Shown here: positions 1-64,000 of the stretch, piece by piece
Layout: each line of letters begins with the position of its first letter
Position numbering within the stretch: position 1 is the stretch's first letter
NCBI GenBank assembly: GCA_026023565.1
Contig: JAPETS010000013.1
Span: 372,001-436,000, forward strand
Source: Cirrosporium novae-zelandiae
Taxonomy: Eukaryota
Direction of reading: 5' to 3'
DNA: 64,000 nucleotides
Made by a program: the position numbers and the translations under genes
The notes under the pieces: model-generated
Told to the model about the DNA's origin: nothing
Database searches by the model: none
Seen by the model: the letters and a program-made list of their open reading frames with translations, nothing else

Positions 1-1130
1 TCGCTATTCATTTTCCAGTGAATTTGTGTTTAATATAGATCTAGGATTTCTCCGCTATTGCTAGAGCTTTCCAGATAGTTTGAGAGTTTTTTTCTTTTTC
101 TTCTCTTTTTTTCTTCTCTTTCTCGGAATGAAAACATGTCTCAGCTTCCAAATCCCGACTCGGAAATCCTTATCATTCATGTACAAGTATCAACAACATC
201 TTTCAAGCTTATCATACCAGTTACCTATCTATCGGCAATTCTCGAGCTTTGTGCTGGGCATGAATGACTTGGCTCGTTTCAACATCAACGTCATATATAT
301 ATATATCGATATTTTTTGATTCCCACGAACTCATCCCGAAGGTGTATTGATGTAAATTATTATCATGGTTGATCATATCGTTCACCGCATTATTCAAGGA
401 AGAACGAGATTGCAGATTGTTGGAATAAGGGCCTTGCCACTGGTATCCACTTGATCTCGATGAAATCTATAGCGTGGAGAATAGAGGTAAAAAAAAGTTG
501 GCAGAATGTATATGGTATATTCTTCTTGACGAGACAGTGATCTGGAAAGTATGGAAAATATGCGACGTTCGATCTGCGAAATCTCAAACAATAAGAAGCC
601 ACGAGAGTTACAAGTACAACAAAGGAAAAATAGCAAGAAGATGGAGGAACGGTAGAATATGTGAGTATGTATGTATGCACTATTATTATTAGAAAGAGGA
701 GGAATGTGTGTCATAGTCACAAGTGGCAGGCAGTTGACGAGATGAGAAAGAAGCCTCAAAGAATTAGGCAGGAGTGCCAGGCTACCAGGTGAAAGCAATT
801 CCTGGTATTGTTTGGGGGTCTCAATTTGTCGTACAAGTTGTACTAGTCAAAGTCCTTGCAATTGGCAAGTGACTCCTGATTAGAGTTGAGTTGCTGGCTC
901 GTTAGAAAGCTGCTGCTTGAAACTATACCTTTTCGGGCAAATTTTCCAAAGTTGATCTGAAGGAGCATTGGACCAAGATAAATAGAGCGAAGCCCCCCGC
1001 TTCGCGATTACCTACGGCGCGACTGATCGATCAACAACCCTTCACCATCAATCAAGCCAAATAAGGCCATTCAATATCTCATTCGAAAGCTTTTCTTCAC
1101 CACTAACTTTTTATATACCCATAATTCAAA

Positions 1131-2388
1131 ATGCCTGCCAAGAAAGCTACCGGTTCCGTGCCGCAGAAGAAAGCCGGAAAAGGCCCAGAGCATGCTAGCT
1201 ACAAAGGTATGTGATTTCACTTGATACAATTGTCGCATACATGTCGCATTGCTTAATTACGATTGTTGACCCTTATAAAATAGATATGATCAAGGAAGCT
1301 ATCCTTAATGTGAGATTTTTGTCATCTTCGCAATGATCTCGCTGTCGCTGTCGTACTCTTCCACGCCCGACTATGCCTGCTATGCACTCTTGCCTTATTT
1401 CGCGCAAAGCAAACTTGAGATATCGTGCCCGCTGACGCGTCCTAATACATGCAGCTGAAAGAGCGTAATGGAAGCAGGTTAGCTCAATTCTATTTTTTGA
1501 CGCGTCCATTTCGTCCCATGTTTACACATCATTGTCGCGCCTCCATCCCAGTAACATGTACTAACTTTTATTTTCGACAGCCGTCAAGCTCTCAAGAAAT
1601 ACGTTCAAGCAAACAATAAGATTACGGCTTCTTCACCTGCTGCTTTCGACACCCAGTTCAACAAGGCATTGAAGGCCGGTGTTGAAAAAGGGGAGTTCAT
1701 GCAGCCAAAAGGTTAGTTTCTCTATTGCAATCTTTTGAATGTGGATGCTATTCTGCCAAATCTCTTAGGCCCTTGTTCATCCACTTAATCCCATCAGTAA
1801 TATATATTTCATAATATATAGTTGCTAATGTATATCATTTATAGGACCTTCGGGTACCGTCAAGATTGCGAAGAAAGAACCCGCTAAGCCTGCTACTGCT
1901 AAGGTATGTTTAATCCATGCTTGCTGACTACTTGCTCATGCTAACGTCTCTCATCTTGGAAGGAGAAGCCTGACCCTGTAAAGAAGGCCGAAAAAGCCGA
2001 ACCAGCAAAGAAGGCTGCTACCAAGAAGGTTGGTGCTCCTAAGAAAGCGACTACGAAGGCCGCAGAGGCACCCAAGAAAGCCGCTGCCCCAAAGAAAGCT
2101 GCTCCCGCTAAGCCCAAAGCCAACACCGCAAAACCTCGCAAGGCTGCACCTAAGGTAAGATCATATAAATGCCCCAGTCCAGGACTCCATTGACATTCCT
2201 AGGCTCCTGCTATTGTAGAACCAGAGAAGGTGTTGACTAAGACGAAGTCTGGTCGAGTCACTAAGACGGCTAAGCCAGCTGCGCCGGCAAAAAAGGCTGC
2301 TGCACCAAAGAAGGCTGCACCAAAAAAGGCGGCGCCAAAGAAGAAGGCGGATAAAGCCGAAAAGACGGAAACGGCTGCCGCTGCATAA
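1131..2388 (+). CDS. hhoA: Histone H1 (linker histone), 7 exons: 1131-1206, 1284-1309, 1455-1477, 1581-1711, 1845-1903, 1963-2154, 2203-2388
   Basis: Manual splicing at six GT..AG introns gives [56 protein letters not shown]...[29 protein letters not shown], an H1/H15 winged-helix globular domain. It is followed by a Lys/Ala/Pro-rich tail (KKAAAPKK repeats, TKSGRV). Missed by the ORF track because of short exons. Confidence 0.96.
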
Positions 2389-3531
2389 GTCAAATTCACT
2401 CTAGAAGTTATTTCATTTGTTATGACACTCAACTTGGGATCGGCTCGGTGTGAAGGCGTTGCGGCGCATCTCACTGGCGACTGGCGATAATGTCGATCTT
2501 CGGTTATGTGATATCCTCGAGCGCGCGGCGGTTTCGCGATTAGGGACGACTGTGTGGCTACAATGTGGACATAAAAGGAGTGCCTTGTGTCTTTGTTACT
2601 TTGTGTGGTTGGCGTTATTATGATATGAGGGTTGATGCCAGATTCGACTTTTTTTTGTACTGTAGGAGAGCATTTTCCTTGAATATGTCGGTTTTTTCAA
2701 TGATGACTCCTTTTCAAATTCATTCTAACCATGGTACTACAAAATGGAGTAATTATGAATCAATTGACAAAAGGGATAGGTAGGTAGGTTGTATATTGTA
2801 CAGTCAGGGTACCATGCATGAAATATGCAATGATATGAAGGATTTATCCTTTTTGTTATTCTCCTATGGGGCTGAGCTGAACCAAGTGTTAAATTACTAC
2901 GTCAGCTTCTAGAGGGCCCGCCTTGGGTGTCCATCGGTGGCATCCAAAATTAGCCATTCAAGCAAGAGCAACAGGTGTTCAAACTTTACTGTGTAGAAAG
3001 TATTAGGAAACTCTCGCAGTTCTTTTTTTGTACTTGTACTTGTACTTGTACACCCCATCGACTCTTGTAACCTGCTTTTGTAACTGTGCATCCATTAATT
3101 AATCATTCTTCTAATATCTAATTGCAAATTTATTCTCGCAATATTGTGTTTTGACCTTGACCTTTTTAAAAAACCCCTGGCTATTCTTTCTCGGCACAAG
3201 CCCCAGCAAACTAGCAACCAGCAAAGCCAAGTTAATCAACATAATCCCGCCTGATTCCTGATCGGGAGCAACGTAAGAAACTCTCCGTCCTCCAAACCGA
3301 TTCTCACATAAACCAAACAGCACATGAATTGCAACCCAGATTCACTGACCATCCCCTAACCCCATCTTTCACTATTATTTCCTCAGCCTGGAGCATTTCT
3401 TTCTATTATTCTTGTCCAATAGAAGATAACGTCTTTAACGGTCCAATAGAATTTTCGCCTTTTCCCCCCTCAATGCCTATAACATCTTTGTAGGCATTCT
3501 GAAATAAAAGCTCCTGAGACACAATCGAGAT

Positions 3532-6436
3532 ATGCCCTCGGTTTCCATCAACGATACCTTCCAACCACCCGCCTCCGCTGCAGCTGCATCTCCCCTTGAT
3601 TATATTCACTACGAAAAGTCATCGACGCCCACATCCCCTACCATCGCAGCATGGGCCTACGGTCATAGCTTGGACGAGAACGTCACTCAGCTCGATGGGA
3701 TTATCAAGAATGGGAAAAACACAAGCTTACACTCGCTACAGAACGGAGTACCAAGTGGAAACGCATACGGTCGAAGCAGAACTCGCTCACGGGCTGGAAG
3801 CCTACTTTCTCTTTCAAACGGCGATGGTCGAGTGATGGACGGTGAAAGAAAAATCACTGATCTAGGAGATGGTGCTTCAAAACATATTCCTGGAGATGGT
3901 TCCTACACCAGCGGCCAGATGAATGGATATGTTGTACAACCTAACTACCCAAAATCATCAAACGCGCCTGTACTCGTCAATGGAAACCATTCGGGCTTGC
4001 CCCGATCCCTTGATAAACATGTTCCAATGACAAACGATGTTCCCACTGAGGCGACTACTCCGATCATCGATGGGAAGGACACGCCCTCCCAAGAGAGCGT
4101 AGCTGAGCCCTATCCTCGTTCGCACCATTATTCTTCTCCTCCAGTCCTATCTTCTCCCACCGCAGCACCGGGTACAGCGACAGCATCGGGTTCATATTTT
4201 CCTCCAGCAGGTAGACTTACACATAGGCATACCCTTCAAGTCCCGAAACCTTCGGGGGGGCGTGGATCTCGGGAATTTCCCCCATCCAATGCCAATTCTT
4301 CGGATGATATTAGCGGTCGCCTTTCTCCACCAGCAACAGGCGCCAGAAGAGCTTCTCTGAGCCTAATGCGACGAACAACGAGATCTATACATTCAGATTT
4401 ACATCTAGATGAGGTACCACAAGATGACGATGCCGCTCGCTGGACCGAAGCCATCCGACAGAAACGAGCTAGTAGAAGAAGGCGTAAAGAGGAAGAAGAC
4501 GACGACAGAGTTATTGTGGGAACAAAGGTTGACCAGAACCATGTCAACTGGGTAACGGCTTACAACATGTTGACTGGGATACGGTTTACCGTCTCAAGAA
4601 CCAATGCCAAAATGGATCGCGAACTTACCGATGCTGATTTTGAAGCAAAACATAAATTTTCTTTTGATATGTAGGTCTTCATGGCTTCCAGCTTGACTGT
4701 TATTGCTGACGGCCTTCCAGTACTGGAAACGAACTGACGCCCTCTGCAAAATACGACTTTAAATTCAAAGACTATGCACCGTGGGTATTTCGACATTTAA
4801 GAGCCAAGTTTCAGTTAGATCCTGCCGATTACCTTATGTCGCTCACAAGCAAATACATTCTTTCAGAGCTAGGGTCTCCTGGCAAAAGCGGTAGCTTCTT
4901 TTACTTCTCTCGGGATTACAAATATATCATCAAAACGATACACCACGCTGAACACAAACTGCTGCGAAGAATCCTTAAGGATTACTATAATCATGTTGAG
5001 AATAACCCGAATACTCTAATATCACAATTTTATGGTCTTCATAGGGTGAAGATTGCATACGGTCGCAAGATACATTTCGTTGTAATGAACAACTTACTTC
5101 CCCCGCATCGAGACGTCCACCAGATGTTTGACTTGAAGGGGTCGACAATTGGGCGGGATTTTAGGGAGGAAGCCCTAACAGATAATCCAAGAGTGACACT
5201 GAAGGACCTGAATTGGCTTCGAAGGAATTATCATTTAGAACTGGGCCCAAACAAGAAACAAGTCTTTATTGCTCAGATGGAACGGGATGTTGCGCTCCTT
5301 CAGCGGCTGAAGATTATGGATTATTCTCTCCTTGTAGGAATCCATGATCTCACAAAAGGAAATGAAGAAAACCTAAGAGATAAAACGCTACAAGTGTTTC
5401 AACCCGGTGGAGATAGCGCCAATGATCCCCAACCGTTGACAAGGACACCCTCGAAGCTCGAAAACGCAAGAAAGGCGCGGGAATTGCGAGAGATTATCAA
5501 GAAAGAGAAACCAGTCCCAATGGACCAGAGTACTAGCAAGATGCCCGACGAGCTACTTGGAGAACGCAAAAATTTTATCTTCTATTCCGATGATGGTGGA
5601 TTTCAAGCTACTCATGAAGATGGACGACCCGGAGAGAAGATATATTACTTGGGAATAATTGATTGTTTAACTCATGTAGGTTCAGCTGTCTTGGTTTGTA
5701 TACTCGAACCTTACTAATGCCACTTTAGTATGGTACTGTGAAAAAGGCGGAACATTTTTGGAAAGGCCTATCACACGACAGCAAACAAATATCTCCCATC
5801 CCCCCAGAAGGGTACGGCGATCGGTTCGTGAAATTTATCAGTGGGATCACCAAGACTCCAGAAGAAGCCGAGAGAGAAAATGAGGCAGATGAGCAGGGAT
5901 TAGTATCTACTGACACTGTTCGCCGTCGCCATCGTGCTCTATCGAGCCTATCCAGATCATCCACCGACAAAGTCATGGAAAGGGCTGAGAAACAAGCCCA
6001 GAAGTCGGCTGATAAACGACCTTCATCGGAGGAGGACATTCCTGAGCGAGCTCTTAGTACTGCGCGTAGCCCCTCCGCGGAGCGATCAGGCGGTATTGCC
6101 GGGACTACACTTCCGGTGGTTGAGGAGGTGGGAGAAGCAGGAAGCACCGGAGGTCATAGCGGAAGGAGCAGGGATTCTATACCAGCAATGGGAAATGATC
6201 GTCGGGATAACCGCATACCGCCGCGTATGGACGGGACGATTCATCTAGTTAACGGTGATGAGGATGGAGGGGAGAAGCCAAGGCAACCTCCGCCCACGCC
6301 ACCGAAAGATCGATCACCACGGAACAAGCAACTGCCTCCTGTTCCACACCTAAATTCATCATTTAATAATACAACGGAACCTATATCTGAAGGGAGGGAA
6401 GCATCATGGCAAGGGAATATGTCAAGAAGGGGTTGA
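3532..6436 (+). CDS. MSS4: Phosphatidylinositol-4-phosphate 5-kinase, exons 3532-4670, 4721-5675, 5729-6436
   Basis: PIP5K motifs YNMLTGIR, FKFKDYAPWVFRHLR, ELGSPGKSGSFFYFSRDYKYIIKT, FDLKGS, IMDYSLLVG and YYLGIIDCLTHY. Two GT..AG introns join the three ORF-track pieces in frame. Confidence 0.96.
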
Positions 6437-6827
6437 AATTGAAGTCTGAAGTTGGAGAAGGCCGTTGAGTCAATTTCATCATCCATTGTTTTTTGTTCGT
6501 ATTACTTGTTAGATTAGCTTCCTATACCCTCTCACATGATGCTGCGAAAGACTCGGACAGCGGACTACTATGTACCTACTACTTATTACTCAACACAACA
6601 CACACACACGACACATCATTCACTTTTTCCTTTTAAGTCTTTAGACGTTTCGGGGTTCGTTTCCCTTGGTTCGTTCGGGACATGTCACATGAACACGATT
6701 TCCTTCTTATCCTATCATATGCTACCTACTATCCTTTTTTTCATCTTCTCTAAATCAAGTCAAATCCATTCCAAAATGTTTTCCCAGGTCCAGAATCAAA
6801 CAGCTCCAAAACAAGAGAATTGCCGCT

Positions 6828-6857
6828 TTTTCATTTTCATTTTCATTTTCATTTTCA
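6828..6857. repeat. (TTTTCA)5 microsatellite
   Basis: Direct reading of the sequence. Confidence 0.9.
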
Positions 6858-8731
6858 TTCATCCAAAAAAAACCCTCCTTTTCTTCTTTTTCTTTCTTTC
6901 TTATTTTTTCCTCCTCTCAAAACCCACACACACATACAACAGCCCATTTCAGTTTCAAATACAATTCAGTCAAAACCGGTACGCACATATATAAAATACG
7001 TAATGGACGGCGAAAATGATTGCATCTAATTTTTTTTTTTCGTCCTCTTTTGTTTGGTCGAGTTTTGGGTGTTGGTGTTGGTCTAGACAGTCGAGCTGCA
7101 TTTTCTCTAAGGCTTTTTTTTACCTTCGAGGTTTCCGGTTGGGTGGGGGGGGGAAGGGGGGAGGGGGGGGATTGTTTTATTTTATTTTTATTTTTGTTAT
7201 GTTAATTGTTGTGTGGGATTGATTTGTGTGGTTGTGTTTGATCGTGGGGTGGGGTGGAGTGGGGCGTGGTTGTTTTTTGAATATTAGATGTTAGAAGGAA
7301 ATGTGAAGTGAAAGAAGCACAAGGAGAGAAGAAGAGGTTTAGGAGAGAATGAGAAACAAATGAAAAAAAAAATAAGACACATTTCCCTTGAAGAAAAGAA
7401 AAACTGGCAAGAACATATATGGATTTATTTCCTTTCCTTCCCTCCCCCCGCATGGCATGGTACATTAGTATTTAGCATTAGCATTGACATTGGCATTGGC
7501 ATTCATTATTCATTATTGGTATTTGATGTTGTTATTTGGTATAAGACCTAGGATCTAGGGCAATGCACATATACACACACATATATATATGTATATATTA
7601 TTTAGGAGCAGTTGAATGAATGGATGGATTGGATGGGTTTTTGGTTTTTTGGTTTTTTAGAGAGAGATAAAGATGTTTTAGGATATATACATATTTTTAT
7701 ATATATAGAGTTATAGGTAGGTAGTTATGCAAATATTTATATATATCTAGATTATGGTGATATGGTGATATAGTCTTTTGTTTGTTTTATTTGTGTATGT
7801 GTGGATAGGTGGGTGGATGTTTGAGGAGAAAGAGGAAGAAAGAGGGGGGAAAGGGAGGAAAGAGGAGGAAAGGGGGAGATGGGTGGAAGTTTTAGTGTGT
7901 GTGTGTGTATGTATCCGGATGTATCTTTGGATGGTATGTATGATTTGATCTTGATTTATTTATTTGATTTAATTTATCTGTATATATACTTGGGTTCAAG
8001 ATCAAGGTCAAGGTTGAATTTCGTTTTCCCACTCTTTCTTTTCTTCTTCTTATAATCTTACATATGTCTTATATCACCACCCCTCCCTCCTCCCTCTCTC
8101 TCCCTCTCTCTCCCTCTCTCTCCATACACATATCTACATTACAGCATAGCCAAATCATATCCCACATCCCAAACACTAACACTAAGTATACCGTATACCG
8201 TATACCGTACCCATCCGGCTCAAGTATTCAAGTATTGTAGACTAAATTGATGGATACAGTAATTATCTTACTAATTAGCCACGCCCATTTTGGGGGGGTT
8301 TTTGTGTTTAGTTAGGTAAGTAAGAGTAGTTGTTTTGTTGGTTTGGGGTTTTAATATGTGTATATGCATTAGATATGCAAACTAGATAGATGGTGCAAGT
8401 AATCTGATAGAAAAGAAAGAAGGAAATGCTTGGAATTTCATATGTAGGGTGACTAATATACTAATATAGTTGAGATTCCCAGTTTCATAGATAGAGGCTA
8501 TAGACCAGAGATACCATAAATGCAATAAAATGAAATGAACATCTCCTCCTTCCACTCCCATTTTTTTCTTTTTTCTTTTTTCTTTTTGGGAAAACCAGTT
8601 TCGTTAATTGATTGAGTAGAACTTGCTTGCAAGTGAGTAAAAAAAAAAACATTTAACGCTCGCTATTCATCCATTCATTCATTTGCAAATTTCTCTCCTT
8701 TCCACCTTTCACAATAATCATCACCATACCA

Positions 8732-10098
8732 TCACGCAAACACCCCACCCCTATTATTATAATATTCCCTCTCTGATTTCGACATGTTACTGAGATCATA
8801 CCTCTTCCCACCAATCTTGCCACCCTGACCGTACGCACTCGCATATGCCTTGAACGTATCCAGGAACATGCGCTGCGGGTTCCTCCCCTTGGGGGCCGTG
8901 GAGACGGTATTCGGATACATGGATTTGAGCTGCTCGAGGGGTTTTTTCCACTCGGGTAGGAACTCCTCGCTTGAGGAATCCGTAGCATCATCTTCTTCTC
9001 CTTCTTCTCTATCCATCTCCAGCAGCTCCTCAACCCCTTTCTCAACCCCATGCGGTCCTTTAATCTCGATATTGTGTTTCTTCGCTACCCGGACTACGTT
9101 TCGCATCCACTGGGTTTCCTTATCCTGGGAGCCCATTTCATCCCAGTTCCGCCCGAAGATGATGTAGAGGGCCATGATCAAACCGATGTTTTTCCGAACG
9201 ATGGCCGGGTTTTCGGAGAGCATGGATTGGCCTTTGGGGGTGTCGAAGATGATTGGGAGACCGGCTAGGAGGCCGCGCCCAATTAGGTTTACCGTGTTGG
9301 CGTATTGGGGGCCTTCGGATCCCACTGCGGAAGGTGTTAGTGGTTTTGGGATGGGTGAGGGGGGAAGGGATCAAGGAGGAGGCGAGGACGTACTCCACCA
9401 TACGTCGCATACTCCGCCGTGGAGGAATATTGCTAGGCCTTTGGTTTGAGCCCATACGGCTTTGGGGTCTTGAGGTTTCTTTGCCACTTGTCGTTTGATT
9501 GCGGTTATCTAAAGTGAGTGTTCAAGGTATCGTTAGTCTAACCCATTTCTTCCTTTTCTTCTTCTTCCCTGGAACTCCGTATCACAATATGTTGTTATGA
9601 AAAAATGGCAAGATGTAAACATACAGCATTCTCCACCACCTCGCAAGACTCATAAGCATCATAATCGTTATAGAGGATTACACCCGCATAGTTCGAATCG
9701 CGCGCAATTAATGCTTGGTTTAGGCTTTTTAGGACTTGGAGACCCTCTCTGCTTATAACCCAAGGATGGTCTGGATGGAGATTCGCGGGCTGCCTGCAGA
9801 TACACTCGCGCTTGCCGCAGCCAGGTTCCTCATCTGATATGACTATTACTTCTTTTGGTTCATATTCATCGTCTTCTTCCTCGTCCTGGATGCCATTGGC
9901 ATGTTTTTCATTCTGTATGTCCTACAAGGGTCGACAAACGGTGACCCATTCCGGCTGGAGGGTTTCTGGGAGAGAATTATTGGTGTTAGAAGAGGATTCA
10001 CCGCCAGAAACTTTTCTGGTTTTTGGAGCTGGAACTGATGGCGCTGGGTTGGAGCTGGTGGGGTTGGTCTCGGAGACGGTTCTCTTGGCTCGGGGCAT
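8732..10098 (-). CDS. Conserved-looking fungal hypothetical protein (~393 codons), exons 10098-9625, 9508-9394, 9324-8732, with one in-frame TAG at 9924-9922 (codon 59): recoded gene or young pseudogene
   Basis: MPRAKRTVSETNP...PEWVTVCRPL*DIQNE...CGKRECICRQPANLHPDHPWVIS...ARDSNYAGVILYNDYDAYESCEVVENA|ITAIKRQ...DVWW|MGSEGPQY...IGGKRYDLSNMSKSERE. Both introns have canonical donors (GTATGT, GTACGT), ACTAAC branch sites and YAG acceptors, and both keep frame. The TAG is the only lesion. Confidence 0.78.
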
Positions 10099-10965
10099 CT
10101 TTAGACAGGGTTGGTTTCGGAATTGTTAATTGGTGACTCTGGGTGAAATTGACTGTAAGTACATGTAAAATGGGATACAAAAGTTGAATGGATGGAACAA
10201 TGGAATTGAATATATGGAGGAGGTGAGATGAGATTGAGAAGGATACTGTCAACGCTATTATCCTTGACTTTTCTTGACACATCGACGCGTTTCGACGTGA
10301 CGAAATATGACCTCATAAGCGGTTACCATGCGCCAGAAATCGTGACCCTGTGAAAGTTATAATATATGTACAGTACAGCACAACAGTAAATACTTTCGCC
10401 CTTTTAAATCCAATTCAAAATAACATCCGGGAAGCTCAAAGTAAACATTGTTTACTATGGCACTATTTTGTATTTTCAATGGCAGTTTCAATCATTTAAT
10501 TGCTGGTTTAATTTTTTATCTGCTGTCACGTTCCATCTCGCATCCATCGTGCTAATCGTTCATCCTCCACATAATCGTTTATTCTTTTTTCCCATGCAGT
10601 CTTGATAATAAAAATGATTGAGCTGTCCTGTTCCATCCAGTATTGAATCCTTCAATATGCAATGTAGTTGTATGGCCGGCCATACTTTACTTCACGGAAT
10701 TATATATGACAGGTTATAGCTGTTGCTTGGCCCCCAACCCAGAATGGAAAAAAAATGCATGATACAAAAACTCCCATGATGGTCAAGACAACTAAATGAA
10801 CAATGATAATGCAATAAAAGGAAATGACGATACAAACGGAATACCCGATAAAATATCCCGGTCATGCATGCAATGCTAATAACACCGTAGAAGCAATCTG
10901 TCTTGTTGTTGGCTCGTCTATCGTGCGAGAAGATTCAATATTCGTTCTGTATTGATTTGGATCAC

Positions 10966-12862
10966 TCAGACTTTGCCCATGAGAGCAGTAACAACACTCC
11001 TCTTACTATTACCCACCTTTGATGATCCTCTCAATGGGAGGCTAATGATACTCCTCCTCTCGTCCTTGATGGTTGAAGCATGACTTGAAACTCTGCTCCC
11101 GGCATAACTTCCAGCTCTACTTCCCACTTCACTCCTCTCCCTATGGTTCCTCGAATGCTTGCTTCCGATCTGACTAACACTGTCACTAGGAGCAATGCTC
11201 GCCATATCATCGATATAGCAATCATCTCCCCCGATACTTTCAGGAACTACATCTTCCTTGATAGACATGTAAGAAGCGGCTGTTTTAGAAGTCTTGTGTG
11301 TAGCGTGTGTAGCAGCTGAGACACTAGACCCAGCTTTAGAAGGTGGAAGAGGAAGGTTCGCGGCGGAGACCGAGCGAGTGGTCGATACTCTGCCAGGAGC
11401 CTTTGACGAGACTCTAGAAGAGGCCTTGGTATATCTGGAGGACGCGTGGCTTTTTGGAAGGGACACTTGTGAGGCAGAAGGTGAGCTGGAACGTTTGTGG
11501 TGGGACTGTTTAATTGTTGCGGAGGAGGCCTCTGAACCTTGGTCCGAAGAAGCAACAGAGGATGATGATTGCGACTGGCTTCTATGACTGCTGGTAGTAC
11601 TACGACTAGGACTCATACGACGAGAACGATGGGAGTGGGCGGTCGAACGGCTAGAGCTGCGGATTGAAGAAGGATGGTGGGAGGAGCGAACGCTGACGAC
11701 AGTACCATGGCGAGAAGGCGCTTGAGATACACTCCGATTAGTCCTAGCACGACTGCGACTACGACTTCTACTTCTGCGAGAAGAACATGCGCTGGGAGCA
11801 CATCGACTGTGACTGCTCCGGTAGCTTCGGGTGCTATGCAGGCTGACGACGCTATTGTTACCAACAGCTGACTCTGGGTGAAGATAAACGCTATCAACAT
11901 CGGTTTCGGCCCTTGCGTATCTTGGCCTGTATTCAGATCTTGCGTCCGATCGAATCTCGGAAGGTGCGATAAATGAATCGACAATGGTACTTGGGCTACA
12001 AGGGTGTGGAGGTGGTGCTTCAATTGCACGCAATGGCAGTGGCTCCTCGACATGTGACATTGCATGAGAATTGGTGGGGGTCTGGTCTCGAATCATAGTC
12101 ACGCCCTGGATAAACTGTCCCATGGTAGGGACGAATTGATTCATTGCGGGAACGAAAGAATTTTGTGTGGAGGATTGAGATGCTTCGTGGGCCATAGGTT
12201 TCCCCTGCTCATTTTCCTCATCTCTTGTCATAGCATATGCCACCGCAGCGCCAGCAGCAGCACCCAAGAGTGTGCCGATGAGCGTCTTGACACCTTTGTC
12301 CTGATTTCTGTCGGATTGAGCATTTGACATGACGGTCTGTGGAACACTGGTAGCAATCGAGCGAGATCCACTTATGGAACGAGTCTCTTCTGGGGCATTA
12401 TATACCGATCTTGCTCCGACCTTGCTGTCGTTATCATCTGCTGAAGGATTATAAGCCGCTTCTATCGAGTTTCCATCAAAGTCCATAACGGCTGCACTAT
12501 AGTACCCCGAACTAGGATCTCTTATTGCCGGTTCGCCGTGAATTTGACCTCCCGCTTTGAGAGCGGAAGTAAAGAAATTATTCACTGCAGCTTTTGAACG
12601 GGCTGGAAAGGCAATGTGTGCAGCACCAGCTTTCGTTCTTCGGAAAGGATCATGTTAGCAAAATAGAATGTGAATAGTGAAAAAGAGATGCATACCCAGG
12701 AGTTTCTTGGCAGATAAAGAATTCGGGGTGGTCAACACCAAATCCAATCTGGTTTCCCTGCTGACCGATGTATCTGAAGCCTAGGGGTTGGAGGGCAGCA
12801 AGGAAGAAGGAGCAAGAGGTTGGGAGATGAGAAACTGTAAGACCAACGTGGGACACAGGCAT
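10966..12862 (-). CDS. Glyoxalase/bleomycin-resistance (VOC)-domain protein with long Ser/Arg-rich tail, exons 12862-12696, 12637-10966
   Basis: MPVSHVGLTVSHLPTSCSFFLAALQPLGFRY...HIAFPARSKAAVNNFFTSALKAGG...GEP...YYSAAVMDFDGNSIEA is a VOC-fold pattern. The intron GTATGC..GCTAAC..AAG joins ORFs 12650-12862 and 10966-12585. Confidence 0.85.
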
Positions 12863-14731
12863 GATGTCTTACGATGTACAGTAGAAATCCAAGTGTGGAG
12901 TACAGGATGCAGGAGTGTAAACGGGGGAACAAAGTGAATGATAAATAACTGAAGCGGTGAAGGAGACTTCAGGGGAGGGTAGATTATATCCTCTTTTTTT
13001 TTACGAGATGAACGGTTGTTGCTAGGAGAAATGGAACAACAGATTTCGGGATGGAATAAAAAGAGAAGGAAACTGGTATTAGATGATATCAATCAAATAC
13101 TTAACACCAGGACACAATGGCTGAACGTGAGCTAAGATGGGATGGGATTAGCACTCGTGATACAGATAGACATTTGCGGTCTCAGCGGGAAGCGACCAAA
13201 CGCCAACGTCAAGCAGGGCGACCCATGCCAGCGGCAGTGGTACCTGATTGCTGCGTCCAGCGTGAATAATGCAGCAATTTAGAGTATTGACGGGTTATCT
13301 ATTGGAGTAGAAGTCAAGTACTGGATACTTTGCCATGTTCTGTGGTGTGATAAGGTATTAAGTGTGTTAGGTGTTAGGTGAGTTAGGCGTATTTAGGTGT
13401 ATTAGGTGGTTATGTGTCGCAGAAAAGCCTTCGGAGTTGAGAGAAGAATTATGATTTGGGACGGCCATTTTGAATGGCCGAAAAAGTGAGACTAGATGCT
13501 GCAAAGAGGATCCTTGAAAGTCTGTAAAAAGGCCAGAGGGTGTCTAGAGCTGTTTAAATCCGTCTTCCAGGCGGAGCCGCACCTTTAGAGAGGCTGCCAC
13601 GTCGAGCATGGAGTTGCTAAGAGTTGTTCAACCTTTACTAATAAAGTGCTAAGACGAAGCTACAGCGTTTCTTGACGGCCCGCTTTATGCATGACCGCCT
13701 CGTTCACTGTGGAGTCGTTGAGAAGAAGTTGAGGGTTGTACCGTAGTAAATGGTAAAAAGTACCGAAACATACGAACACGTTCGTTTACAGCCAATCCAA
13801 CCAGCCCCCCCATTCAATCCCAATCATTCCCGATCATCCTCAAGCCTTTCACCGTCTTAACCCCGTATTTGTAACATCCTTCTTACCATTCTTACAGTCT
13901 AGATTGGGCCTTTCCCCATATAGCCATCGGAGATTTAATATCTGCCAACCAAACCCACCTGCTCGACTCTCAAAACATTCAAAACGACGTGGTGTGTCAG
14001 AAACACCATCCATGTCATGTCATATACATTGTCATATACATTGGTCATATTCCTCCATTGACCGCTCTCTTCTATCAATTGCCCTCTCCCTTCTACGCAT
14101 CTTCTTGCTTGTCACATTTTCTTTCTGTCATATTCTCGACTACCTTGTAGATAGATCTTCAGTCTGCCTTATCTATGCCATGATATTACTGGATCGTAGT
14201 TTACTTATTCATCATAGCAAAATACCTCTGTCACTCCAGAAATACAAGGTTCACCCTTTCAACAAAAACAATTAAAACCAGCCATATATCCCCCTTCTCT
14301 TCCTTATTCGTTGTCATATCCATTGACCTAGAGCATGGCTGCCCGTTTTCCAACATACCTGCGCCTGTGACTCCCCGCTTCAAATATATGCATGCTTTTG
14401 AACAAAAGAGAGAAGTGAAATGGGGAGCAAGTTGAAGTGCTCCATTCCAATCGAAACCAGCGTTGAGCCTGTTGAACGATGCTGTTTTGGTTGTAAAAAC
14501 AACTCCCGATCCCACAGAAAACCTCAACACTATCTGAGAGGAGGCACTGCAGTCCATGATGTTGTGATCAAGGCGTGCAGTACCTTCTCCTAACCAGGAT
14601 GTTGGATTGATCCATGGCTGTTACAAAGCAAAGTCCTATTAAGGAATGGAGGCGATCCGAATGGTCAAATAAAAACTGATAATTAAGGGGGGAAAATCAT
14701 GAAATCGATCGGTCCGGGGAACATCCGGAGG

Positions 14732-15823
14732 CTATATGACATTCCATACATCCTCGGCAGCGTGGCAGAACTTACTGCAGGCCACACTAGCACTTAGACT
14801 GTAGTTGCTGATGCTGATCGCATCATCTTTGATGCTATCTGCAAAATCATCTCTACCTTTAGCCATGGCTCCAACAAAAACGCAGATGCTTTCATTGGGT
14901 CCCAAATCCTGGATATAATCACGAACACGGACTACCGGTGCGTCAAAGCTTAGTGTGACCTTGCGACAGTTTGGAGGCAAATGATCCGTAATTGGGTTTT
15001 TGATGACCTTGAGTAGTTTTTCAGTGGAACTTGTTGATCGAATGGATAATTTATGGAGAAGTTGGACCATGAGCCCTGCAAATCGTTTAAATGTACGAGG
15101 GATCCGGACAGTAGGACTGACTTCGATAAGAACACCTTTGGCAGTATGAATATAGATCTGGAGCTTTCCGGCTTTGTTGATGGGCGAATCAAGAAGTGTG
15201 AGTAGGCACTAATGGCGCCATAAGCATCTGCCCAACTTTGCCCAAAAAATTACTTATGAGAAGAATCATCCAAACCTGATGAGCTATGTCCGGTCGAGCT
15301 TCGCTAATGTCTCGATTCATTTTTCGCATAACACCGATATGCTCGTCGCTGTTCAAAAGCGAATATTTTGCATCGCGATCCCCACCTCGGCCTCCATGCG
15401 AAGCTCGGTAGGTTTCCAGACTTGCCTTGGAGAGAACAACGATCAATCGTTGAGTATCCTTATCAGTTGAGGGAATGGGAACGTTCTGTTCGGCAACAAG
15501 TTGGGGGAGCTGTGGAGGAGGACATGACTGAGTTCCTGATTCGAGCGACATAATTTTTGTCAGATATTTTTTTGCTTGTTGAAAGCTTGCGTTATGGAGA
15601 GCAAAGAGCTGAAAAGTAGAAAAAAAAAAAGTGTTAAACTAATGTCTATATGAGAGGCAAACTGTATAGGTGGGACTACTTTGGAGCGTAGTGTGGGGAT
15701 TGAAGAACAAATTTTGGTAACACGAAAAGTTGAGGGGGGTATTCACTCACTTGGTTTCTTCTTTTCGCGACCTTCTGGAGAGGACATTCTGCCATGATGG
15801 CCCTTCCTTGTTTCTTCAGTCAT
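14732..15823 (-). CDS. NEP1: 18S rRNA pseudouridine N1-methyltransferase Nep1/Emg1, exons 15823(or 15787)-15751, 15535-15276, 15208-14732
   Basis: [58 protein letters not shown] and [13 protein letters not shown] are Emg1/Nep1 SPOUT motifs. Both introns are canonical. Confidence 0.95.
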
Positions 15824-16626
15824 TTTTTTTTTCTGGGGATACGAACTGAGATTAATTGATAAAATCGATAAAGTCGGGAGGACAGAGTTACTAAATGTTG
15901 AGGAATAATAATAATAAGAGGTGAAGGGGACGAAAGGCTTTAATCCCAAAGTACCTGTAGGTGCTAATTTTTCCGACTCGGAAGCTTAATTGTAATGGTG
16001 AACCACCCCCAGCCCCGACCGCGCCGATCCAACTTCGTCCACCAAGAGCCTCATCCTGCCATGAGCTTCCTGAGGATGCACTGTGGTAAAAGCGGTCTAA
16101 GGATCTACCTACATGATCTAGCACCCACTAACATGTTCCATTTAGAGCCTCCTACAGATCAGGATCACCGGAAAACTCCAATGGATTAATGGATGAAGAA
16201 CCTGGTTTAAGTATTGAGCTAACACCAATCCTTTACTAGGAGTAACCACCTCTTCTTTGCTTATCATTTCCATTGGGAGAATTCCGAGGAAGTATACAAA
16301 GCTATTAGCAAGGTCGAAAGCTCTAGTCATGATCATTTAGATAGATCCAAATGTTAAATTTATTCGCTGCGTTATCATGCAATCATAGGTATCAAAGACA
16401 AAAATTATATACATAAACACCCCTTCCATGTCAAGAAGACCCAAGCATCCCCCCAGGAAGAACAATCCATCAAAACCTTGCTGAGATTGTCCACCATGCA
16501 TTTATTCCCAAACTAATAAATTAACCGCCCATTTTACTCCGAAACCTCCCGAATGTGAATTGGTGAGTTCTCAATGTCTTCGAACCTCATTTGGCTTGAA
16601 GGCCTCCTGAAGGTCTGATAGGGATT

Positions 16627-17883
16627 TTAGAGAATCTCGGTGGCTACTTCAGTAGACGACTCAGAATAGAATACAGCCCCAGGTGGAGATTCCTCGGTGG
16701 AAGAAAATGGTATAGGATCCGGCGGTATTGATAGATGAGTCGGTATGGAGGAGGGCGATTCGGGTGAGAGAGATTCTTGAGACTGAGATGTTGTTGAGGT
16801 TCTGGCGGTGGACATCTTTCCCCATGAAAGATGCATCGTCGATGGCGGCCTATTCAATAGCGGTCTATCTAATGACGGTAATGTTGAAGATTTGCCCTGA
16901 ATCATCTCAAGTGGATAACCGAATTTGTGGAGCCCTGGAAGCCCTGGTGAGTGTTTCCGAGATCTATGACTATCTCTTGATATCTCTGCTTGTGAGGCAG
17001 ATCGCTTTTGTGCAGTCGGACTTGGAGGCATGTCCCTTTTTATTTCATTCATCGCTTGCGATATCTCTCTCCATTCTAGCCCCAACCACTGAGCAAGAGC
17101 CATAAGAGCCTTATCTGGATATCGTCGAACGGCCTCCTCCACGGAAAGGCCAGCTGATTCCCTCCTAGGTGATTCCGCTTCAGAGTCGCTCGAGGATTCC
17201 TCGTAGTCATAAGTCTGGTAGTTAACCCCCCAGTATTGATGTGGAATCTTGTAAACAGCAATGAGACTTGCGAGGCTTTTGAGTCGTCGCTGCAATTGGA
17301 AGAAATGGCCCAGTGTCTTTGGGAATTTTCGAGGAACCACATAGCCTTGAAGTTCATTTGACCAAACATATACTGGTAATATGGGAGACCATAGCCGATT
17401 TACAAGGCGGTTTCTAACACAAGCCGACATCTCATTTTTGAACTCTTCTCTAACGGTTGCAATGTCTCCTCTGAGTTCTTGTTTGAGTGTTGCGATGTCA
17501 GCCTTGCTCGCCGTGTCGTGAATGCTATCTCTGACTTCGGCAAAAGAACCGTTAATATAATCGCGCTGTTCAGCAAATTCTCTTGATATTAATTCTGATT
17601 CGAGTTTGACTTCGTGGTCGATGGAATCCATTCGATGATGTAGGTTTTTCAGTCCGTCTAGCGAGTCGTTGCAGGCATGGCTGACAAGAGCCAGAGCAGT
17701 GTCGTTAAAACTGACAGGATCATTTGGAAGCGGTTCTGAGATGGAATAACGATGATGGAGTTTTTGTAGAAGTGGTCGACAACGGGTATATGATACTGTC
17801 ATTGCCATATCTGATGGTGGTGATGGTTTTTTGATGGTCATTGTATGTTCATTGTTGGTTGAAACTGGGAGGCGAGAGGGCAT
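16627..17883 (-). CDS. Intronless hypothetical protein, 418 aa, coiled coil followed by a small globular domain
   Basis: Long ATG-initiated ORF with heptad-like segment (ASKADIATLKQELRGDIATVREEFKNEM), then RNRLVNRLWSPILPV...FPKTLGHFFQL...LAQWLGL, then a Ser/Pro-rich tail. Confidence 0.75.
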   Translation of the reverse strand: MPSRLPVSTNNEHTMTIKKPSPPSDMAMTVSYTRCRPLLQKLHHRYSISEPLPNDPVSFNDTALALVSHACNDSLDGLKNLHHRMDSIDHEVKLESELISREFAEQRDYINGSFAEVRDSIHDTASKADIATLKQELRGDIATVREEFKNEMSACVRNRLVNRLWSPILPVYVWSNELQGYVVPRKFPKTLGHFFQLQRRLKSLASLIAVYKIPHQYWGVNYQTYDYEESSSDSEAESPRRESAGLSVEEAVRRYPDKALMALAQWLGLEWREISQAMNEIKRDMPPSPTAQKRSASQAEISRDSHRSRKHSPGLPGLHKFGYPLEMIQGKSSTLPSLDRPLLNRPPSTMHLSWGKMSTARTSTTSQSQESLSPESPSSIPTHLSIPPDPIPFSSTEESPPGAVFYSESSTEVATEIL

Positions 17884-18207
17884 TCTGCTGAATTCACTGG
17901 TTTAGTCATCAGCTGACAGCGCCTCATTTAGCCTTCGCCTCATCATATTCTGCCTAACTCTCCCGTCACTACAACCGATGTCATGTTGCCTAAAGGCTTC
18001 CTGAGGTAATTTGTGAAAACTACGGTCAAAATGAAAAACAACTAAACAACTAAAAGAAGACCCATTATTGATTTTTCTGGAATATATTCACCGTATTCTT
18101 ATTATGGAGCCTTTTTTCTAAATATGAGGGCTGTTCTGGTCTGTGTTGGCAATCGTGTTGGCCCCCTTTCCGAGTCGGGCTTTAGGTCTTGGTTCTTCCG
18201 TGCCAAT

Positions 18208-18218
18208 ACGCGTCGCGT
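18208..18218. promoter_or_regulatory. Tandem MCB-like elements (ACGCGT plus overlapping TCGCGT) upstream of ECO1
   Basis: ACGCGTCGCGT lies about 100 bp upstream of the ECO1 ATG. ACGCGT is the MluI cell-cycle box bound by MBF at G1/S genes in yeasts. Confidence 0.55.
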
Positions 18219-18312
18219 CTCCCATACATAATAAGTCTCATCTTCAATACCTATAAGGCTGTTTCCCCATGCCAAAACTGAACGACTGTATTCTTATTTT
18301 TTAAGATCCACA

Positions 18313-19620
18313 ATGCCTTATACGGTTACAAGCTCATTCAAAAGGTATGTCAACACCTTCAGCAGCTCCCCAAGGCTTATTTACTAAATATATACTAGAG
18401 GTTTAATGATGCGCACTTACTCCAGGCCTATTCAACGCGTCCTCGGACCAGACGAGGATCGATTACGAAAAAAGCAAATTTCTCAGTATCGAGAGCACCA
18501 GGCCAGGGAATCCTATCGAGCCCCAGAAACTACGATCAGGAGCAACTTTCGTGAAAGTTCCAATGTCGATGCTTCAAGCCCTCAACCTCGGTCTGATACC
18601 TTTTCATCGGATATACCTGAAGTAGTGGCAAATACGCCACCGTCATCACCACCTCCTCGATCTGTGTCACCAAGAAATGCGATACGCAAGCACACATTCA
18701 CAACTCTAAAACGTAAACGCTCATCCGGTGTCGCATTAAAAGAAGTTAATGGAAATGGCTCCCGCAAATCAGGGCCATCAAAAAAGAAGCAGCGCCTTAC
18801 ACAAATGCAAATTGATTTGGGTGGGGAGACGCAACGGACGTGCAAAACATGCGGTATGGAATATGTTCCATCAAACGCCGAAGATGATGAACTGCATAAA
18901 AAGTACCACTCGCTGAATGTCGAGGGAGTTGATGTTGGGAAAACATTTGTCAATGAAACTGTGTCGAGGAGGATCTATCTCTCAAAAAGTCGAAAGGCGT
19001 CAACTTTAGATGCTGAAGGTTACATTGTGGTTATTGATCGGGGTTGTCCTGGAATGATTAAGAAAAAGGCCGAGAATGTACTGAATGTCGTCAATAAGGA
19101 ATTATCAGCAGTGGATATCGACGATACTCAACTATGGAGCGGAGTACGACCATCTAATTCAAGTTTAGATGAACGCAACCCTAAGATATCAACGAGAGAA
19201 AAAACGGAGGAAGACGAAAATTCGGAACAGGGACGATTCAAGATCTTTCTCCATATTAAAGGCAACAAATGTGTTGGATTATGCCTAGCAGAAAGCATTA
19301 AGCAGGCCTATCGAGTAGAAGAGAATAATGGAGGAGGACGGAGACCTTCAGCACATACAAGGGCAAAGAGCTCTTCGATATCTATTAGCAAGCAGGCAGT
19401 TCCAGGGATTGTGGGTATTTCCCGTATCTGGACTTCCAAATCCCATCGAAGGCAGGGCATCGCAGAAGCTTTGCTTGATAGTGCGCGGAGTTACTTTGTA
19501 TACGGGATGAAGGTTCCCAAAAAGATGATAGCATTCAGTCAACCAACTGAAAGCGGGTGTCGCCTGGCAGAAAATTGGTTCGGTGCTGGTAATGAATGGC
19601 ATGTGTATGCGGGATCCTAA
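18313..19620 (+). CDS. ECO1: Cohesin acetyltransferase Eco1/Eso1, exons 18313-18344, 18399-19620
   Basis: PIP-like QMQIDLG, zinc finger CKTCGMEY...HKKYH and acetyltransferase motifs VGLCLAE, GISRIWTSKSHRRQGIAEALLD and IAFSQPTESG. A short first exon MPYTVTSSFKR splices in frame. Confidence 0.94.
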
Positions 19621-20206
19621 GGATTTGGGGATGGGTTTTTATGATTGATGATATACTTGATGGCCATATTTATAGATGGGCGATACGTGGTAAGCAAGGA
19701 GTAAGGGCGTGTAAGGGCGTTTAAGTCTGCGGGCATTCTAGACAGCAGTACTTTTGACTAGCATAATAATATGAATTTATTCCGTTGTCTCCTCCATTCA
19801 AAGGATCAAAGAGGCTCGGCTGTAATGACATTGTTTGTACTTAATATTAGATGTCCACGATGACGAATAATAAGCGAGGGTTTAATATGTCAAAGGATGG
19901 GAACTGAAATCAAGACGGGATTGGGTTTTTACGTATTGATTTCATTTATACAGGAGAATGCTTTAACTATATCAAGGTAGACAATACATAATTAGAGTAC
20001 AGTACATCTGGGATAAGCAGATTAAAAAGAATCACGGAAGTTGGAAGACTCCGAACAGGCGTCGAGATTACCGATTAGTCTGTCTACCTATCCTATCGTA
20101 GCTGACATACCACATAACTTCTCCTCCCTCACCTTGACCTTTTGACCTTTTTGATTTCCCAAAAGCCTGCTGGCTTCCATGCCAATCCTCTTCAGTTTTA
20201 TTCACG

Positions 20207-22090
20207 ATGTCTGGGTCAAATCCTTTCCGCCGTAGCCGATTGCTTGCCCAACACTCCGTCAACCCCACGAGCCATAATAATGTAGAGAGTGAAGAGAGAG
20301 CGAGGGCAGAAAAGATATTTCCTCCATTGGACACTGATGGTACTTGGGTGGCCCGCTCACGTTGTAGCTAGTGCATATATACAGTATCTCAACGCTAATG
20401 TTGTTTAGAGTCTCCACGCCCATCCCCAAAGATAAAGACTGTCCGAATCGCATCTCCTCCAGTTCCTATAACCCCAGAAGATCCGCCCTCATGGAGTCCT
20501 TGGACCCCATCTGGCCCGGAATTCCCCAGGCAGTCTGATCGCGACACCTTTCCACCCCCTACAATATCAGATCGGCAGATCCCAGAAACTCCATCTACTG
20601 CTGACCCATTCAATGCCGAATCATCCGATGGCGATACAAGTGGTGACGATGAGCTTGTGCAAAATACTAGAAGAAATTCAGAGCGCTCCTTATCTGCTGG
20701 TGGAAAGGCACAGGCTGGTATATCGATACCTGTCAAAAGTGCGCTATCTAGGTCGAAGGAGCCGATTCCACATCCCTCCTTTGGGGTTCATAATGGAGGA
20801 GCATATGGTGCCGGAAGAAACATAGGCATAGGAAAGGGTACAATGGATGTGGATGCGTTCACAAGGCTTCTTTTAACAGGCGAAAGAACCACGTCGGCAT
20901 CTCCAGTTCCACCAAAACATTCTTTACAACCCCATGGACCAGGGGCCATATTGAGTGACAACAGCAGTAGTACCGATGCATCTTCAATATCTCGACAATC
21001 AATATTCGAACCATTATCAGAAACCCAACAAGAGACTCCCCGGACATCCCACGAGGTCTCTCTAGATGATGACGAGCGTTCAAAGCTCATCGGAAGCAAG
21101 CCATCACCTCCCAAGACCAGACACGGGAAACTCATTAAATCCAGCATCTCATCATCAACCCTTTCCGAATCTCAATCATCATTTTCTTCGCACACCCCCA
21201 CAGCATCCATATCTCAAGTACCACTAACAGCGTCACCCACATCCCCTCAAATATCAGATTTAAATAAGCCTCTTCCAGCACCCCCTAATTTACACCCTCA
21301 ACCTGCAGCTTCCATCTCCAGTACATCTTCCGACAGACCAAAACGACCTCCAACACCACCAATCACCCGGCGCCAAAGTACAAAACGACATTCAGACCAA
21401 CACACATCATCGTCGATCTCGCCTCTAACTTCGAACCGACCAGCCTCCCTCCGAAGCATCGACAGCCAAACCAGAAACCCACCTGCCCCACCTCCGCCGC
21501 GACGAAAAACCAGCCTCGGCACCAGCCAGGCCCCCAAATCCCACTCCCCAGATTCAACAACCAAAAAACAACCACCACCCCACAACAGCAGCAGTAGTAG
21601 CAGCAGACCAACGCCCCCCTCCCGCACCCCATCCATATCCTCCATCACTAGTCCCAGCAACAGCAAACCTCCTAGAAACCGCCTCTCGATGCCCCCACCA
21701 CCCCCACCCCCCCGCAACACCAACAGCAACCGCCTGCGCACATCTAGCCTCAACAGCCAGGACAGCTCACGCTCCGCATCCGGAAGCGGACCCGGGCCCG
21801 GAACGCAAGCACCAAGAACCCCCAGCGGCTCAAGCATGGATCTCTCCCGTCTCTCCCCCGAGGGCACACAACCGGCAACATCAATATCAACATCAACAAC
21901 AAGAACAAGAACAAGAACAGACTCGGACGCCTCTACAGCAACGAAAAAAAGTACAGCTGGAAATATCCTCGCGGATCTGAAGGCGCTGCAGCGCGAGGTG
22001 GATGCTTTGAGGGGTGGGTATAAAACTGAGGGCGGGGGGGCTAGTAGGAAAGATGGGGGTGATGGAAGTGGAAAGGAAGATGGATTATGA
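20207..22090 (+). CDS. Pro/Ser-rich hypothetical protein with C-terminal coiled coil, exons 20207-20339, 20409-22090
   Basis: MSGSNPFRR... is joined by intron GTACTT..GCTAAT..TAG in frame to ORF 20657-22090. Motif islands are MDVDAFTRLLLTG, SISRQSIFE, ETPRTSHE, DLNKPLPAPP, PPPPRR and ILADLKALQREVDALR. Confidence 0.85.
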
Positions 22091-22502
22091 TGAACTGAAT
22101 AAATTCACGACCAACAAACCAACCATGACGACAGCACCAACACCAAACAACCCCAACCAAATAACTTCTTTGATGATGATGACCATGGGCGGGCAGGATC
22201 TTCATATTTTAATAATGAGAGAAAAAAATTCTTAACAGAGGAGTTTTATGGATGGAATGGGACGAGATGGGATGGGATGGGATGTACGCAGCAGAGGGTT
22301 TTTTTTTCTTTTATAAATTCTAAAATTCTAAATTCCTTCTTGTTGTAGCTACCTATTTTATTTTATCATTATTATTCGAGCCATACCATGTTTGCTATTA
22401 CTTTGCTAATCATTATACTTGATATATATATACACTTTATCGTATAATTAGTACCTTGACCTTAGTCTAGTCTAGTCAACCTCATTTCGACCCCCCTCCT
22501 CT

Positions 22503-22541
22503 TCTCTCTCTCTCTCTCTCTCACTCTCACACTCTCTCTCT
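22503..22541. repeat. Interrupted (CT)n microsatellite
   Basis: Direct reading of the sequence. Confidence 0.85.
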
Positions 22542-22655
22542 TCTCTTCCCTATCACAAACCGCCTAGCAGAAAGGGGGTGTATATAACTAACTAACTAAT
22601 ATGGATTATTGATGACTGAGCTCAAGCTATAGGAAAGTGATGATATTTGAGGGCG

Positions 22656-22657
<2 letters not shown>

Positions 22658-22693
<36 letters not shown>
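22658..22693. repeat. (GT)18 microsatellite
   Basis: Direct reading of the sequence. Confidence 0.95.
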
Positions 22694-22694
<1 letters not shown>

Positions 22695-23536
22695 GTGGAT
22701 ATATAAACTATGGATGGAATAGATATGGAATGGAATGGACGTTTGAAAATTCTACGTTTTTTTCATACACGATAAACATAAGAAAACATAATCCTCTCTG
22801 TTTTTTCAAAGCTACGCGTCATAAAAAAAAGAAGAGGAGGAAAAAAAAATTACCCTATCACGTTAATCATGTCATGTTAGTTTAGTTAGAGTATGGGTTT
22901 GTTTGTTTTTTTTTTATTGAAAAAAAATGAAGAGCTTTGAATACTTTTTACGCCTGGGTGATAAGGAGAATGGAAGAAGAAGAAAAAAAACATGAAATAA
23001 GCAAGTAGTTCCAGTTTGCCCGCCCTCCCTTTCCCATTCAGATATGCCATCCCTTTCCCTTCGTTTCCCTTTCATCGTTCGTTATCAATTCCCAACCAGC
23101 TAGTAAGCTTATACATAGACCGGGCTAGCGGAATATACGTGTCTCCGTGTTTGTGTCCTAACATTAATCAATCAATCCCGGGTTCATTCCGTTCCGCCCA
23201 TCCATCCATCTTCCGTTTGTTTTCATTTCGGGCCCTGTTTTCTGTGACTATGTGTGTGGTTATGTCCTCATAATGTCAAAGGGCGTCTAGAGTGGCGTTA
23301 AAAGTTGAAGCCGATATAGAAGTGTGCTCCGTCAATCGTCCACAGCCAAAACCGTAATGTCTTCTCCAAGGGGTAGAATAGCTGGTAGCAAAGAGTAAAT
23401 TCTTAAAACCTTGTTTACTCTTTTCTATTATAGTTTGAGGAGAAAATTCCGATTGGCATCTGGCGCAAGGGAAGTTGGCAGGTGCTCAAGGCTCCCTAAA
23501 GATAAAATTTGAACTTGGAGTTGTGTCCTCAGAAAC

Positions 23537-26500
23537 TTAAAAGGTCATATCCTCCTGGGAATCAACTGGGGTAGGTGATCCGCGATACCGATTCTTCTTC
23601 ATCTGCGCAATCCTGTCAGGACTCCAATTGCCTGATGAGGTGATGGGACGAGGCCCTGTTGGTCGTCGCTGTGGACCAGGAGCAATACCACTACTAGTGG
23701 GAGATCCATTTGGCTAGATTAATGTTAGCATTCACATTGAACAGGAATAGAATAATAGTAGAGGGCATTTACATTATTATATGTAGCACTGGGGCCACTC
23801 CTCGCCGCTATATGATCAGCGTAGCTTGGCTGTCCACCTCTTACAGTAACCTTGGGAGGTCGTTGTGGGATCAGCGGGTCAATATCATCGCGAATCTTTG
23901 GTGGCCGCGGAGGAGGTGCGGCACTATGGCGTGAAGAAGCTCGCGAAGATCTACCATCGGAAATGGGAGACAGACGTCCAGTGGCCGCAGCTCCGTAGCT
24001 GTTTCGGTTACCAGCTCCGCTGCTATTTGTAAACTGGCTGGGAAGGTTGGAGTTAGAGTCCCAGGGCATGGAGCTTCGTGAAATTGGGGAGTCATAGTCC
24101 TGGGCTTGAAATTCAAGGTTGTATTGATGTCGGTGGGTTGGGCCTGGACGGGGTTGAGGATGTTGGAGGTTTAAGGAGTTGCGATGGGCTTGGTATTTGG
24201 GTTGATCCGATACGACCGATGGGATCAGAGGCGAGGGGGGGCGATCATCTCCATCATCATCGCCCTCATCTCGAGGTAGTGATACCTTTGAGCGGAGTCT
24301 ATCATCTCCCTGAGCATCATAATACTCATTGTTGTAAATTTGCAGATCTGAGCCAGAACGTGATGCCTCAGAGTAAGGATTATTCTTTCCGCTACCTTTG
24401 ATGTTATCGGGAACGGAGGAGGTTGTGGTTTTTGACCATCTCGAGAACTTGGGGAAGAATGATGAACTGCTCGACTTATGCTTCCGGCTCTTCTCCGTCG
24501 AAGTCTTTGGTGTATTGTCGCTGCTTAGTGGTGCAGCTGGCTGGAGAGGGTGAGGTGGTGTGGCGAGAGGTTCAGAGCCAGCACGAGGGCGGTCGGAAGT
24601 TGGTGAAAGCAGCTGCTCATTCTTTTCGAACTGATTATTGAGAATATGTTCTTCATGTTCGCTTAGATCTTCATCTCCTTCCATTACAGTACTAATGCGA
24701 TTTTGGGACCCACGGCGTCCGGTGTATGATTGTTGCTCAACGGCCGGCCGTGATGAGTTGGATAAAAATCCGGATTGATTTCCGGTTGATGACGTCCCTG
24801 CTTGTCCTTCTGGTTCGTAACCATCCTGAATAGACCTGCGCTCGCGCATGTTGTCTGTTGCTGAGGATCGGAGGCTATTAGAAGCTGTTCTGATATTGAT
24901 GTTTGCGTCTTTCTGTGATGACTTCAGATCTTCTACCTCACCCAAAAGCTGGACCAGCATATCCTCAATACGTCCCAAGTCATTCGAGCTTTTGCTGCTT
25001 AACCCCTGGAGAGCTCGCTTGAATATACTCTTCTTCTTCATTGACGCCTCCTCAATAGTGCCTTCTTCGCCCGAAATAGAACGGGGCAGACGTCCTGGTT
25101 GAGGACGTGGGCCCTGTAGAATCTTTTGCGTAGTTCGTTCAAATTGCCTGTCAGTGTTGTCCATAACAAAGTCATCTTGTTCAGTAATGAATTTCTTCAT
25201 GTCTTCGAAGGAATTTCGCATTTCGGCTGCACTTCGCACGAGAGTTACCAGTATTTCGGTATCCCTTGCGTTGCGTTGAGCATCTCGAACAGTGAGCTAC
25301 GTCAAAGGTCAGGACCTGTCAGGTACTAAAAATGTCTTGGGGAGAAACTTACATGATCCATAAGCGCTACAATATCTTTAGATTGTATTCGATCGAGTCC
25401 TTTACCCATCGCACTATCGTATAGAGGCGATGACATCCCCTGGGAATAGCCACTGAGGTGGCGCACATGTTTACCGACGAAGGGGTCATCTCCGGCAATA
25501 CCGCCATCCCCAAAGGCTTCTCCTAGGTCCGCATCATCAATCACTCCAAGCCCCCGAGGTTTATATTCAGGAGTAGCAGCCCCTGGGGATCTTGGATTAG
25601 CAGCTGACATATAGCCTTCGTCTCTAGGAGATGTCGGCATCAGTTTTCCGTATGAATCTGTTGCTGGTCCGTAGTTGTGCAGCCCATCTTGTTGATAATC
25701 TTCCACGCTTGGGTGCAAAGGACGATTTTCTTTCAGTCCTCGATCTGAGAATTGATCAAGGTCACGGCTTGCTGCAGCTCCCAGACCAGCCCCGGCAATT
25801 GCTCCAAGAACACCCGCCTCTGCTGCCTGTAGAGCGCTGGGCTGTTCTCCTTTGCTTGCTGCAAAATCGTTCGTCCCAGGTGAGGTAGGGCTATAGGGCC
25901 AATGGTCACGACTATCTTGTTGGCCAATGGGCCCATGAATGATTGATGGGTTGGTATTTATTTCTGACTCGTCATCCAATCCATGGCCTATCTCTGGTAT
26001 AGGGTCATCTGCTACCGGCAAACCGCTAGCACCCAGTACAGGTTTTTCTTCAATTGAACGCGCGATGCTTTGGCGTGGTGAGTTTTCCATAATATGGTCA
26101 TGGCTTGCTTCCTCATGTAATGATCTTTCCGGAGATTGCGCGTTGACATCATGCCGCTGCTTTAGAGGGCTGCCTCGGTCACTCATGCGTGCTGATTGTC
26201 GAGAGCTCCTACCTCCATGTCCCTCCAGTGGAGAGTCAGGATAACCATAGCTCTTCTCACTTTGAGGTGAAACAGATTTGCGGGATAATTCACTAAACTG
26301 TCCATCTAAAGCTGATGGGTTGTGCAACGATGCAACCGCAGATTCCACTGCCACGGGAGTGCTCATATACTCGGGGCTTAGCTCAATGCCACGAACTTCT
26401 TGGCCGGCGACGGTTTGGAGATAAGAAGCTTCGAGGCTGTTGCGGTAGCCTCGCTTGTTGTAGTTATCCATCTGCCCATCAAACGTCAAGTCCGATTCCG

Positions 26501-28592
26501 GCATGTCATGCTGGGGGATATCCTCTGTTTTCTCTGGATTAACTCCTGGCGCGCGATGTGATCTAGCCATGTCAGTAGTGGCAGCAGAAGACATCGTGGA
26601 GATTGACATATCAAGTGGTTTCTCTATGGAGGAAATAGATCCCATGCTGTGCACATCTCTCTTATCGGTCACATCATATGGTTCTTCCGTTCCCTCCTGG
26701 TAGCTTGCGACGCTCTGAATGGGACTAAGTGCACGAGGTGCCCGATTCAGGAATCGATCATTGCGTTCGAATAAGGGATGCACCTGCAAGGGGCTAAACT
26801 CCGTAGGTTTGATATGCTCGTCCTCCTCGGTACTGTGTAGGCTTAGATTGCTCTGGGATAGATTGCCATGATGAGTGCCAAGACTACGTATACTTAGAGG
26901 AGATTTGGGAGGTGTTCCTCTGCCCGACACAGGAGATCGCATCTCTCTGGGAGATCCACGGGTGACTTCTTGCATTTCAACTGTGCGAACCGGAGTGATC
27001 CTGCCTGATGGCGGTGCTGTCTGCTCTGATAAAATCGACGTCCTCGTCAATTCCGAATCAATCTCGCTCCGCATCGGCATGGGAGCCACATCATGTTTCT
27101 GGAATATTTTCTCCGTGGTATCGTCCGCTAAACTGGAGCGACTGCCATTCCGACTATGTGACTTTCCCCTTTCTTTGCTGTCGATACTTGACCGCGATTC
27201 GTGGTGCTTGAGGGCTTCCTTTGTGAGAACACTTCCTATCAAGCCGCCTGCGGCACCAGCCGCCACTCTCGAACCATCTCTGCGATGCCGTCTCCTGGCA
27301 GCTTTCTCTTCTCTAATCGTTGTTTCATTGGAAGCCTCGCGCCCATATTCGCTGTTGCCAGAAGGCGAGCTCTCCCCATTACTCCGTCTTCGGTCTTTGA
27401 CCGAATTTCCAGAAAGGACCACTCCAGGGTCATCGCCATCACGGTTGAGGACTACCTTGGGCTTTCTAGATCGGGAGGTATCTTCTTGTGAAATACTACT
27501 GACCGACGCGGAATCCTTATCGTATCGATTGTGCCGTCTTCGACCTGTGCTGTTCTCTTTCTTGATATCCCGAAGTTCAGGTAGGATGAGTCGGCGAATA
27601 GCGTCTTCTACGGTTTCGAGCAACTTCGGATTACTGCTGATGGATGTTTTTGAAGCTGCGGATCGATGCGAATACTGGTCTGCGTACTTGTATCCGGATT
27701 TCGACGACACTTGTGATGCACTCATAACGCTGGAATCAACACCGCTGGCGTAATCTTCATCTTCATGAGTTCTATTGGACCTTCGCTTGGGAGACCGGAT
27801 ACCGTCATAATACGTACTTCGACTTTTGCCTTCTCCGGGCTTGGCACCTAATTTCTCCATGGCTTTCCTTGCGATCCTTTCTCGGCTTAGGCTGCGGCTT
27901 CGTTGCCTGGTAGGGGCCTTTAGGGTATCTTTTCCCTTCGTCATCTCATCTCGGCTAAGACTTCGACTTCGTTGACGTTGTGGCGTTGCGCGGGGTTGTG
28001 ACCCGGAGAGCATGCTATCTGCAGGCATCGATGATATATCAGAAGAGATCGGGACGTATCGCGGGTCCTGACTAGTACCTGATAAGTCGCTTCCTTCCTT
28101 ACGAGACACCTCGATTTCCAACGGTGGACGTGCAGATAAATTTGAATCCTCAGCCGAACTAAGACTCTCCTCTAGGGATTTGTCACCTCTACCTCCAAGA
28201 GAAATGCGTCGTGTATAAGAAGGTCTCCTTCCACCCGTCTCACTTATCTCAATTCGCTCGTTGCTCTCTCTAATTTTGCGTGCGCTGGATGGCGTGACCT
28301 TGACTCTGACGCTTGGTCTTGGATTGACCTGTGATCCTTTTCCTCCTTCAAAGTATTCTATCAATAGTGATGTTTGCGATTGATGCGATGACTTTGTTAG
28401 CTTTCCGTATTCTTTTTTCCCTCGTGTTGATATGGTGATGGGACGACCGTCGTCTGGAATTGTATGGGATGATTTATCTGTCATCCGGGAAATATCAGTA
28501 GCAAAGTCGGTTTCGTTTTCGCCGGGGCTGTCGTTAAATATATCTGAATCAGTTGGTGCAGGTAAACTTGGGGTCCGAGCCTCGACACCCAT
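23537..28592 (-). CDS. Large (~1650 aa) Ser/Arg-rich fungal protein of unknown function, exons 28592-25353, 25296-23773, 23713-23537
   Basis: Two long ORFs are joined by canonical introns (GTAAGT..CTGAC..TAG; GTAAAT..GCTAAC..TAG). Ordered-looking blocks are TSLLIEYFEG, LLETVEDAIRRLILPEL, IQSKDIVALMDHLTVRDAQRNARDTEILVTLVRSAAEMRNSFEDMKKFI and DLGRIEDMLVQLLGEVE. Confidence 0.88.
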
Positions 28593-29304
28593 TCTGAGCG
28601 AGGCAGCTTAAGCCGGTGAATTCATTAGTTCGTGATAAATGAATTTCGCAGAGCCACTAAGGTAAAGATGATGGACACTCTGGTCGCTTCTCAAGCTTGT
28701 ATATTTTTTGCGAGCAAAAAGAAGGAGAAGTAAATGATGAGTGTAAGTGTGGGGTGTGTGGCGAGGGTGTTGAGTCTAGGATGAAGGAGGAAACCGACTA
28801 GTCGTACAGCTTGTATTGTTTCACCTCGAGGAGATCATGATCACAAAAAGTAAAGACAGGTCAGATAATCTAAAGAGTGAATGCGGGATAGTAGACGATA
28901 GGCAATCGGGATGATGGTAGTTAAGATGTCAGGATGGAAAGCGGTTGAGAAATTGAAGCGTTTGCTGTTGGTAGCCGTATTGGCCCAGTGAAAGCTGCCC
29001 AAGGATGGGATCTCAGGTTTCTCAGGCATACACCGCCAGCGGAGGGAGAGGGAGGTGGGGGTCGGGGGGGGGGGAGGAAACAATTGTGAATTATTGAAAG
29101 GTCAATTGATTATGGGGATAGGAAAGGGCATTTGCGCAATGGCAAGAAAAAATCAAGCCAAAATTAGGAAAGGTTTTAGATTCCAGGTAGAGACAAAATT
29201 GGGGGGATTGGGAACTGTTCTGGTGGTTAAGATATGGTTTCTGCGGTGACGAGGGTGGAGAGTGTTGGATGTTTAGCGGCGTTTGCATGTATTTCAAGCC
29301 ATTG

Positions 29305-29360
29305 GACGACAGGATGACAGGATGACAAGATGACAAGACGACAAGACGACAAGACAACAA
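29305..29360. repeat. Seven tandem 8-mers, GA(C/T)GACA(A/G)
   Basis: GACGACAG GATGACAG GATGACAA GATGACAA GACGACAA GACGACAA GACAACAA. Confidence 0.9.
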
Positions 29361-31141
29361 ATTGGCAAGATGATGATAAGATGCCAACAAATAGGAAGAT
29401 ATCTGTTGTATAAAATGCTTTTTTTCTAATCAACTCTTCTCGATTTTGTCTTTACATCACAGCCTTCTGGAACATTATTCGTAATCATTTGGTGGCTTGT
29501 CAAAAACATGATGAACCAACCAACCTCCTCTACAAATACAAATAGATATTCTCCCCCCAGCCTTATATGGTAAATTGCATACAGCAATCCCGCATAGCTT
29601 GATATAAAAATGCCTCGTAACATTTCCCTTCCAGTATTTATCAATCGCCAAAAAATGAGATTTAGGGACCGACTGACTTCAACAACCTGGAACCGCCCGT
29701 GATTTCTACACTTCTACCTTTTTTCTTTGCTATTCCCAATCATCTAACTTACTTCGTACCTAAATAGTAATTAATTATTTTACATAGTCAATTACCTACT
29801 CTACACTGCGGCAGTTTAAATGTTGTACATGACTGTCTCAACCCTCCCCAAAAATGGACCTTGCAAAGAAGTGAAAAAGCCAAGCTAGTGGGATACCGTC
29901 TCTGATTGGTTGCCGGAAAGACCATGTTCTCTGTTTCTCACACGCGCTTGCCAACTCATCACTTCCCGAGATGCCGTTTTCTTTCTACGGCCATTCGTTA
30001 AGTTTGGGACCTGAACCTGCCCAAGAAAAAGCTGATGCAGGTGTTTTCCGAGCCTCAGGAAAGCAGACAAAGAGGGAATGGGACTGAATATCATCGAGTT
30101 AAGCCTTGGGTATCCATGAACTAATTAGACATTCAGCTGTTAATTAATCCTTTCTCTCGCTTAACTTATTAGCTCACCAGCCTCGATATTTCTTGTCCTT
30201 AGAACCTCCATACATACATACGCATACATACTCACATACACACATGCCTGTTCCCAGTGTGATATCTACCCAACTCATCCTTGGGAGACCAAACCATTTG
30301 TTTCTTCACCAATCCAGAAAGTAGTTAGACCCATGTCGCTGATGTCGTTAAAATCTTTTTCAGACTACACCTCGCATAAGCTTCAATAGATCAGCCAAAT
30401 AGCTACCCAGCTTTGGCACGTTTATTCAAATAATGCTTTTTTACCTAATGGATTGCTCCTGCATCTACACACGTTCATCCCCTCTCGCAGTCATAACCAC
30501 GCAAACTAGCGCCCCCTGCTTTATATTGCACAATCCAGAAGAAGAAGAAAAGGAAGAGGAAGAAAGCATTCCTCTTTTCATCTACTAGTATTTCCTATCA
30601 AAATCAACACTCGACGTATCAATTCATACCCAGCTACAGAATTCAACGAAGAGAAAAAAACCACTTCGCCGTCAATTCTCTAGCTACCTCTCCAAAATTT
30701 GCACGTCTCCTTTGTTCTGAAATTCGGGTTAGTGTTCGTTGTAGTCGGAATGACGAGGTTGGGACTCATTCTCCTCGATGTCCCTATGCTTTCTCTTCTC
30801 TTCTTTTTGACGAGGTTCGGTGTTTTACCTTAGTGGTCTGAAGCGCAAGATGTGAGGATCAGCTTTCTGCAGCTATGATTGACGGTTGGTAGGAAAGAGA
30901 GCAATGTTAAAGAAATTCCGTAGTAGTTGATAATGACCGACCACCAGTTCGCAGAATTATTGTAAAAGGTTACTAGCGGAGAAAGAGGCCGTTCCCGGTC
31001 TCACTTGGTGTACAACCTTTTGATCAGGTGAACACCGCTAGCTCGCTCCGAATGCAGGTGAATCTTGACCACAGGTTTTCTCAACCGACCTTTTTTTTGA
31101 TATCTCTTCAAATTTCTTCTCCTCCCAGTAGTGCTCCATTA

Positions 31142-31170
31142 CCCCCCCCCCCCCCCCCCCCCCCCCCCCC
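31142..31170. repeat. C29 homopolymer (G29 on the minus strand)
   Basis: Direct reading of the sequence. Confidence 0.95.
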
Positions 31171-31177
31171 TTCCCAT

Positions 31178-31519
31178 TCATAAAAAAAGAGATCGCGGAG
31201 TAACCCCAACAGTGGCAGAAGCAGAAGTAGCAGAACCATCATATCCCTCCGCCATCATCTCATCCAAGCTCATGCTCTTATCCGCCGCGTTTTCCTCACC
31301 ACCCGCTATCAAATCCCTCTCATTTTCCGTTTTGCTCCCCTCCCCCAAACCTTTCCCCTCATTTGAATAAATATCAGACCGTCGTGACTCCTCCCTGTTT
31401 CCCACTAGTTCTTCTTGTTGTTTCTTGGTGTGTGGTGGTGTTTTTTTCAAGCGAGTTTTCAATGCTCGCTTTCCGCGGGATAGGGATGCTTTGATGCGCC
31501 ATTTGAGATTTGCCTTCAT
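31178..31519 (-). CDS. Possible small orphan protein (113 aa; basic N-half, acidic C-half)
   Basis: ATG in CACAACAACAGCTATG context, purine-rich coding-like composition and a TATATA box about 170 bp upstream. No recognisable domain. Confidence 0.4.
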   Translation of the reverse strand: MKANLKWRIKASLSRGKRALKTRLKKTPPHTKKQQEELVGNREESRRSDIYSNEGKGLGEGSKTENERDLIAGGEENAADKSMSLDEMMAEGYDGSATSASATVGVTPRSLFL

Positions 31520-32219
31520 AGCTGTTGTTGTGGTAATAATGGCATGGATATATTAATGATAATGATGGTTAGGCAAAGGTAGATTTGTTTGGTTTGAGAG
31601 GCTAAGTAGGTTGCCTGGTTCAGAGGTATGTTGAAATACAGAAAAGTGCGAATGTGGGTGTGCGCGCGAAAGGGAGAAGGAAAGAGCATATATATGTCTA
31701 GTCAGAAAGAACCCAACTGCCCCTTTCATAAAACATTATGCGATAGATAAATAGCACCTACCCCATACCTTCCTCTCCATAACTGCGAAGAAGGAAAGTA
31801 CGTACTGCATTCTCTAATCTCCTCCCTTAAAGGAAGTTCCCACCCTTAAAAGTTTTCCCGTTGTGAAAAATACTATAACATCCAAACCACAGGTTTCTAT
31901 TAACATGTAGCCTTTTCTTCATATTTCTACATCATATTATATTTGTAACCCTTTTAACTGATAGTGAGTTTTCCATCACTTCTATAATAAAAATGACGAA
32001 TGAACTAGTAATAAGAATATTGCTCGTAAATGCTTTCCATCTGCTTTGGTCTTTTGGTCTTTTTTAATGGCATAATAATCATCAGTGTATAAGCAAAGTC
32101 GAAAAAAACGAATAAACATATCAACTGCTCTTCAATGCGTCTTCTCTAGCCAATCCCTCGTATGCTAGTTCTAGTTTACAGTAACTCTACCCTCCCAGAC
32201 CAGGCCTGCCCTTTGACAA

Positions 32220-33740
32220 TTACTTCTTCCTCTCCATCGTTCTCCTCGCCATCTCTTTCAATCCCTCTTTGGCGTCCCCTTCAGGCCAGCCAGAGATCGC
32301 CCTGACAGCTTTATTCGCGAAAGACTCTGCTAATGCTCGAGTCTTCTCCATGCCGTCGCTTTTCAGCACGATTTCTCTTGCCAGTTTCACATCGCCTGGA
32401 CCGCCGAACTTTCTGCCTACCAGCGCCCCCAGTTCTGGATGTGTTTCCCACGCGAACAGTAGCGGCGCGGTTGCCAGTCCGAGCTTGAGATCTGCTCCAG
32501 AGGGCTTACCAAGTACGGAAGCGGCCGAAGTATAGTCAAGCATGTCGTCGACAAGCTGGAAGGCAAGACCAAGGTTACGGCCATAGGTGTATGCGGCTTC
32601 GATGACTTCAGAGCTAGAGCCACCGAGGAGGGCTGCCGCACGGCACGACTTGCTGATGAGAGAGGCAGTCTTGAGATAGGTTTTTTGGAGGTAGTAATTC
32701 ATTGTTTCGGCCGAGTAGAGAGGATTTGATTCATCCAGGGCCGTATTTTGTAATTGCATGAACTCACCCTCGACAAGATTCGCGATAGCAGTGGCGAGAA
32801 GCTCGACGACTTCTGCATCACGGAGGCGGGCTAGAGCAACAGATGCGCGACCTAGCAGGAAATCGCCAGCTAACACAGCCATCTTATTACCAAATTGAAT
32901 GTTTGCAGAGGGTGAAGCTCGACGAGTGAGGGATACATCGATGACATCGTCATGAAGGAGGGATGCCGTATGAATGAGTTCTGTAATTTCAGCGAGGCGG
33001 CGTTGGGTTGGGAGAATTTCAGGGGAGGTAAGGGTACTTTGGTAAAGTGATTCAGTTGATGCGGAGGAGAGAGGCGAGGATGGGTTTAGGTCCGACAGTA
33101 TCGACGAGGGTGAGATAGGCTCGTTGACTTCAAAGGCAGCCGCAATATCATCTCTGCTTCCCATTCTAGCCCTCGACTGCTTACTCCTTAGATTTCCCGG
33201 CTCCCTGGGCGTCAACGCGGTAGCTCTTGACATAAGCAACACAATCAGCGGCCGCATATGTTTCCCCTCTGATTGCGTATAATATTTTGCCACCCGATCT
33301 AATAGTGGATGCCCTGACCCAAGTAATTGCTTCAAGTGTTTTGACAAGAACTTCATTTCCCCGCCCAGTATTCTGAACGGGTCAAAGTTCTTATTTTTAC
33401 CGTCGATTCCAAAGTCCTTGGCCGACGATGAATCAGCTGATGCGGCGGCTGCTGCTGCTCTTGCTGCTCTCGCTGCTGCTATTCTGGCGGCCGTTGCTCC
33501 AACCGCTGCAGCTGCAGCTCGACCAGGGAACGTTTTTGATATAACATTTTGCGCAGCGGAGACAGCGGATGCCCATGTTGATTGGTATCGCCGGCGGGAT
33601 GGATGGAAGTATATGTGACAATGTGAATTGCTCAATGAAGGGGGTAGGCGTTCTCGCAGACATGTAGAACACAATATCGACTTATATCTGAGAAGGGAAA
33701 GCGCAGGAATCGAGGGCGAAGCAGAGTAGAGGGGACTCAT
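32220..33740 (-). CDS. COQ1: Mitochondrial polyprenyl (hexaprenyl-type) diphosphate synthase
   Basis: GKHMRP, ELIHTASLLHDDVID (FARM), GNKMAVLAGDFLL, KTASLI, GLAFQLVDDMLD (SARM) and DLKLGLATAP. The N-terminus resembles a mitochondrial presequence. No intron is required. Confidence 0.95.
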   Translation of the reverse strand: MSPLYSASPSIPALSLLRYKSILCSTCLRERLPPSLSNSHCHIYFHPSRRRYQSTWASAVSAAQNVISKTFPGRAAAAAVGATAARIAAARAARAAAAAASADSSSAKDFGIDGKNKNFDPFRILGGEMKFLSKHLKQLLGSGHPLLDRVAKYYTQSEGKHMRPLIVLLMSRATALTPREPGNLRSKQSRARMGSRDDIAAAFEVNEPISPSSILSDLNPSSPLSSASTESLYQSTLTSPEILPTQRRLAEITELIHTASLLHDDVIDVSLTRRASPSANIQFGNKMAVLAGDFLLGRASVALARLRDAEVVELLATAIANLVEGEFMQLQNTALDESNPLYSAETMNYYLQKTYLKTASLISKSCRAAALLGGSSSEVIEAAYTYGRNLGLAFQLVDDMLDYTSAASVLGKPSGADLKLGLATAPLLFAWETHPELGALVGRKFGGPGDVKLAREIVLKSDGMEKTRALAESFANKAVRAISGWPEGDAKEGLKEMARRTMERKK

Positions 33741-34091
33741 GATCGCACGGGACGAAGTCGAGAGTATTTGTACAGCATGGATGTTTCAACTCCGGAACCT
33801 GCACTATGAGCAGAATAAATTTCGCAAGAAATTAAAGGAGCTGAGAGCAAATTTGAACGGTCAATTGGAGCGGAGTTGAAACCCGAGTTGACGTGCAGTT
33901 CACAAGTAGACATTTCTTCGTCGGAGAGAACTTTTGGGGTGAATCTCGCCAAGCTCATGAAGCACCGGTGTCAAGGTCATAAACGTCACCGTTGGGGCCA
34001 ATATAATTTGAATGATTGCTAATTACCCAGATAGGAGATTGAAGAAATATCAGGATCCATATGTTCAGTCTCCATTGAGCGGATTGTCATT

Positions 34092-34880
34092 ATGGTGCTC
34101 CTAACTATGACTCCAGCAATTGTTTCCGCCCTCCAAGAACTCCACGATACCATTTCACTCCCTCAAGAACCCTCCCTAACCAATCCAGCGCCGGGAAGGC
34201 CAATATCGCATACGCAAATAATAATTCTCTTTCGTGCTTTGAAAGAAAGCTCTAAAGGGCTGAGTGAAAATGCTTACCGTCTCAATGACCTCCTCCACCA
34301 TGCAAATATCTACGTCCCACCTCCGCCTCCGAAGCCTGAACCTGTGTGTCCACCATTGCCCCCCCTCTCTACATCTCAGAACTAACCTCTTCCGCAGACC
34401 CCCGAATACCTCGCCTTAATGAAGCGCCTACGGCACATCCAAGAACAAACCCACTATAGCAAAATAACCTCCCAGCAACATCCATCCCCGTTTGGTTCTT
34501 CCACATTCGACGAACTTACCTACTCTTCCGCCTCCCGCCAAAGCACTCTAATTATCAACATCCTACTCTCAGTTTTCGCTACCGCTGTTGCACTTTACCT
34601 AATCGCTTCCTCCTGGACGCCTGCTGCGCGAGTACTGTTCGGGTTAGCAGGAGGTATTTTGGTGGCTGTGGCAGAGACTGCCGTATACCTGGGGTATCTG
34701 CAGCGATTATGGGAAGCAAAGGAGGAGGAGAGGAAGAAGCTGGAGAAGAGGGAAGTTGTAGATACGTGGGTTATTGGAGGAACTACTGTGGAGACCAAGG
34801 ATGAGGGAAATAAAGGGTTAAGAAACAGGAAGAACGGGGAGAAAGAGGGGACCAAAGCTGGCTGCGTTTCAGTCAATTGA
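34092..34880 (+). CDS. VMA12: V-ATPase ER assembly factor Vma12/Vph2 (TMEM199)-like, exons 34092-34343, 34398-34880
   Basis: MVLLTMTPAIV...GRPISHTQI...LNDLLHHANIYVPPPPPKPEP|TPEYLALMKRLR..QEQTHY, then two transmembrane segments (LIINILLSVFATAVALY; VLFGLAGGILVAVAETAVY). Intron GTGTGT..ACTAAC..CAG. Confidence 0.85.
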
Positions 34881-35560
34881 AGCCATAACTTTATGCGTAG
34901 TTTATATAATTGACTGAAGTCTGTGAAGCTACGACTCTACAATACTCAAACATACGATATCCACGCAAAAAGGACATCTAGTCAACCATTGTAATTGGTA
35001 AAGTAATAATCCGATACATTACACACACTGACTACAAGCTTTGAGTCAAGCAGTATGCGCCATAATCCTATCTTCATGGTCACCGCTGCTCGTACGAAAC
35101 ACAAGTTGCTGATACGAATGAATGCATGAGCCATCCAATTTGTAACTCAAACCCTCGGCCAGCATTTTGTTTCTTGTTTTCAACCAACATCACCGAGAAT
35201 TCGCTCAGATCATAGCACGTCCAACTTGTTGTAACTTCGATGGTTGGGCAGGGAAAATGATAAAACGCCAATTAACAGGACTCCAGACACGCCAGTCCTC
35301 CATAACATAATTCCCAAGCAAGTTTAGAAAAAGAATAAAGACCGAATCAATAAAGACCGTTCTCGTTTGTTCATAATCCGTAGCAGTAGACTCCAACTCC
35401 ACTTGCCAGAGTGCTATCCATTAGTCTTTGTGTTTATCTATAATTGCTGTGCAAGGCGTTGAGGTTCTAAATTCAAAAGGCACCTCAAAACGCTTTCAGC
35501 TTGCAGGCATTTTCTTCGTCACATGGGTGTAGTGCAGTCTTCTTTTCTCAACTCACGGAC

Positions 35561-36973
35561 TCACTGCGAAAGCGGATCCACGGCATAATCATTCCGCCTC
35601 ATGATGCCTTCGACAGGTCCAAGCAGTCTTTGAAAGCCAGCCTTACCGAGTTTTGCAACCTTGACTTCTGTCTTGCTGACTACACTTGCTGCACGAGGCT
35701 GATCATTAAGAAGTGCCAATTCTCCGAAGTAATCACCTTTTCTGTAAACCTTGACAGGATTTTCGGTACCAAGCTTGAATACTTCTGCTTCACCACTCTC
35801 AAGGATGAAGAATGAGTCTCCTGGGTCGCCCTGCCTGATAATGATAGTTCCGGCAGGGAATTTTTGTGTATCTAATGCATCTGCGATTTTGGAGCGCTCA
35901 TATGATTCGAGAGATGAGAGAAGGGGAACTTCGCTCAGGAATTGTTCATACATGCGGCGGCGAGTGAAAGCGGAGTCCATGAGGATTCGTCTGAATGTGA
36001 CACGATCAAGAGCCCATAGGGTACAGTTGGGCTCGGTTGAGATGACTGTTGCTGCACGAGGCGCGTTGTACATCAAAGCTAGTTCACCAAAAGATCCTCC
36101 GGGACCAATTGAAGCAACTTTGTTTCCCATTCCATCAGACCCTGCTTGAATAGAACCTGCGGGGTTCACGTAAACATCAAACTGGCCTCTCTCAACCACA
36201 TAGAAGAAGTCTCCGGCATCACCCTGAATGATGACCTTAATATCCTTTGCAGGTATTGGCTTTTCCACTAGAGCGCCGAGTATTTGATGAAACTGCTCAT
36301 CGTCGAGATGAGAGAATAGAAAATTGGTAGCGACAGCAGACTTCAGGCGAGAGAGCTGTTCTTGGGTTTTTGGATGAGATGGTGGATTCCACGTGCCATT
36401 TGACTGTGAGGTAGGATTCATCGATTCCGCTGAGACTGAGGTTCGGCGACCCAAGGCGTAATTGGATGGAAGACCTCCTGTAGCTCCTTGGGGAAGAGTA
36501 CCTGAGGTCCCTGCTGGGTTTAAGAAGGATGTTCCGCCAAACGGGCCTTCAAAGATGCCATCTCCTCCGAATTGGAAGGATGAAACTTCCTCCTGCGATT
36601 GAGTGCTTGAATGATTGATCATGTTGTTTCGAAACTTGTGGTTGGTAGGGGAAGCTAGAATATCATTTTCTTCCTCTTCATCTAACCTCTGCATGTTTCG
36701 TGAAGGACTATCCTTTCTACCACCGAAGGCGAAGCTGGAACTGGAACCGAAAGGATTATTACCAGGGAAAGTACTAGCGGACATTGGAGCGTTGCGGGAT
36801 GATTTTGCACTGGAGGATTGATCCTGGAGCGAAAGAAGATGTTCGACCCGTTGAGATTCGAGGCGACGGTTAAAATAATTGGCACAGAATTGAAGGATAT
36901 CGTCAGGTTTGTTTTCCAGGACTTGGCGATTCAGAGTGTTGAGTTCGTGAGTGTAGGTATCAGGGAGCGACAT
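35561..36973 (-). CDS. pkaR: cAMP-dependent protein kinase regulatory subunit
   Basis: Dimerisation/docking domain (ELNTLNRQVLENKPDDILQFCANYF), inhibitor site RRTSVSAES and two cNMP-binding domains (FGELALMYNAPRAAT, FGELALLNDQPRAAS). The start is placed at ATG 36973 because ATG 37096 lies in a probable 5'-UTR intron (37254-37036). Confidence 0.95.
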   Translation of the reverse strand: MSLPDTYTHELNTLNRQVLENKPDDILQFCANYFNRRLESQRVEHLLSLQDQSSSAKSSRNAPMSASTFPGNNPFGSSSSFAFGGRKDSPSRNMQRLDEEEENDILASPTNHKFRNNMINHSSTQSQEEVSSFQFGGDGIFEGPFGGTSFLNPAGTSGTLPQGATGGLPSNYALGRRTSVSAESMNPTSQSNGTWNPPSHPKTQEQLSRLKSAVATNFLFSHLDDEQFHQILGALVEKPIPAKDIKVIIQGDAGDFFYVVERGQFDVYVNPAGSIQAGSDGMGNKVASIGPGGSFGELALMYNAPRAATVISTEPNCTLWALDRVTFRRILMDSAFTRRRMYEQFLSEVPLLSSLESYERSKIADALDTQKFPAGTIIIRQGDPGDSFFILESGEAEVFKLGTENPVKVYRKGDYFGELALLNDQPRAASVVSKTEVKVAKLGKAGFQRLLGPVEGIMRRNDYAVDPLSQ

Positions 36974-38347
36974 GAATGTGTTGTCGGAGGGGAAGAGGGA
37001 AAGAGGAGTAGTCAAAGTAAGTTTGGTGTAAGGCTCTGGGGATGGATGATTAGCTTTGTTGTTAGCATGACAGGCACCTCCAAGGGGAGGCACCATAGGA
37101 AAAGGTAAGAAAAGGGCAAAGAAGCATCAAGGAACCGAGGAAACTAGTTGATTAGTTTGTGGTGGGAAAGAACAATGATTGAATGAATGGAATTTGACTC
37201 GATGAATTGAATGGACTGGTGGCAGTATTTCAGGTGGGGCTTCTTTCAACTTACCCTTCACTCCGTTCGGCCTCTTCTCTCAAGCGTGTGGATCAACACT
37301 GCAGCTTGACGTTTCAGCAGCTTTTTTTTCTGCCGTATGTTTCCACCTTGTTGAACTAAATTATAAAGATGGGTTGGTGATGAAATATCGATGCAAGGGA
37401 ATCAAAAGGAGTTTTTGTAGTCGAGGGGGGGGGGAGGGGCGTCGGGCGCTGAAAGGGTTTTTATGCCAGTTTAGGGGAGTTATTAGACGAGATTAAATTG
37501 AATTTTTTTTTATGAGATTTATGAGAATTATTGGCTTGTGCTTTTCTGATGAATTAATAGGTTTCAGGGATTAGATAGATAGGTAACAAGTTAGATGAGG
37601 GAGGGGGGGGGAAAGGGAAAAGCAAAGAAGACAGGAGAGCAAGAAGAGGGCAGTGGCCAAAAGTGTGGACAGAGAGCTTCTTAAGGCTCCTTCTTGGGTC
37701 ATTCTTCGCCGCTTCTGTCAGAATCTGTGCGTACTCTTTGTCTGGGTTCATTCGTTGCAACGATCGACAGATAGACAATCCGTTCCACTATGCCTCTACC
37801 TTTTCTACCCAACTCACCCAACCTAATTAACCCTCTTTATACCTACAAATGAGTCAATGGCTAGTCGAGACATTATAACTGTAGTGGTCTGCTATTCTTT
37901 CTTTCTTTCTTTCCTTTCAACATGTGGTGCGGGGAAAGAAGTGGTGGTCATCGCCTAATGCCTCATCGACATCATCTTCTTCCCCGTTTTCTTTTATTCC
38001 AGGGGTTCCCCTTCCACAGCTTTTCTAGAATTTCTAGAATATTTCCTAACCCGACCCATCCAAGCCATCCCAAGCCATCCGTGCCATCCAATTTCCTTGT
38101 CCGACAGGTTCCCTATGTCATACACTTTGCCCTGCTTCCTTTCTTTCTCCACATCGTCTACACAGCACCACCATAGCCAATCCATTTCCACCTAAGCTCA
38201 AAATCCTATTAAACTATAACTATCCATCACTTTCATTCCACTGGAACAATAGATAAAAAAAATATAGGACAAACTTATTATTAATAAATCTACATTCACA
38301 TTAGGCCGCCGCTATTTATTATCATACATGTGATATTGACATGTTCT

Positions 38348-41242
38348 TCAGAAATCGGAGCCTCGACTCCGTCCCTCTACAAGCTTCCACAGAACCCACT
38401 CGGCTTCATTCATTAACGTCCCCGAACCAGTCAGGGCCGCCCTCTCTGCCACCCTCCTCCTCACGCACTCCAACAGCCCCCTTGTCTGCCATCTGAAACC
38501 CACATCTCCAACATCAGACCATGAAGTCGTGTTCATTGCATCAAGATAATTGCGCATATCCTCTTCAGCCTTTTCGTCAATTACATCATAAAGATATGTC
38601 GATTCCGGCAAGCTCGACTTACGCAGGGGAAATCCAAATGCCCAGCAAACGAGTGAAGAAATATATAGTATCCAATCATAGAGAGGGTCCGAGCAGTCAT
38701 TTTTGGATTGCATCTGAAGACGAAGAATGGCTGCTGCATTCCAAACAGCCGATTTGGCAGCATCAGTGGCTACCCACGTGCGAAGATTTGCTTTCGCGTT
38801 TAGGAAGTCAGCTCGAGAGACGAGTTTTTTTGATAAAAGCCAGGACTCCCCGGCGACAATGAGGACACTATGGATAGGCGTAAATTTCTGCAAAGAAAAC
38901 ATATGATAAACCATCTTGAGACGGAGCTGCTGGACGTTCGGTGCCAAGGTGATCACTGGGTAAAAGGAGGGGAGGACATCAGGAGGGGGATCCTGAACGT
39001 CGAGAAATGATACATAGAGTAGGATGAGAATGCTTTGAAAAAGACTAAGTGTGAGAAATTCAGTTTCTCGGGTGTTTCTCAAATTGAAAAGAGCAAATCT
39101 AAGGGTTGCTTTATCCAGAGTGTAAGAAGGCGCCACTTTTATCTGTCTGTGCCATTGTCTCGGATTTTGTTCCATCCAAATCGAGTCATGAGAAGGAAAG
39201 GGGAGCCTCTCTATTGGAGATGAGAAGCCAGCTGGCAAATCTTGTAGATTAGGAAACAGTCGACGGTTCTGATAATCGATGAAGAGTGCTGCCAGCAGAA
39301 CTCTCCGTTGAGTTTCCAACTCGATCCATTTACCATGAGCGGTCTCAAGTTCGGTCTTCGAGGAATCCCTCATATCGTCCAGCGGATTCGCAAAAAGCCT
39401 ATCTTCGTCAACGCGAAGGTTTAAGATCACTGCATGGAGATGATCTGAACATCTTGTCTCGGCTTTTCGTCCCATCAACGCTGCTAGAACCTCGAGAAGT
39501 ACTATGGCTTGCATTTCATGAAGTTCATAACTATCTCGGGGATTAATTTGCCTTTTCAGGGCGTTCGCACATAAACCATACAAAAAGGCCGAATAGGCCT
39601 TCGCTTCTGGCCGATCGGAGAATTGGGTACCGATCGCAATGAGCGTATGTTGTAGCAGAGGACTATAGTCCCAGAGATTTGCTGGACGAACTATGGGAAA
39701 CCAGGGATAGAAATACTCTTTATAGCACCAATAAAAGTGCGACGTGTTTCCTATAAGGTCTTCAGGCAGCCCGTTGGAACTTGGTGGGAATGTCAGCGCA
39801 CCGTACTCGCCCAGTATGACTCTGGAAGTAGAGATATTTCGGCCGCTGACCCAGTTTTCTGTATCGTTTTCGGGGAAATGGTTGTGGAAAGTCCCTCGAT
39901 TTCCAGAGTTTTTCGTCGTTCCTGAGAAAAACTGAGCCTTCTTCCTAAACAAACAGAGTCGGGGAGGTGTACCTACTGGTAACCCTTCACAGTAGGATTC
40001 AACCACAGTCGGGACAAAATCACCACTCACATTTGATGGCGTGGAAGCAGGGGAACGTATGGAAAACGGCGAAAAGCCCAATTCTAACTCCGAGACACTG
40101 GATGAGATGCTCTTTCGGTGAGTTTGGAGATACGAATCGTGTGCAATTTGAACTGTGGCATATTCGGCTGCAGGTGAGGGGCACGTTTCAGGGGAAGAAT
40201 TTGGAGATGGCCCCATTATGCCTGCAACCAGAAGATCCGGATCGATGCACGAATCCAAGTATATAGAATAATTAGGGGCCGCAATAGAATTACTAATTGG
40301 GTCATATGGAGCTTGTATTGGTTCAGTGATATATTCGCCAGTACTCGTTCGGTCTACAATAGAGTCAATTGACATAGCATTGATGGATGAAGCTGAACGA
40401 GAAATTGCAGTTGCAGGGGAGTCCCTCGATATCGATGGTGCAGGAGGAGTATAGCTTTCTGTTGTCGCCGTACTCGCCTGGCTAGATTTTCGGCCATGTA
40501 TGGGAGGTTCCGAATCATCTCCTAGATTGAGTTGACTGCTCTCTCATTAGATGATATATTAACTAAACAAAGAAGAAGAAAAACATTTCACATACTGCCG
40601 TTCCATGTGTCTTGCTAGAAGATCAGGTCTATGAAAAATCTTTGTACATCCTGGAACTTGGCAAGGATGGCTTGCGTCTGGGTTATGGTTGAGCTCATGT
40701 CTTCTGCAAGGCCACCCCTAGTTAGACGACGATCACGAAATATAACAAACTTAGCATTAGCATACCGTCTATGTTCCGCTCGTGTGAAGACCTAACGGGT
40801 GTAAGCTCAAGCGATAGTAAGTGAGTAATATAAAAAAAAAGTAGAGGCCTACCTTTGTGCACCCTGGATACTGGCAAGCATGAACTTTTTTCCCTTTTTT
40901 GGCTTTGCTGATACGATGTGTCACCGGTGTATATGTTGGAGGCCCTCCGTCATCGAGGACTGCAGGCCGTTGCATGGTGGAGGATTCACCTTCGTTGGAA
41001 CTATCGTGGGGTCCAAAAGACCCTGATGCAGAGCTCGTCGGTCTTATAGAGCTTCCAGGCAATTGACTCGCGGGTATGTCAATGCAACTAGACGGATGAC
41101 GGCGCTTCTTGGGGGATTGATCTGCATCGTCTAGTACTTCTGCGCTGGAGCTCTCTGGGATGCGCAGGACAGGGTGTCGAGTCGTCCCAGGCTGAGGTAC
41201 TAAGCCTAGTGGTTGTTTCCCTTTTCCCTTTCTTTCTTCCAT
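38348..41242 (-). CDS. C2H2 zinc-finger transcription factor with fungal-specific TF middle domain, exons 41242-40853, 40791-40766, 40703-40596, 40535-38348
   Basis: Splicing rebuilds two fingers: TYTPVTHRISKAKKGKKVHACQYPGCTKVFTRAEHRRRHELNH and HPCQVPGCTKIFHRPDLLARHMERH. Downstream YKEYFYPWFPIV, LIAIGTQF, WIELETQRRVLLA and AVWNAAAILR are typical of the fungal TF domain. Confidence 0.9.
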
Positions 41243-44200
41243 CCCAGCCAAGAAGGGTAATATTATATAACCGCCAAGGATATCAATGGTCAACAAAATC
41301 AAGCATAACGTAGATATTGAAAGATGGGGTCCAGGACCCGGATCGGGAGGACGGCAGTGCCTGGGGCGAGGCTTTTAGCAACTGAGTAATGGAACGTTCA
41401 GCCGTTGGTGGAGGGACGAAGGGGGCTTCAACGGTCAAGCTGAAGCGTAATGCGATAGCGCCGTACTGGTTTGGTACTGTGCTCGAATAAAAGATGGTCA
41501 GTGTCCTCGGGATTAATCTAAGTTAGAAAGATAAGAGAGTGTGCTACGGGGGGAGTAAAGAGAGAATTTTCTAAACGCCGGGAGAATGGATAAGCAAGAA
41601 AAGAAAAAGAGAGAGAGAACAGCGCTTGAATGATATAAAATTAGGTATTAGAGGACATGGAAAGAAGATTGCTAGACCACAACGGTTTCTGATCCAATGC
41701 AAGAGGCACAGAATGATCCTAGTAATATTAAGTATGGGAGTAGGAGAACGTATGAGGTGGGCATTGCTTCTAAAACTACAGGGTGGAAGAAAGTCTAAAG
41801 GTCCTAAGGAAGAGTGGCGGGGACTGGGGGGGGAGGGGGGCGGTGGTTTGATTTGAGGTTAACCAGGTGCCTTGGGGATCCCTTGGGATCGGTAATATGA
41901 TGCTTAAGAAAAGACTAGAGAAGCTTAGATGCTTGGAATGATGAGGATGACCTTTCCACTTGTTCGCATTTTTTGCTGTGCTGACAGCTGAATCCTGAAT
42001 GCATCCGGTTTGTTGTCTGTGCTTAATATGTGGTTAGAGTCATCTCTTAATGGGATTCGATGGATACGAGGATAAGATGACTGGAGGTGCTAGAGCACCA
42101 GTCATTAGAACCAAGCCAAGAGTCGGACTATTTAGATTGTTTCGACTGTTTAGAATATCCAGCGTATCAGTTAGTAGCCTACCAGAGAAGAAAGGAAAGC
42201 GAGGTGGCAGCGGCGGATGAGTGGATTGAGGGAATTTGGGGATAACACACAGGGTACTACTTGTAAATGATGAACTACGCCTATAAGAGAAAAAGCTGAG
42301 TTTCTCGGGACTGAAAGACCTGCTGGGACTGACTACATTCTTGAGAGCTGAGAATGCTGAGAATTGGGTGAGAAAAGCTTCGTGTGTGCCTTTAAGCCAG
42401 GATCATCGCCCATTGTTCATTGTTCCTTCAGCCATGGAGGGACATGGGGCCATGACAAGAAGAGGGGCTACTAATAGACTAAGTACCAGTATTAACTTAA
42501 CCCTTACCAACTGTATAAGCTTAGCCATGGTACCTTTACCGTACCAGATCATTGTAATTTTCTTTTCCATCAATTAATCCAGAATACTCCAGAATCATTT
42601 TCTATTTTACTGTGGAATTAATTCTGTCGTTCTTGTTTTGCTGATGCATCTTGATGACTCAAACCCCTTTCTCACCGCTTGCTTTGCTTGATCATCATTG
42701 GCTTAATAGGCCAACCTAAATGCTTGTCCTTCCGTCGCCCTCCGCTTTTACCTTCCGCCCCCCTTCTCCCCCTTCCTATTCAAAGTTCGAACGAATGTTT
42801 CTAGCTTACCAGTGGTGCTAAACAGATTGGCTGAGATACCTCTAAGCCACGTACCAGGTAGCAGCTAATCCAAATTTACTTTCATCTTGCGGAGACTTTG
42901 CGGAGAACCATATCCATTTGTACCATTAAAATACAATCTTGATACTACAGTAGAACAATCCTGATAGATGCACGTATCAAAGTATTCTTAAGTAATCACA
43001 TCCATTCTCTCCAACTTAAAAGGACCTTGTCCCATTGACTCTCGACATGTTTTATTCAAAATATGAGCTCTATCGTCGGCATACGAATATGCACATGCAA
43101 TTAGACGGCGGAGATGCAGCTACATTGAGGAGTCAGGAGTAAAACGTAGACAAATACAGATCCAAACCCGGTTCCTCGGCTTCCAGCTTGTTGCCCAGCT
43201 TTCCAAATTTCCACCTCATTCGGCATCATTCCACGTGGTCCAGTGAACCCACAACCTGCATCGAAGTCACCACTGACAGCCTACGGTCCACAGTCTACAG
43301 TCTACAGGTCATTATCGTTTAATCAGCTAATCCATTCAGGTTACACGATCTTCTTTCGAGCTCAAGAGGACAATCGATTCATAGCAGATATTCCCCCCTC
43401 TATCACGTATTCCTCCTCCCACGTACCAGCTTTTTGCGACCATCAATCGAACCAAAAAAAAGAGAAAAGCTCTTGATTGTACCTTTCCCAAACCATGATT
43501 AATCCGGCAAATGTGCAATGGCCTGCTGCACCGAAACTTTTGGAATTTCCAAACCTGGGGATTTTGTAATCACCGTGCCACAGTCGGCAGTACAGCTTCG
43601 GATTCTGCAAGGAGCTTGATCCCAACGGGAATCAACCGTCTGTCACCCGTTACCGTCCTTGCAGTAGTTGCCATCAAATTGATTGCTTCTGAAATGCTTT
43701 CCGATTCATAATTGGTTCCGTTGTAGGGATTCCAATCCTTCAACAACCACCGGTTAGATTCGCTAAAAGTCATGGAGCCCCTCCAACATCCAATCCAAAT
43801 GGTTCGAGGGTGTTGAAGACACATGCAGCTAACATCCGGCCATGCAAAAGTAAGCGTGCATGACTTGCGACACGGCGAGTTTGAAGTTTTGAAGATAACT
43901 GTTCTCAAGGATAACTAGGCAGGAAATCCAAAGGATGAAGGAACAAGACAAGCAACACACATATCAGAGAATTGTCCACCAAATCGCCTGGCTTCTACTA
44001 GAGGATCCTTCAGCCACTTTGGTTCAGCGCCTAGTAAGGTGCTTTTAACCACTTTGGGTCTGAATTCTCAGCCAACGGCTGAACCATAAAGTTGCAGATA
44101 ATAAAACAATGGCCAGACACCGACCACGGTCGTTTTCCGATCCCAAAGTCGAAAATTCAAGCGACAAGTTATGCATGGCCCGTTCTTGGAAATATCCATT

Positions 44201-46018
44201 TGCGGACTATGTTTCCTTCTCCGTTTACTGTGCTATATGCAAGAATGGCGAGAAAATTACAGCCTTTTATTAACCAGCTTTTCCTCTCTAGGTAACTATT
44301 AATTCAGCCTTCCACTTGTACATGTGGTAATCCTTTATCTTACCTATCCAAATGCAACCCCTCAATTCGTATATCCGCTATATCGACTTCCGCAAGTAAC
44401 CGGCCAGTGCGTGAGAAACTATTACCCCAGAGGCAGAGAAACGAAGAAATAAAGTGTATCTATGATAAAGGCATTGCAAGTGTTCGAGATTGAGAGAATC
44501 AAGCCACACTGCATGTCGTCATGCCATCCTCGCGTTGAAAATCTTCAACTGAAGATTTTTATGATCTGCATGTGCTTTTATATGACCCGTAATCCAGTGC
44601 GGCTGGACCTTTGTGGTTATAATTGAGTCGGAGGCCAACGAAACTTTGACACTTTTCTTGTGGCGCAAGAGCCTCGTCCAATGATTTGTTAATGTCTGCC
44701 ATGTCCATGTGAATGTTCGTCGGATATCTTCGAATGAGTCGAGGCTTCCCGTGAAGAAAGAGACGTTAACAGCCATACAACGCCCTCATTCCATGTTACA
44801 TCCTCGACCTCTGCATGTAGTCGGTCACTAGCTTCATCACTCGGTCAACGGATTTCTAAATGGCACAATATATTTGATACTAGCATCGGTGAGCTTGTGG
44901 TGACATGAAGTTAGGCCATAGTGGGTTTGATGGCCTTTAACGAAAATTTCTAATATCGAAAAAGACTGAGCATCTGTTGTAATATGCTTTTGGATCTCTA
45001 AGCCCATGAACATGAAAAAGTGCCTCTTCTAGTACAAGCATGATGATCAACTAAGGTTAAGATAGCTGGCCATAAAGGTCTCGAAGAGAGGAAGAATAAA
45101 GACCTTCTCGGGGAAAAGTCAATGGGGTAACTAATGAAGGAAGAAAGCAGAAAAGAAAAGAAAAGAGCTGCTCAATTTTGATCGAGTAAGAGAATCGAGT
45201 AAGTAGATAATTGGGCCACCACGACTACTTTGGTCTTGGTTCCTGGTCCCAACAAAATTAGGAAATGCCGTAGAATTCCGGAGGTCAAATTTATCTTTTT
45301 GCAAAGTAAGGAGGGAGTTGAAACGAGGAACAGCCACTTGATAAGCAGGTACCTACACCATAATAACTTTATGATTTTTTTGCTTTTGAATTACTTTTGG
45401 CAATTCAAGTACTTTGTAATAATGCGGCAGAAAAGAAGAAGAGCGATTTGGTTCAAGTTCTTTGTGTGATGCTGAATACCGATTAGCTCACCGCCTTTGG
45501 ACTCTTTTAGCATTATCAAGGACGACACGTGGGTGGCTTGAACGTTTGCCGCTTTCTTATCAGACTTTGAAAAGTAGGGTCTGCCCAGGGTTACTGCTTT
45601 GGGGTCTTCCTTTCCTCTTTCACACCACTCCATCACTCATCTTACTGTTGATGGTTGGTTTCCACCAACAAAAGAGTAACAAAGGGCCCACTCCCCGGTT
45701 ATGCGTTATCTTTGTTGATATCAAGTAAAGGTGGCAAAACACACCAACAATGGGAATAGGCCCAATTATACGTTCAGTTGGGAGCCTTCTCTTGACCATG
45801 TTCCTTTGCGGTAGATTCACTCCGCCACCTAGAGCGTGTCAGCGTAGTTTTTTTTTGAGATTGATGCGTATCTTCCGATGAGGAGATTTAACCCCACGTT
45901 CTTCGTTATTTCCATCGTCTTCGTTTCAAACACTGGTTTTGATCTATCCTGTCTTTGATTTCGAACCTGGGGGGAGAAAAACCCGTCCTTTTGGTTATGT
46001 ATATACTCCCTGCTCCTG

Positions 46019-46078
46019 TTATCATTCTGTTATCACCTTATCTCCGCTTATCGGACCTCTGCTTATTTCCTGAGATAG
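46019..46078. promoter_or_regulatory. Cluster of GATA sites upstream of allantoinase
   Basis: TTATCA 46019, TTATCA 46030, TTATCT 46038, TTATCG 46048 and AGATAG 46073 lie 125-185 bp before the ATG. HGATAR is the AreA/NIT2 nitrogen-regulation site. Confidence 0.65.
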
Positions 46079-46202
46079 CCATTCCTATGGTTGCTTTTCT
46101 GTTCATTGATTGAACCTCTCCATAACCTACAGTCGTATTTACAGCACTTTATAGCAGCAGCTCCATACAATTACAACACCTATCGCCTCTCTGATATCCA
46201 TA

Positions 46203-47876
46203 ATGGCTTTCAATATACCAGTTGGCGATGGGTACCCTACACCTACTCCCTCCCCGCCCACCGAGCCTGCCTTCGATACCTCTCCCATCACCGTCTTAGC
46301 TTCTTCTCGTGCTGTTGTCTCTGGAATTCTTACTCCCGCAACAATTGTAATATCTACCACCTCTGGAAAGATCTCTTCGATAACTCGTTCCATTCTCCCA
46401 CCTTCAGAATTTCCATCAGGAACTCCATATGTTGACCACTCTCCACATATACTTTTTCCTGGGCTTGTCGATGCACATGTCCATCTTAATGAACCAGGCC
46501 GGACAGAATGGGAGGGGTTTGAGACAGGCACAAAGGCTGCAGCTTTCGGAGGTGTTACCACTGTGATTGATATGCCGCTTAATGCCATTCCTCCGACTAC
46601 CACCGTCAATGGGCTAAAGGAGAAGATAAAGGCAGCACAGGGCCAGTGCTGGGTCGACGTCGGTTTCTACGGCGGCATTATCCCAGGCAACGCTGGTGAA
46701 CTCAAGGCTCTCGTGAATGAAGGTGTCAAGGGATTCAAGGGATTTTTGTGTGATAGTGGTGTAAGTTCATATAATTTGTCAATAACACAAAATGACACTT
46801 ACTCAAAAATGGCTGTACAGGTTCCGGAATTTCCTGCCGTATCCTCCAAGGACATTGCGAAAGTAATGACAGAACTTGCTGACATGCCGACAACTCTCAT
46901 GTTCCACGCGGAGATGATTCCTCCGATTGCCGATTCTGTGGGAGACACCATTTTGCATTCGGAAGCTCCTCTAGCTCCAAAAGGCCCGCTAACATCTTAT
47001 TCGACCTTCCTCCAGTCCAGACCTTCGTCCTTTGAAACATATGCTATATCTCAGGTCCTGTCATTAGCATATCTTGCTCCAAACCTCCCACTCCACATTG
47101 TACATCTGTCTGCCATTGAAGCAATTCCTCTGCTACGGGAAGCACGAGCCAATGGAGTCAACATTACAGCAGAAACATGTTTCCACTATCTCAGCTTAGC
47201 GGCGGAAAATGTCGCAGAAGGTGACACCCGTCACAAATGCTGCCCACCCATCAGGACGCAGGCAAACCAGAATGGCCTATGGGACGAGGTCCTACGGGAG
47301 GTGAAAGGTGGTACCGGTGACGGAGTCATAAAAACTATTGTTTCGGATCATTCACCATGCACGCCAAACTTGAAGCTACTACCTTCATCGATGGCAGCCC
47401 TTTCGGGAGAAGACAGACATGTACATACACATGGTCTCCCGCCTACTCCTCCCAATGAAAGTCACGAGGCACAGGGTGACTTTTTTTCCGCCTGGGGCGG
47501 TATTAGCAGCGTGGGTCTTGGTCTTCCAATTCTCTGGACCACAGCTATTTCACGCAAGCAGCCGCTCACTCCCGAGTCAGTTGTGCAGTTCTGCTGCCAG
47601 AACACTGCCAGGCAAGTGGGACTTGAGCATCAGAAGGGTGACTTGGCAGTTGGATTGGATGGCGATGTTGCTGTCTTTGACGACGAAGCGGAGTTTGTAG
47701 TCGGTAGAGAGGAGATGCTCTTCAGAAATAAATGTTCACCATATCAAGGTATGAGGTTGAAGGGTGTGGTCAAGGAGACGTGGGTTAGAGGTAGGAAGGT
47801 GTTCCAGCGAGGAAAGGGCTTTATAGGAGCTCCAGGTGGCCAACTGTTGCTGGAGAAACGAACAATTAAGGTATGA
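46203..47876 (+). CDS. DAL1: Allantoinase (amidohydrolase superfamily), exons 46203-46760, 46821-47876
   Basis: PGLVDAHVHLNEPGRTEWEGF, AAAFGGVTTVIDMPLN, FHAE, HIVHLS, ETCFHYL, KCCPPIR, SDHSP and AWGGISSVGL. A 60-nt GTAAGT..CAG intron sits in frame between DSG and VPEFP. Confidence 0.95.
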   Translation: MAFNIPVGDGYPTPTPSPPTEPAFDTSPITVLASSRAVVSGILTPATIVISTTSGKISSITRSILPPSEFPSGTPYVDHSPHILFPGLVDAHVHLNEPGRTEWEGFETGTKAAAFGGVTTVIDMPLNAIPPTTTVNGLKEKIKAAQGQCWVDVGFYGGIIPGNAGELKALVNEGVKGFKGFLCDSGVSSYNLSITQNDTYSKMAVQVPEFPAVSSKDIAKVMTELADMPTTLMFHAEMIPPIADSVGDTILHSEAPLAPKGPLTSYSTFLQSRPSSFETYAISQVLSLAYLAPNLPLHIVHLSAIEAIPLLREARANGVNITAETCFHYLSLAAENVAEGDTRHKCCPPIRTQANQNGLWDEVLREVKGGTGDGVIKTIVSDHSPCTPNLKLLPSSMAALSGEDRHVHTHGLPPTPPNESHEAQGDFFSAWGGISSVGLGLPILWTTAISRKQPLTPESVVQFCCQNTARQVGLEHQKGDLAVGLDGDVAVFDDEAEFVVGREEMLFRNKCSPYQGMRLKGVVKETWVRGRKVFQRGKGFIGAPGGQLLLEKRTIKV

Positions 47877-48402
47877 GACTTCTGAATTAAGATGATACTG
47901 CATAGGATCGGTGTTTGCATATTATATCTCGGGCTACGGATGACGGCTTTTATTGGCGATGCTTACCTTCATAGACATGTTTGAGTATGATTGTGGGCTT
48001 CTTTGGTTATAGGAGCGGAGAAGATATCCCGGGTTTTTTGGAAGCATGGGAATAATGATGGTTTATCAGAGAAATGAAAGATGAATTTACATATATTTGA
48101 CTTCATTTTCTTCGGTTGCCTGTAGTTCGGCGCAGTTGAAGAAACTACATAGGCTTTCGGTTAAGAACGATAAACATACATTCTGTGAGGCCCTACAAAA
48201 CAAAGTGCTGATAGACTTTAGGTATTATTCAGCCACTGTAAGCTTTTTTGGCTTTCACTTCCTCGGTCCTTTTCCACATGTGCCAGAAATGCCTAGGTCT
48301 TAGCATCCCTATATACCTATATAGAGGGCTAACAATCACCACCATAATGCTTTCCCTTCAGCTTTTCAATTTTTCTTCAAGCTCCGTAATTCTTATATAA
48401 TA

Positions 48403-49030
48403 ATGGCTACCACACAAAAACATCTCCTCTTGTTGCCCCAAGAGATTATAGACATGATTATTTCTCACCTACCAACAAGCTCCCTTGTCACCCTCAAACT
48501 AGTAAACCGATATTTCTACACGCTCATCTTGCAAGAACATCCCGAAGAAGGAACAAGAACAACCCACGCGGAGCTCGCAGAATACCTACGCTCCACGGAA
48601 AAAAAAATGGTCACCATATCCCCAACAGCAGGAAGAAGAAATAATAACGAAGCAGAAGAAGATTATTCAGACCCTTCTCATCTGCTACGGGTGTCTAAAA
48701 AGTTTACCCCTGGAGGAATTCGACGCAGAGCGGAGGGCCATATTCAGGGAACATGATGATGCATACACCCGATGCTGCACCAGGTGTGACAGCGATATCA
48801 AACCCGGTGTCCTGCGAAGGATGAATGGGCTCCGGTGCCCCGTGTGCAGTGAATTCAGGTATGGCGATGAGGTTGTCGGGTGTAAGTGGAGCAGCAATGC
48901 GGGATACATATGTTGGCGGTGCGTGGAAAGGTTAGATAAAATAGGTGCCGTGGCGTTTGGATCGCCGTGGCAGTCTAGGGTTACTAGTGGTTCGAGGAGG
49001 GAAATGGAATTGCAACCGCTGCATTTTTAA
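48403..49030 (+). pseudogene. F-box protein with Cys-rich (CxxC) C-terminus, split by a +1 frameshift at an A9 run (48599-48607); pseudogene, slippage allele or sequencing error
   Basis: F-box-like N-terminus HLLLLPQEIIDMIISHLPTSSLVTLKLVNRYFY. Deleting one A gives ...TEKKWSPYP...LLICYGCLKSLPLEEFD...RCCTRCD...RCPVCSEF...YICWRC, open to the TAA at 49030 (~208 aa). Confidence 0.7.
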
Positions 49031-51392
49031 TAAATTGAAAAAACCTTTCTGGTTAACAAGTATGTAGGTATTGTAAGGCTATTTTGTATACTCATAATTC
49101 TCCTTCTTCACCAAACATTCGGCGGATTCTAGATAACGTTAGTTAACTCTATCATTAGGTAGACACTTCGGGGAATACCCACAGTATCAAAATGAAAATT
49201 CCCTTGAGCAGAAGATCGTGCGTGCAGATATAAATATATTTCTCCTCCTCCTCCTCCATCATCATCAATAATTTCCAAAAAGAAAGAAAAAAGACTAGCA
49301 CAAGCATTTCTACTAGCTAGCAAGCGATTTTTATAACACTTGATGCGTTACTAAACTACACAGTATATATACCGAACTAAATAGTACGAATCTTCCTTTT
49401 CTTTTCTTTTCTTTTCTTTTCTTTCTTTTTTCCCAAAGATTATAAAAAAATGTATACATTTATGTATGTAAGTTATTCCCAAAAAAATTCCCGATACAAG
49501 TTTTTATTATTCATAATTAGTCAAATCTTCTTTTTCATATTTCATATATTTTATCTAGTTTCTTTTTTTTTTTTCCCTCCCCCCCATATATTATGAAAGG
49601 AATGCCCAATACGAATTTCCTTTCATTCTTCATTCCACATAAAATTCCACGCAAAAAAACAAAACAGAAGGCACGTCACCTATATGTATGTATATATACA
49701 TGGTGAGAGCTAAAACACAGACACAGACACAAACACGTATAAATATAAACTATAGCACCCTTTCAGGTAAAGTAAGGGGTGGATCCTGAAAAATGCCCAA
49801 CCCACCACCACTACCACCAATCACTATTACATCCAACCAAACCTTCCCCTGTTACAAATAATTAGTCTACACACGGATTATCATATGGGCTATGTATGGT
49901 AGCTACGCCACAGGCCGTCACAGGCGGATCAATCATAATCATCATCATCATTGAAGAATTGAAGAACCTAGAGTATTCTTTTTCCATCTTTTATACTTCC
50001 CTCTAACTTAAGTATTAAAGTTCCAGTCCCAGTTCCAAGAATCCCTCAAGTCCTAATAAATAAATCCTTACCTTTTACTCATATTCATTCCCCTCTTCTT
50101 TCCCTCAAAATCAACTTCAATCACCCAACACTAATCACCCCAAGACCACAAAGTCCCCCAAGTCCCAAGTCCCAAGTCCTTATGATCCCCCCAGTTGACT
50201 AAATTTGCTTTTATATTACATACTATTTACTATACATATATATGTGTGTACATATCAACAATAACAGGCCGGTCAGGGGGGTAAGGGGGGTGGTGGTTAT
50301 GGTGCGGGGTAGGCTAGATGTGGAGATATAGAATATAGGTAGATAGATAAGTGATAAATGATAAATGATAAGTTGTAGGTTGAGGTTGAGATTGAGATTC
50401 AAGAAGATTGGAGTTTTGTTTTATTTTTTTGGTGGGGACTGAGTGTGTCGTTGAAGAGAGCCTCGGAGAGGAAGGGGGTTGGTTGAGTATACACTCTGCT
50501 CTGAATTGTTTCCAACATATTTCCCTTCATCTTTTTAATTATATAATTTACACGCATCCTTTTTTCATCAAAAAGGGGTACCTCATATATAAAATAAATA
50601 AATAAATAAAAACCCCTAATTAATCAGATCTTAATTTTTTTTCATATATATATATATATATGTGTGTAGACTACATCTTTCTTCCTGCCGTTTCCAACAT
50701 GTGGATTTTACACACACATACACCCATTCTACTTACTTAGATAACTCTAAACCTTTTTTTCTTAGTAAAGTAAACTTTAGGAAAGTAATTTGTGTGTATG
50801 TGGGTTGCTTTTCTGGTGGTATTGTGTGGTGCCGTGCCGTGCTATGGCACGGAAGTACGAAAGTACCTAAGTAGGTATGTATGGTAAAAAAAATTATAAT
50901 CAGATAGGTTTACCTTTCCTTCCCCTTCTCCCTTTTCCTCTCCCATTCCTCTCCCTTTCCTCTCCTTGGAACGAAAAAAAAAACAGGTAACGAAAAGAAG
51001 TCACGAATTAGAACTAGTTAATCAATTGATTTAATTTTCTTGTATGTAGTTTTCCTCCCTCTCTCTCCCCATATATCTACCAGTGTCAGAGTGTTGTTGT
51101 TGAAGGTATCTCTCTTTTTGATCATGAATAACCGGAAAATGTCATCCGTTCACCAAAATCCGCCAGTCAGTTCAGTCAGTCAGTCATGCGTGAGTAAATC
51201 GATCATAAAAATCAAGACGCCCAGGATTTTTCCAGTGTTGAATGCCCTCCTCCCCCCACCGCCCTTTTTTTTCTTTGGCGCCTATAATAAATAATAACAG
51301 TAATGAAAAGCATATCGGCTGTAGGGTTTATAGCCTTGCATCAACTCACCTCACCGCTACCAAGGAGATGAGGATGACGAGGATGAGGATGC

Positions 51393-53005
51393 TTATAGAG
51401 GTAGGGGGAAGCTGCCAGCCCATGCAGCGATTTCCTTTTTGAGTTCCACAATATCAGGGACCTCGCCACTTGCGACTTTGGCCTTGAAATCCTTTAGTCT
51501 GTTGGCTTCCTTTGGAAGCTTGCTTTGCACATCCTTGCAGATCGCAATTGACTTGTCGATGTATCTAGCAACGCGCTTGAAGTCGTCTTCGCTCATACCT
51601 CTTGTCGTCATGGCTGGTGCACCGATACGGATACCGCATGGCGTAAGAGCGGATTTGTCTCCTGGAATCGAGTTCTTGTTGCAGGCAATGTTGATTTGCT
51701 CAAGAACGGCCTCGACGCGAGCGCCGTCGAGTTTGTGCTGTCGAAGGTCAAGAAGAACCATGTGGGAGTCGGTTCCGTCTGCGACTAATTTGTGGCCAAG
51801 ATGCTTGAATTCGACTTCGAGAGCCTTGGCGTTCTTGATGACTTGTTCCTGGTAGAGCTTGAATTCCGGGGTCATGGCTTGCTTCAAGGCGACGGCGAGA
51901 GCAGTGATGGTGTGGTTGTGGGGACCGCCCTGGTGGCCAGGGAAGACGGAGAAGTTGATGGGGCCTTCGAGGTCGTAGAGGACTTCCTTTCCTGACTTGG
52001 CGTCGGTCCTCCGGATTCCTTTCCGGAAAAAGATCATGGCGCCACGAGGGCCGCGGAGGGACTTGTGTGTTGTGGTGGTGACAATGTCAGCGTGTTCAAA
52101 GGGGGACGGTATCACTCCAGCAGCAATCAAGCCGGAAATGTGAGCCATGTCGACTACAAGGTATGCGCCAACAAGGTCGGCGATCTTGCGCATACGAGCG
52201 TAGTCGATAAGACGGCAATAAGCCGATGTGCCGGCCACGAGGACCTTGGGACGATAAAGTTGGGCGTTTTGTTCCAACTGGTCATAATCAATAATGCCGG
52301 TTTCGAGGTTAACTCTGTAGGGGAGGGTTTCGAAGTAGGTGGAGACGGCAGAAATCCTAGAATAAACATTACGGTCAACTATACTGTTTCCAGTGGCTTC
52401 AATTGGAAATTTCTCTAGATGGCATGAACATACTTCTTCTGCGGGGTTTGGTATCCATGACTCAAATGTCCACCATGAGGCAAATCCAAGCCCATCAATC
52501 TGTCATGCGGCCTCATAATAGCCTGGTACACCTCCAAGTTTGCGGGACTTCCGCTCAAACACTGTACATTTACGCCCCATTTCTCTGAGTCTAAACCGAA
52601 AGCCTTCAATGCGCGTGCCTGACATGTAAGCTCAATGGCATCAATGTGTTGGTTTCCACCGTAGTATCGTGCACCTGGGTAACCCTCGCTATACTTGTTG
52701 GACATGGGTGAGCCCAAGGCATCGAAGACGGCTCGAGACGTGAAGTTTTCAGAGGCAATAAGGACAATGGATTCGCGTTGGCGTTGGATCTCATCTTTCT
52801 ACTTGAAATTTAATACTCAATATTGAGGAGAAGAGAAAAATTGTTCGTACCATTATCTTGGCCACTTCAGGATCAATCTCTGTGAGAGGCTCCTCCATGA
52901 GCTATAGAAGAGAATATTAGCATGGCCTAGGAATTTCATAGAGCTTGGGATGCTCTGAATTCAACTCACGTTCTGGTGAGACTTTGGAAGTGCGTAGGTC
53001 GCCAT
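51393..53005 (-). CDS. SHM2: Cytosolic serine hydroxymethyltransferase, exons 53005-52970, 52901-52851, 52798-52434, 52356-51393
   Basis: [48 protein letters not shown]-lysine motif [13 protein letters not shown] and FPGHQGGPH. No mitochondrial presequence ([12 protein letters not shown]). Confidence 0.96.
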
Positions 53006-53573
53006 TTTTGCAGAGGAGAAGGATTAATGTGTATTGAGGAGAGCAGAGAATATTGGAGGAAGGTGTAGTTGTAATATGGGAATGTCAGAGTTCTTTGTGA
53101 AATCAATGGGTAGAGGGAGGCAGGACAATATAAAGAAATTGGTAGGATTCTGGGGAAATTTTCATCCTTCGAACCCCCGCCTTCTACTATGGCATGTATG
53201 GATTAGATTTTGGATAGCCTGGTTTCGCCGATCACGGAGTTCGATAGGATTATGCGTGCCTCAGGCACCACAAAGATATACAGCAGTAAGCGTGAATCAT
53301 AGTGCCATGTAGTTTTAGTTATCAAATCAACACTTATTTTTTGGGCTATCTTTGAAAATACAATTGTTTTGCTTATTACACCCATGATTGAATATAATTA
53401 TTTTTGACCTGGACAATCTCAGAAGACCAGCTTGGTATAGTAGAGACTGATACCCCCACAACCACACCTAATTCAAGACGCCCTGCTGAAGCGTTATATG
53501 AATATCTCTTTTCAAATGCGCCACACAAACAACCAAATGCAGTACTATGGATAGTGCTCAAAAGTCATAATCA

Positions 53574-55222
53574 CTATGTGGAATCGTCAACTTCATACAC
53601 ATCTCTTCCCTTTTTATGTTTTTTTGGAGTTTTACTCTTCTCTCCTTTCCTTGCAAAGAGTTCGCCGGAGGTCTTTACATCTTTATGTGTCACCTTCTTC
53701 TCGGACCTATTCTTCTCCTGCTTCCTTGCTGACTTCTGCGAAGCTTCTTCCTTGTCAATGTCCATTGCATCATCCGTTTGAACTTCAGCCCGCTCTTTTT
53801 GGCGTCGCTTGTCACCGCTGAGGTTGCTATTCTCCCGTTTTGAGGCCTTAACCGGAGTCACAACACTGCTCTTATCTTCTAGGTTTTCTTTGGTGTGTTT
53901 AGACTCGTTATTTTTTGTGTGCGCCTTCTTTTTGGGGATAGCCTCGGCATCGTCATTTACTATCTCATGCTTCCTTTTCTTAGGTCGGTCAACTTGATCA
54001 ACCCCTTGTGGTAATTTGAAAGTTGGCACACTGGCCTCTGGCATTTCCATTTCACTGTCATCTTCATCGTCAAAACCGACGTTCTCGTTGTGAATGTCGA
54101 AGCCAAATACATTAAATCGCACTCGTAGTCCATTTGGTTGATGGTGATGCTTCCTTTTTACGGGCCGGATAACTGTACTTGAAATGGGAGTATCCACAGC
54201 TTGTCGTAATCGTAAATCTGCGTCCACTCCTTTGCTTAAAATTGCATAACTTGGGTCTGGCTCGTTGCATGTTAATAAAAGTTTTGTCGAATTGTCGCTA
54301 ACTTTGCTTGTATAGTCAACACCCTTGTGGTTAATCACCACTTGCCCACTCAGTGCCTTTTCCAGATCCATCCCCATGAGCAATGTTGGTGAAACATCAG
54401 CGGGCAAACTTATATGCCAAATCTGTTTCTCCGATAAATTAGATTCTAGAATGTTTGACATAGGCGCTGATTCGGATGAAACTTGGACTGGGGTAAATTT
54501 ATTAGGGGGATGGTAGGTAGAGGCTGGTACGACTTTTGCTGCATATTGTCTATGTAACAGTCAGTAAATAGCCAACATATATCGATGCTTGAGTATACGA
54601 ACATCGGGTCACGATGAAACCGTGGTGTTTTCTCGGGGCTTGCTTCTTCCAAACCATTGGCACCATTTCCTTTAGCAGTCCTCTCGTTTGATTTAGATTT
54701 GTTATGAGTATCTTTATTTGATTCACTTGCGTGTTTACTCTTGTTCACTCCATGGTTTGTGGGTTTGACAATCGGATTACTTGGTGATATTTTGGTGGCT
54801 GAGCTCTTACTCTTACTAGAGGAGTCGCTCTTGCGTTTATCTTTGCTAGGGGAGTCGTTTTCACTTTCACTTTGATCCTCACTAGAAGAGTTGCTCTCGC
54901 TTTCATCTTCGTTAGAAGAGCTATTTTCGCTTTCACTTTCTTCCCCACTTTCCTCCTCACTTCCAGAAACCTGTGGAGGTGGGGATTTGACCTTTCGTGC
55001 GCCATCGACCCTCACGGGAGGAGTACTGGTATTTTTAGGCTTCGCGACTGGGACTGCTGCTGTGCGCTTGGATGAGTTGCTGATATGGTCATCGGAATCA
55101 GAATCAGAAGCATGAACATATTCATCGCTTAGCTTGGATGCTTTTCCCTGTGAACTCGTAGTTTTTTTTGTAGCTTGCTTCTTTTTCGAAGCCCTTTTGG
55201 GTATGGGCTTAGCTGAAGACAT
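53574..55222 (-). CDS. RNA polymerase I subunit A34.5 (RPA34)-like nucleolar protein, exons 55222-54603, 54549-53574
   Basis: Ser/Glu-rich N-terminus, YHPPNKF, KQIWHISLPADVS, QPNGLRVRFNVFG and a Lys-rich tail match my recollection of the A34.5 domain pattern. Intron GTTCGT..ACTGAC..TAG joins two ORFs in frame. Confidence 0.72.
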
Positions 55223-55855
55223 TGTGAGAGGACCAGGAAAGGGGATGGTTAAATATGAAGTCTGAGTCGCCGGGTAGGCTGTAAAATGTTCGTATTATCG
55301 TCCCCTTCAAGTGGTTAGCTATTTGATACATATTTTTTTCTCTCTCCAAAAGCAAACGATTCAATCCACTCGAAATTTTAAGGTTTCGAACTAGTAGCTT
55401 GGACCGAAAAAACACTTGGGAGTGGTGGGAGTGCACGGAAGTGCTACGGTCACTCGGTGAATCTTGACCGACAACACCAATTCAAGCCGAGGAAGCTCAT
55501 TCTTTAAAAAATGGTTAAAAAATCAACGTTCAGTAACAACTATTAACAGATATCTCGAGTCCGGTTCTAGTATTAACCAAATGTCTAAAGTACACGTATT
55601 TGAATAATTGGTATTCAAACAGAAATGATATCTATGACCAATTCTCATTTTTGTTGAAGGCTTCCCTCTCATTTAGGTAACTAACCTCTCATGCATCTGG
55701 ACTTCAGACATAATTCAAAAGGCAGTTTCGACATATAAATACATGCCTCTACAGCAACCAAATTTCAATATTTATATGGTCCATAGTTCCTTAAACCTAT
55801 CTAGCATACAAATATCTCCGAATAGCTTCATACGTCGTTTTACCATAGCTTGGTC

Positions 55856-57914
55856 ATGAAGAATAAAGGTATAGCTCAAACCACGCAATTTACTGATGGA
55901 AAACTCATTAATAGAATTACCAGGAGAGCCTCAAAGCGCATTAGCTGCCATTAGAGCTGCAAAACGCCCCAAGACTGCTGCTACAGAAGATTCAAAATCG
56001 GAACCGGAGCCTTTGCAATTAACCGATGCTACACAATATGAGGACGATTATGCTTCTGTATATAGCGATGCTTCAGAGCTTGTCAATGACCTTCCTCCCA
56101 GGAAACTTTCTACATTCGGACAAAATTCCAAGAATATTATCGAGAGCACTAAAAAGTCACTCCGCATTCGCATGGACCCACAAGACAGGCTTACCATCAT
56201 CGGCCAGTACAACGTTTGGGTTGCTAAAGGCTTCGTAGTCATCTTGGGCTTTGCTATGGAAGCAGGACCCAAAATCTACACTATTTTTGGATCTTCAACG
56301 CACTCTTTGCCTGTAATAGAGGTCCCCAGGGAATGTAAAGGGGGTGCCGAAATCGTCATTTCACACCACTATGACCATCTCCGCCGCCTTAAGGAATACT
56401 CTCCTTTATTTGGACGCATTTGGAATCGTACGGGGACTCGAACAAACCTGAAAGGAAAGGAGAATTTATTAACTAGGTCATTCTCTATCCTCGAACATTC
56501 CCATGACGATCCTTTCAGGAGACCATTGGTCGCTACTGACCTAGCCCCTGATTGGGAGCGGCTCCTAATACTGTTAAGAGAAACCAAAAATGCCAAACGC
56601 CAAAAGATCTTGGTATGTGGGCCTTCAAACACTGGAAAGTCGACATTCTGCCGGTACCTTCTCAATTACTTTCTGTCATCAGGTAGAGCTAGCAAAAAAG
56701 GGCTTTCTAGTGTAGGATATCTCGACCTTGACCCTGGACAGCCAGAATTTTCACCTCCAGGCAATTTGTCACTTTCTCATCTCAAATCTCCAATCCTAGG
56801 TCCCCAGTTCACTCATCCTATTCTACTTCCAGGGACAAATAATAAACTAGTTCATGCTCATCATCTGGGCTACTTGTCCCCTAAAGACGATCCAGCTCAG
56901 TACATAAAATGTGCGCTGGATTTGGATAGACGGTACGAACAACAGCTACATCAAGATGAACTGACATGCCCTCTTGTGATCAACACGAGTGGTTGGGTTA
57001 TGGGTGCCGGACTTGAGTTCCTCGTCGAGTTTATCAGATTCATGAAGCCATCCGATGTAGTATACACGAGTTTGGCAGGCCCTGCGAACACGGTCGGGGT
57101 TTTGAGAAGGGAGACCGAGGTTGCTGGCTCTGTTTTTCATGAATTACGACACCAATTTACAGAATTCACAACTCGAACATCAGGGGATCTTCGAGCCATG
57201 CAGACACAATCATATTTCCACATCAACAGAAAAGTGACGGACCAACCACAATGGACTCCATTCCCAGTCACCTACATGAGGCCGCTAGTCATTCCTTATA
57301 CCGACAGACATGTGATCCACGGGTTTATGAGTCTCGGTGAACGTTTTGACCCAAGACTGGCACATGACATTTTCAACGGCAAGGTGGTAGGAGTAGCAGC
57401 GGTAGATGAAAATTGTCCAGACCTTCCATCATATAAAGACATCAGCACCGACACGATCCCTATCAACCTCGAAGGAACTCGATTTGACGAATCCCACTAC
57501 AGGACATTTACCGCTCTCCCAAAGCATCCCCTCCCCTACCTCTTCCGAGGCCGAAAAACCAACACCCCTCTCCCACCAGCCACAACCACCTGCCTAGGCC
57601 AAGCCCTAATCCGCGGCATCGACACCGAAGCCGGACTCCTCTACATCCTAACCCCAATCCCCGAATCCGTCCTAGCATCCGCAGAATCAGCAAGGAAGAA
57701 AATCATTCTCGTCAAGGGTAAGCTGGATATTCCTGGATGGGCTTTCAAGGAAGAGTACTATATGGCTAGCAAGGAAGAACGCGAGGAGTGGGGGGGTACC
57801 GTACCATGGCTCAGGAAACTAGATGGGGGGGAGGAAAGAGGGAAGGGTACTAAGGCGTGGAGGGTCACGAGGCGGATTAACTTTAGGGGAGATGTCGCTA
57901 GGGATGCCACGTAG
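55856..57914 (+). CDS. GRC3: Polynucleotide 5'-hydroxyl kinase Grc3/Nol9, exons 55856-55868, 55915-57914 (alternative unspliced start 55896)
   Basis: Clp1-family P-loop ILVCGPSNTGKSTF, YLDLDPGQPEFSPPG, LVINTSGWVMGAG and CLGQALIRGID. Confidence 0.92.
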
Positions 57915-58050
57915 GAGGTTTTGTTTGTTGGCGTTGATGGTTTTGAGACCTGGGTCTGAGTGAACGAACGAGTGAATGAAATGAAGCTCTGTCTGACTGA
58001 CGTACATATGGAAATGCGCTATTATGGATAACTTAACTTGATACCTGATA

Positions 58051-58068
58051 CCCCCCCCCCCCCCCCCC
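58051..58068. repeat. C18 homopolymer
   Basis: Direct reading of the sequence. Confidence 0.95.
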
Positions 58069-61000
58069 AAGGTGTTGTTTTTTTACGGCAAAAAAAAGGA
58101 GAATTCTGATTAGATCAGATAAGTGCAGTAGTACTACGATAGGATAGGATGGATATTAAATGAATGGATCAATAAATATCTACCCTCCTCTGCATCGCCA
58201 ATGATGATAATAACATGGTAGTAGGAATAGTAAAATCTTAAAATCAACTTACCCCCTCTCCTCCCCTGGCCCGACAATCTGTTACGGATGCCAATCCACG
58301 CATCTGCCTCAGACTTCTACAGAACGTCATGTGAAACCCATCTTTATAGATATTGATATAGGTAGATAGGTAGATTTCCGGAGCTTGTACTGTGGACTAG
58401 ACTAGACCTCAATATCAATATCCAATATCTAGATCAAATACTAGCTATCCACTTAGATTCATGTCTTTTATGTCTTTTATGCCCCATAAGAGTCCTATCC
58501 CCTACCATATCCCTATCCTATCTCTATCCATACTAGGCATACGTGGTAACAAAATCCCTACTCATCAAGCCATCTCTTTCTTCAAGCCTTTTAAAATCAA
58601 AATACTTCCAAAAAATACCTTTCAATGATATGATGATATGATGAGATGATAGTACGGTTTAGGATGTTTTTGAGGCTTGGGATTGGGGTTATGGGGATGG
58701 ATGGATGGGGTTGCGGATTTTTGGTGCTGATGGGTAATTCTAAGGTTTTTTTTTTGAAAAAAAAAGGATGGATGGGTGGATGAATGTGGATATTTCGTTG
58801 GGTTTGTCTGGGAGTGGGGAGGTGAGGAGGTTATCGAGGAGAATATATATAAACCACTTCCAGACTCCAGACTCCCTCCCTTTCCCAACAAATCCAATAC
58901 AGAATCGAATCAAATCTTGAAAATATTTTAACCCGTTAAACAAAAATCAAGATATTCCACAATTCCATAAGGGTGTAATGAAATCAATTGATTAATTGAC
59001 CATGCATAAGTACCTAGGTGGTAGAAATGAATGGATGGATGGAAGGAAGGAAGGGAAAATATTTACCTGGTATTAGTATTGATATTGATATTGGGGCTTC
59101 ATCATTAGAAGCCCAATCCAAGCCAACACTCTCTCTTACTTATCCTACTCAACCAAACCAAAAAGGAGGACGTAGGATATCCTAGTGTTAAGGATATATA
59201 TAACACTGTGGCTGCGCCGTAACATTTATATTGAGACTAAAAAAAATGTGGGAATATACTATGTGTATATGAGTATGGATATGGATATAGGGGGAAATGA
59301 TTAAAATGAGGGGAAATGAAAAAAAAGGATATTGAGATTGTGTGGGAGTGTGAACGTATGTGGTAAGGGATAGGGATAGAACAATTCAACCCATCCATCT
59401 CATTGGTCCTTTTTTCATCTTTTATCTTTGGGAGTTGGATATCTATTCATTTTATTGTGTATGTTTATGTTTCTTGACTCTTCCATGTGGGGATTTGGGT
59501 GTAGTACGTCCTGTTCTTTTGTTTTTCGTATTAGACGGTTTGGTTGTTTTTTTGGTTTGGTTTTTGTGGTTTGGTTTTTTTTTTGTTTAGGATAGAAGGA
59601 GAGAGGGGGGGATGAGGATTTGGGATTGTAGAGGATTTTGATGATGATGGAAGGTGTCGTTTTGATGCTGTAGGAGTAGGTATGGAGGGAATAAATTGGA
59701 AATCGGTCAATTATTTAGGCTGATAAATAATCGGTAGGTCTTATGTAGTTACCGAGCAGCTAGGGATCCTGTAGCCCCTCATGTAACTTAAAAAAATGGG
59801 TTTTTTTCTATGATGAGTTGTTTGAAAGGAGAGAGTTACCAGATATTTTTAGATGATGATGATTGTGGTGGATATTTTGAGACGGGATGGACTCTGTTCA
59901 TTTTTTGCTTAGGAGGGTTCTGTTTCCGCTTCTCTGGTACGTCATCCATAGATGGAAACAAGGTGCTTGGTCAAGAAGTGGGGTGGGGGGGTCTCAAGAA
60001 AGAAAGGTCAGGAGAGTAAAAAGTAGAAAACATGAAGGATGATGGCCGCGTGGATGTGTCACCAACTTACTGTTGCTTACTGTGGTTAGTGCTACTAAGA
60101 GAGGGAGTCTTGAATCCTAATTGTGAAACCCAGGTATTTTTGTTCAAAACCATTAAGCTCATGAGAGTGGGGAGTAGGTCGAGATTGTGAGGATTAGAAT
60201 GATCGGATGGATGAGTATGAGGTCGCTTAGTTACTCGAGTTTGCCTGTTTCTTTGGAGGCTTCGCTGCTGTGTCAAGTACAACCATCAAGTTGGGTCAAA
60301 GGACGGGAGGTTCTCAGAAGGAGTGAATATTTGCGAGAGGACGAGATGTATATGCTTGTTTATGAAGAGAGACATGCTGGAAACGCTGTTGATGTCGGCA
60401 TATACGATGGGTTAGGCTTGCTGGAAGGGCGTAGCGCCCAAAGCCCCAACGAGACATTCACCTCCCTATGAGTATGGGAGAATACATGATGAAAGTCAAC
60501 TTTATGAACAGGCGCGTGATTAATCAATGATAGTTAGGATTTGACTCTGGATATGAAAGCCAATCTTGAAAAGGAGTATGACGGGGGCTGCGGGTGGGTT
60601 ATTGGGGTTGTTTCTCCTTTTCTTTTTCTTGCAGTTGGTTTTTCTGCATGATAGGTATTCTTTCATCTAATCCTGGCCTTTGGCTTGTGGACTGTCTCAT
60701 AGTGTTTGTAGAAGAGGGTTTTTGAGCGAAGTAACACAAAACACTCAGGGGACTCTGTATATCTGTTAGTAGATGATATGCTCATTGAAACAGGGAGTTA
60801 AAGATCGGCTATCAATTGGCAGAATAATTGACAGGTAAACACGGTGGTAAGATGCTCCTGCAATGTTCAAGGTCCGCATATCACCGATGGGATTTAGACC
60901 AAGGTCTAAGAGGCTTGAGGATCAAACAGATAAGTGAGTGACAATGGTTGATTATAAGATTGGTTATGTGTGGAAAGGTATTCTGTCTGCCACCTGTGTC

Positions 61001-62571
61001 AACCTTTTAAGACCTGACTTTGCTTTGAATGCAGCAATCTTCTAGTTTCCGTTCTGGTCTTGGTCTTGAGAGATGGCACAGCTGGCAAGCAAGTTGAAGT
61101 TTGACAAGGTTTAAATTATCAATGGGAATCTACATTTGTAGTGTGGTTGTTGAGGAAAGGCTCGGATGAGATGAAAAGGAAGTTTGTGATATTCATCATC
61201 TATAAATAACCACAACAGAGTAATTACCAAACAGCTTCTTCCTGTTGCTTCTCGAATCTGATGAATAATAGAAAGAAAAAAATACAGATTTTAGGACAAT
61301 GTGATTGATTGATATTAGGCGGTGATGATGGCTGACGCCTTGTGGTTTCAGCCTCAAGAGCCATAGGGTTCGTGCCTGATTTTCTCTCTCCTTCTTTTGA
61401 ATCTTCAATGCTGCAAGCTCGGTTCGGTTCTCATGTGAAGATGAAAAAGGGAGGATCAGCAAGATGGAAGTCATCGGTCTTTAGAAGGATTACGGAGAAA
61501 CCACGGCTCTTGGGCTTCTTCACTTGATAATTTGTCTGAAAATTCAAAAAATGATGATGCGGGCCTCCGGGAGGGTTTGCTTGGTGATCACATCCAGGCG
61601 TTCGGAACGGATGCGATGCATTTCGGGTAACCGGGTCCATTTGGAATTGGCATATGGCCTCCATGCTTTTTTACCTGGTAATTCCTAGCACTTTTATAGA
61701 TTTTCCTATTATATTGATCCACCTATCCTGGTCATCTTGATTTTTTTTTTTAAATTATCGCTGGTGGTGTCCTGACGGACATTCGGATTCATATCCGTCT
61801 TTGGTTCTTGGTAGCCTACTCCTTGACCATTCTCGACCTGTGGAAAAAAAAAAAAAGAGAAAAAAAAGAGAAAAAGTTTGCTACCTCGTAAAGGATTTTT
61901 GGTTCTAATTAAGCCCCGAGGATGTCATTAGTCTAGTTTGCAAAGTAGATGACTCGGTGAGTGGTTTCTTCTTCTCTCACTTCTCTTTGGTCCCCTCAGT
62001 TCCTTGAAGAGTTCTGTATTTGGCCGGTTTACGGAGGAAAAGCAATAGAGGGCAATAGAGGGGCAATCAAAACCCACTCTTGTTTTTCATGTTTGTACTC
62101 TTCACATGGGACTAAAGGACTAAAATCTGCGAACATCAAGAGACATCAGACGATCCTTGGTGGGACACACTGAGAACAGCCAATACCAAGCAATGTTGTT
62201 GTGTAAACAATATCAAAGTAACTATAATTATATGCACGTAATCCATGTATTTATTGTATTAAATCTGACTGTTATGCGTAATGGTGTGAATCATGGGGTT
62301 GGTCTTATGAAAGGGATAACTTGGATCATTACTGGGATTGGATTAGGTTTAAATTTAGTCTTGACTCTGCCTAAGATTCCTGTCAGATCCTCCCGCTGGA
62401 TTGGTCCTTTTGGTCCTAATGCCCCCCTTAGATAAGCATCAAGCCCCTCAAGCAGGCCCCCCCCGTGCCCCCCGTGCCCCCCTCCCCCCAAGCCTTTCAT
62501 CCAAAAGCCTCCAAAAAGCCGAAAGTCAGCCAAAGTAGCCCCGCCAACTGCCGACCCTATTGATTCATTCG

Positions 62572-62607
62572 CATTTCAATCATTTCAATCATTTCAATCA
62601 TTTCAAT
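62572..62607. repeat. (CATTTCAAT)4 tandem repeat
   Basis: Direct reading of the sequence. Confidence 0.9.
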
Positions 62608-63294
62608 ACCTTCAATACCTAGGCCTCCCAGGTACACCACCTATCTCTCTCATTATTACAAGACGTTATCGTCACCCCCCGACCACGCCTTTAGTACTTT
62701 GGTAATTCTTCAGCTGCTAGTAGCCATTTTCCTAGCTTCTCTAATTCAATAAAAATATCCTCCGTGTCTTCAGGCGACGGGCATACTCTCTACTCAAATA
62801 TGCAGTAATTCTGAACTCTTCCCTCTTCTTCTTAGCTTTTCCAATATCCCACCTTTTAAAACCAGCATCGCCACTGGCCCTTATCTCAAACTTTCAAACC
62901 CACATCCAAAACCTCCGAAAGGGATGCCTTTGCATTGATTCAAAGGTGGCCCACGGGCAAATACACCCACCCTCAGATCAAGTGTTCTTGTGTTGATGCG
63001 CTACAGAACACTTCTGATTTGATTCCCTTCGACCGACCACGTAATATAGAATAATTATTCCCTTGACAACACGAGCCATACTGCTTCCCATATTCTTTTT
63101 AATATCATCTTCCTCCACCGACCTATCGACTTCATCATCTCTCAGTCGCATCACTTCTCCCTCACTCTCGGTACCTTCGATATCCTCACCATACCTGTTA
63201 CTGTCAACATCCCATTCCGCTTCGTGGCGCTTGACATGTGGCGTATGGCGCGACAGAATAACTGTCCGCTTGGAAAAAGTTGTTGACGTCTATT

Positions 63295-64000
63295 ATGGAT
63301 TTTTTGGTAAGTCTGTTTTCCCTCCGAAATCCGCGCGACAATCGCGATATCGGAAGCAGTATATATGCGCATCACCATCCCTGCATATGAACCCAAGTAC
63401 CCCATGTTTATGCAACACCCTTACTTGTCCATGCTCAACCGCTAATTTGACTTTTTTCACAGCTCTGCCTCTCTCACTTTTGTGAGATCCACGGACCTAC
63501 CTCTATCCTCTGCACACAAGTCTCACCCGTCTCTTGTCCCACTTGTTTCCCACCAACACCTCCACGATCCCGGTCTGTGAGCCCACATGCATCATCAGAT
63601 ATCGAAAGCCAGGAGGAATGGAGACAACGACCATCGAGACATGCTGGTCATGGAAACTTCGATGAGGAATCAGAAACGAGTACCTTGCGAGGTACTATGA
63701 AGAGTCCCACCAATACTTCATTGCAGACCTTGGATCCGTTCGATAATATACCCCCTGGTCCTGGTGGCCATACAATTCAAAGTCACCCTTATTATATCGC
63801 TAGCACTCATAGCGACTTTGCTTCTCAACATAGACAATATAATAACCGTGGTGATATCGAAGGTGAAACGTGCGCGAGCTGCGATTTTAGTGTACCAACA
63901 ACAGTAAGCCAAAAATTACCCGAAGGAGCACCAGGAAGCCCGAAGAAGGACGGGAAGGGAAAAAATGGAAGCCCGGTTTTGAGGTCGCGGCAATCGGTCC
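63295..64000 (+). CDS. LST7: Folliculin/Lst7 homologue, 5' part (exon 63295-63306, exon 63463->64000), truncated by the window end
   Basis: MDFL|LCLSHFCEIHGPTSILCTQV contains the folliculin N-terminal motif HFCExHGP. Later come CASC and NGSPVLRSRQ. Intron GTAAGT..GCTAAT..CAG. The frame is open to the window end and absent from the ORF track. Confidence 0.9.

What the first reader, a model, noticed from the sequence alone, without database searches (positions are those of the whole stretch)
8732..10098. Intact three-exon gene with one in-frame TAG: candidate for stop-correcting A-to-I mRNA editing (UAG to UIG, read as Trp)
Seen: from ATG 10098 the frame reads 58 codons (...PEWVTVCRPL), hits TAG at 9924-9922, and then continues about 335 more codons through two canonical, frame-preserving introns with no other lesion. 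The continuation includes a Cys/His cluster (CGKRECICRQPANLHPDHPW). The next in-frame ATG is only at the exon 2/3 junction. Established: in Fusarium graminearum and Neurospora crassa, sexual-stage A-to-I editing converts premature UAG to UGG so that some genes work only during fruiting. The reported preference is U at -1 and purines at +1/+3, and the context here (U-A-G-G-A) fits. Inference: the ancestral codon is TGG (CRPLWD; from memory, related fungal hypothetical proteins have an aromatic residue there), so this could be a developmentally switched gene. If this organism lies outside the lineages where such editing is documented, it would extend the phenomenon. Alternatives: a recent nonsense mutation (CpA to TpA on the + strand, also the RIP signature), a sequencing error, or TAG acting as an intron acceptor. 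I see no good in-frame donor or branch site for the last option.
Basis: partly seen in the sequence, partly recalled or inferred. Interest (0 to 1): 0.8.

Follow-up and report, generated by a model that had tools for sequence, protein, structure and literature searches.

The report
Stop codon inside conserved fungal gene
A fungal gene of unknown function carries one real stop codon where its relatives mostly have tryptophan; it is most likely an ordinary knocked-out gene, and repair by RNA editing is possible but untested.

Summary
A three-exon gene on the minus strand (ATG 10098, stop 8732) has a single in-frame TAG at 9924-9922. A separate assembly of the only public run holding this DNA reads the same, at depth about 348.

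A public protein, named by its source as a Cirrosporium novae-zelandiae MAG protein, is this gene exactly, with a 27-nt "intron" (9939-9913) removed. That intron is an annotation artefact: it deletes VCRPL*DIQ, the core of a motif conserved across a Pezizomycotina-wide uncharacterised family.

At the TAG position, 51 of 77 aligned homologues have an aromatic residue and 18 have Trp. The nearest tree neighbours with a residue there have Trp. So TGG to TAG is the likeliest origin.

Editing itself could not be tested: no RNA run, no genome and no relative above about 40% identity were available. The "fitting" context is nearly automatic for any UAG. No significant hairpin is predicted. The lineage lies outside the classes with documented editing, and no sexual morph is known.

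This copy also departs from family-conserved residues more than 87 of 89 other representatives. A distant homologue carries a plain TAA allele one codon away.

Best reading: plain nonsense allele (about 0.62). Restorative editing: about 0.17.

The parts
9625..10098 (-). Exon 1 (158 codons, counting the TAG). It encodes the conserved N-terminus MPRAKRT, a low-complexity and acidic stretch, the Cys/His cluster and the start of the helical domain.
   Evidence: homologue alignments.
9922..9924 (-). In-frame TAG, codon 59.
   Evidence: The same letters stand in the Logan contig of run X1 at depth 347.6.
9919..9951 (-). Conserved motif E-W-V-T-V-C-R-P-L-stop-D (residues 50-60), which spans the TAG.
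   Evidence: In alignment A2 (11 homologues), C55, P57 and D60 are invariant and R56 is at least 90% conserved.
9913..9939 (-). The 27-nt GT..AG stretch that the public gene model treats as an intron. It removes VCRPL*DIQ. Judged an annotation artefact.
   Evidence: P0004 equals the window's CDS minus this stretch, letter for letter. It has no branch-site-like motif, and its donor matches GTAAGT at 4 of 6 positions. The two real introns are 116 and 69 nt.
9760..9819 (-). Cys/His cluster CGKRECICRQPANLHPDHPW (residues 94-113), a possible metal-binding site.
   Evidence: C99 and P109 are invariant, and C101, P104 and W113 are at least 90% conserved, in A2. Metal binding is inferred and was not tested.
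9509..9624 (-). Intron 1, 116 nt, GTATGT...GACTAAC...TTTAG.
   Evidence: The splice reproduces the public protein.
9394..9508 (-). Exon 2 (115 nt).
9325..9393 (-). Intron 2, 69 nt, GTACGT...CACTAAC...CGCAG.
8732..9324 (-). Exon 3, ending in TGA at 8734-8732. It encodes the rest of the helical domain and the C-terminal GG..D motif.
   Evidence: The AlphaFold2 model has pLDDT above 90 over most of residues 100-290 in P0004 numbering.

Best explanation
The gene belongs to a Pezizomycotina-wide protein family of unknown function. Family members share an MPRAKR N-terminus, an acidic linker, a Cys/His cluster and an all-helical domain.

In this genome a single G-to-A transition, most likely TGG (Trp) to TAG, has put a stop at codon 59. 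As written, the mRNA would yield only a 58-residue peptide. The next in-frame ATG lies about 140 codons further on, past the Cys/His cluster, so re-initiation could not rescue the protein.

I read this as an ordinary, fairly young loss-of-function allele (a unitary pseudogene or strain-level null) in a fast-evolving, dispensable family. The public gene model hides the stop inside a spurious 27-nt intron.

Shown here: the stop, its position within a conserved coding motif, the artefactual intron, and the Trp or aromatic state in relatives. Inferred: that the stop is not recoded.
For: - The TAG is real in the DNA, as far as it can be checked.
- The public protein P0004 is the window's CDS minus 9939-9913. 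That stretch holds the invariant C55, P57 and D60.
- Of the 84 frame-preserving GT..AG pairs in exon 1 that would remove the TAG, all 47 of 200 nt or less lack a branch-like motif 8-45 nt from the acceptor. None of those donors matches GTAAGT at more than 4 of 6 positions.
- The copy looks relaxed. It keeps the family residue at only 24 of 36 occupied conserved columns, third lowest of 90 representatives (median 0.84). One example is Glu where 95% have Gly in the Y-G motif. Its terminal branch is 1.24 against a median of 0.72.
- Plain nonsense alleles do occur in this family. Metagenome loci L017 and L022 carry TAA where L018 and L019 (98.6% identical DNA) have TAC. The site is one codon after the aligned position.
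- Trp codons are a normal nonsense target. W to TAG makes up 5-12% of all one-step nonsense paths in this CDS.
- Passages read in PMC11156358 and PMC11087585 confine documented fungal mRNA editing to Sordariomycetes plus one Pezizomycete. It was not found in Aspergillus nidulans or Botrytis cinerea.
Against: - Apart from the TAG the gene is undamaged: 334 downstream codons stay open and both introns keep canonical GT, ACTAAC and AG signals. So the lesion is either young or tolerated.
- A TAG at an ancestral Trp is exactly the form taken by most editing-corrected stops in Fusarium (PMC10776026, passages read). Only 5-12% of random nonsense hits would look like this.
- The low conserved-column score and the long branch could simply reflect an isolated lineage with no close relatives sampled.
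- No RNA or second-strain data exist to show that the stop is not recoded or that it is private to this strain.
Confidence: 0.62

Rival explanations
1. Restorative A-to-I mRNA editing. UAG would be deaminated to UIG and read as Trp in some developmental stage, so the gene is a conditionally active premature-stop-correction (PSC) pseudogene, as in Fusarium and Neurospora.
For: - The single TAG sits in an otherwise intact gene.
- Trp is the likeliest ancestral residue. W occurs in 18 of 77 rows with a residue and is the commonest of the residues one step from TAG (W 18, Y 6, S 6, L 4, E 3, Q 1).
- W occurs in 6 of the 11 closest homologues.
- The nearest tree neighbours that have a residue at this position carry W: P0007, P0008 and P0044.
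- In F. graminearum, TAG stops at the 71 PSC pseudogenes derive mainly from TGG. Most of those genes are Pezizomycotina-specific. Premature stops at PSC sites were also seen in other classes, where editing is undetermined (PMC10776026, passages read).
- Editing arose at least twice, in Sordariomycetes and in a Pezizomycete (PMC11087585, passages read).
Against: - No RNA data exist.
- The -1 U and +1 G are inherent to UAG, so only +3 = A is informative.
- Local folds are no more stable than shuffles (z 0.18, 0.51, -0.29). The A sits in a loop only in the 41-nt fold and in a closing pair in the 61- and 101-nt folds.
- The Ame1-Tad3 interaction needed for editing is reported to have arisen within Sordariomycetes. 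Editing was not found in a eurotiomycete or a leotiomycete (PMC11087585 and PMC11156358, passages read).
- Xylobotryomycetes group near Eurotiomycetes or Dothideomycetes, and Cirrosporium has no known sexual morph (PMC6712537, passages read).
- None of the 35 distant metagenome loci has TAG at the aligned codon.
- This copy departs from conserved family residues.
Confidence: 0.17
2. Translational readthrough of the UAG by a near-cognate or suppressor tRNA yields some full-length protein.
For: The frame stays open for 334 codons after the stop. Nothing else supports this reading.
Against: - The downstream context is GAC AUA. It is not one of the leaky contexts I recall (CAR-YYA after UAG); that motif is recalled, not taken from a call.
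- No tRNA gene of any kind lies in the window.
- There is no excess of TAG-split frames in the window: 5 TAG against 21 TAA and 18 TGA among 44 frame pairs. So there is no sign that TAG is reassigned.
Confidence: 0.05
3. The annotated 27-nt intron (9939-9913), or another intron, is really spliced out, giving a protein that lacks VCRPL*DIQ.
For: - The stretch has GT..AG ends and is a multiple of 3.
- The public model uses it.
Against: - The gene's two evident introns are 116 and 69 nt. Both have GTATGT or GTACGT donors and ACTAAC branch sites.
- The 27-mer has donor GTTTGT and no branch-like motif.
- It would delete C55, R56, P57 and D60, which are invariant or nearly so in the closest homologues.
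- None of the 47 frame-preserving alternatives of 200 nt or less looks better.
Confidence: 0.03
4. The TAG is a sequencing or consensus artefact, or only one allele of a mixed population in the sample, and functional TGG copies exist.
For: - The genome is labelled a MAG by its source.
- Only contigs could be laid, not reads, and contigs drop minor variants.
Against: - A second assembler's contig agrees at word depth 347.6 with no differences over 9520-10300.
- Neighbouring housekeeping genes have long intact frames with full-length Pfam matches.
Confidence: 0.05

Closest known systems
[quoted passage not shown]
   Same: - One in-frame TAG in an otherwise intact gene.
- The gene is lineage-restricted to Pezizomycotina and has no known domain.
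- Trp is the likely ancestral residue.
- The annotation is troubled by the stop.
   Different: - No RNA evidence of editing exists.
- The organism belongs to Xylobotryomycetes, where editing has never been examined.
- No sexual morph is known.
- The stop could not be shown to be shared with any relative.
Ordinary unitary pseudogene or strain-level nonsense allele
   Same: - A single transition-type nonsense change at a nonsense-prone codon.
- The family is fast-evolving and multi-copy.
- A second, plain TAA allele occurs in a distant member.
- The copy is unusually divergent at conserved sites.
   Different: No second lesion has accumulated, so it is either young or still under some constraint.
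Gene-model artefact: a micro-intron placed by a predictor to step over an in-frame stop
   Same: The public model excises exactly 27 nt around the TAG using GT..AG ends.
   Different: Homology here shows directly that the excised codons are conserved coding sequence.

Membership tests
Fungal restorative (PSC) A-to-I editing target | Genomic in-frame UAG in an otherwise intact coding sequence | tested here: met
   one internal stop at codon 59 of 393, with both introns canonical.
Fungal restorative (PSC) A-to-I editing target | A-to-G difference between RNA and DNA at the stop's A | not testable with these tools
   No RNA holder was listed for the locus. Only DNA contigs could be laid.
Fungal restorative (PSC) A-to-I editing target | The organism has the stage-specific mRNA-editing machinery (Tad2/Tad3 short isoforms and an Ame1 able to bind Tad3) | not testable with these tools
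   No genome is held for this window. The literature places this innovation in Sordariomycetes (PMC11087585, passages read).
Fungal restorative (PSC) A-to-I editing target | The post-editing residue (Trp) is the ancestral or a tolerated state at the site | tested here: met
   W occurs in 18 of 77 rows with a residue, and F, W, Y or H in 51 of 77. W occurs in 6 of the 11 closest homologues. The nearest tree neighbours with a residue there carry W (a quick tree with SH-aLRT support only).
Fungal restorative (PSC) A-to-I editing target | Favoured sequence and structure context (U at -1, purine at +1 and +3, A in a hairpin loop) | tested here: inconclusive
   The context is U-A-G-G-A, but -1 and +1 are fixed by the codon itself. 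The folds have z 0.18, 0.51 and -0.29. The A is in a loop in one of the three folds and in a closing pair in the other two.
Fungal restorative (PSC) A-to-I editing target | The stop is retained at the same site in related species | tested here: inconclusive
   No relative above about 40% identity exists in the libraries searched. None of the 35 distant metagenome loci has TAG at the aligned codon, but these are too distant to count as a test.
Spliceosomal intron (the annotated 27-nt one) | Length and signals like the organism's other introns (a GTAnGT-type donor, a CTAAC branch site, AG) | tested here: not met
   It is 27 nt against 116 and 69 nt for the real introns. Its donor is GTTTGT and it has no branch-like motif.
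Spliceosomal intron (the annotated 27-nt one) | Removal leaves the conserved protein intact | tested here: not met
   Removal deletes C55, R56, P57 and D60, which are invariant or at least 90% conserved in A2.
Unitary pseudogene or nonsense allele | A disabling change in a gene whose homologues are intact | tested here: met
   259 family hits at E up to 0.001, and the aligned homologues read through the site.
Unitary pseudogene or nonsense allele | Signs of relaxed constraint | tested here: inconclusive
   The copy matches 24 of 36 conserved columns, third lowest of 90, and has a long terminal branch. It has no second lesion. dN/dS cannot be computed without close relatives.
Uncharacterised Pezizomycotina family (MPRAKR N-terminus, C-x-C...HP.H.W cluster, YNDF.GYG..EV.EN motif) | Significant full-length sequence similarity and shared motifs | tested here: met
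   phmmer E-values from 2.4e-42 down the list; motifs. No Pfam family covers the core. A SAP domain is found only in P0013 and P0014.
Programmed stop-codon readthrough | A leaky stop context or a suppressor tRNA | tested here: not met
   UAG is followed by GAC AUA. No tRNA lies in the window. The leaky-context motifs are recalled, not taken from a call.

The most novel reading that the evidence does not exclude
The UAG is corrected to a Trp codon by A-to-I mRNA editing in a xylobotryomycete. That would be a third, probably independent, ascomycete lineage with restorative editing. It would also occur in a fungus with no known sexual morph, implying either cryptic sex or editing tied to another stage such as pycnidial development.
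Probability: 0.15. Interest if true: 0.7.

Novelty: new member of a known kind. Interest (0 to 1): 0.3.

Why it matters
If the plain reading is right, the result is small but concrete. A public gene model is wrong: a 27-nt pseudo-intron hides a nonsense codon. A Pezizomycotina-wide family of unknown function gains a documented natural null allele.

If the editing reading were right, it would widen the known taxonomic range of fungal stop-correcting mRNA editing. The reviews I read call that range an open question. The locus would then offer a single-amplicon assay for editing in this class.

The case also suggests a cheap genome-wide screen. Annotated micro-introns that contain an in-frame TAG at a conserved Trp would mark candidate editing sites in any fungal assembly.

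Tried and rejected
- **Whole-genome search of the window's own assembly.** No genome is held.
- **RNA evidence.** No RNA holder was listed for the locus. Only one DNA run holds it, and it is kept as contigs. Contig cover stops at 9520, so 8600-9519 was not covered.
- **Close relatives.** Three word-index protein searches found only the public copy of this gene and one distant Grosmannia protein. The exhaustive phmmer search found nothing closer than 36% overall identity. So neither a shared TAG nor dN/dS could be tested.
- **First metagenome scan.** The 30-row alignment had no stretch conserved enough to search with. The 12-row alignment worked.
- **RIP.** The gene has TpA/ApT 0.65 and (CpA+TpG)/(ApC+GpT) 1.27, like the rest of the window. 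By the thresholds I recall (above 0.89 and below 1.03) this is not RIP-like.
- **TAG reassignment.** Rejected: among 44 same-frame ORF-stop-ORF pairs of at least 55 codons each, only 5 are TAG.
- **Suppressor tRNA.** None found in the window.
- **Function.** No Pfam family matches the gene. ESM Atlas hits all scored below 0.9. Foldseek against the PDB found nothing at E up to 0.001. The best VIA-align Z was 9.4, to designed helical repeats, which is below the level meaningful for helical proteins. The fold is generic all-helical and the function remains unknown.
- **Earlier findings of this scan.** Nothing on this genome or sequence. One unrelated dinoflagellate case turned up.
- **Careful tree search.** It did not finish in 288 s, so the quick tree was used.
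- **Cross-check against the 71 Fusarium PSC genes.** I listed the supplement of PMC10776026 but did not open its tables, because I had no Fusarium member of the family to look up. Those tables may bear on whether this family is a known PSC family.

Full report
**What is there.**
- On the minus strand an ATG at 10098 opens a frame of 58 codons (MPRAKRTVSE...PEWVTVCRPL). The frame meets TAG at 9924-9922 and then continues.
- Exon 1 ends at 9625. Intron 1 (9624-9509, 116 nt) and intron 2 (9393-9325, 69 nt) both have GTAnGT-type donors, ACTAAC branch sites and AG acceptors.
- Exons 2 (9508-9394) and 3 (9324-8732) complete a 1182-nt CDS. Its only internal stop is codon 59.
- After the TAG there is no in-frame ATG until the exon 2/3 junction.

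**Is the base real?**
- Only one public run holds this DNA. It may be the source of the assembly, and it is kept as contigs.
- Its Logan contig covers 9520-10300 with no difference, at word depth 347.6.
- That rules out a slip by one assembler. It does not rule out a minority allele.
- The surrounding window carries ordinary housekeeping genes with long intact frames and full Pfam matches: PIP5K, an ESCO-type acetyltransferase, polyprenyl synthetase, the PKA regulatory subunit, an amidohydrolase, SHMT, RPA34 and a CLP1/NOL9-like kinase. So the region is not degraded.
- RIP indices are normal for the gene (0.65 and 1.27) and for every 4-kb block of the window.

**What the public record says.**
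- The only close hit in the 5.8-billion-protein collection is a 384-residue protein. Its source names it [quoted passage not shown].
- It equals the window's spliced CDS, letter for letter, once 9939-9913 is removed.
- So the annotator stepped over the stop with a 27-nt GT..AG "intron" that deletes VCRPL*DIQ.
- The species is placed in Xylobotryomycetes.

**The stop lies in conserved coding sequence.**
- An exhaustive phmmer search found 259 family members at E up to 0.001. The closest is 36% identical.
- Named members come from Talaromyces, Paecilomyces, Fonsecaea, Glutinoglossum, and Peltula and Piccolia MAGs, and from Grosmannia. This is a Pezizomycotina-wide family.
- No Pfam model covers the core. 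Two members add an N-terminal SAP domain.
- Homologues share the start MPRAKR.L.E.D.N, which validates the ATG. They also share the motif [EK][WFY][IV]T.CRP.xD, which spans the TAG.
- In the 12-row alignment, C55, P57 and D60 are invariant and R56 is at least 90% conserved. All four fall inside the "intron".
- Of the 84 frame-preserving GT..AG pairs in exon 1 that would remove the TAG, all 47 of 200 nt or less lack a branch-like motif at 8-45 nt. None of those donors matches GTAAGT at more than 4 of 6 positions.
- The micro-intron is therefore an artefact. As written, the gene is interrupted.

**What stood at the site before.**
- I aligned 150 rows: 149 homologues plus the public copy. Seventy-three have a gap at the column and 77 have a residue.
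- The residues are F 24, W 18, Y 6, S 6, D 5, L 4, E 3, H 3, V 2, T 2, and Q, N, I and M once each.
- Among residues whose codons are one step from TAG, W leads: 18 against Y 6, S 6, L 4, E 3, Q 1 and K 0.
- Among the 11 closest homologues the column reads W 6, D 4, E 1.
- I built a quick maximum-likelihood tree of 65 of the 150 rows, choosing mostly full-length ones. It puts this gene next to P0005 and P0007 (SH-aLRT 90), in a group with P0008 and P0044. The members of that group with a residue at the site have W, V or T. The D/E clade is separate.
- So TGG to TAG, a G-to-A transition, is the most likely history.

**Does that make it an editing site?**
- Passages I read state that fungal stop-correcting editing turns UAG into UGG. 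F. graminearum has 71 such pseudogenes, and their TAGs derive mainly from TGG (PMC10776026).
- Editing prefers U at -1, A or G at +1 and +3, and hairpin loops (PMC11156358).
- Here the context is U-A-G-G-A. But -1 U and +1 G belong to every UAG, so only +3 = A is informative.
- Folds of 41, 61 and 101 nt are no more stable than shuffles (z 0.18, 0.51, -0.29). They place the A in a loop once and in a closing pair twice.
- A random nonsense hit in this CDS would be W to TAG in 5-12% of cases, depending on the transition bias assumed. So the form of the lesion favours editing over chance by roughly tenfold at most.

**Evidence against the editing reading.**
- The Ame1-Tad3 interaction needed for editing is reported to have arisen within Sordariomycetes, and the Pyronema case is treated as an independent origin (PMC11087585, passages read).
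- Genome-wide editing was not found in Aspergillus nidulans cleistothecia or in Botrytis cinerea apothecia (PMC11156358, passages read).
- Xylobotryomycetes fall beside Eurotiomycetes or the Dothideomycetes-Arthoniomycetes clade, and the sexual morph of Cirrosporium is unknown (PMC6712537, passages read).

**Signs of decay.**
- The copy keeps the family residue at 24 of the 36 conserved columns it occupies. That is third lowest of 90 representatives (5th percentile 0.67, median 0.84).
- It has Glu where 95% of members have Gly, and Asn, Ser and Glu where 81-89% have Asp.
- Its terminal branch is 1.24 against a median of 0.72.
- This fits relaxed constraint. An isolated lineage with no sampled relatives could look the same.

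**Related DNA.**
- One scan of metagenome contigs gave 35 loci.
- Wherever the motif is recognisable, the aligned codon is a sense codon: W in L001, L002, L003, L007, L008, L009, L024 and L026, and R, Y, D or E elsewhere. None of the 35 loci has TAG there.
- L017 and L022 carry TAA where L018 and L019 (98.6% identical over 2245 nt) and L016, L020 and L021 carry TAC. In an ungapped alignment that codon is the one after the TAG position.
- TAA is the allele used as "uneditable" in the Fusarium experiments (PMC10776026, methods passage). So this is a plain null allele, and it shows that such alleles occur in the family.
- The near-coincidence of position is noted but unexplained.

**The protein.**
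- An AlphaFold2 model built from a 65-row alignment has mean pLDDT 79.9 and pTM 0.78. The first 85 or so residues are disordered, and an all-helical domain runs from about residue 105 to 380.
- Foldseek found nothing at E up to 0.001.
- VIA-align's best matches are designed helical repeats at Z 9.4, below the level that is meaningful for helical proteins.
- Atlas hits were all below 0.9.
- The conserved C-x-C...HP.H.W cluster may bind a metal, and some relatives carry a SAP domain. Together these hint at a nuclear, nucleic-acid-associated role. That is inference only.

**Verdict.**
A real TAG replaces a probable Trp codon in the conserved core motif of a Pezizomycotina family gene, and the public model hides it.
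- The most probable mechanism is an ordinary, fairly young nonsense allele that is not recoded (about 0.62).
- The alternatives are restorative A-to-I editing (about 0.17), readthrough (0.05), a minority-allele or sequencing artefact (0.05) and real micro-intron splicing (0.03).
- Nothing available here can separate the first two. The decisive data are cDNA and gDNA from the same material, or a genome-wide count of TAG at conserved Trp positions in this assembly.

Noticed in passing
L017:1441-1443 and L022:140-142, against L018/L019:1441-1443: A distant family member in metagenome contigs has a TAA allele (two contigs) where near-identical contigs (98.6% DNA identity) have TAC (Tyr). The codon is one after the position aligned to the window's TAG. 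It is a plain nonsense polymorphism. The closeness of the two sites is unexplained and may be chance.
   Followed up: partly
window 9620-9626, and the ends of the exon-1 matches in L001-L035: In many metagenome homologues the frame reads on past ...EVxEN as one residue and then V-S, V-G or V-C. This is what a GT donor looks like when read through, so the position of intron 1 appears conserved across the family. Several short library proteins (P0087, P0103, P0068) are exon-1-only calls that end there.
   Followed up: no
proteins P0013 and P0014 (homologues): Two members from black-yeast-type fungi carry an N-terminal SAP domain (Pfam E 2.5e-07 and 7.4e-09) ahead of the family core. This hints at a DNA- or chromatin-associated role.
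   Followed up: no
window 9520 (edge of the Logan contig): The re-assembled contig of run X1 begins at 9520 with 19 loose letters that look like a library adapter (recalled, not tested). The break in contig cover at 9520 is therefore probably technical.
   Followed up: no
window 10966-12654 (-): Directly upstream on the same strand lies a 562-codon open frame rich in Ser and Arg. It has only a sub-threshold glycine-zipper Pfam hit and was not studied further.
   Followed up: no
window 4710-6433 (+), 18388-19617 (+), 32223-33785 (-), 35564-37126 (-), 46155-47873 (+), 51396-52502 (-), 53577-54560 (-), 55875-57911 (+): The neighbouring genes are ordinary housekeeping genes with intact frames: PIP5K (split by a short intron), an ESCO-type acetyltransferase, polyprenyl synthetase, the PKA regulatory subunit, an amidohydrolase, SHMT, RNA polymerase I subunit A34.5 and a CLP1/NOL9-like kinase.
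   Followed up: partly
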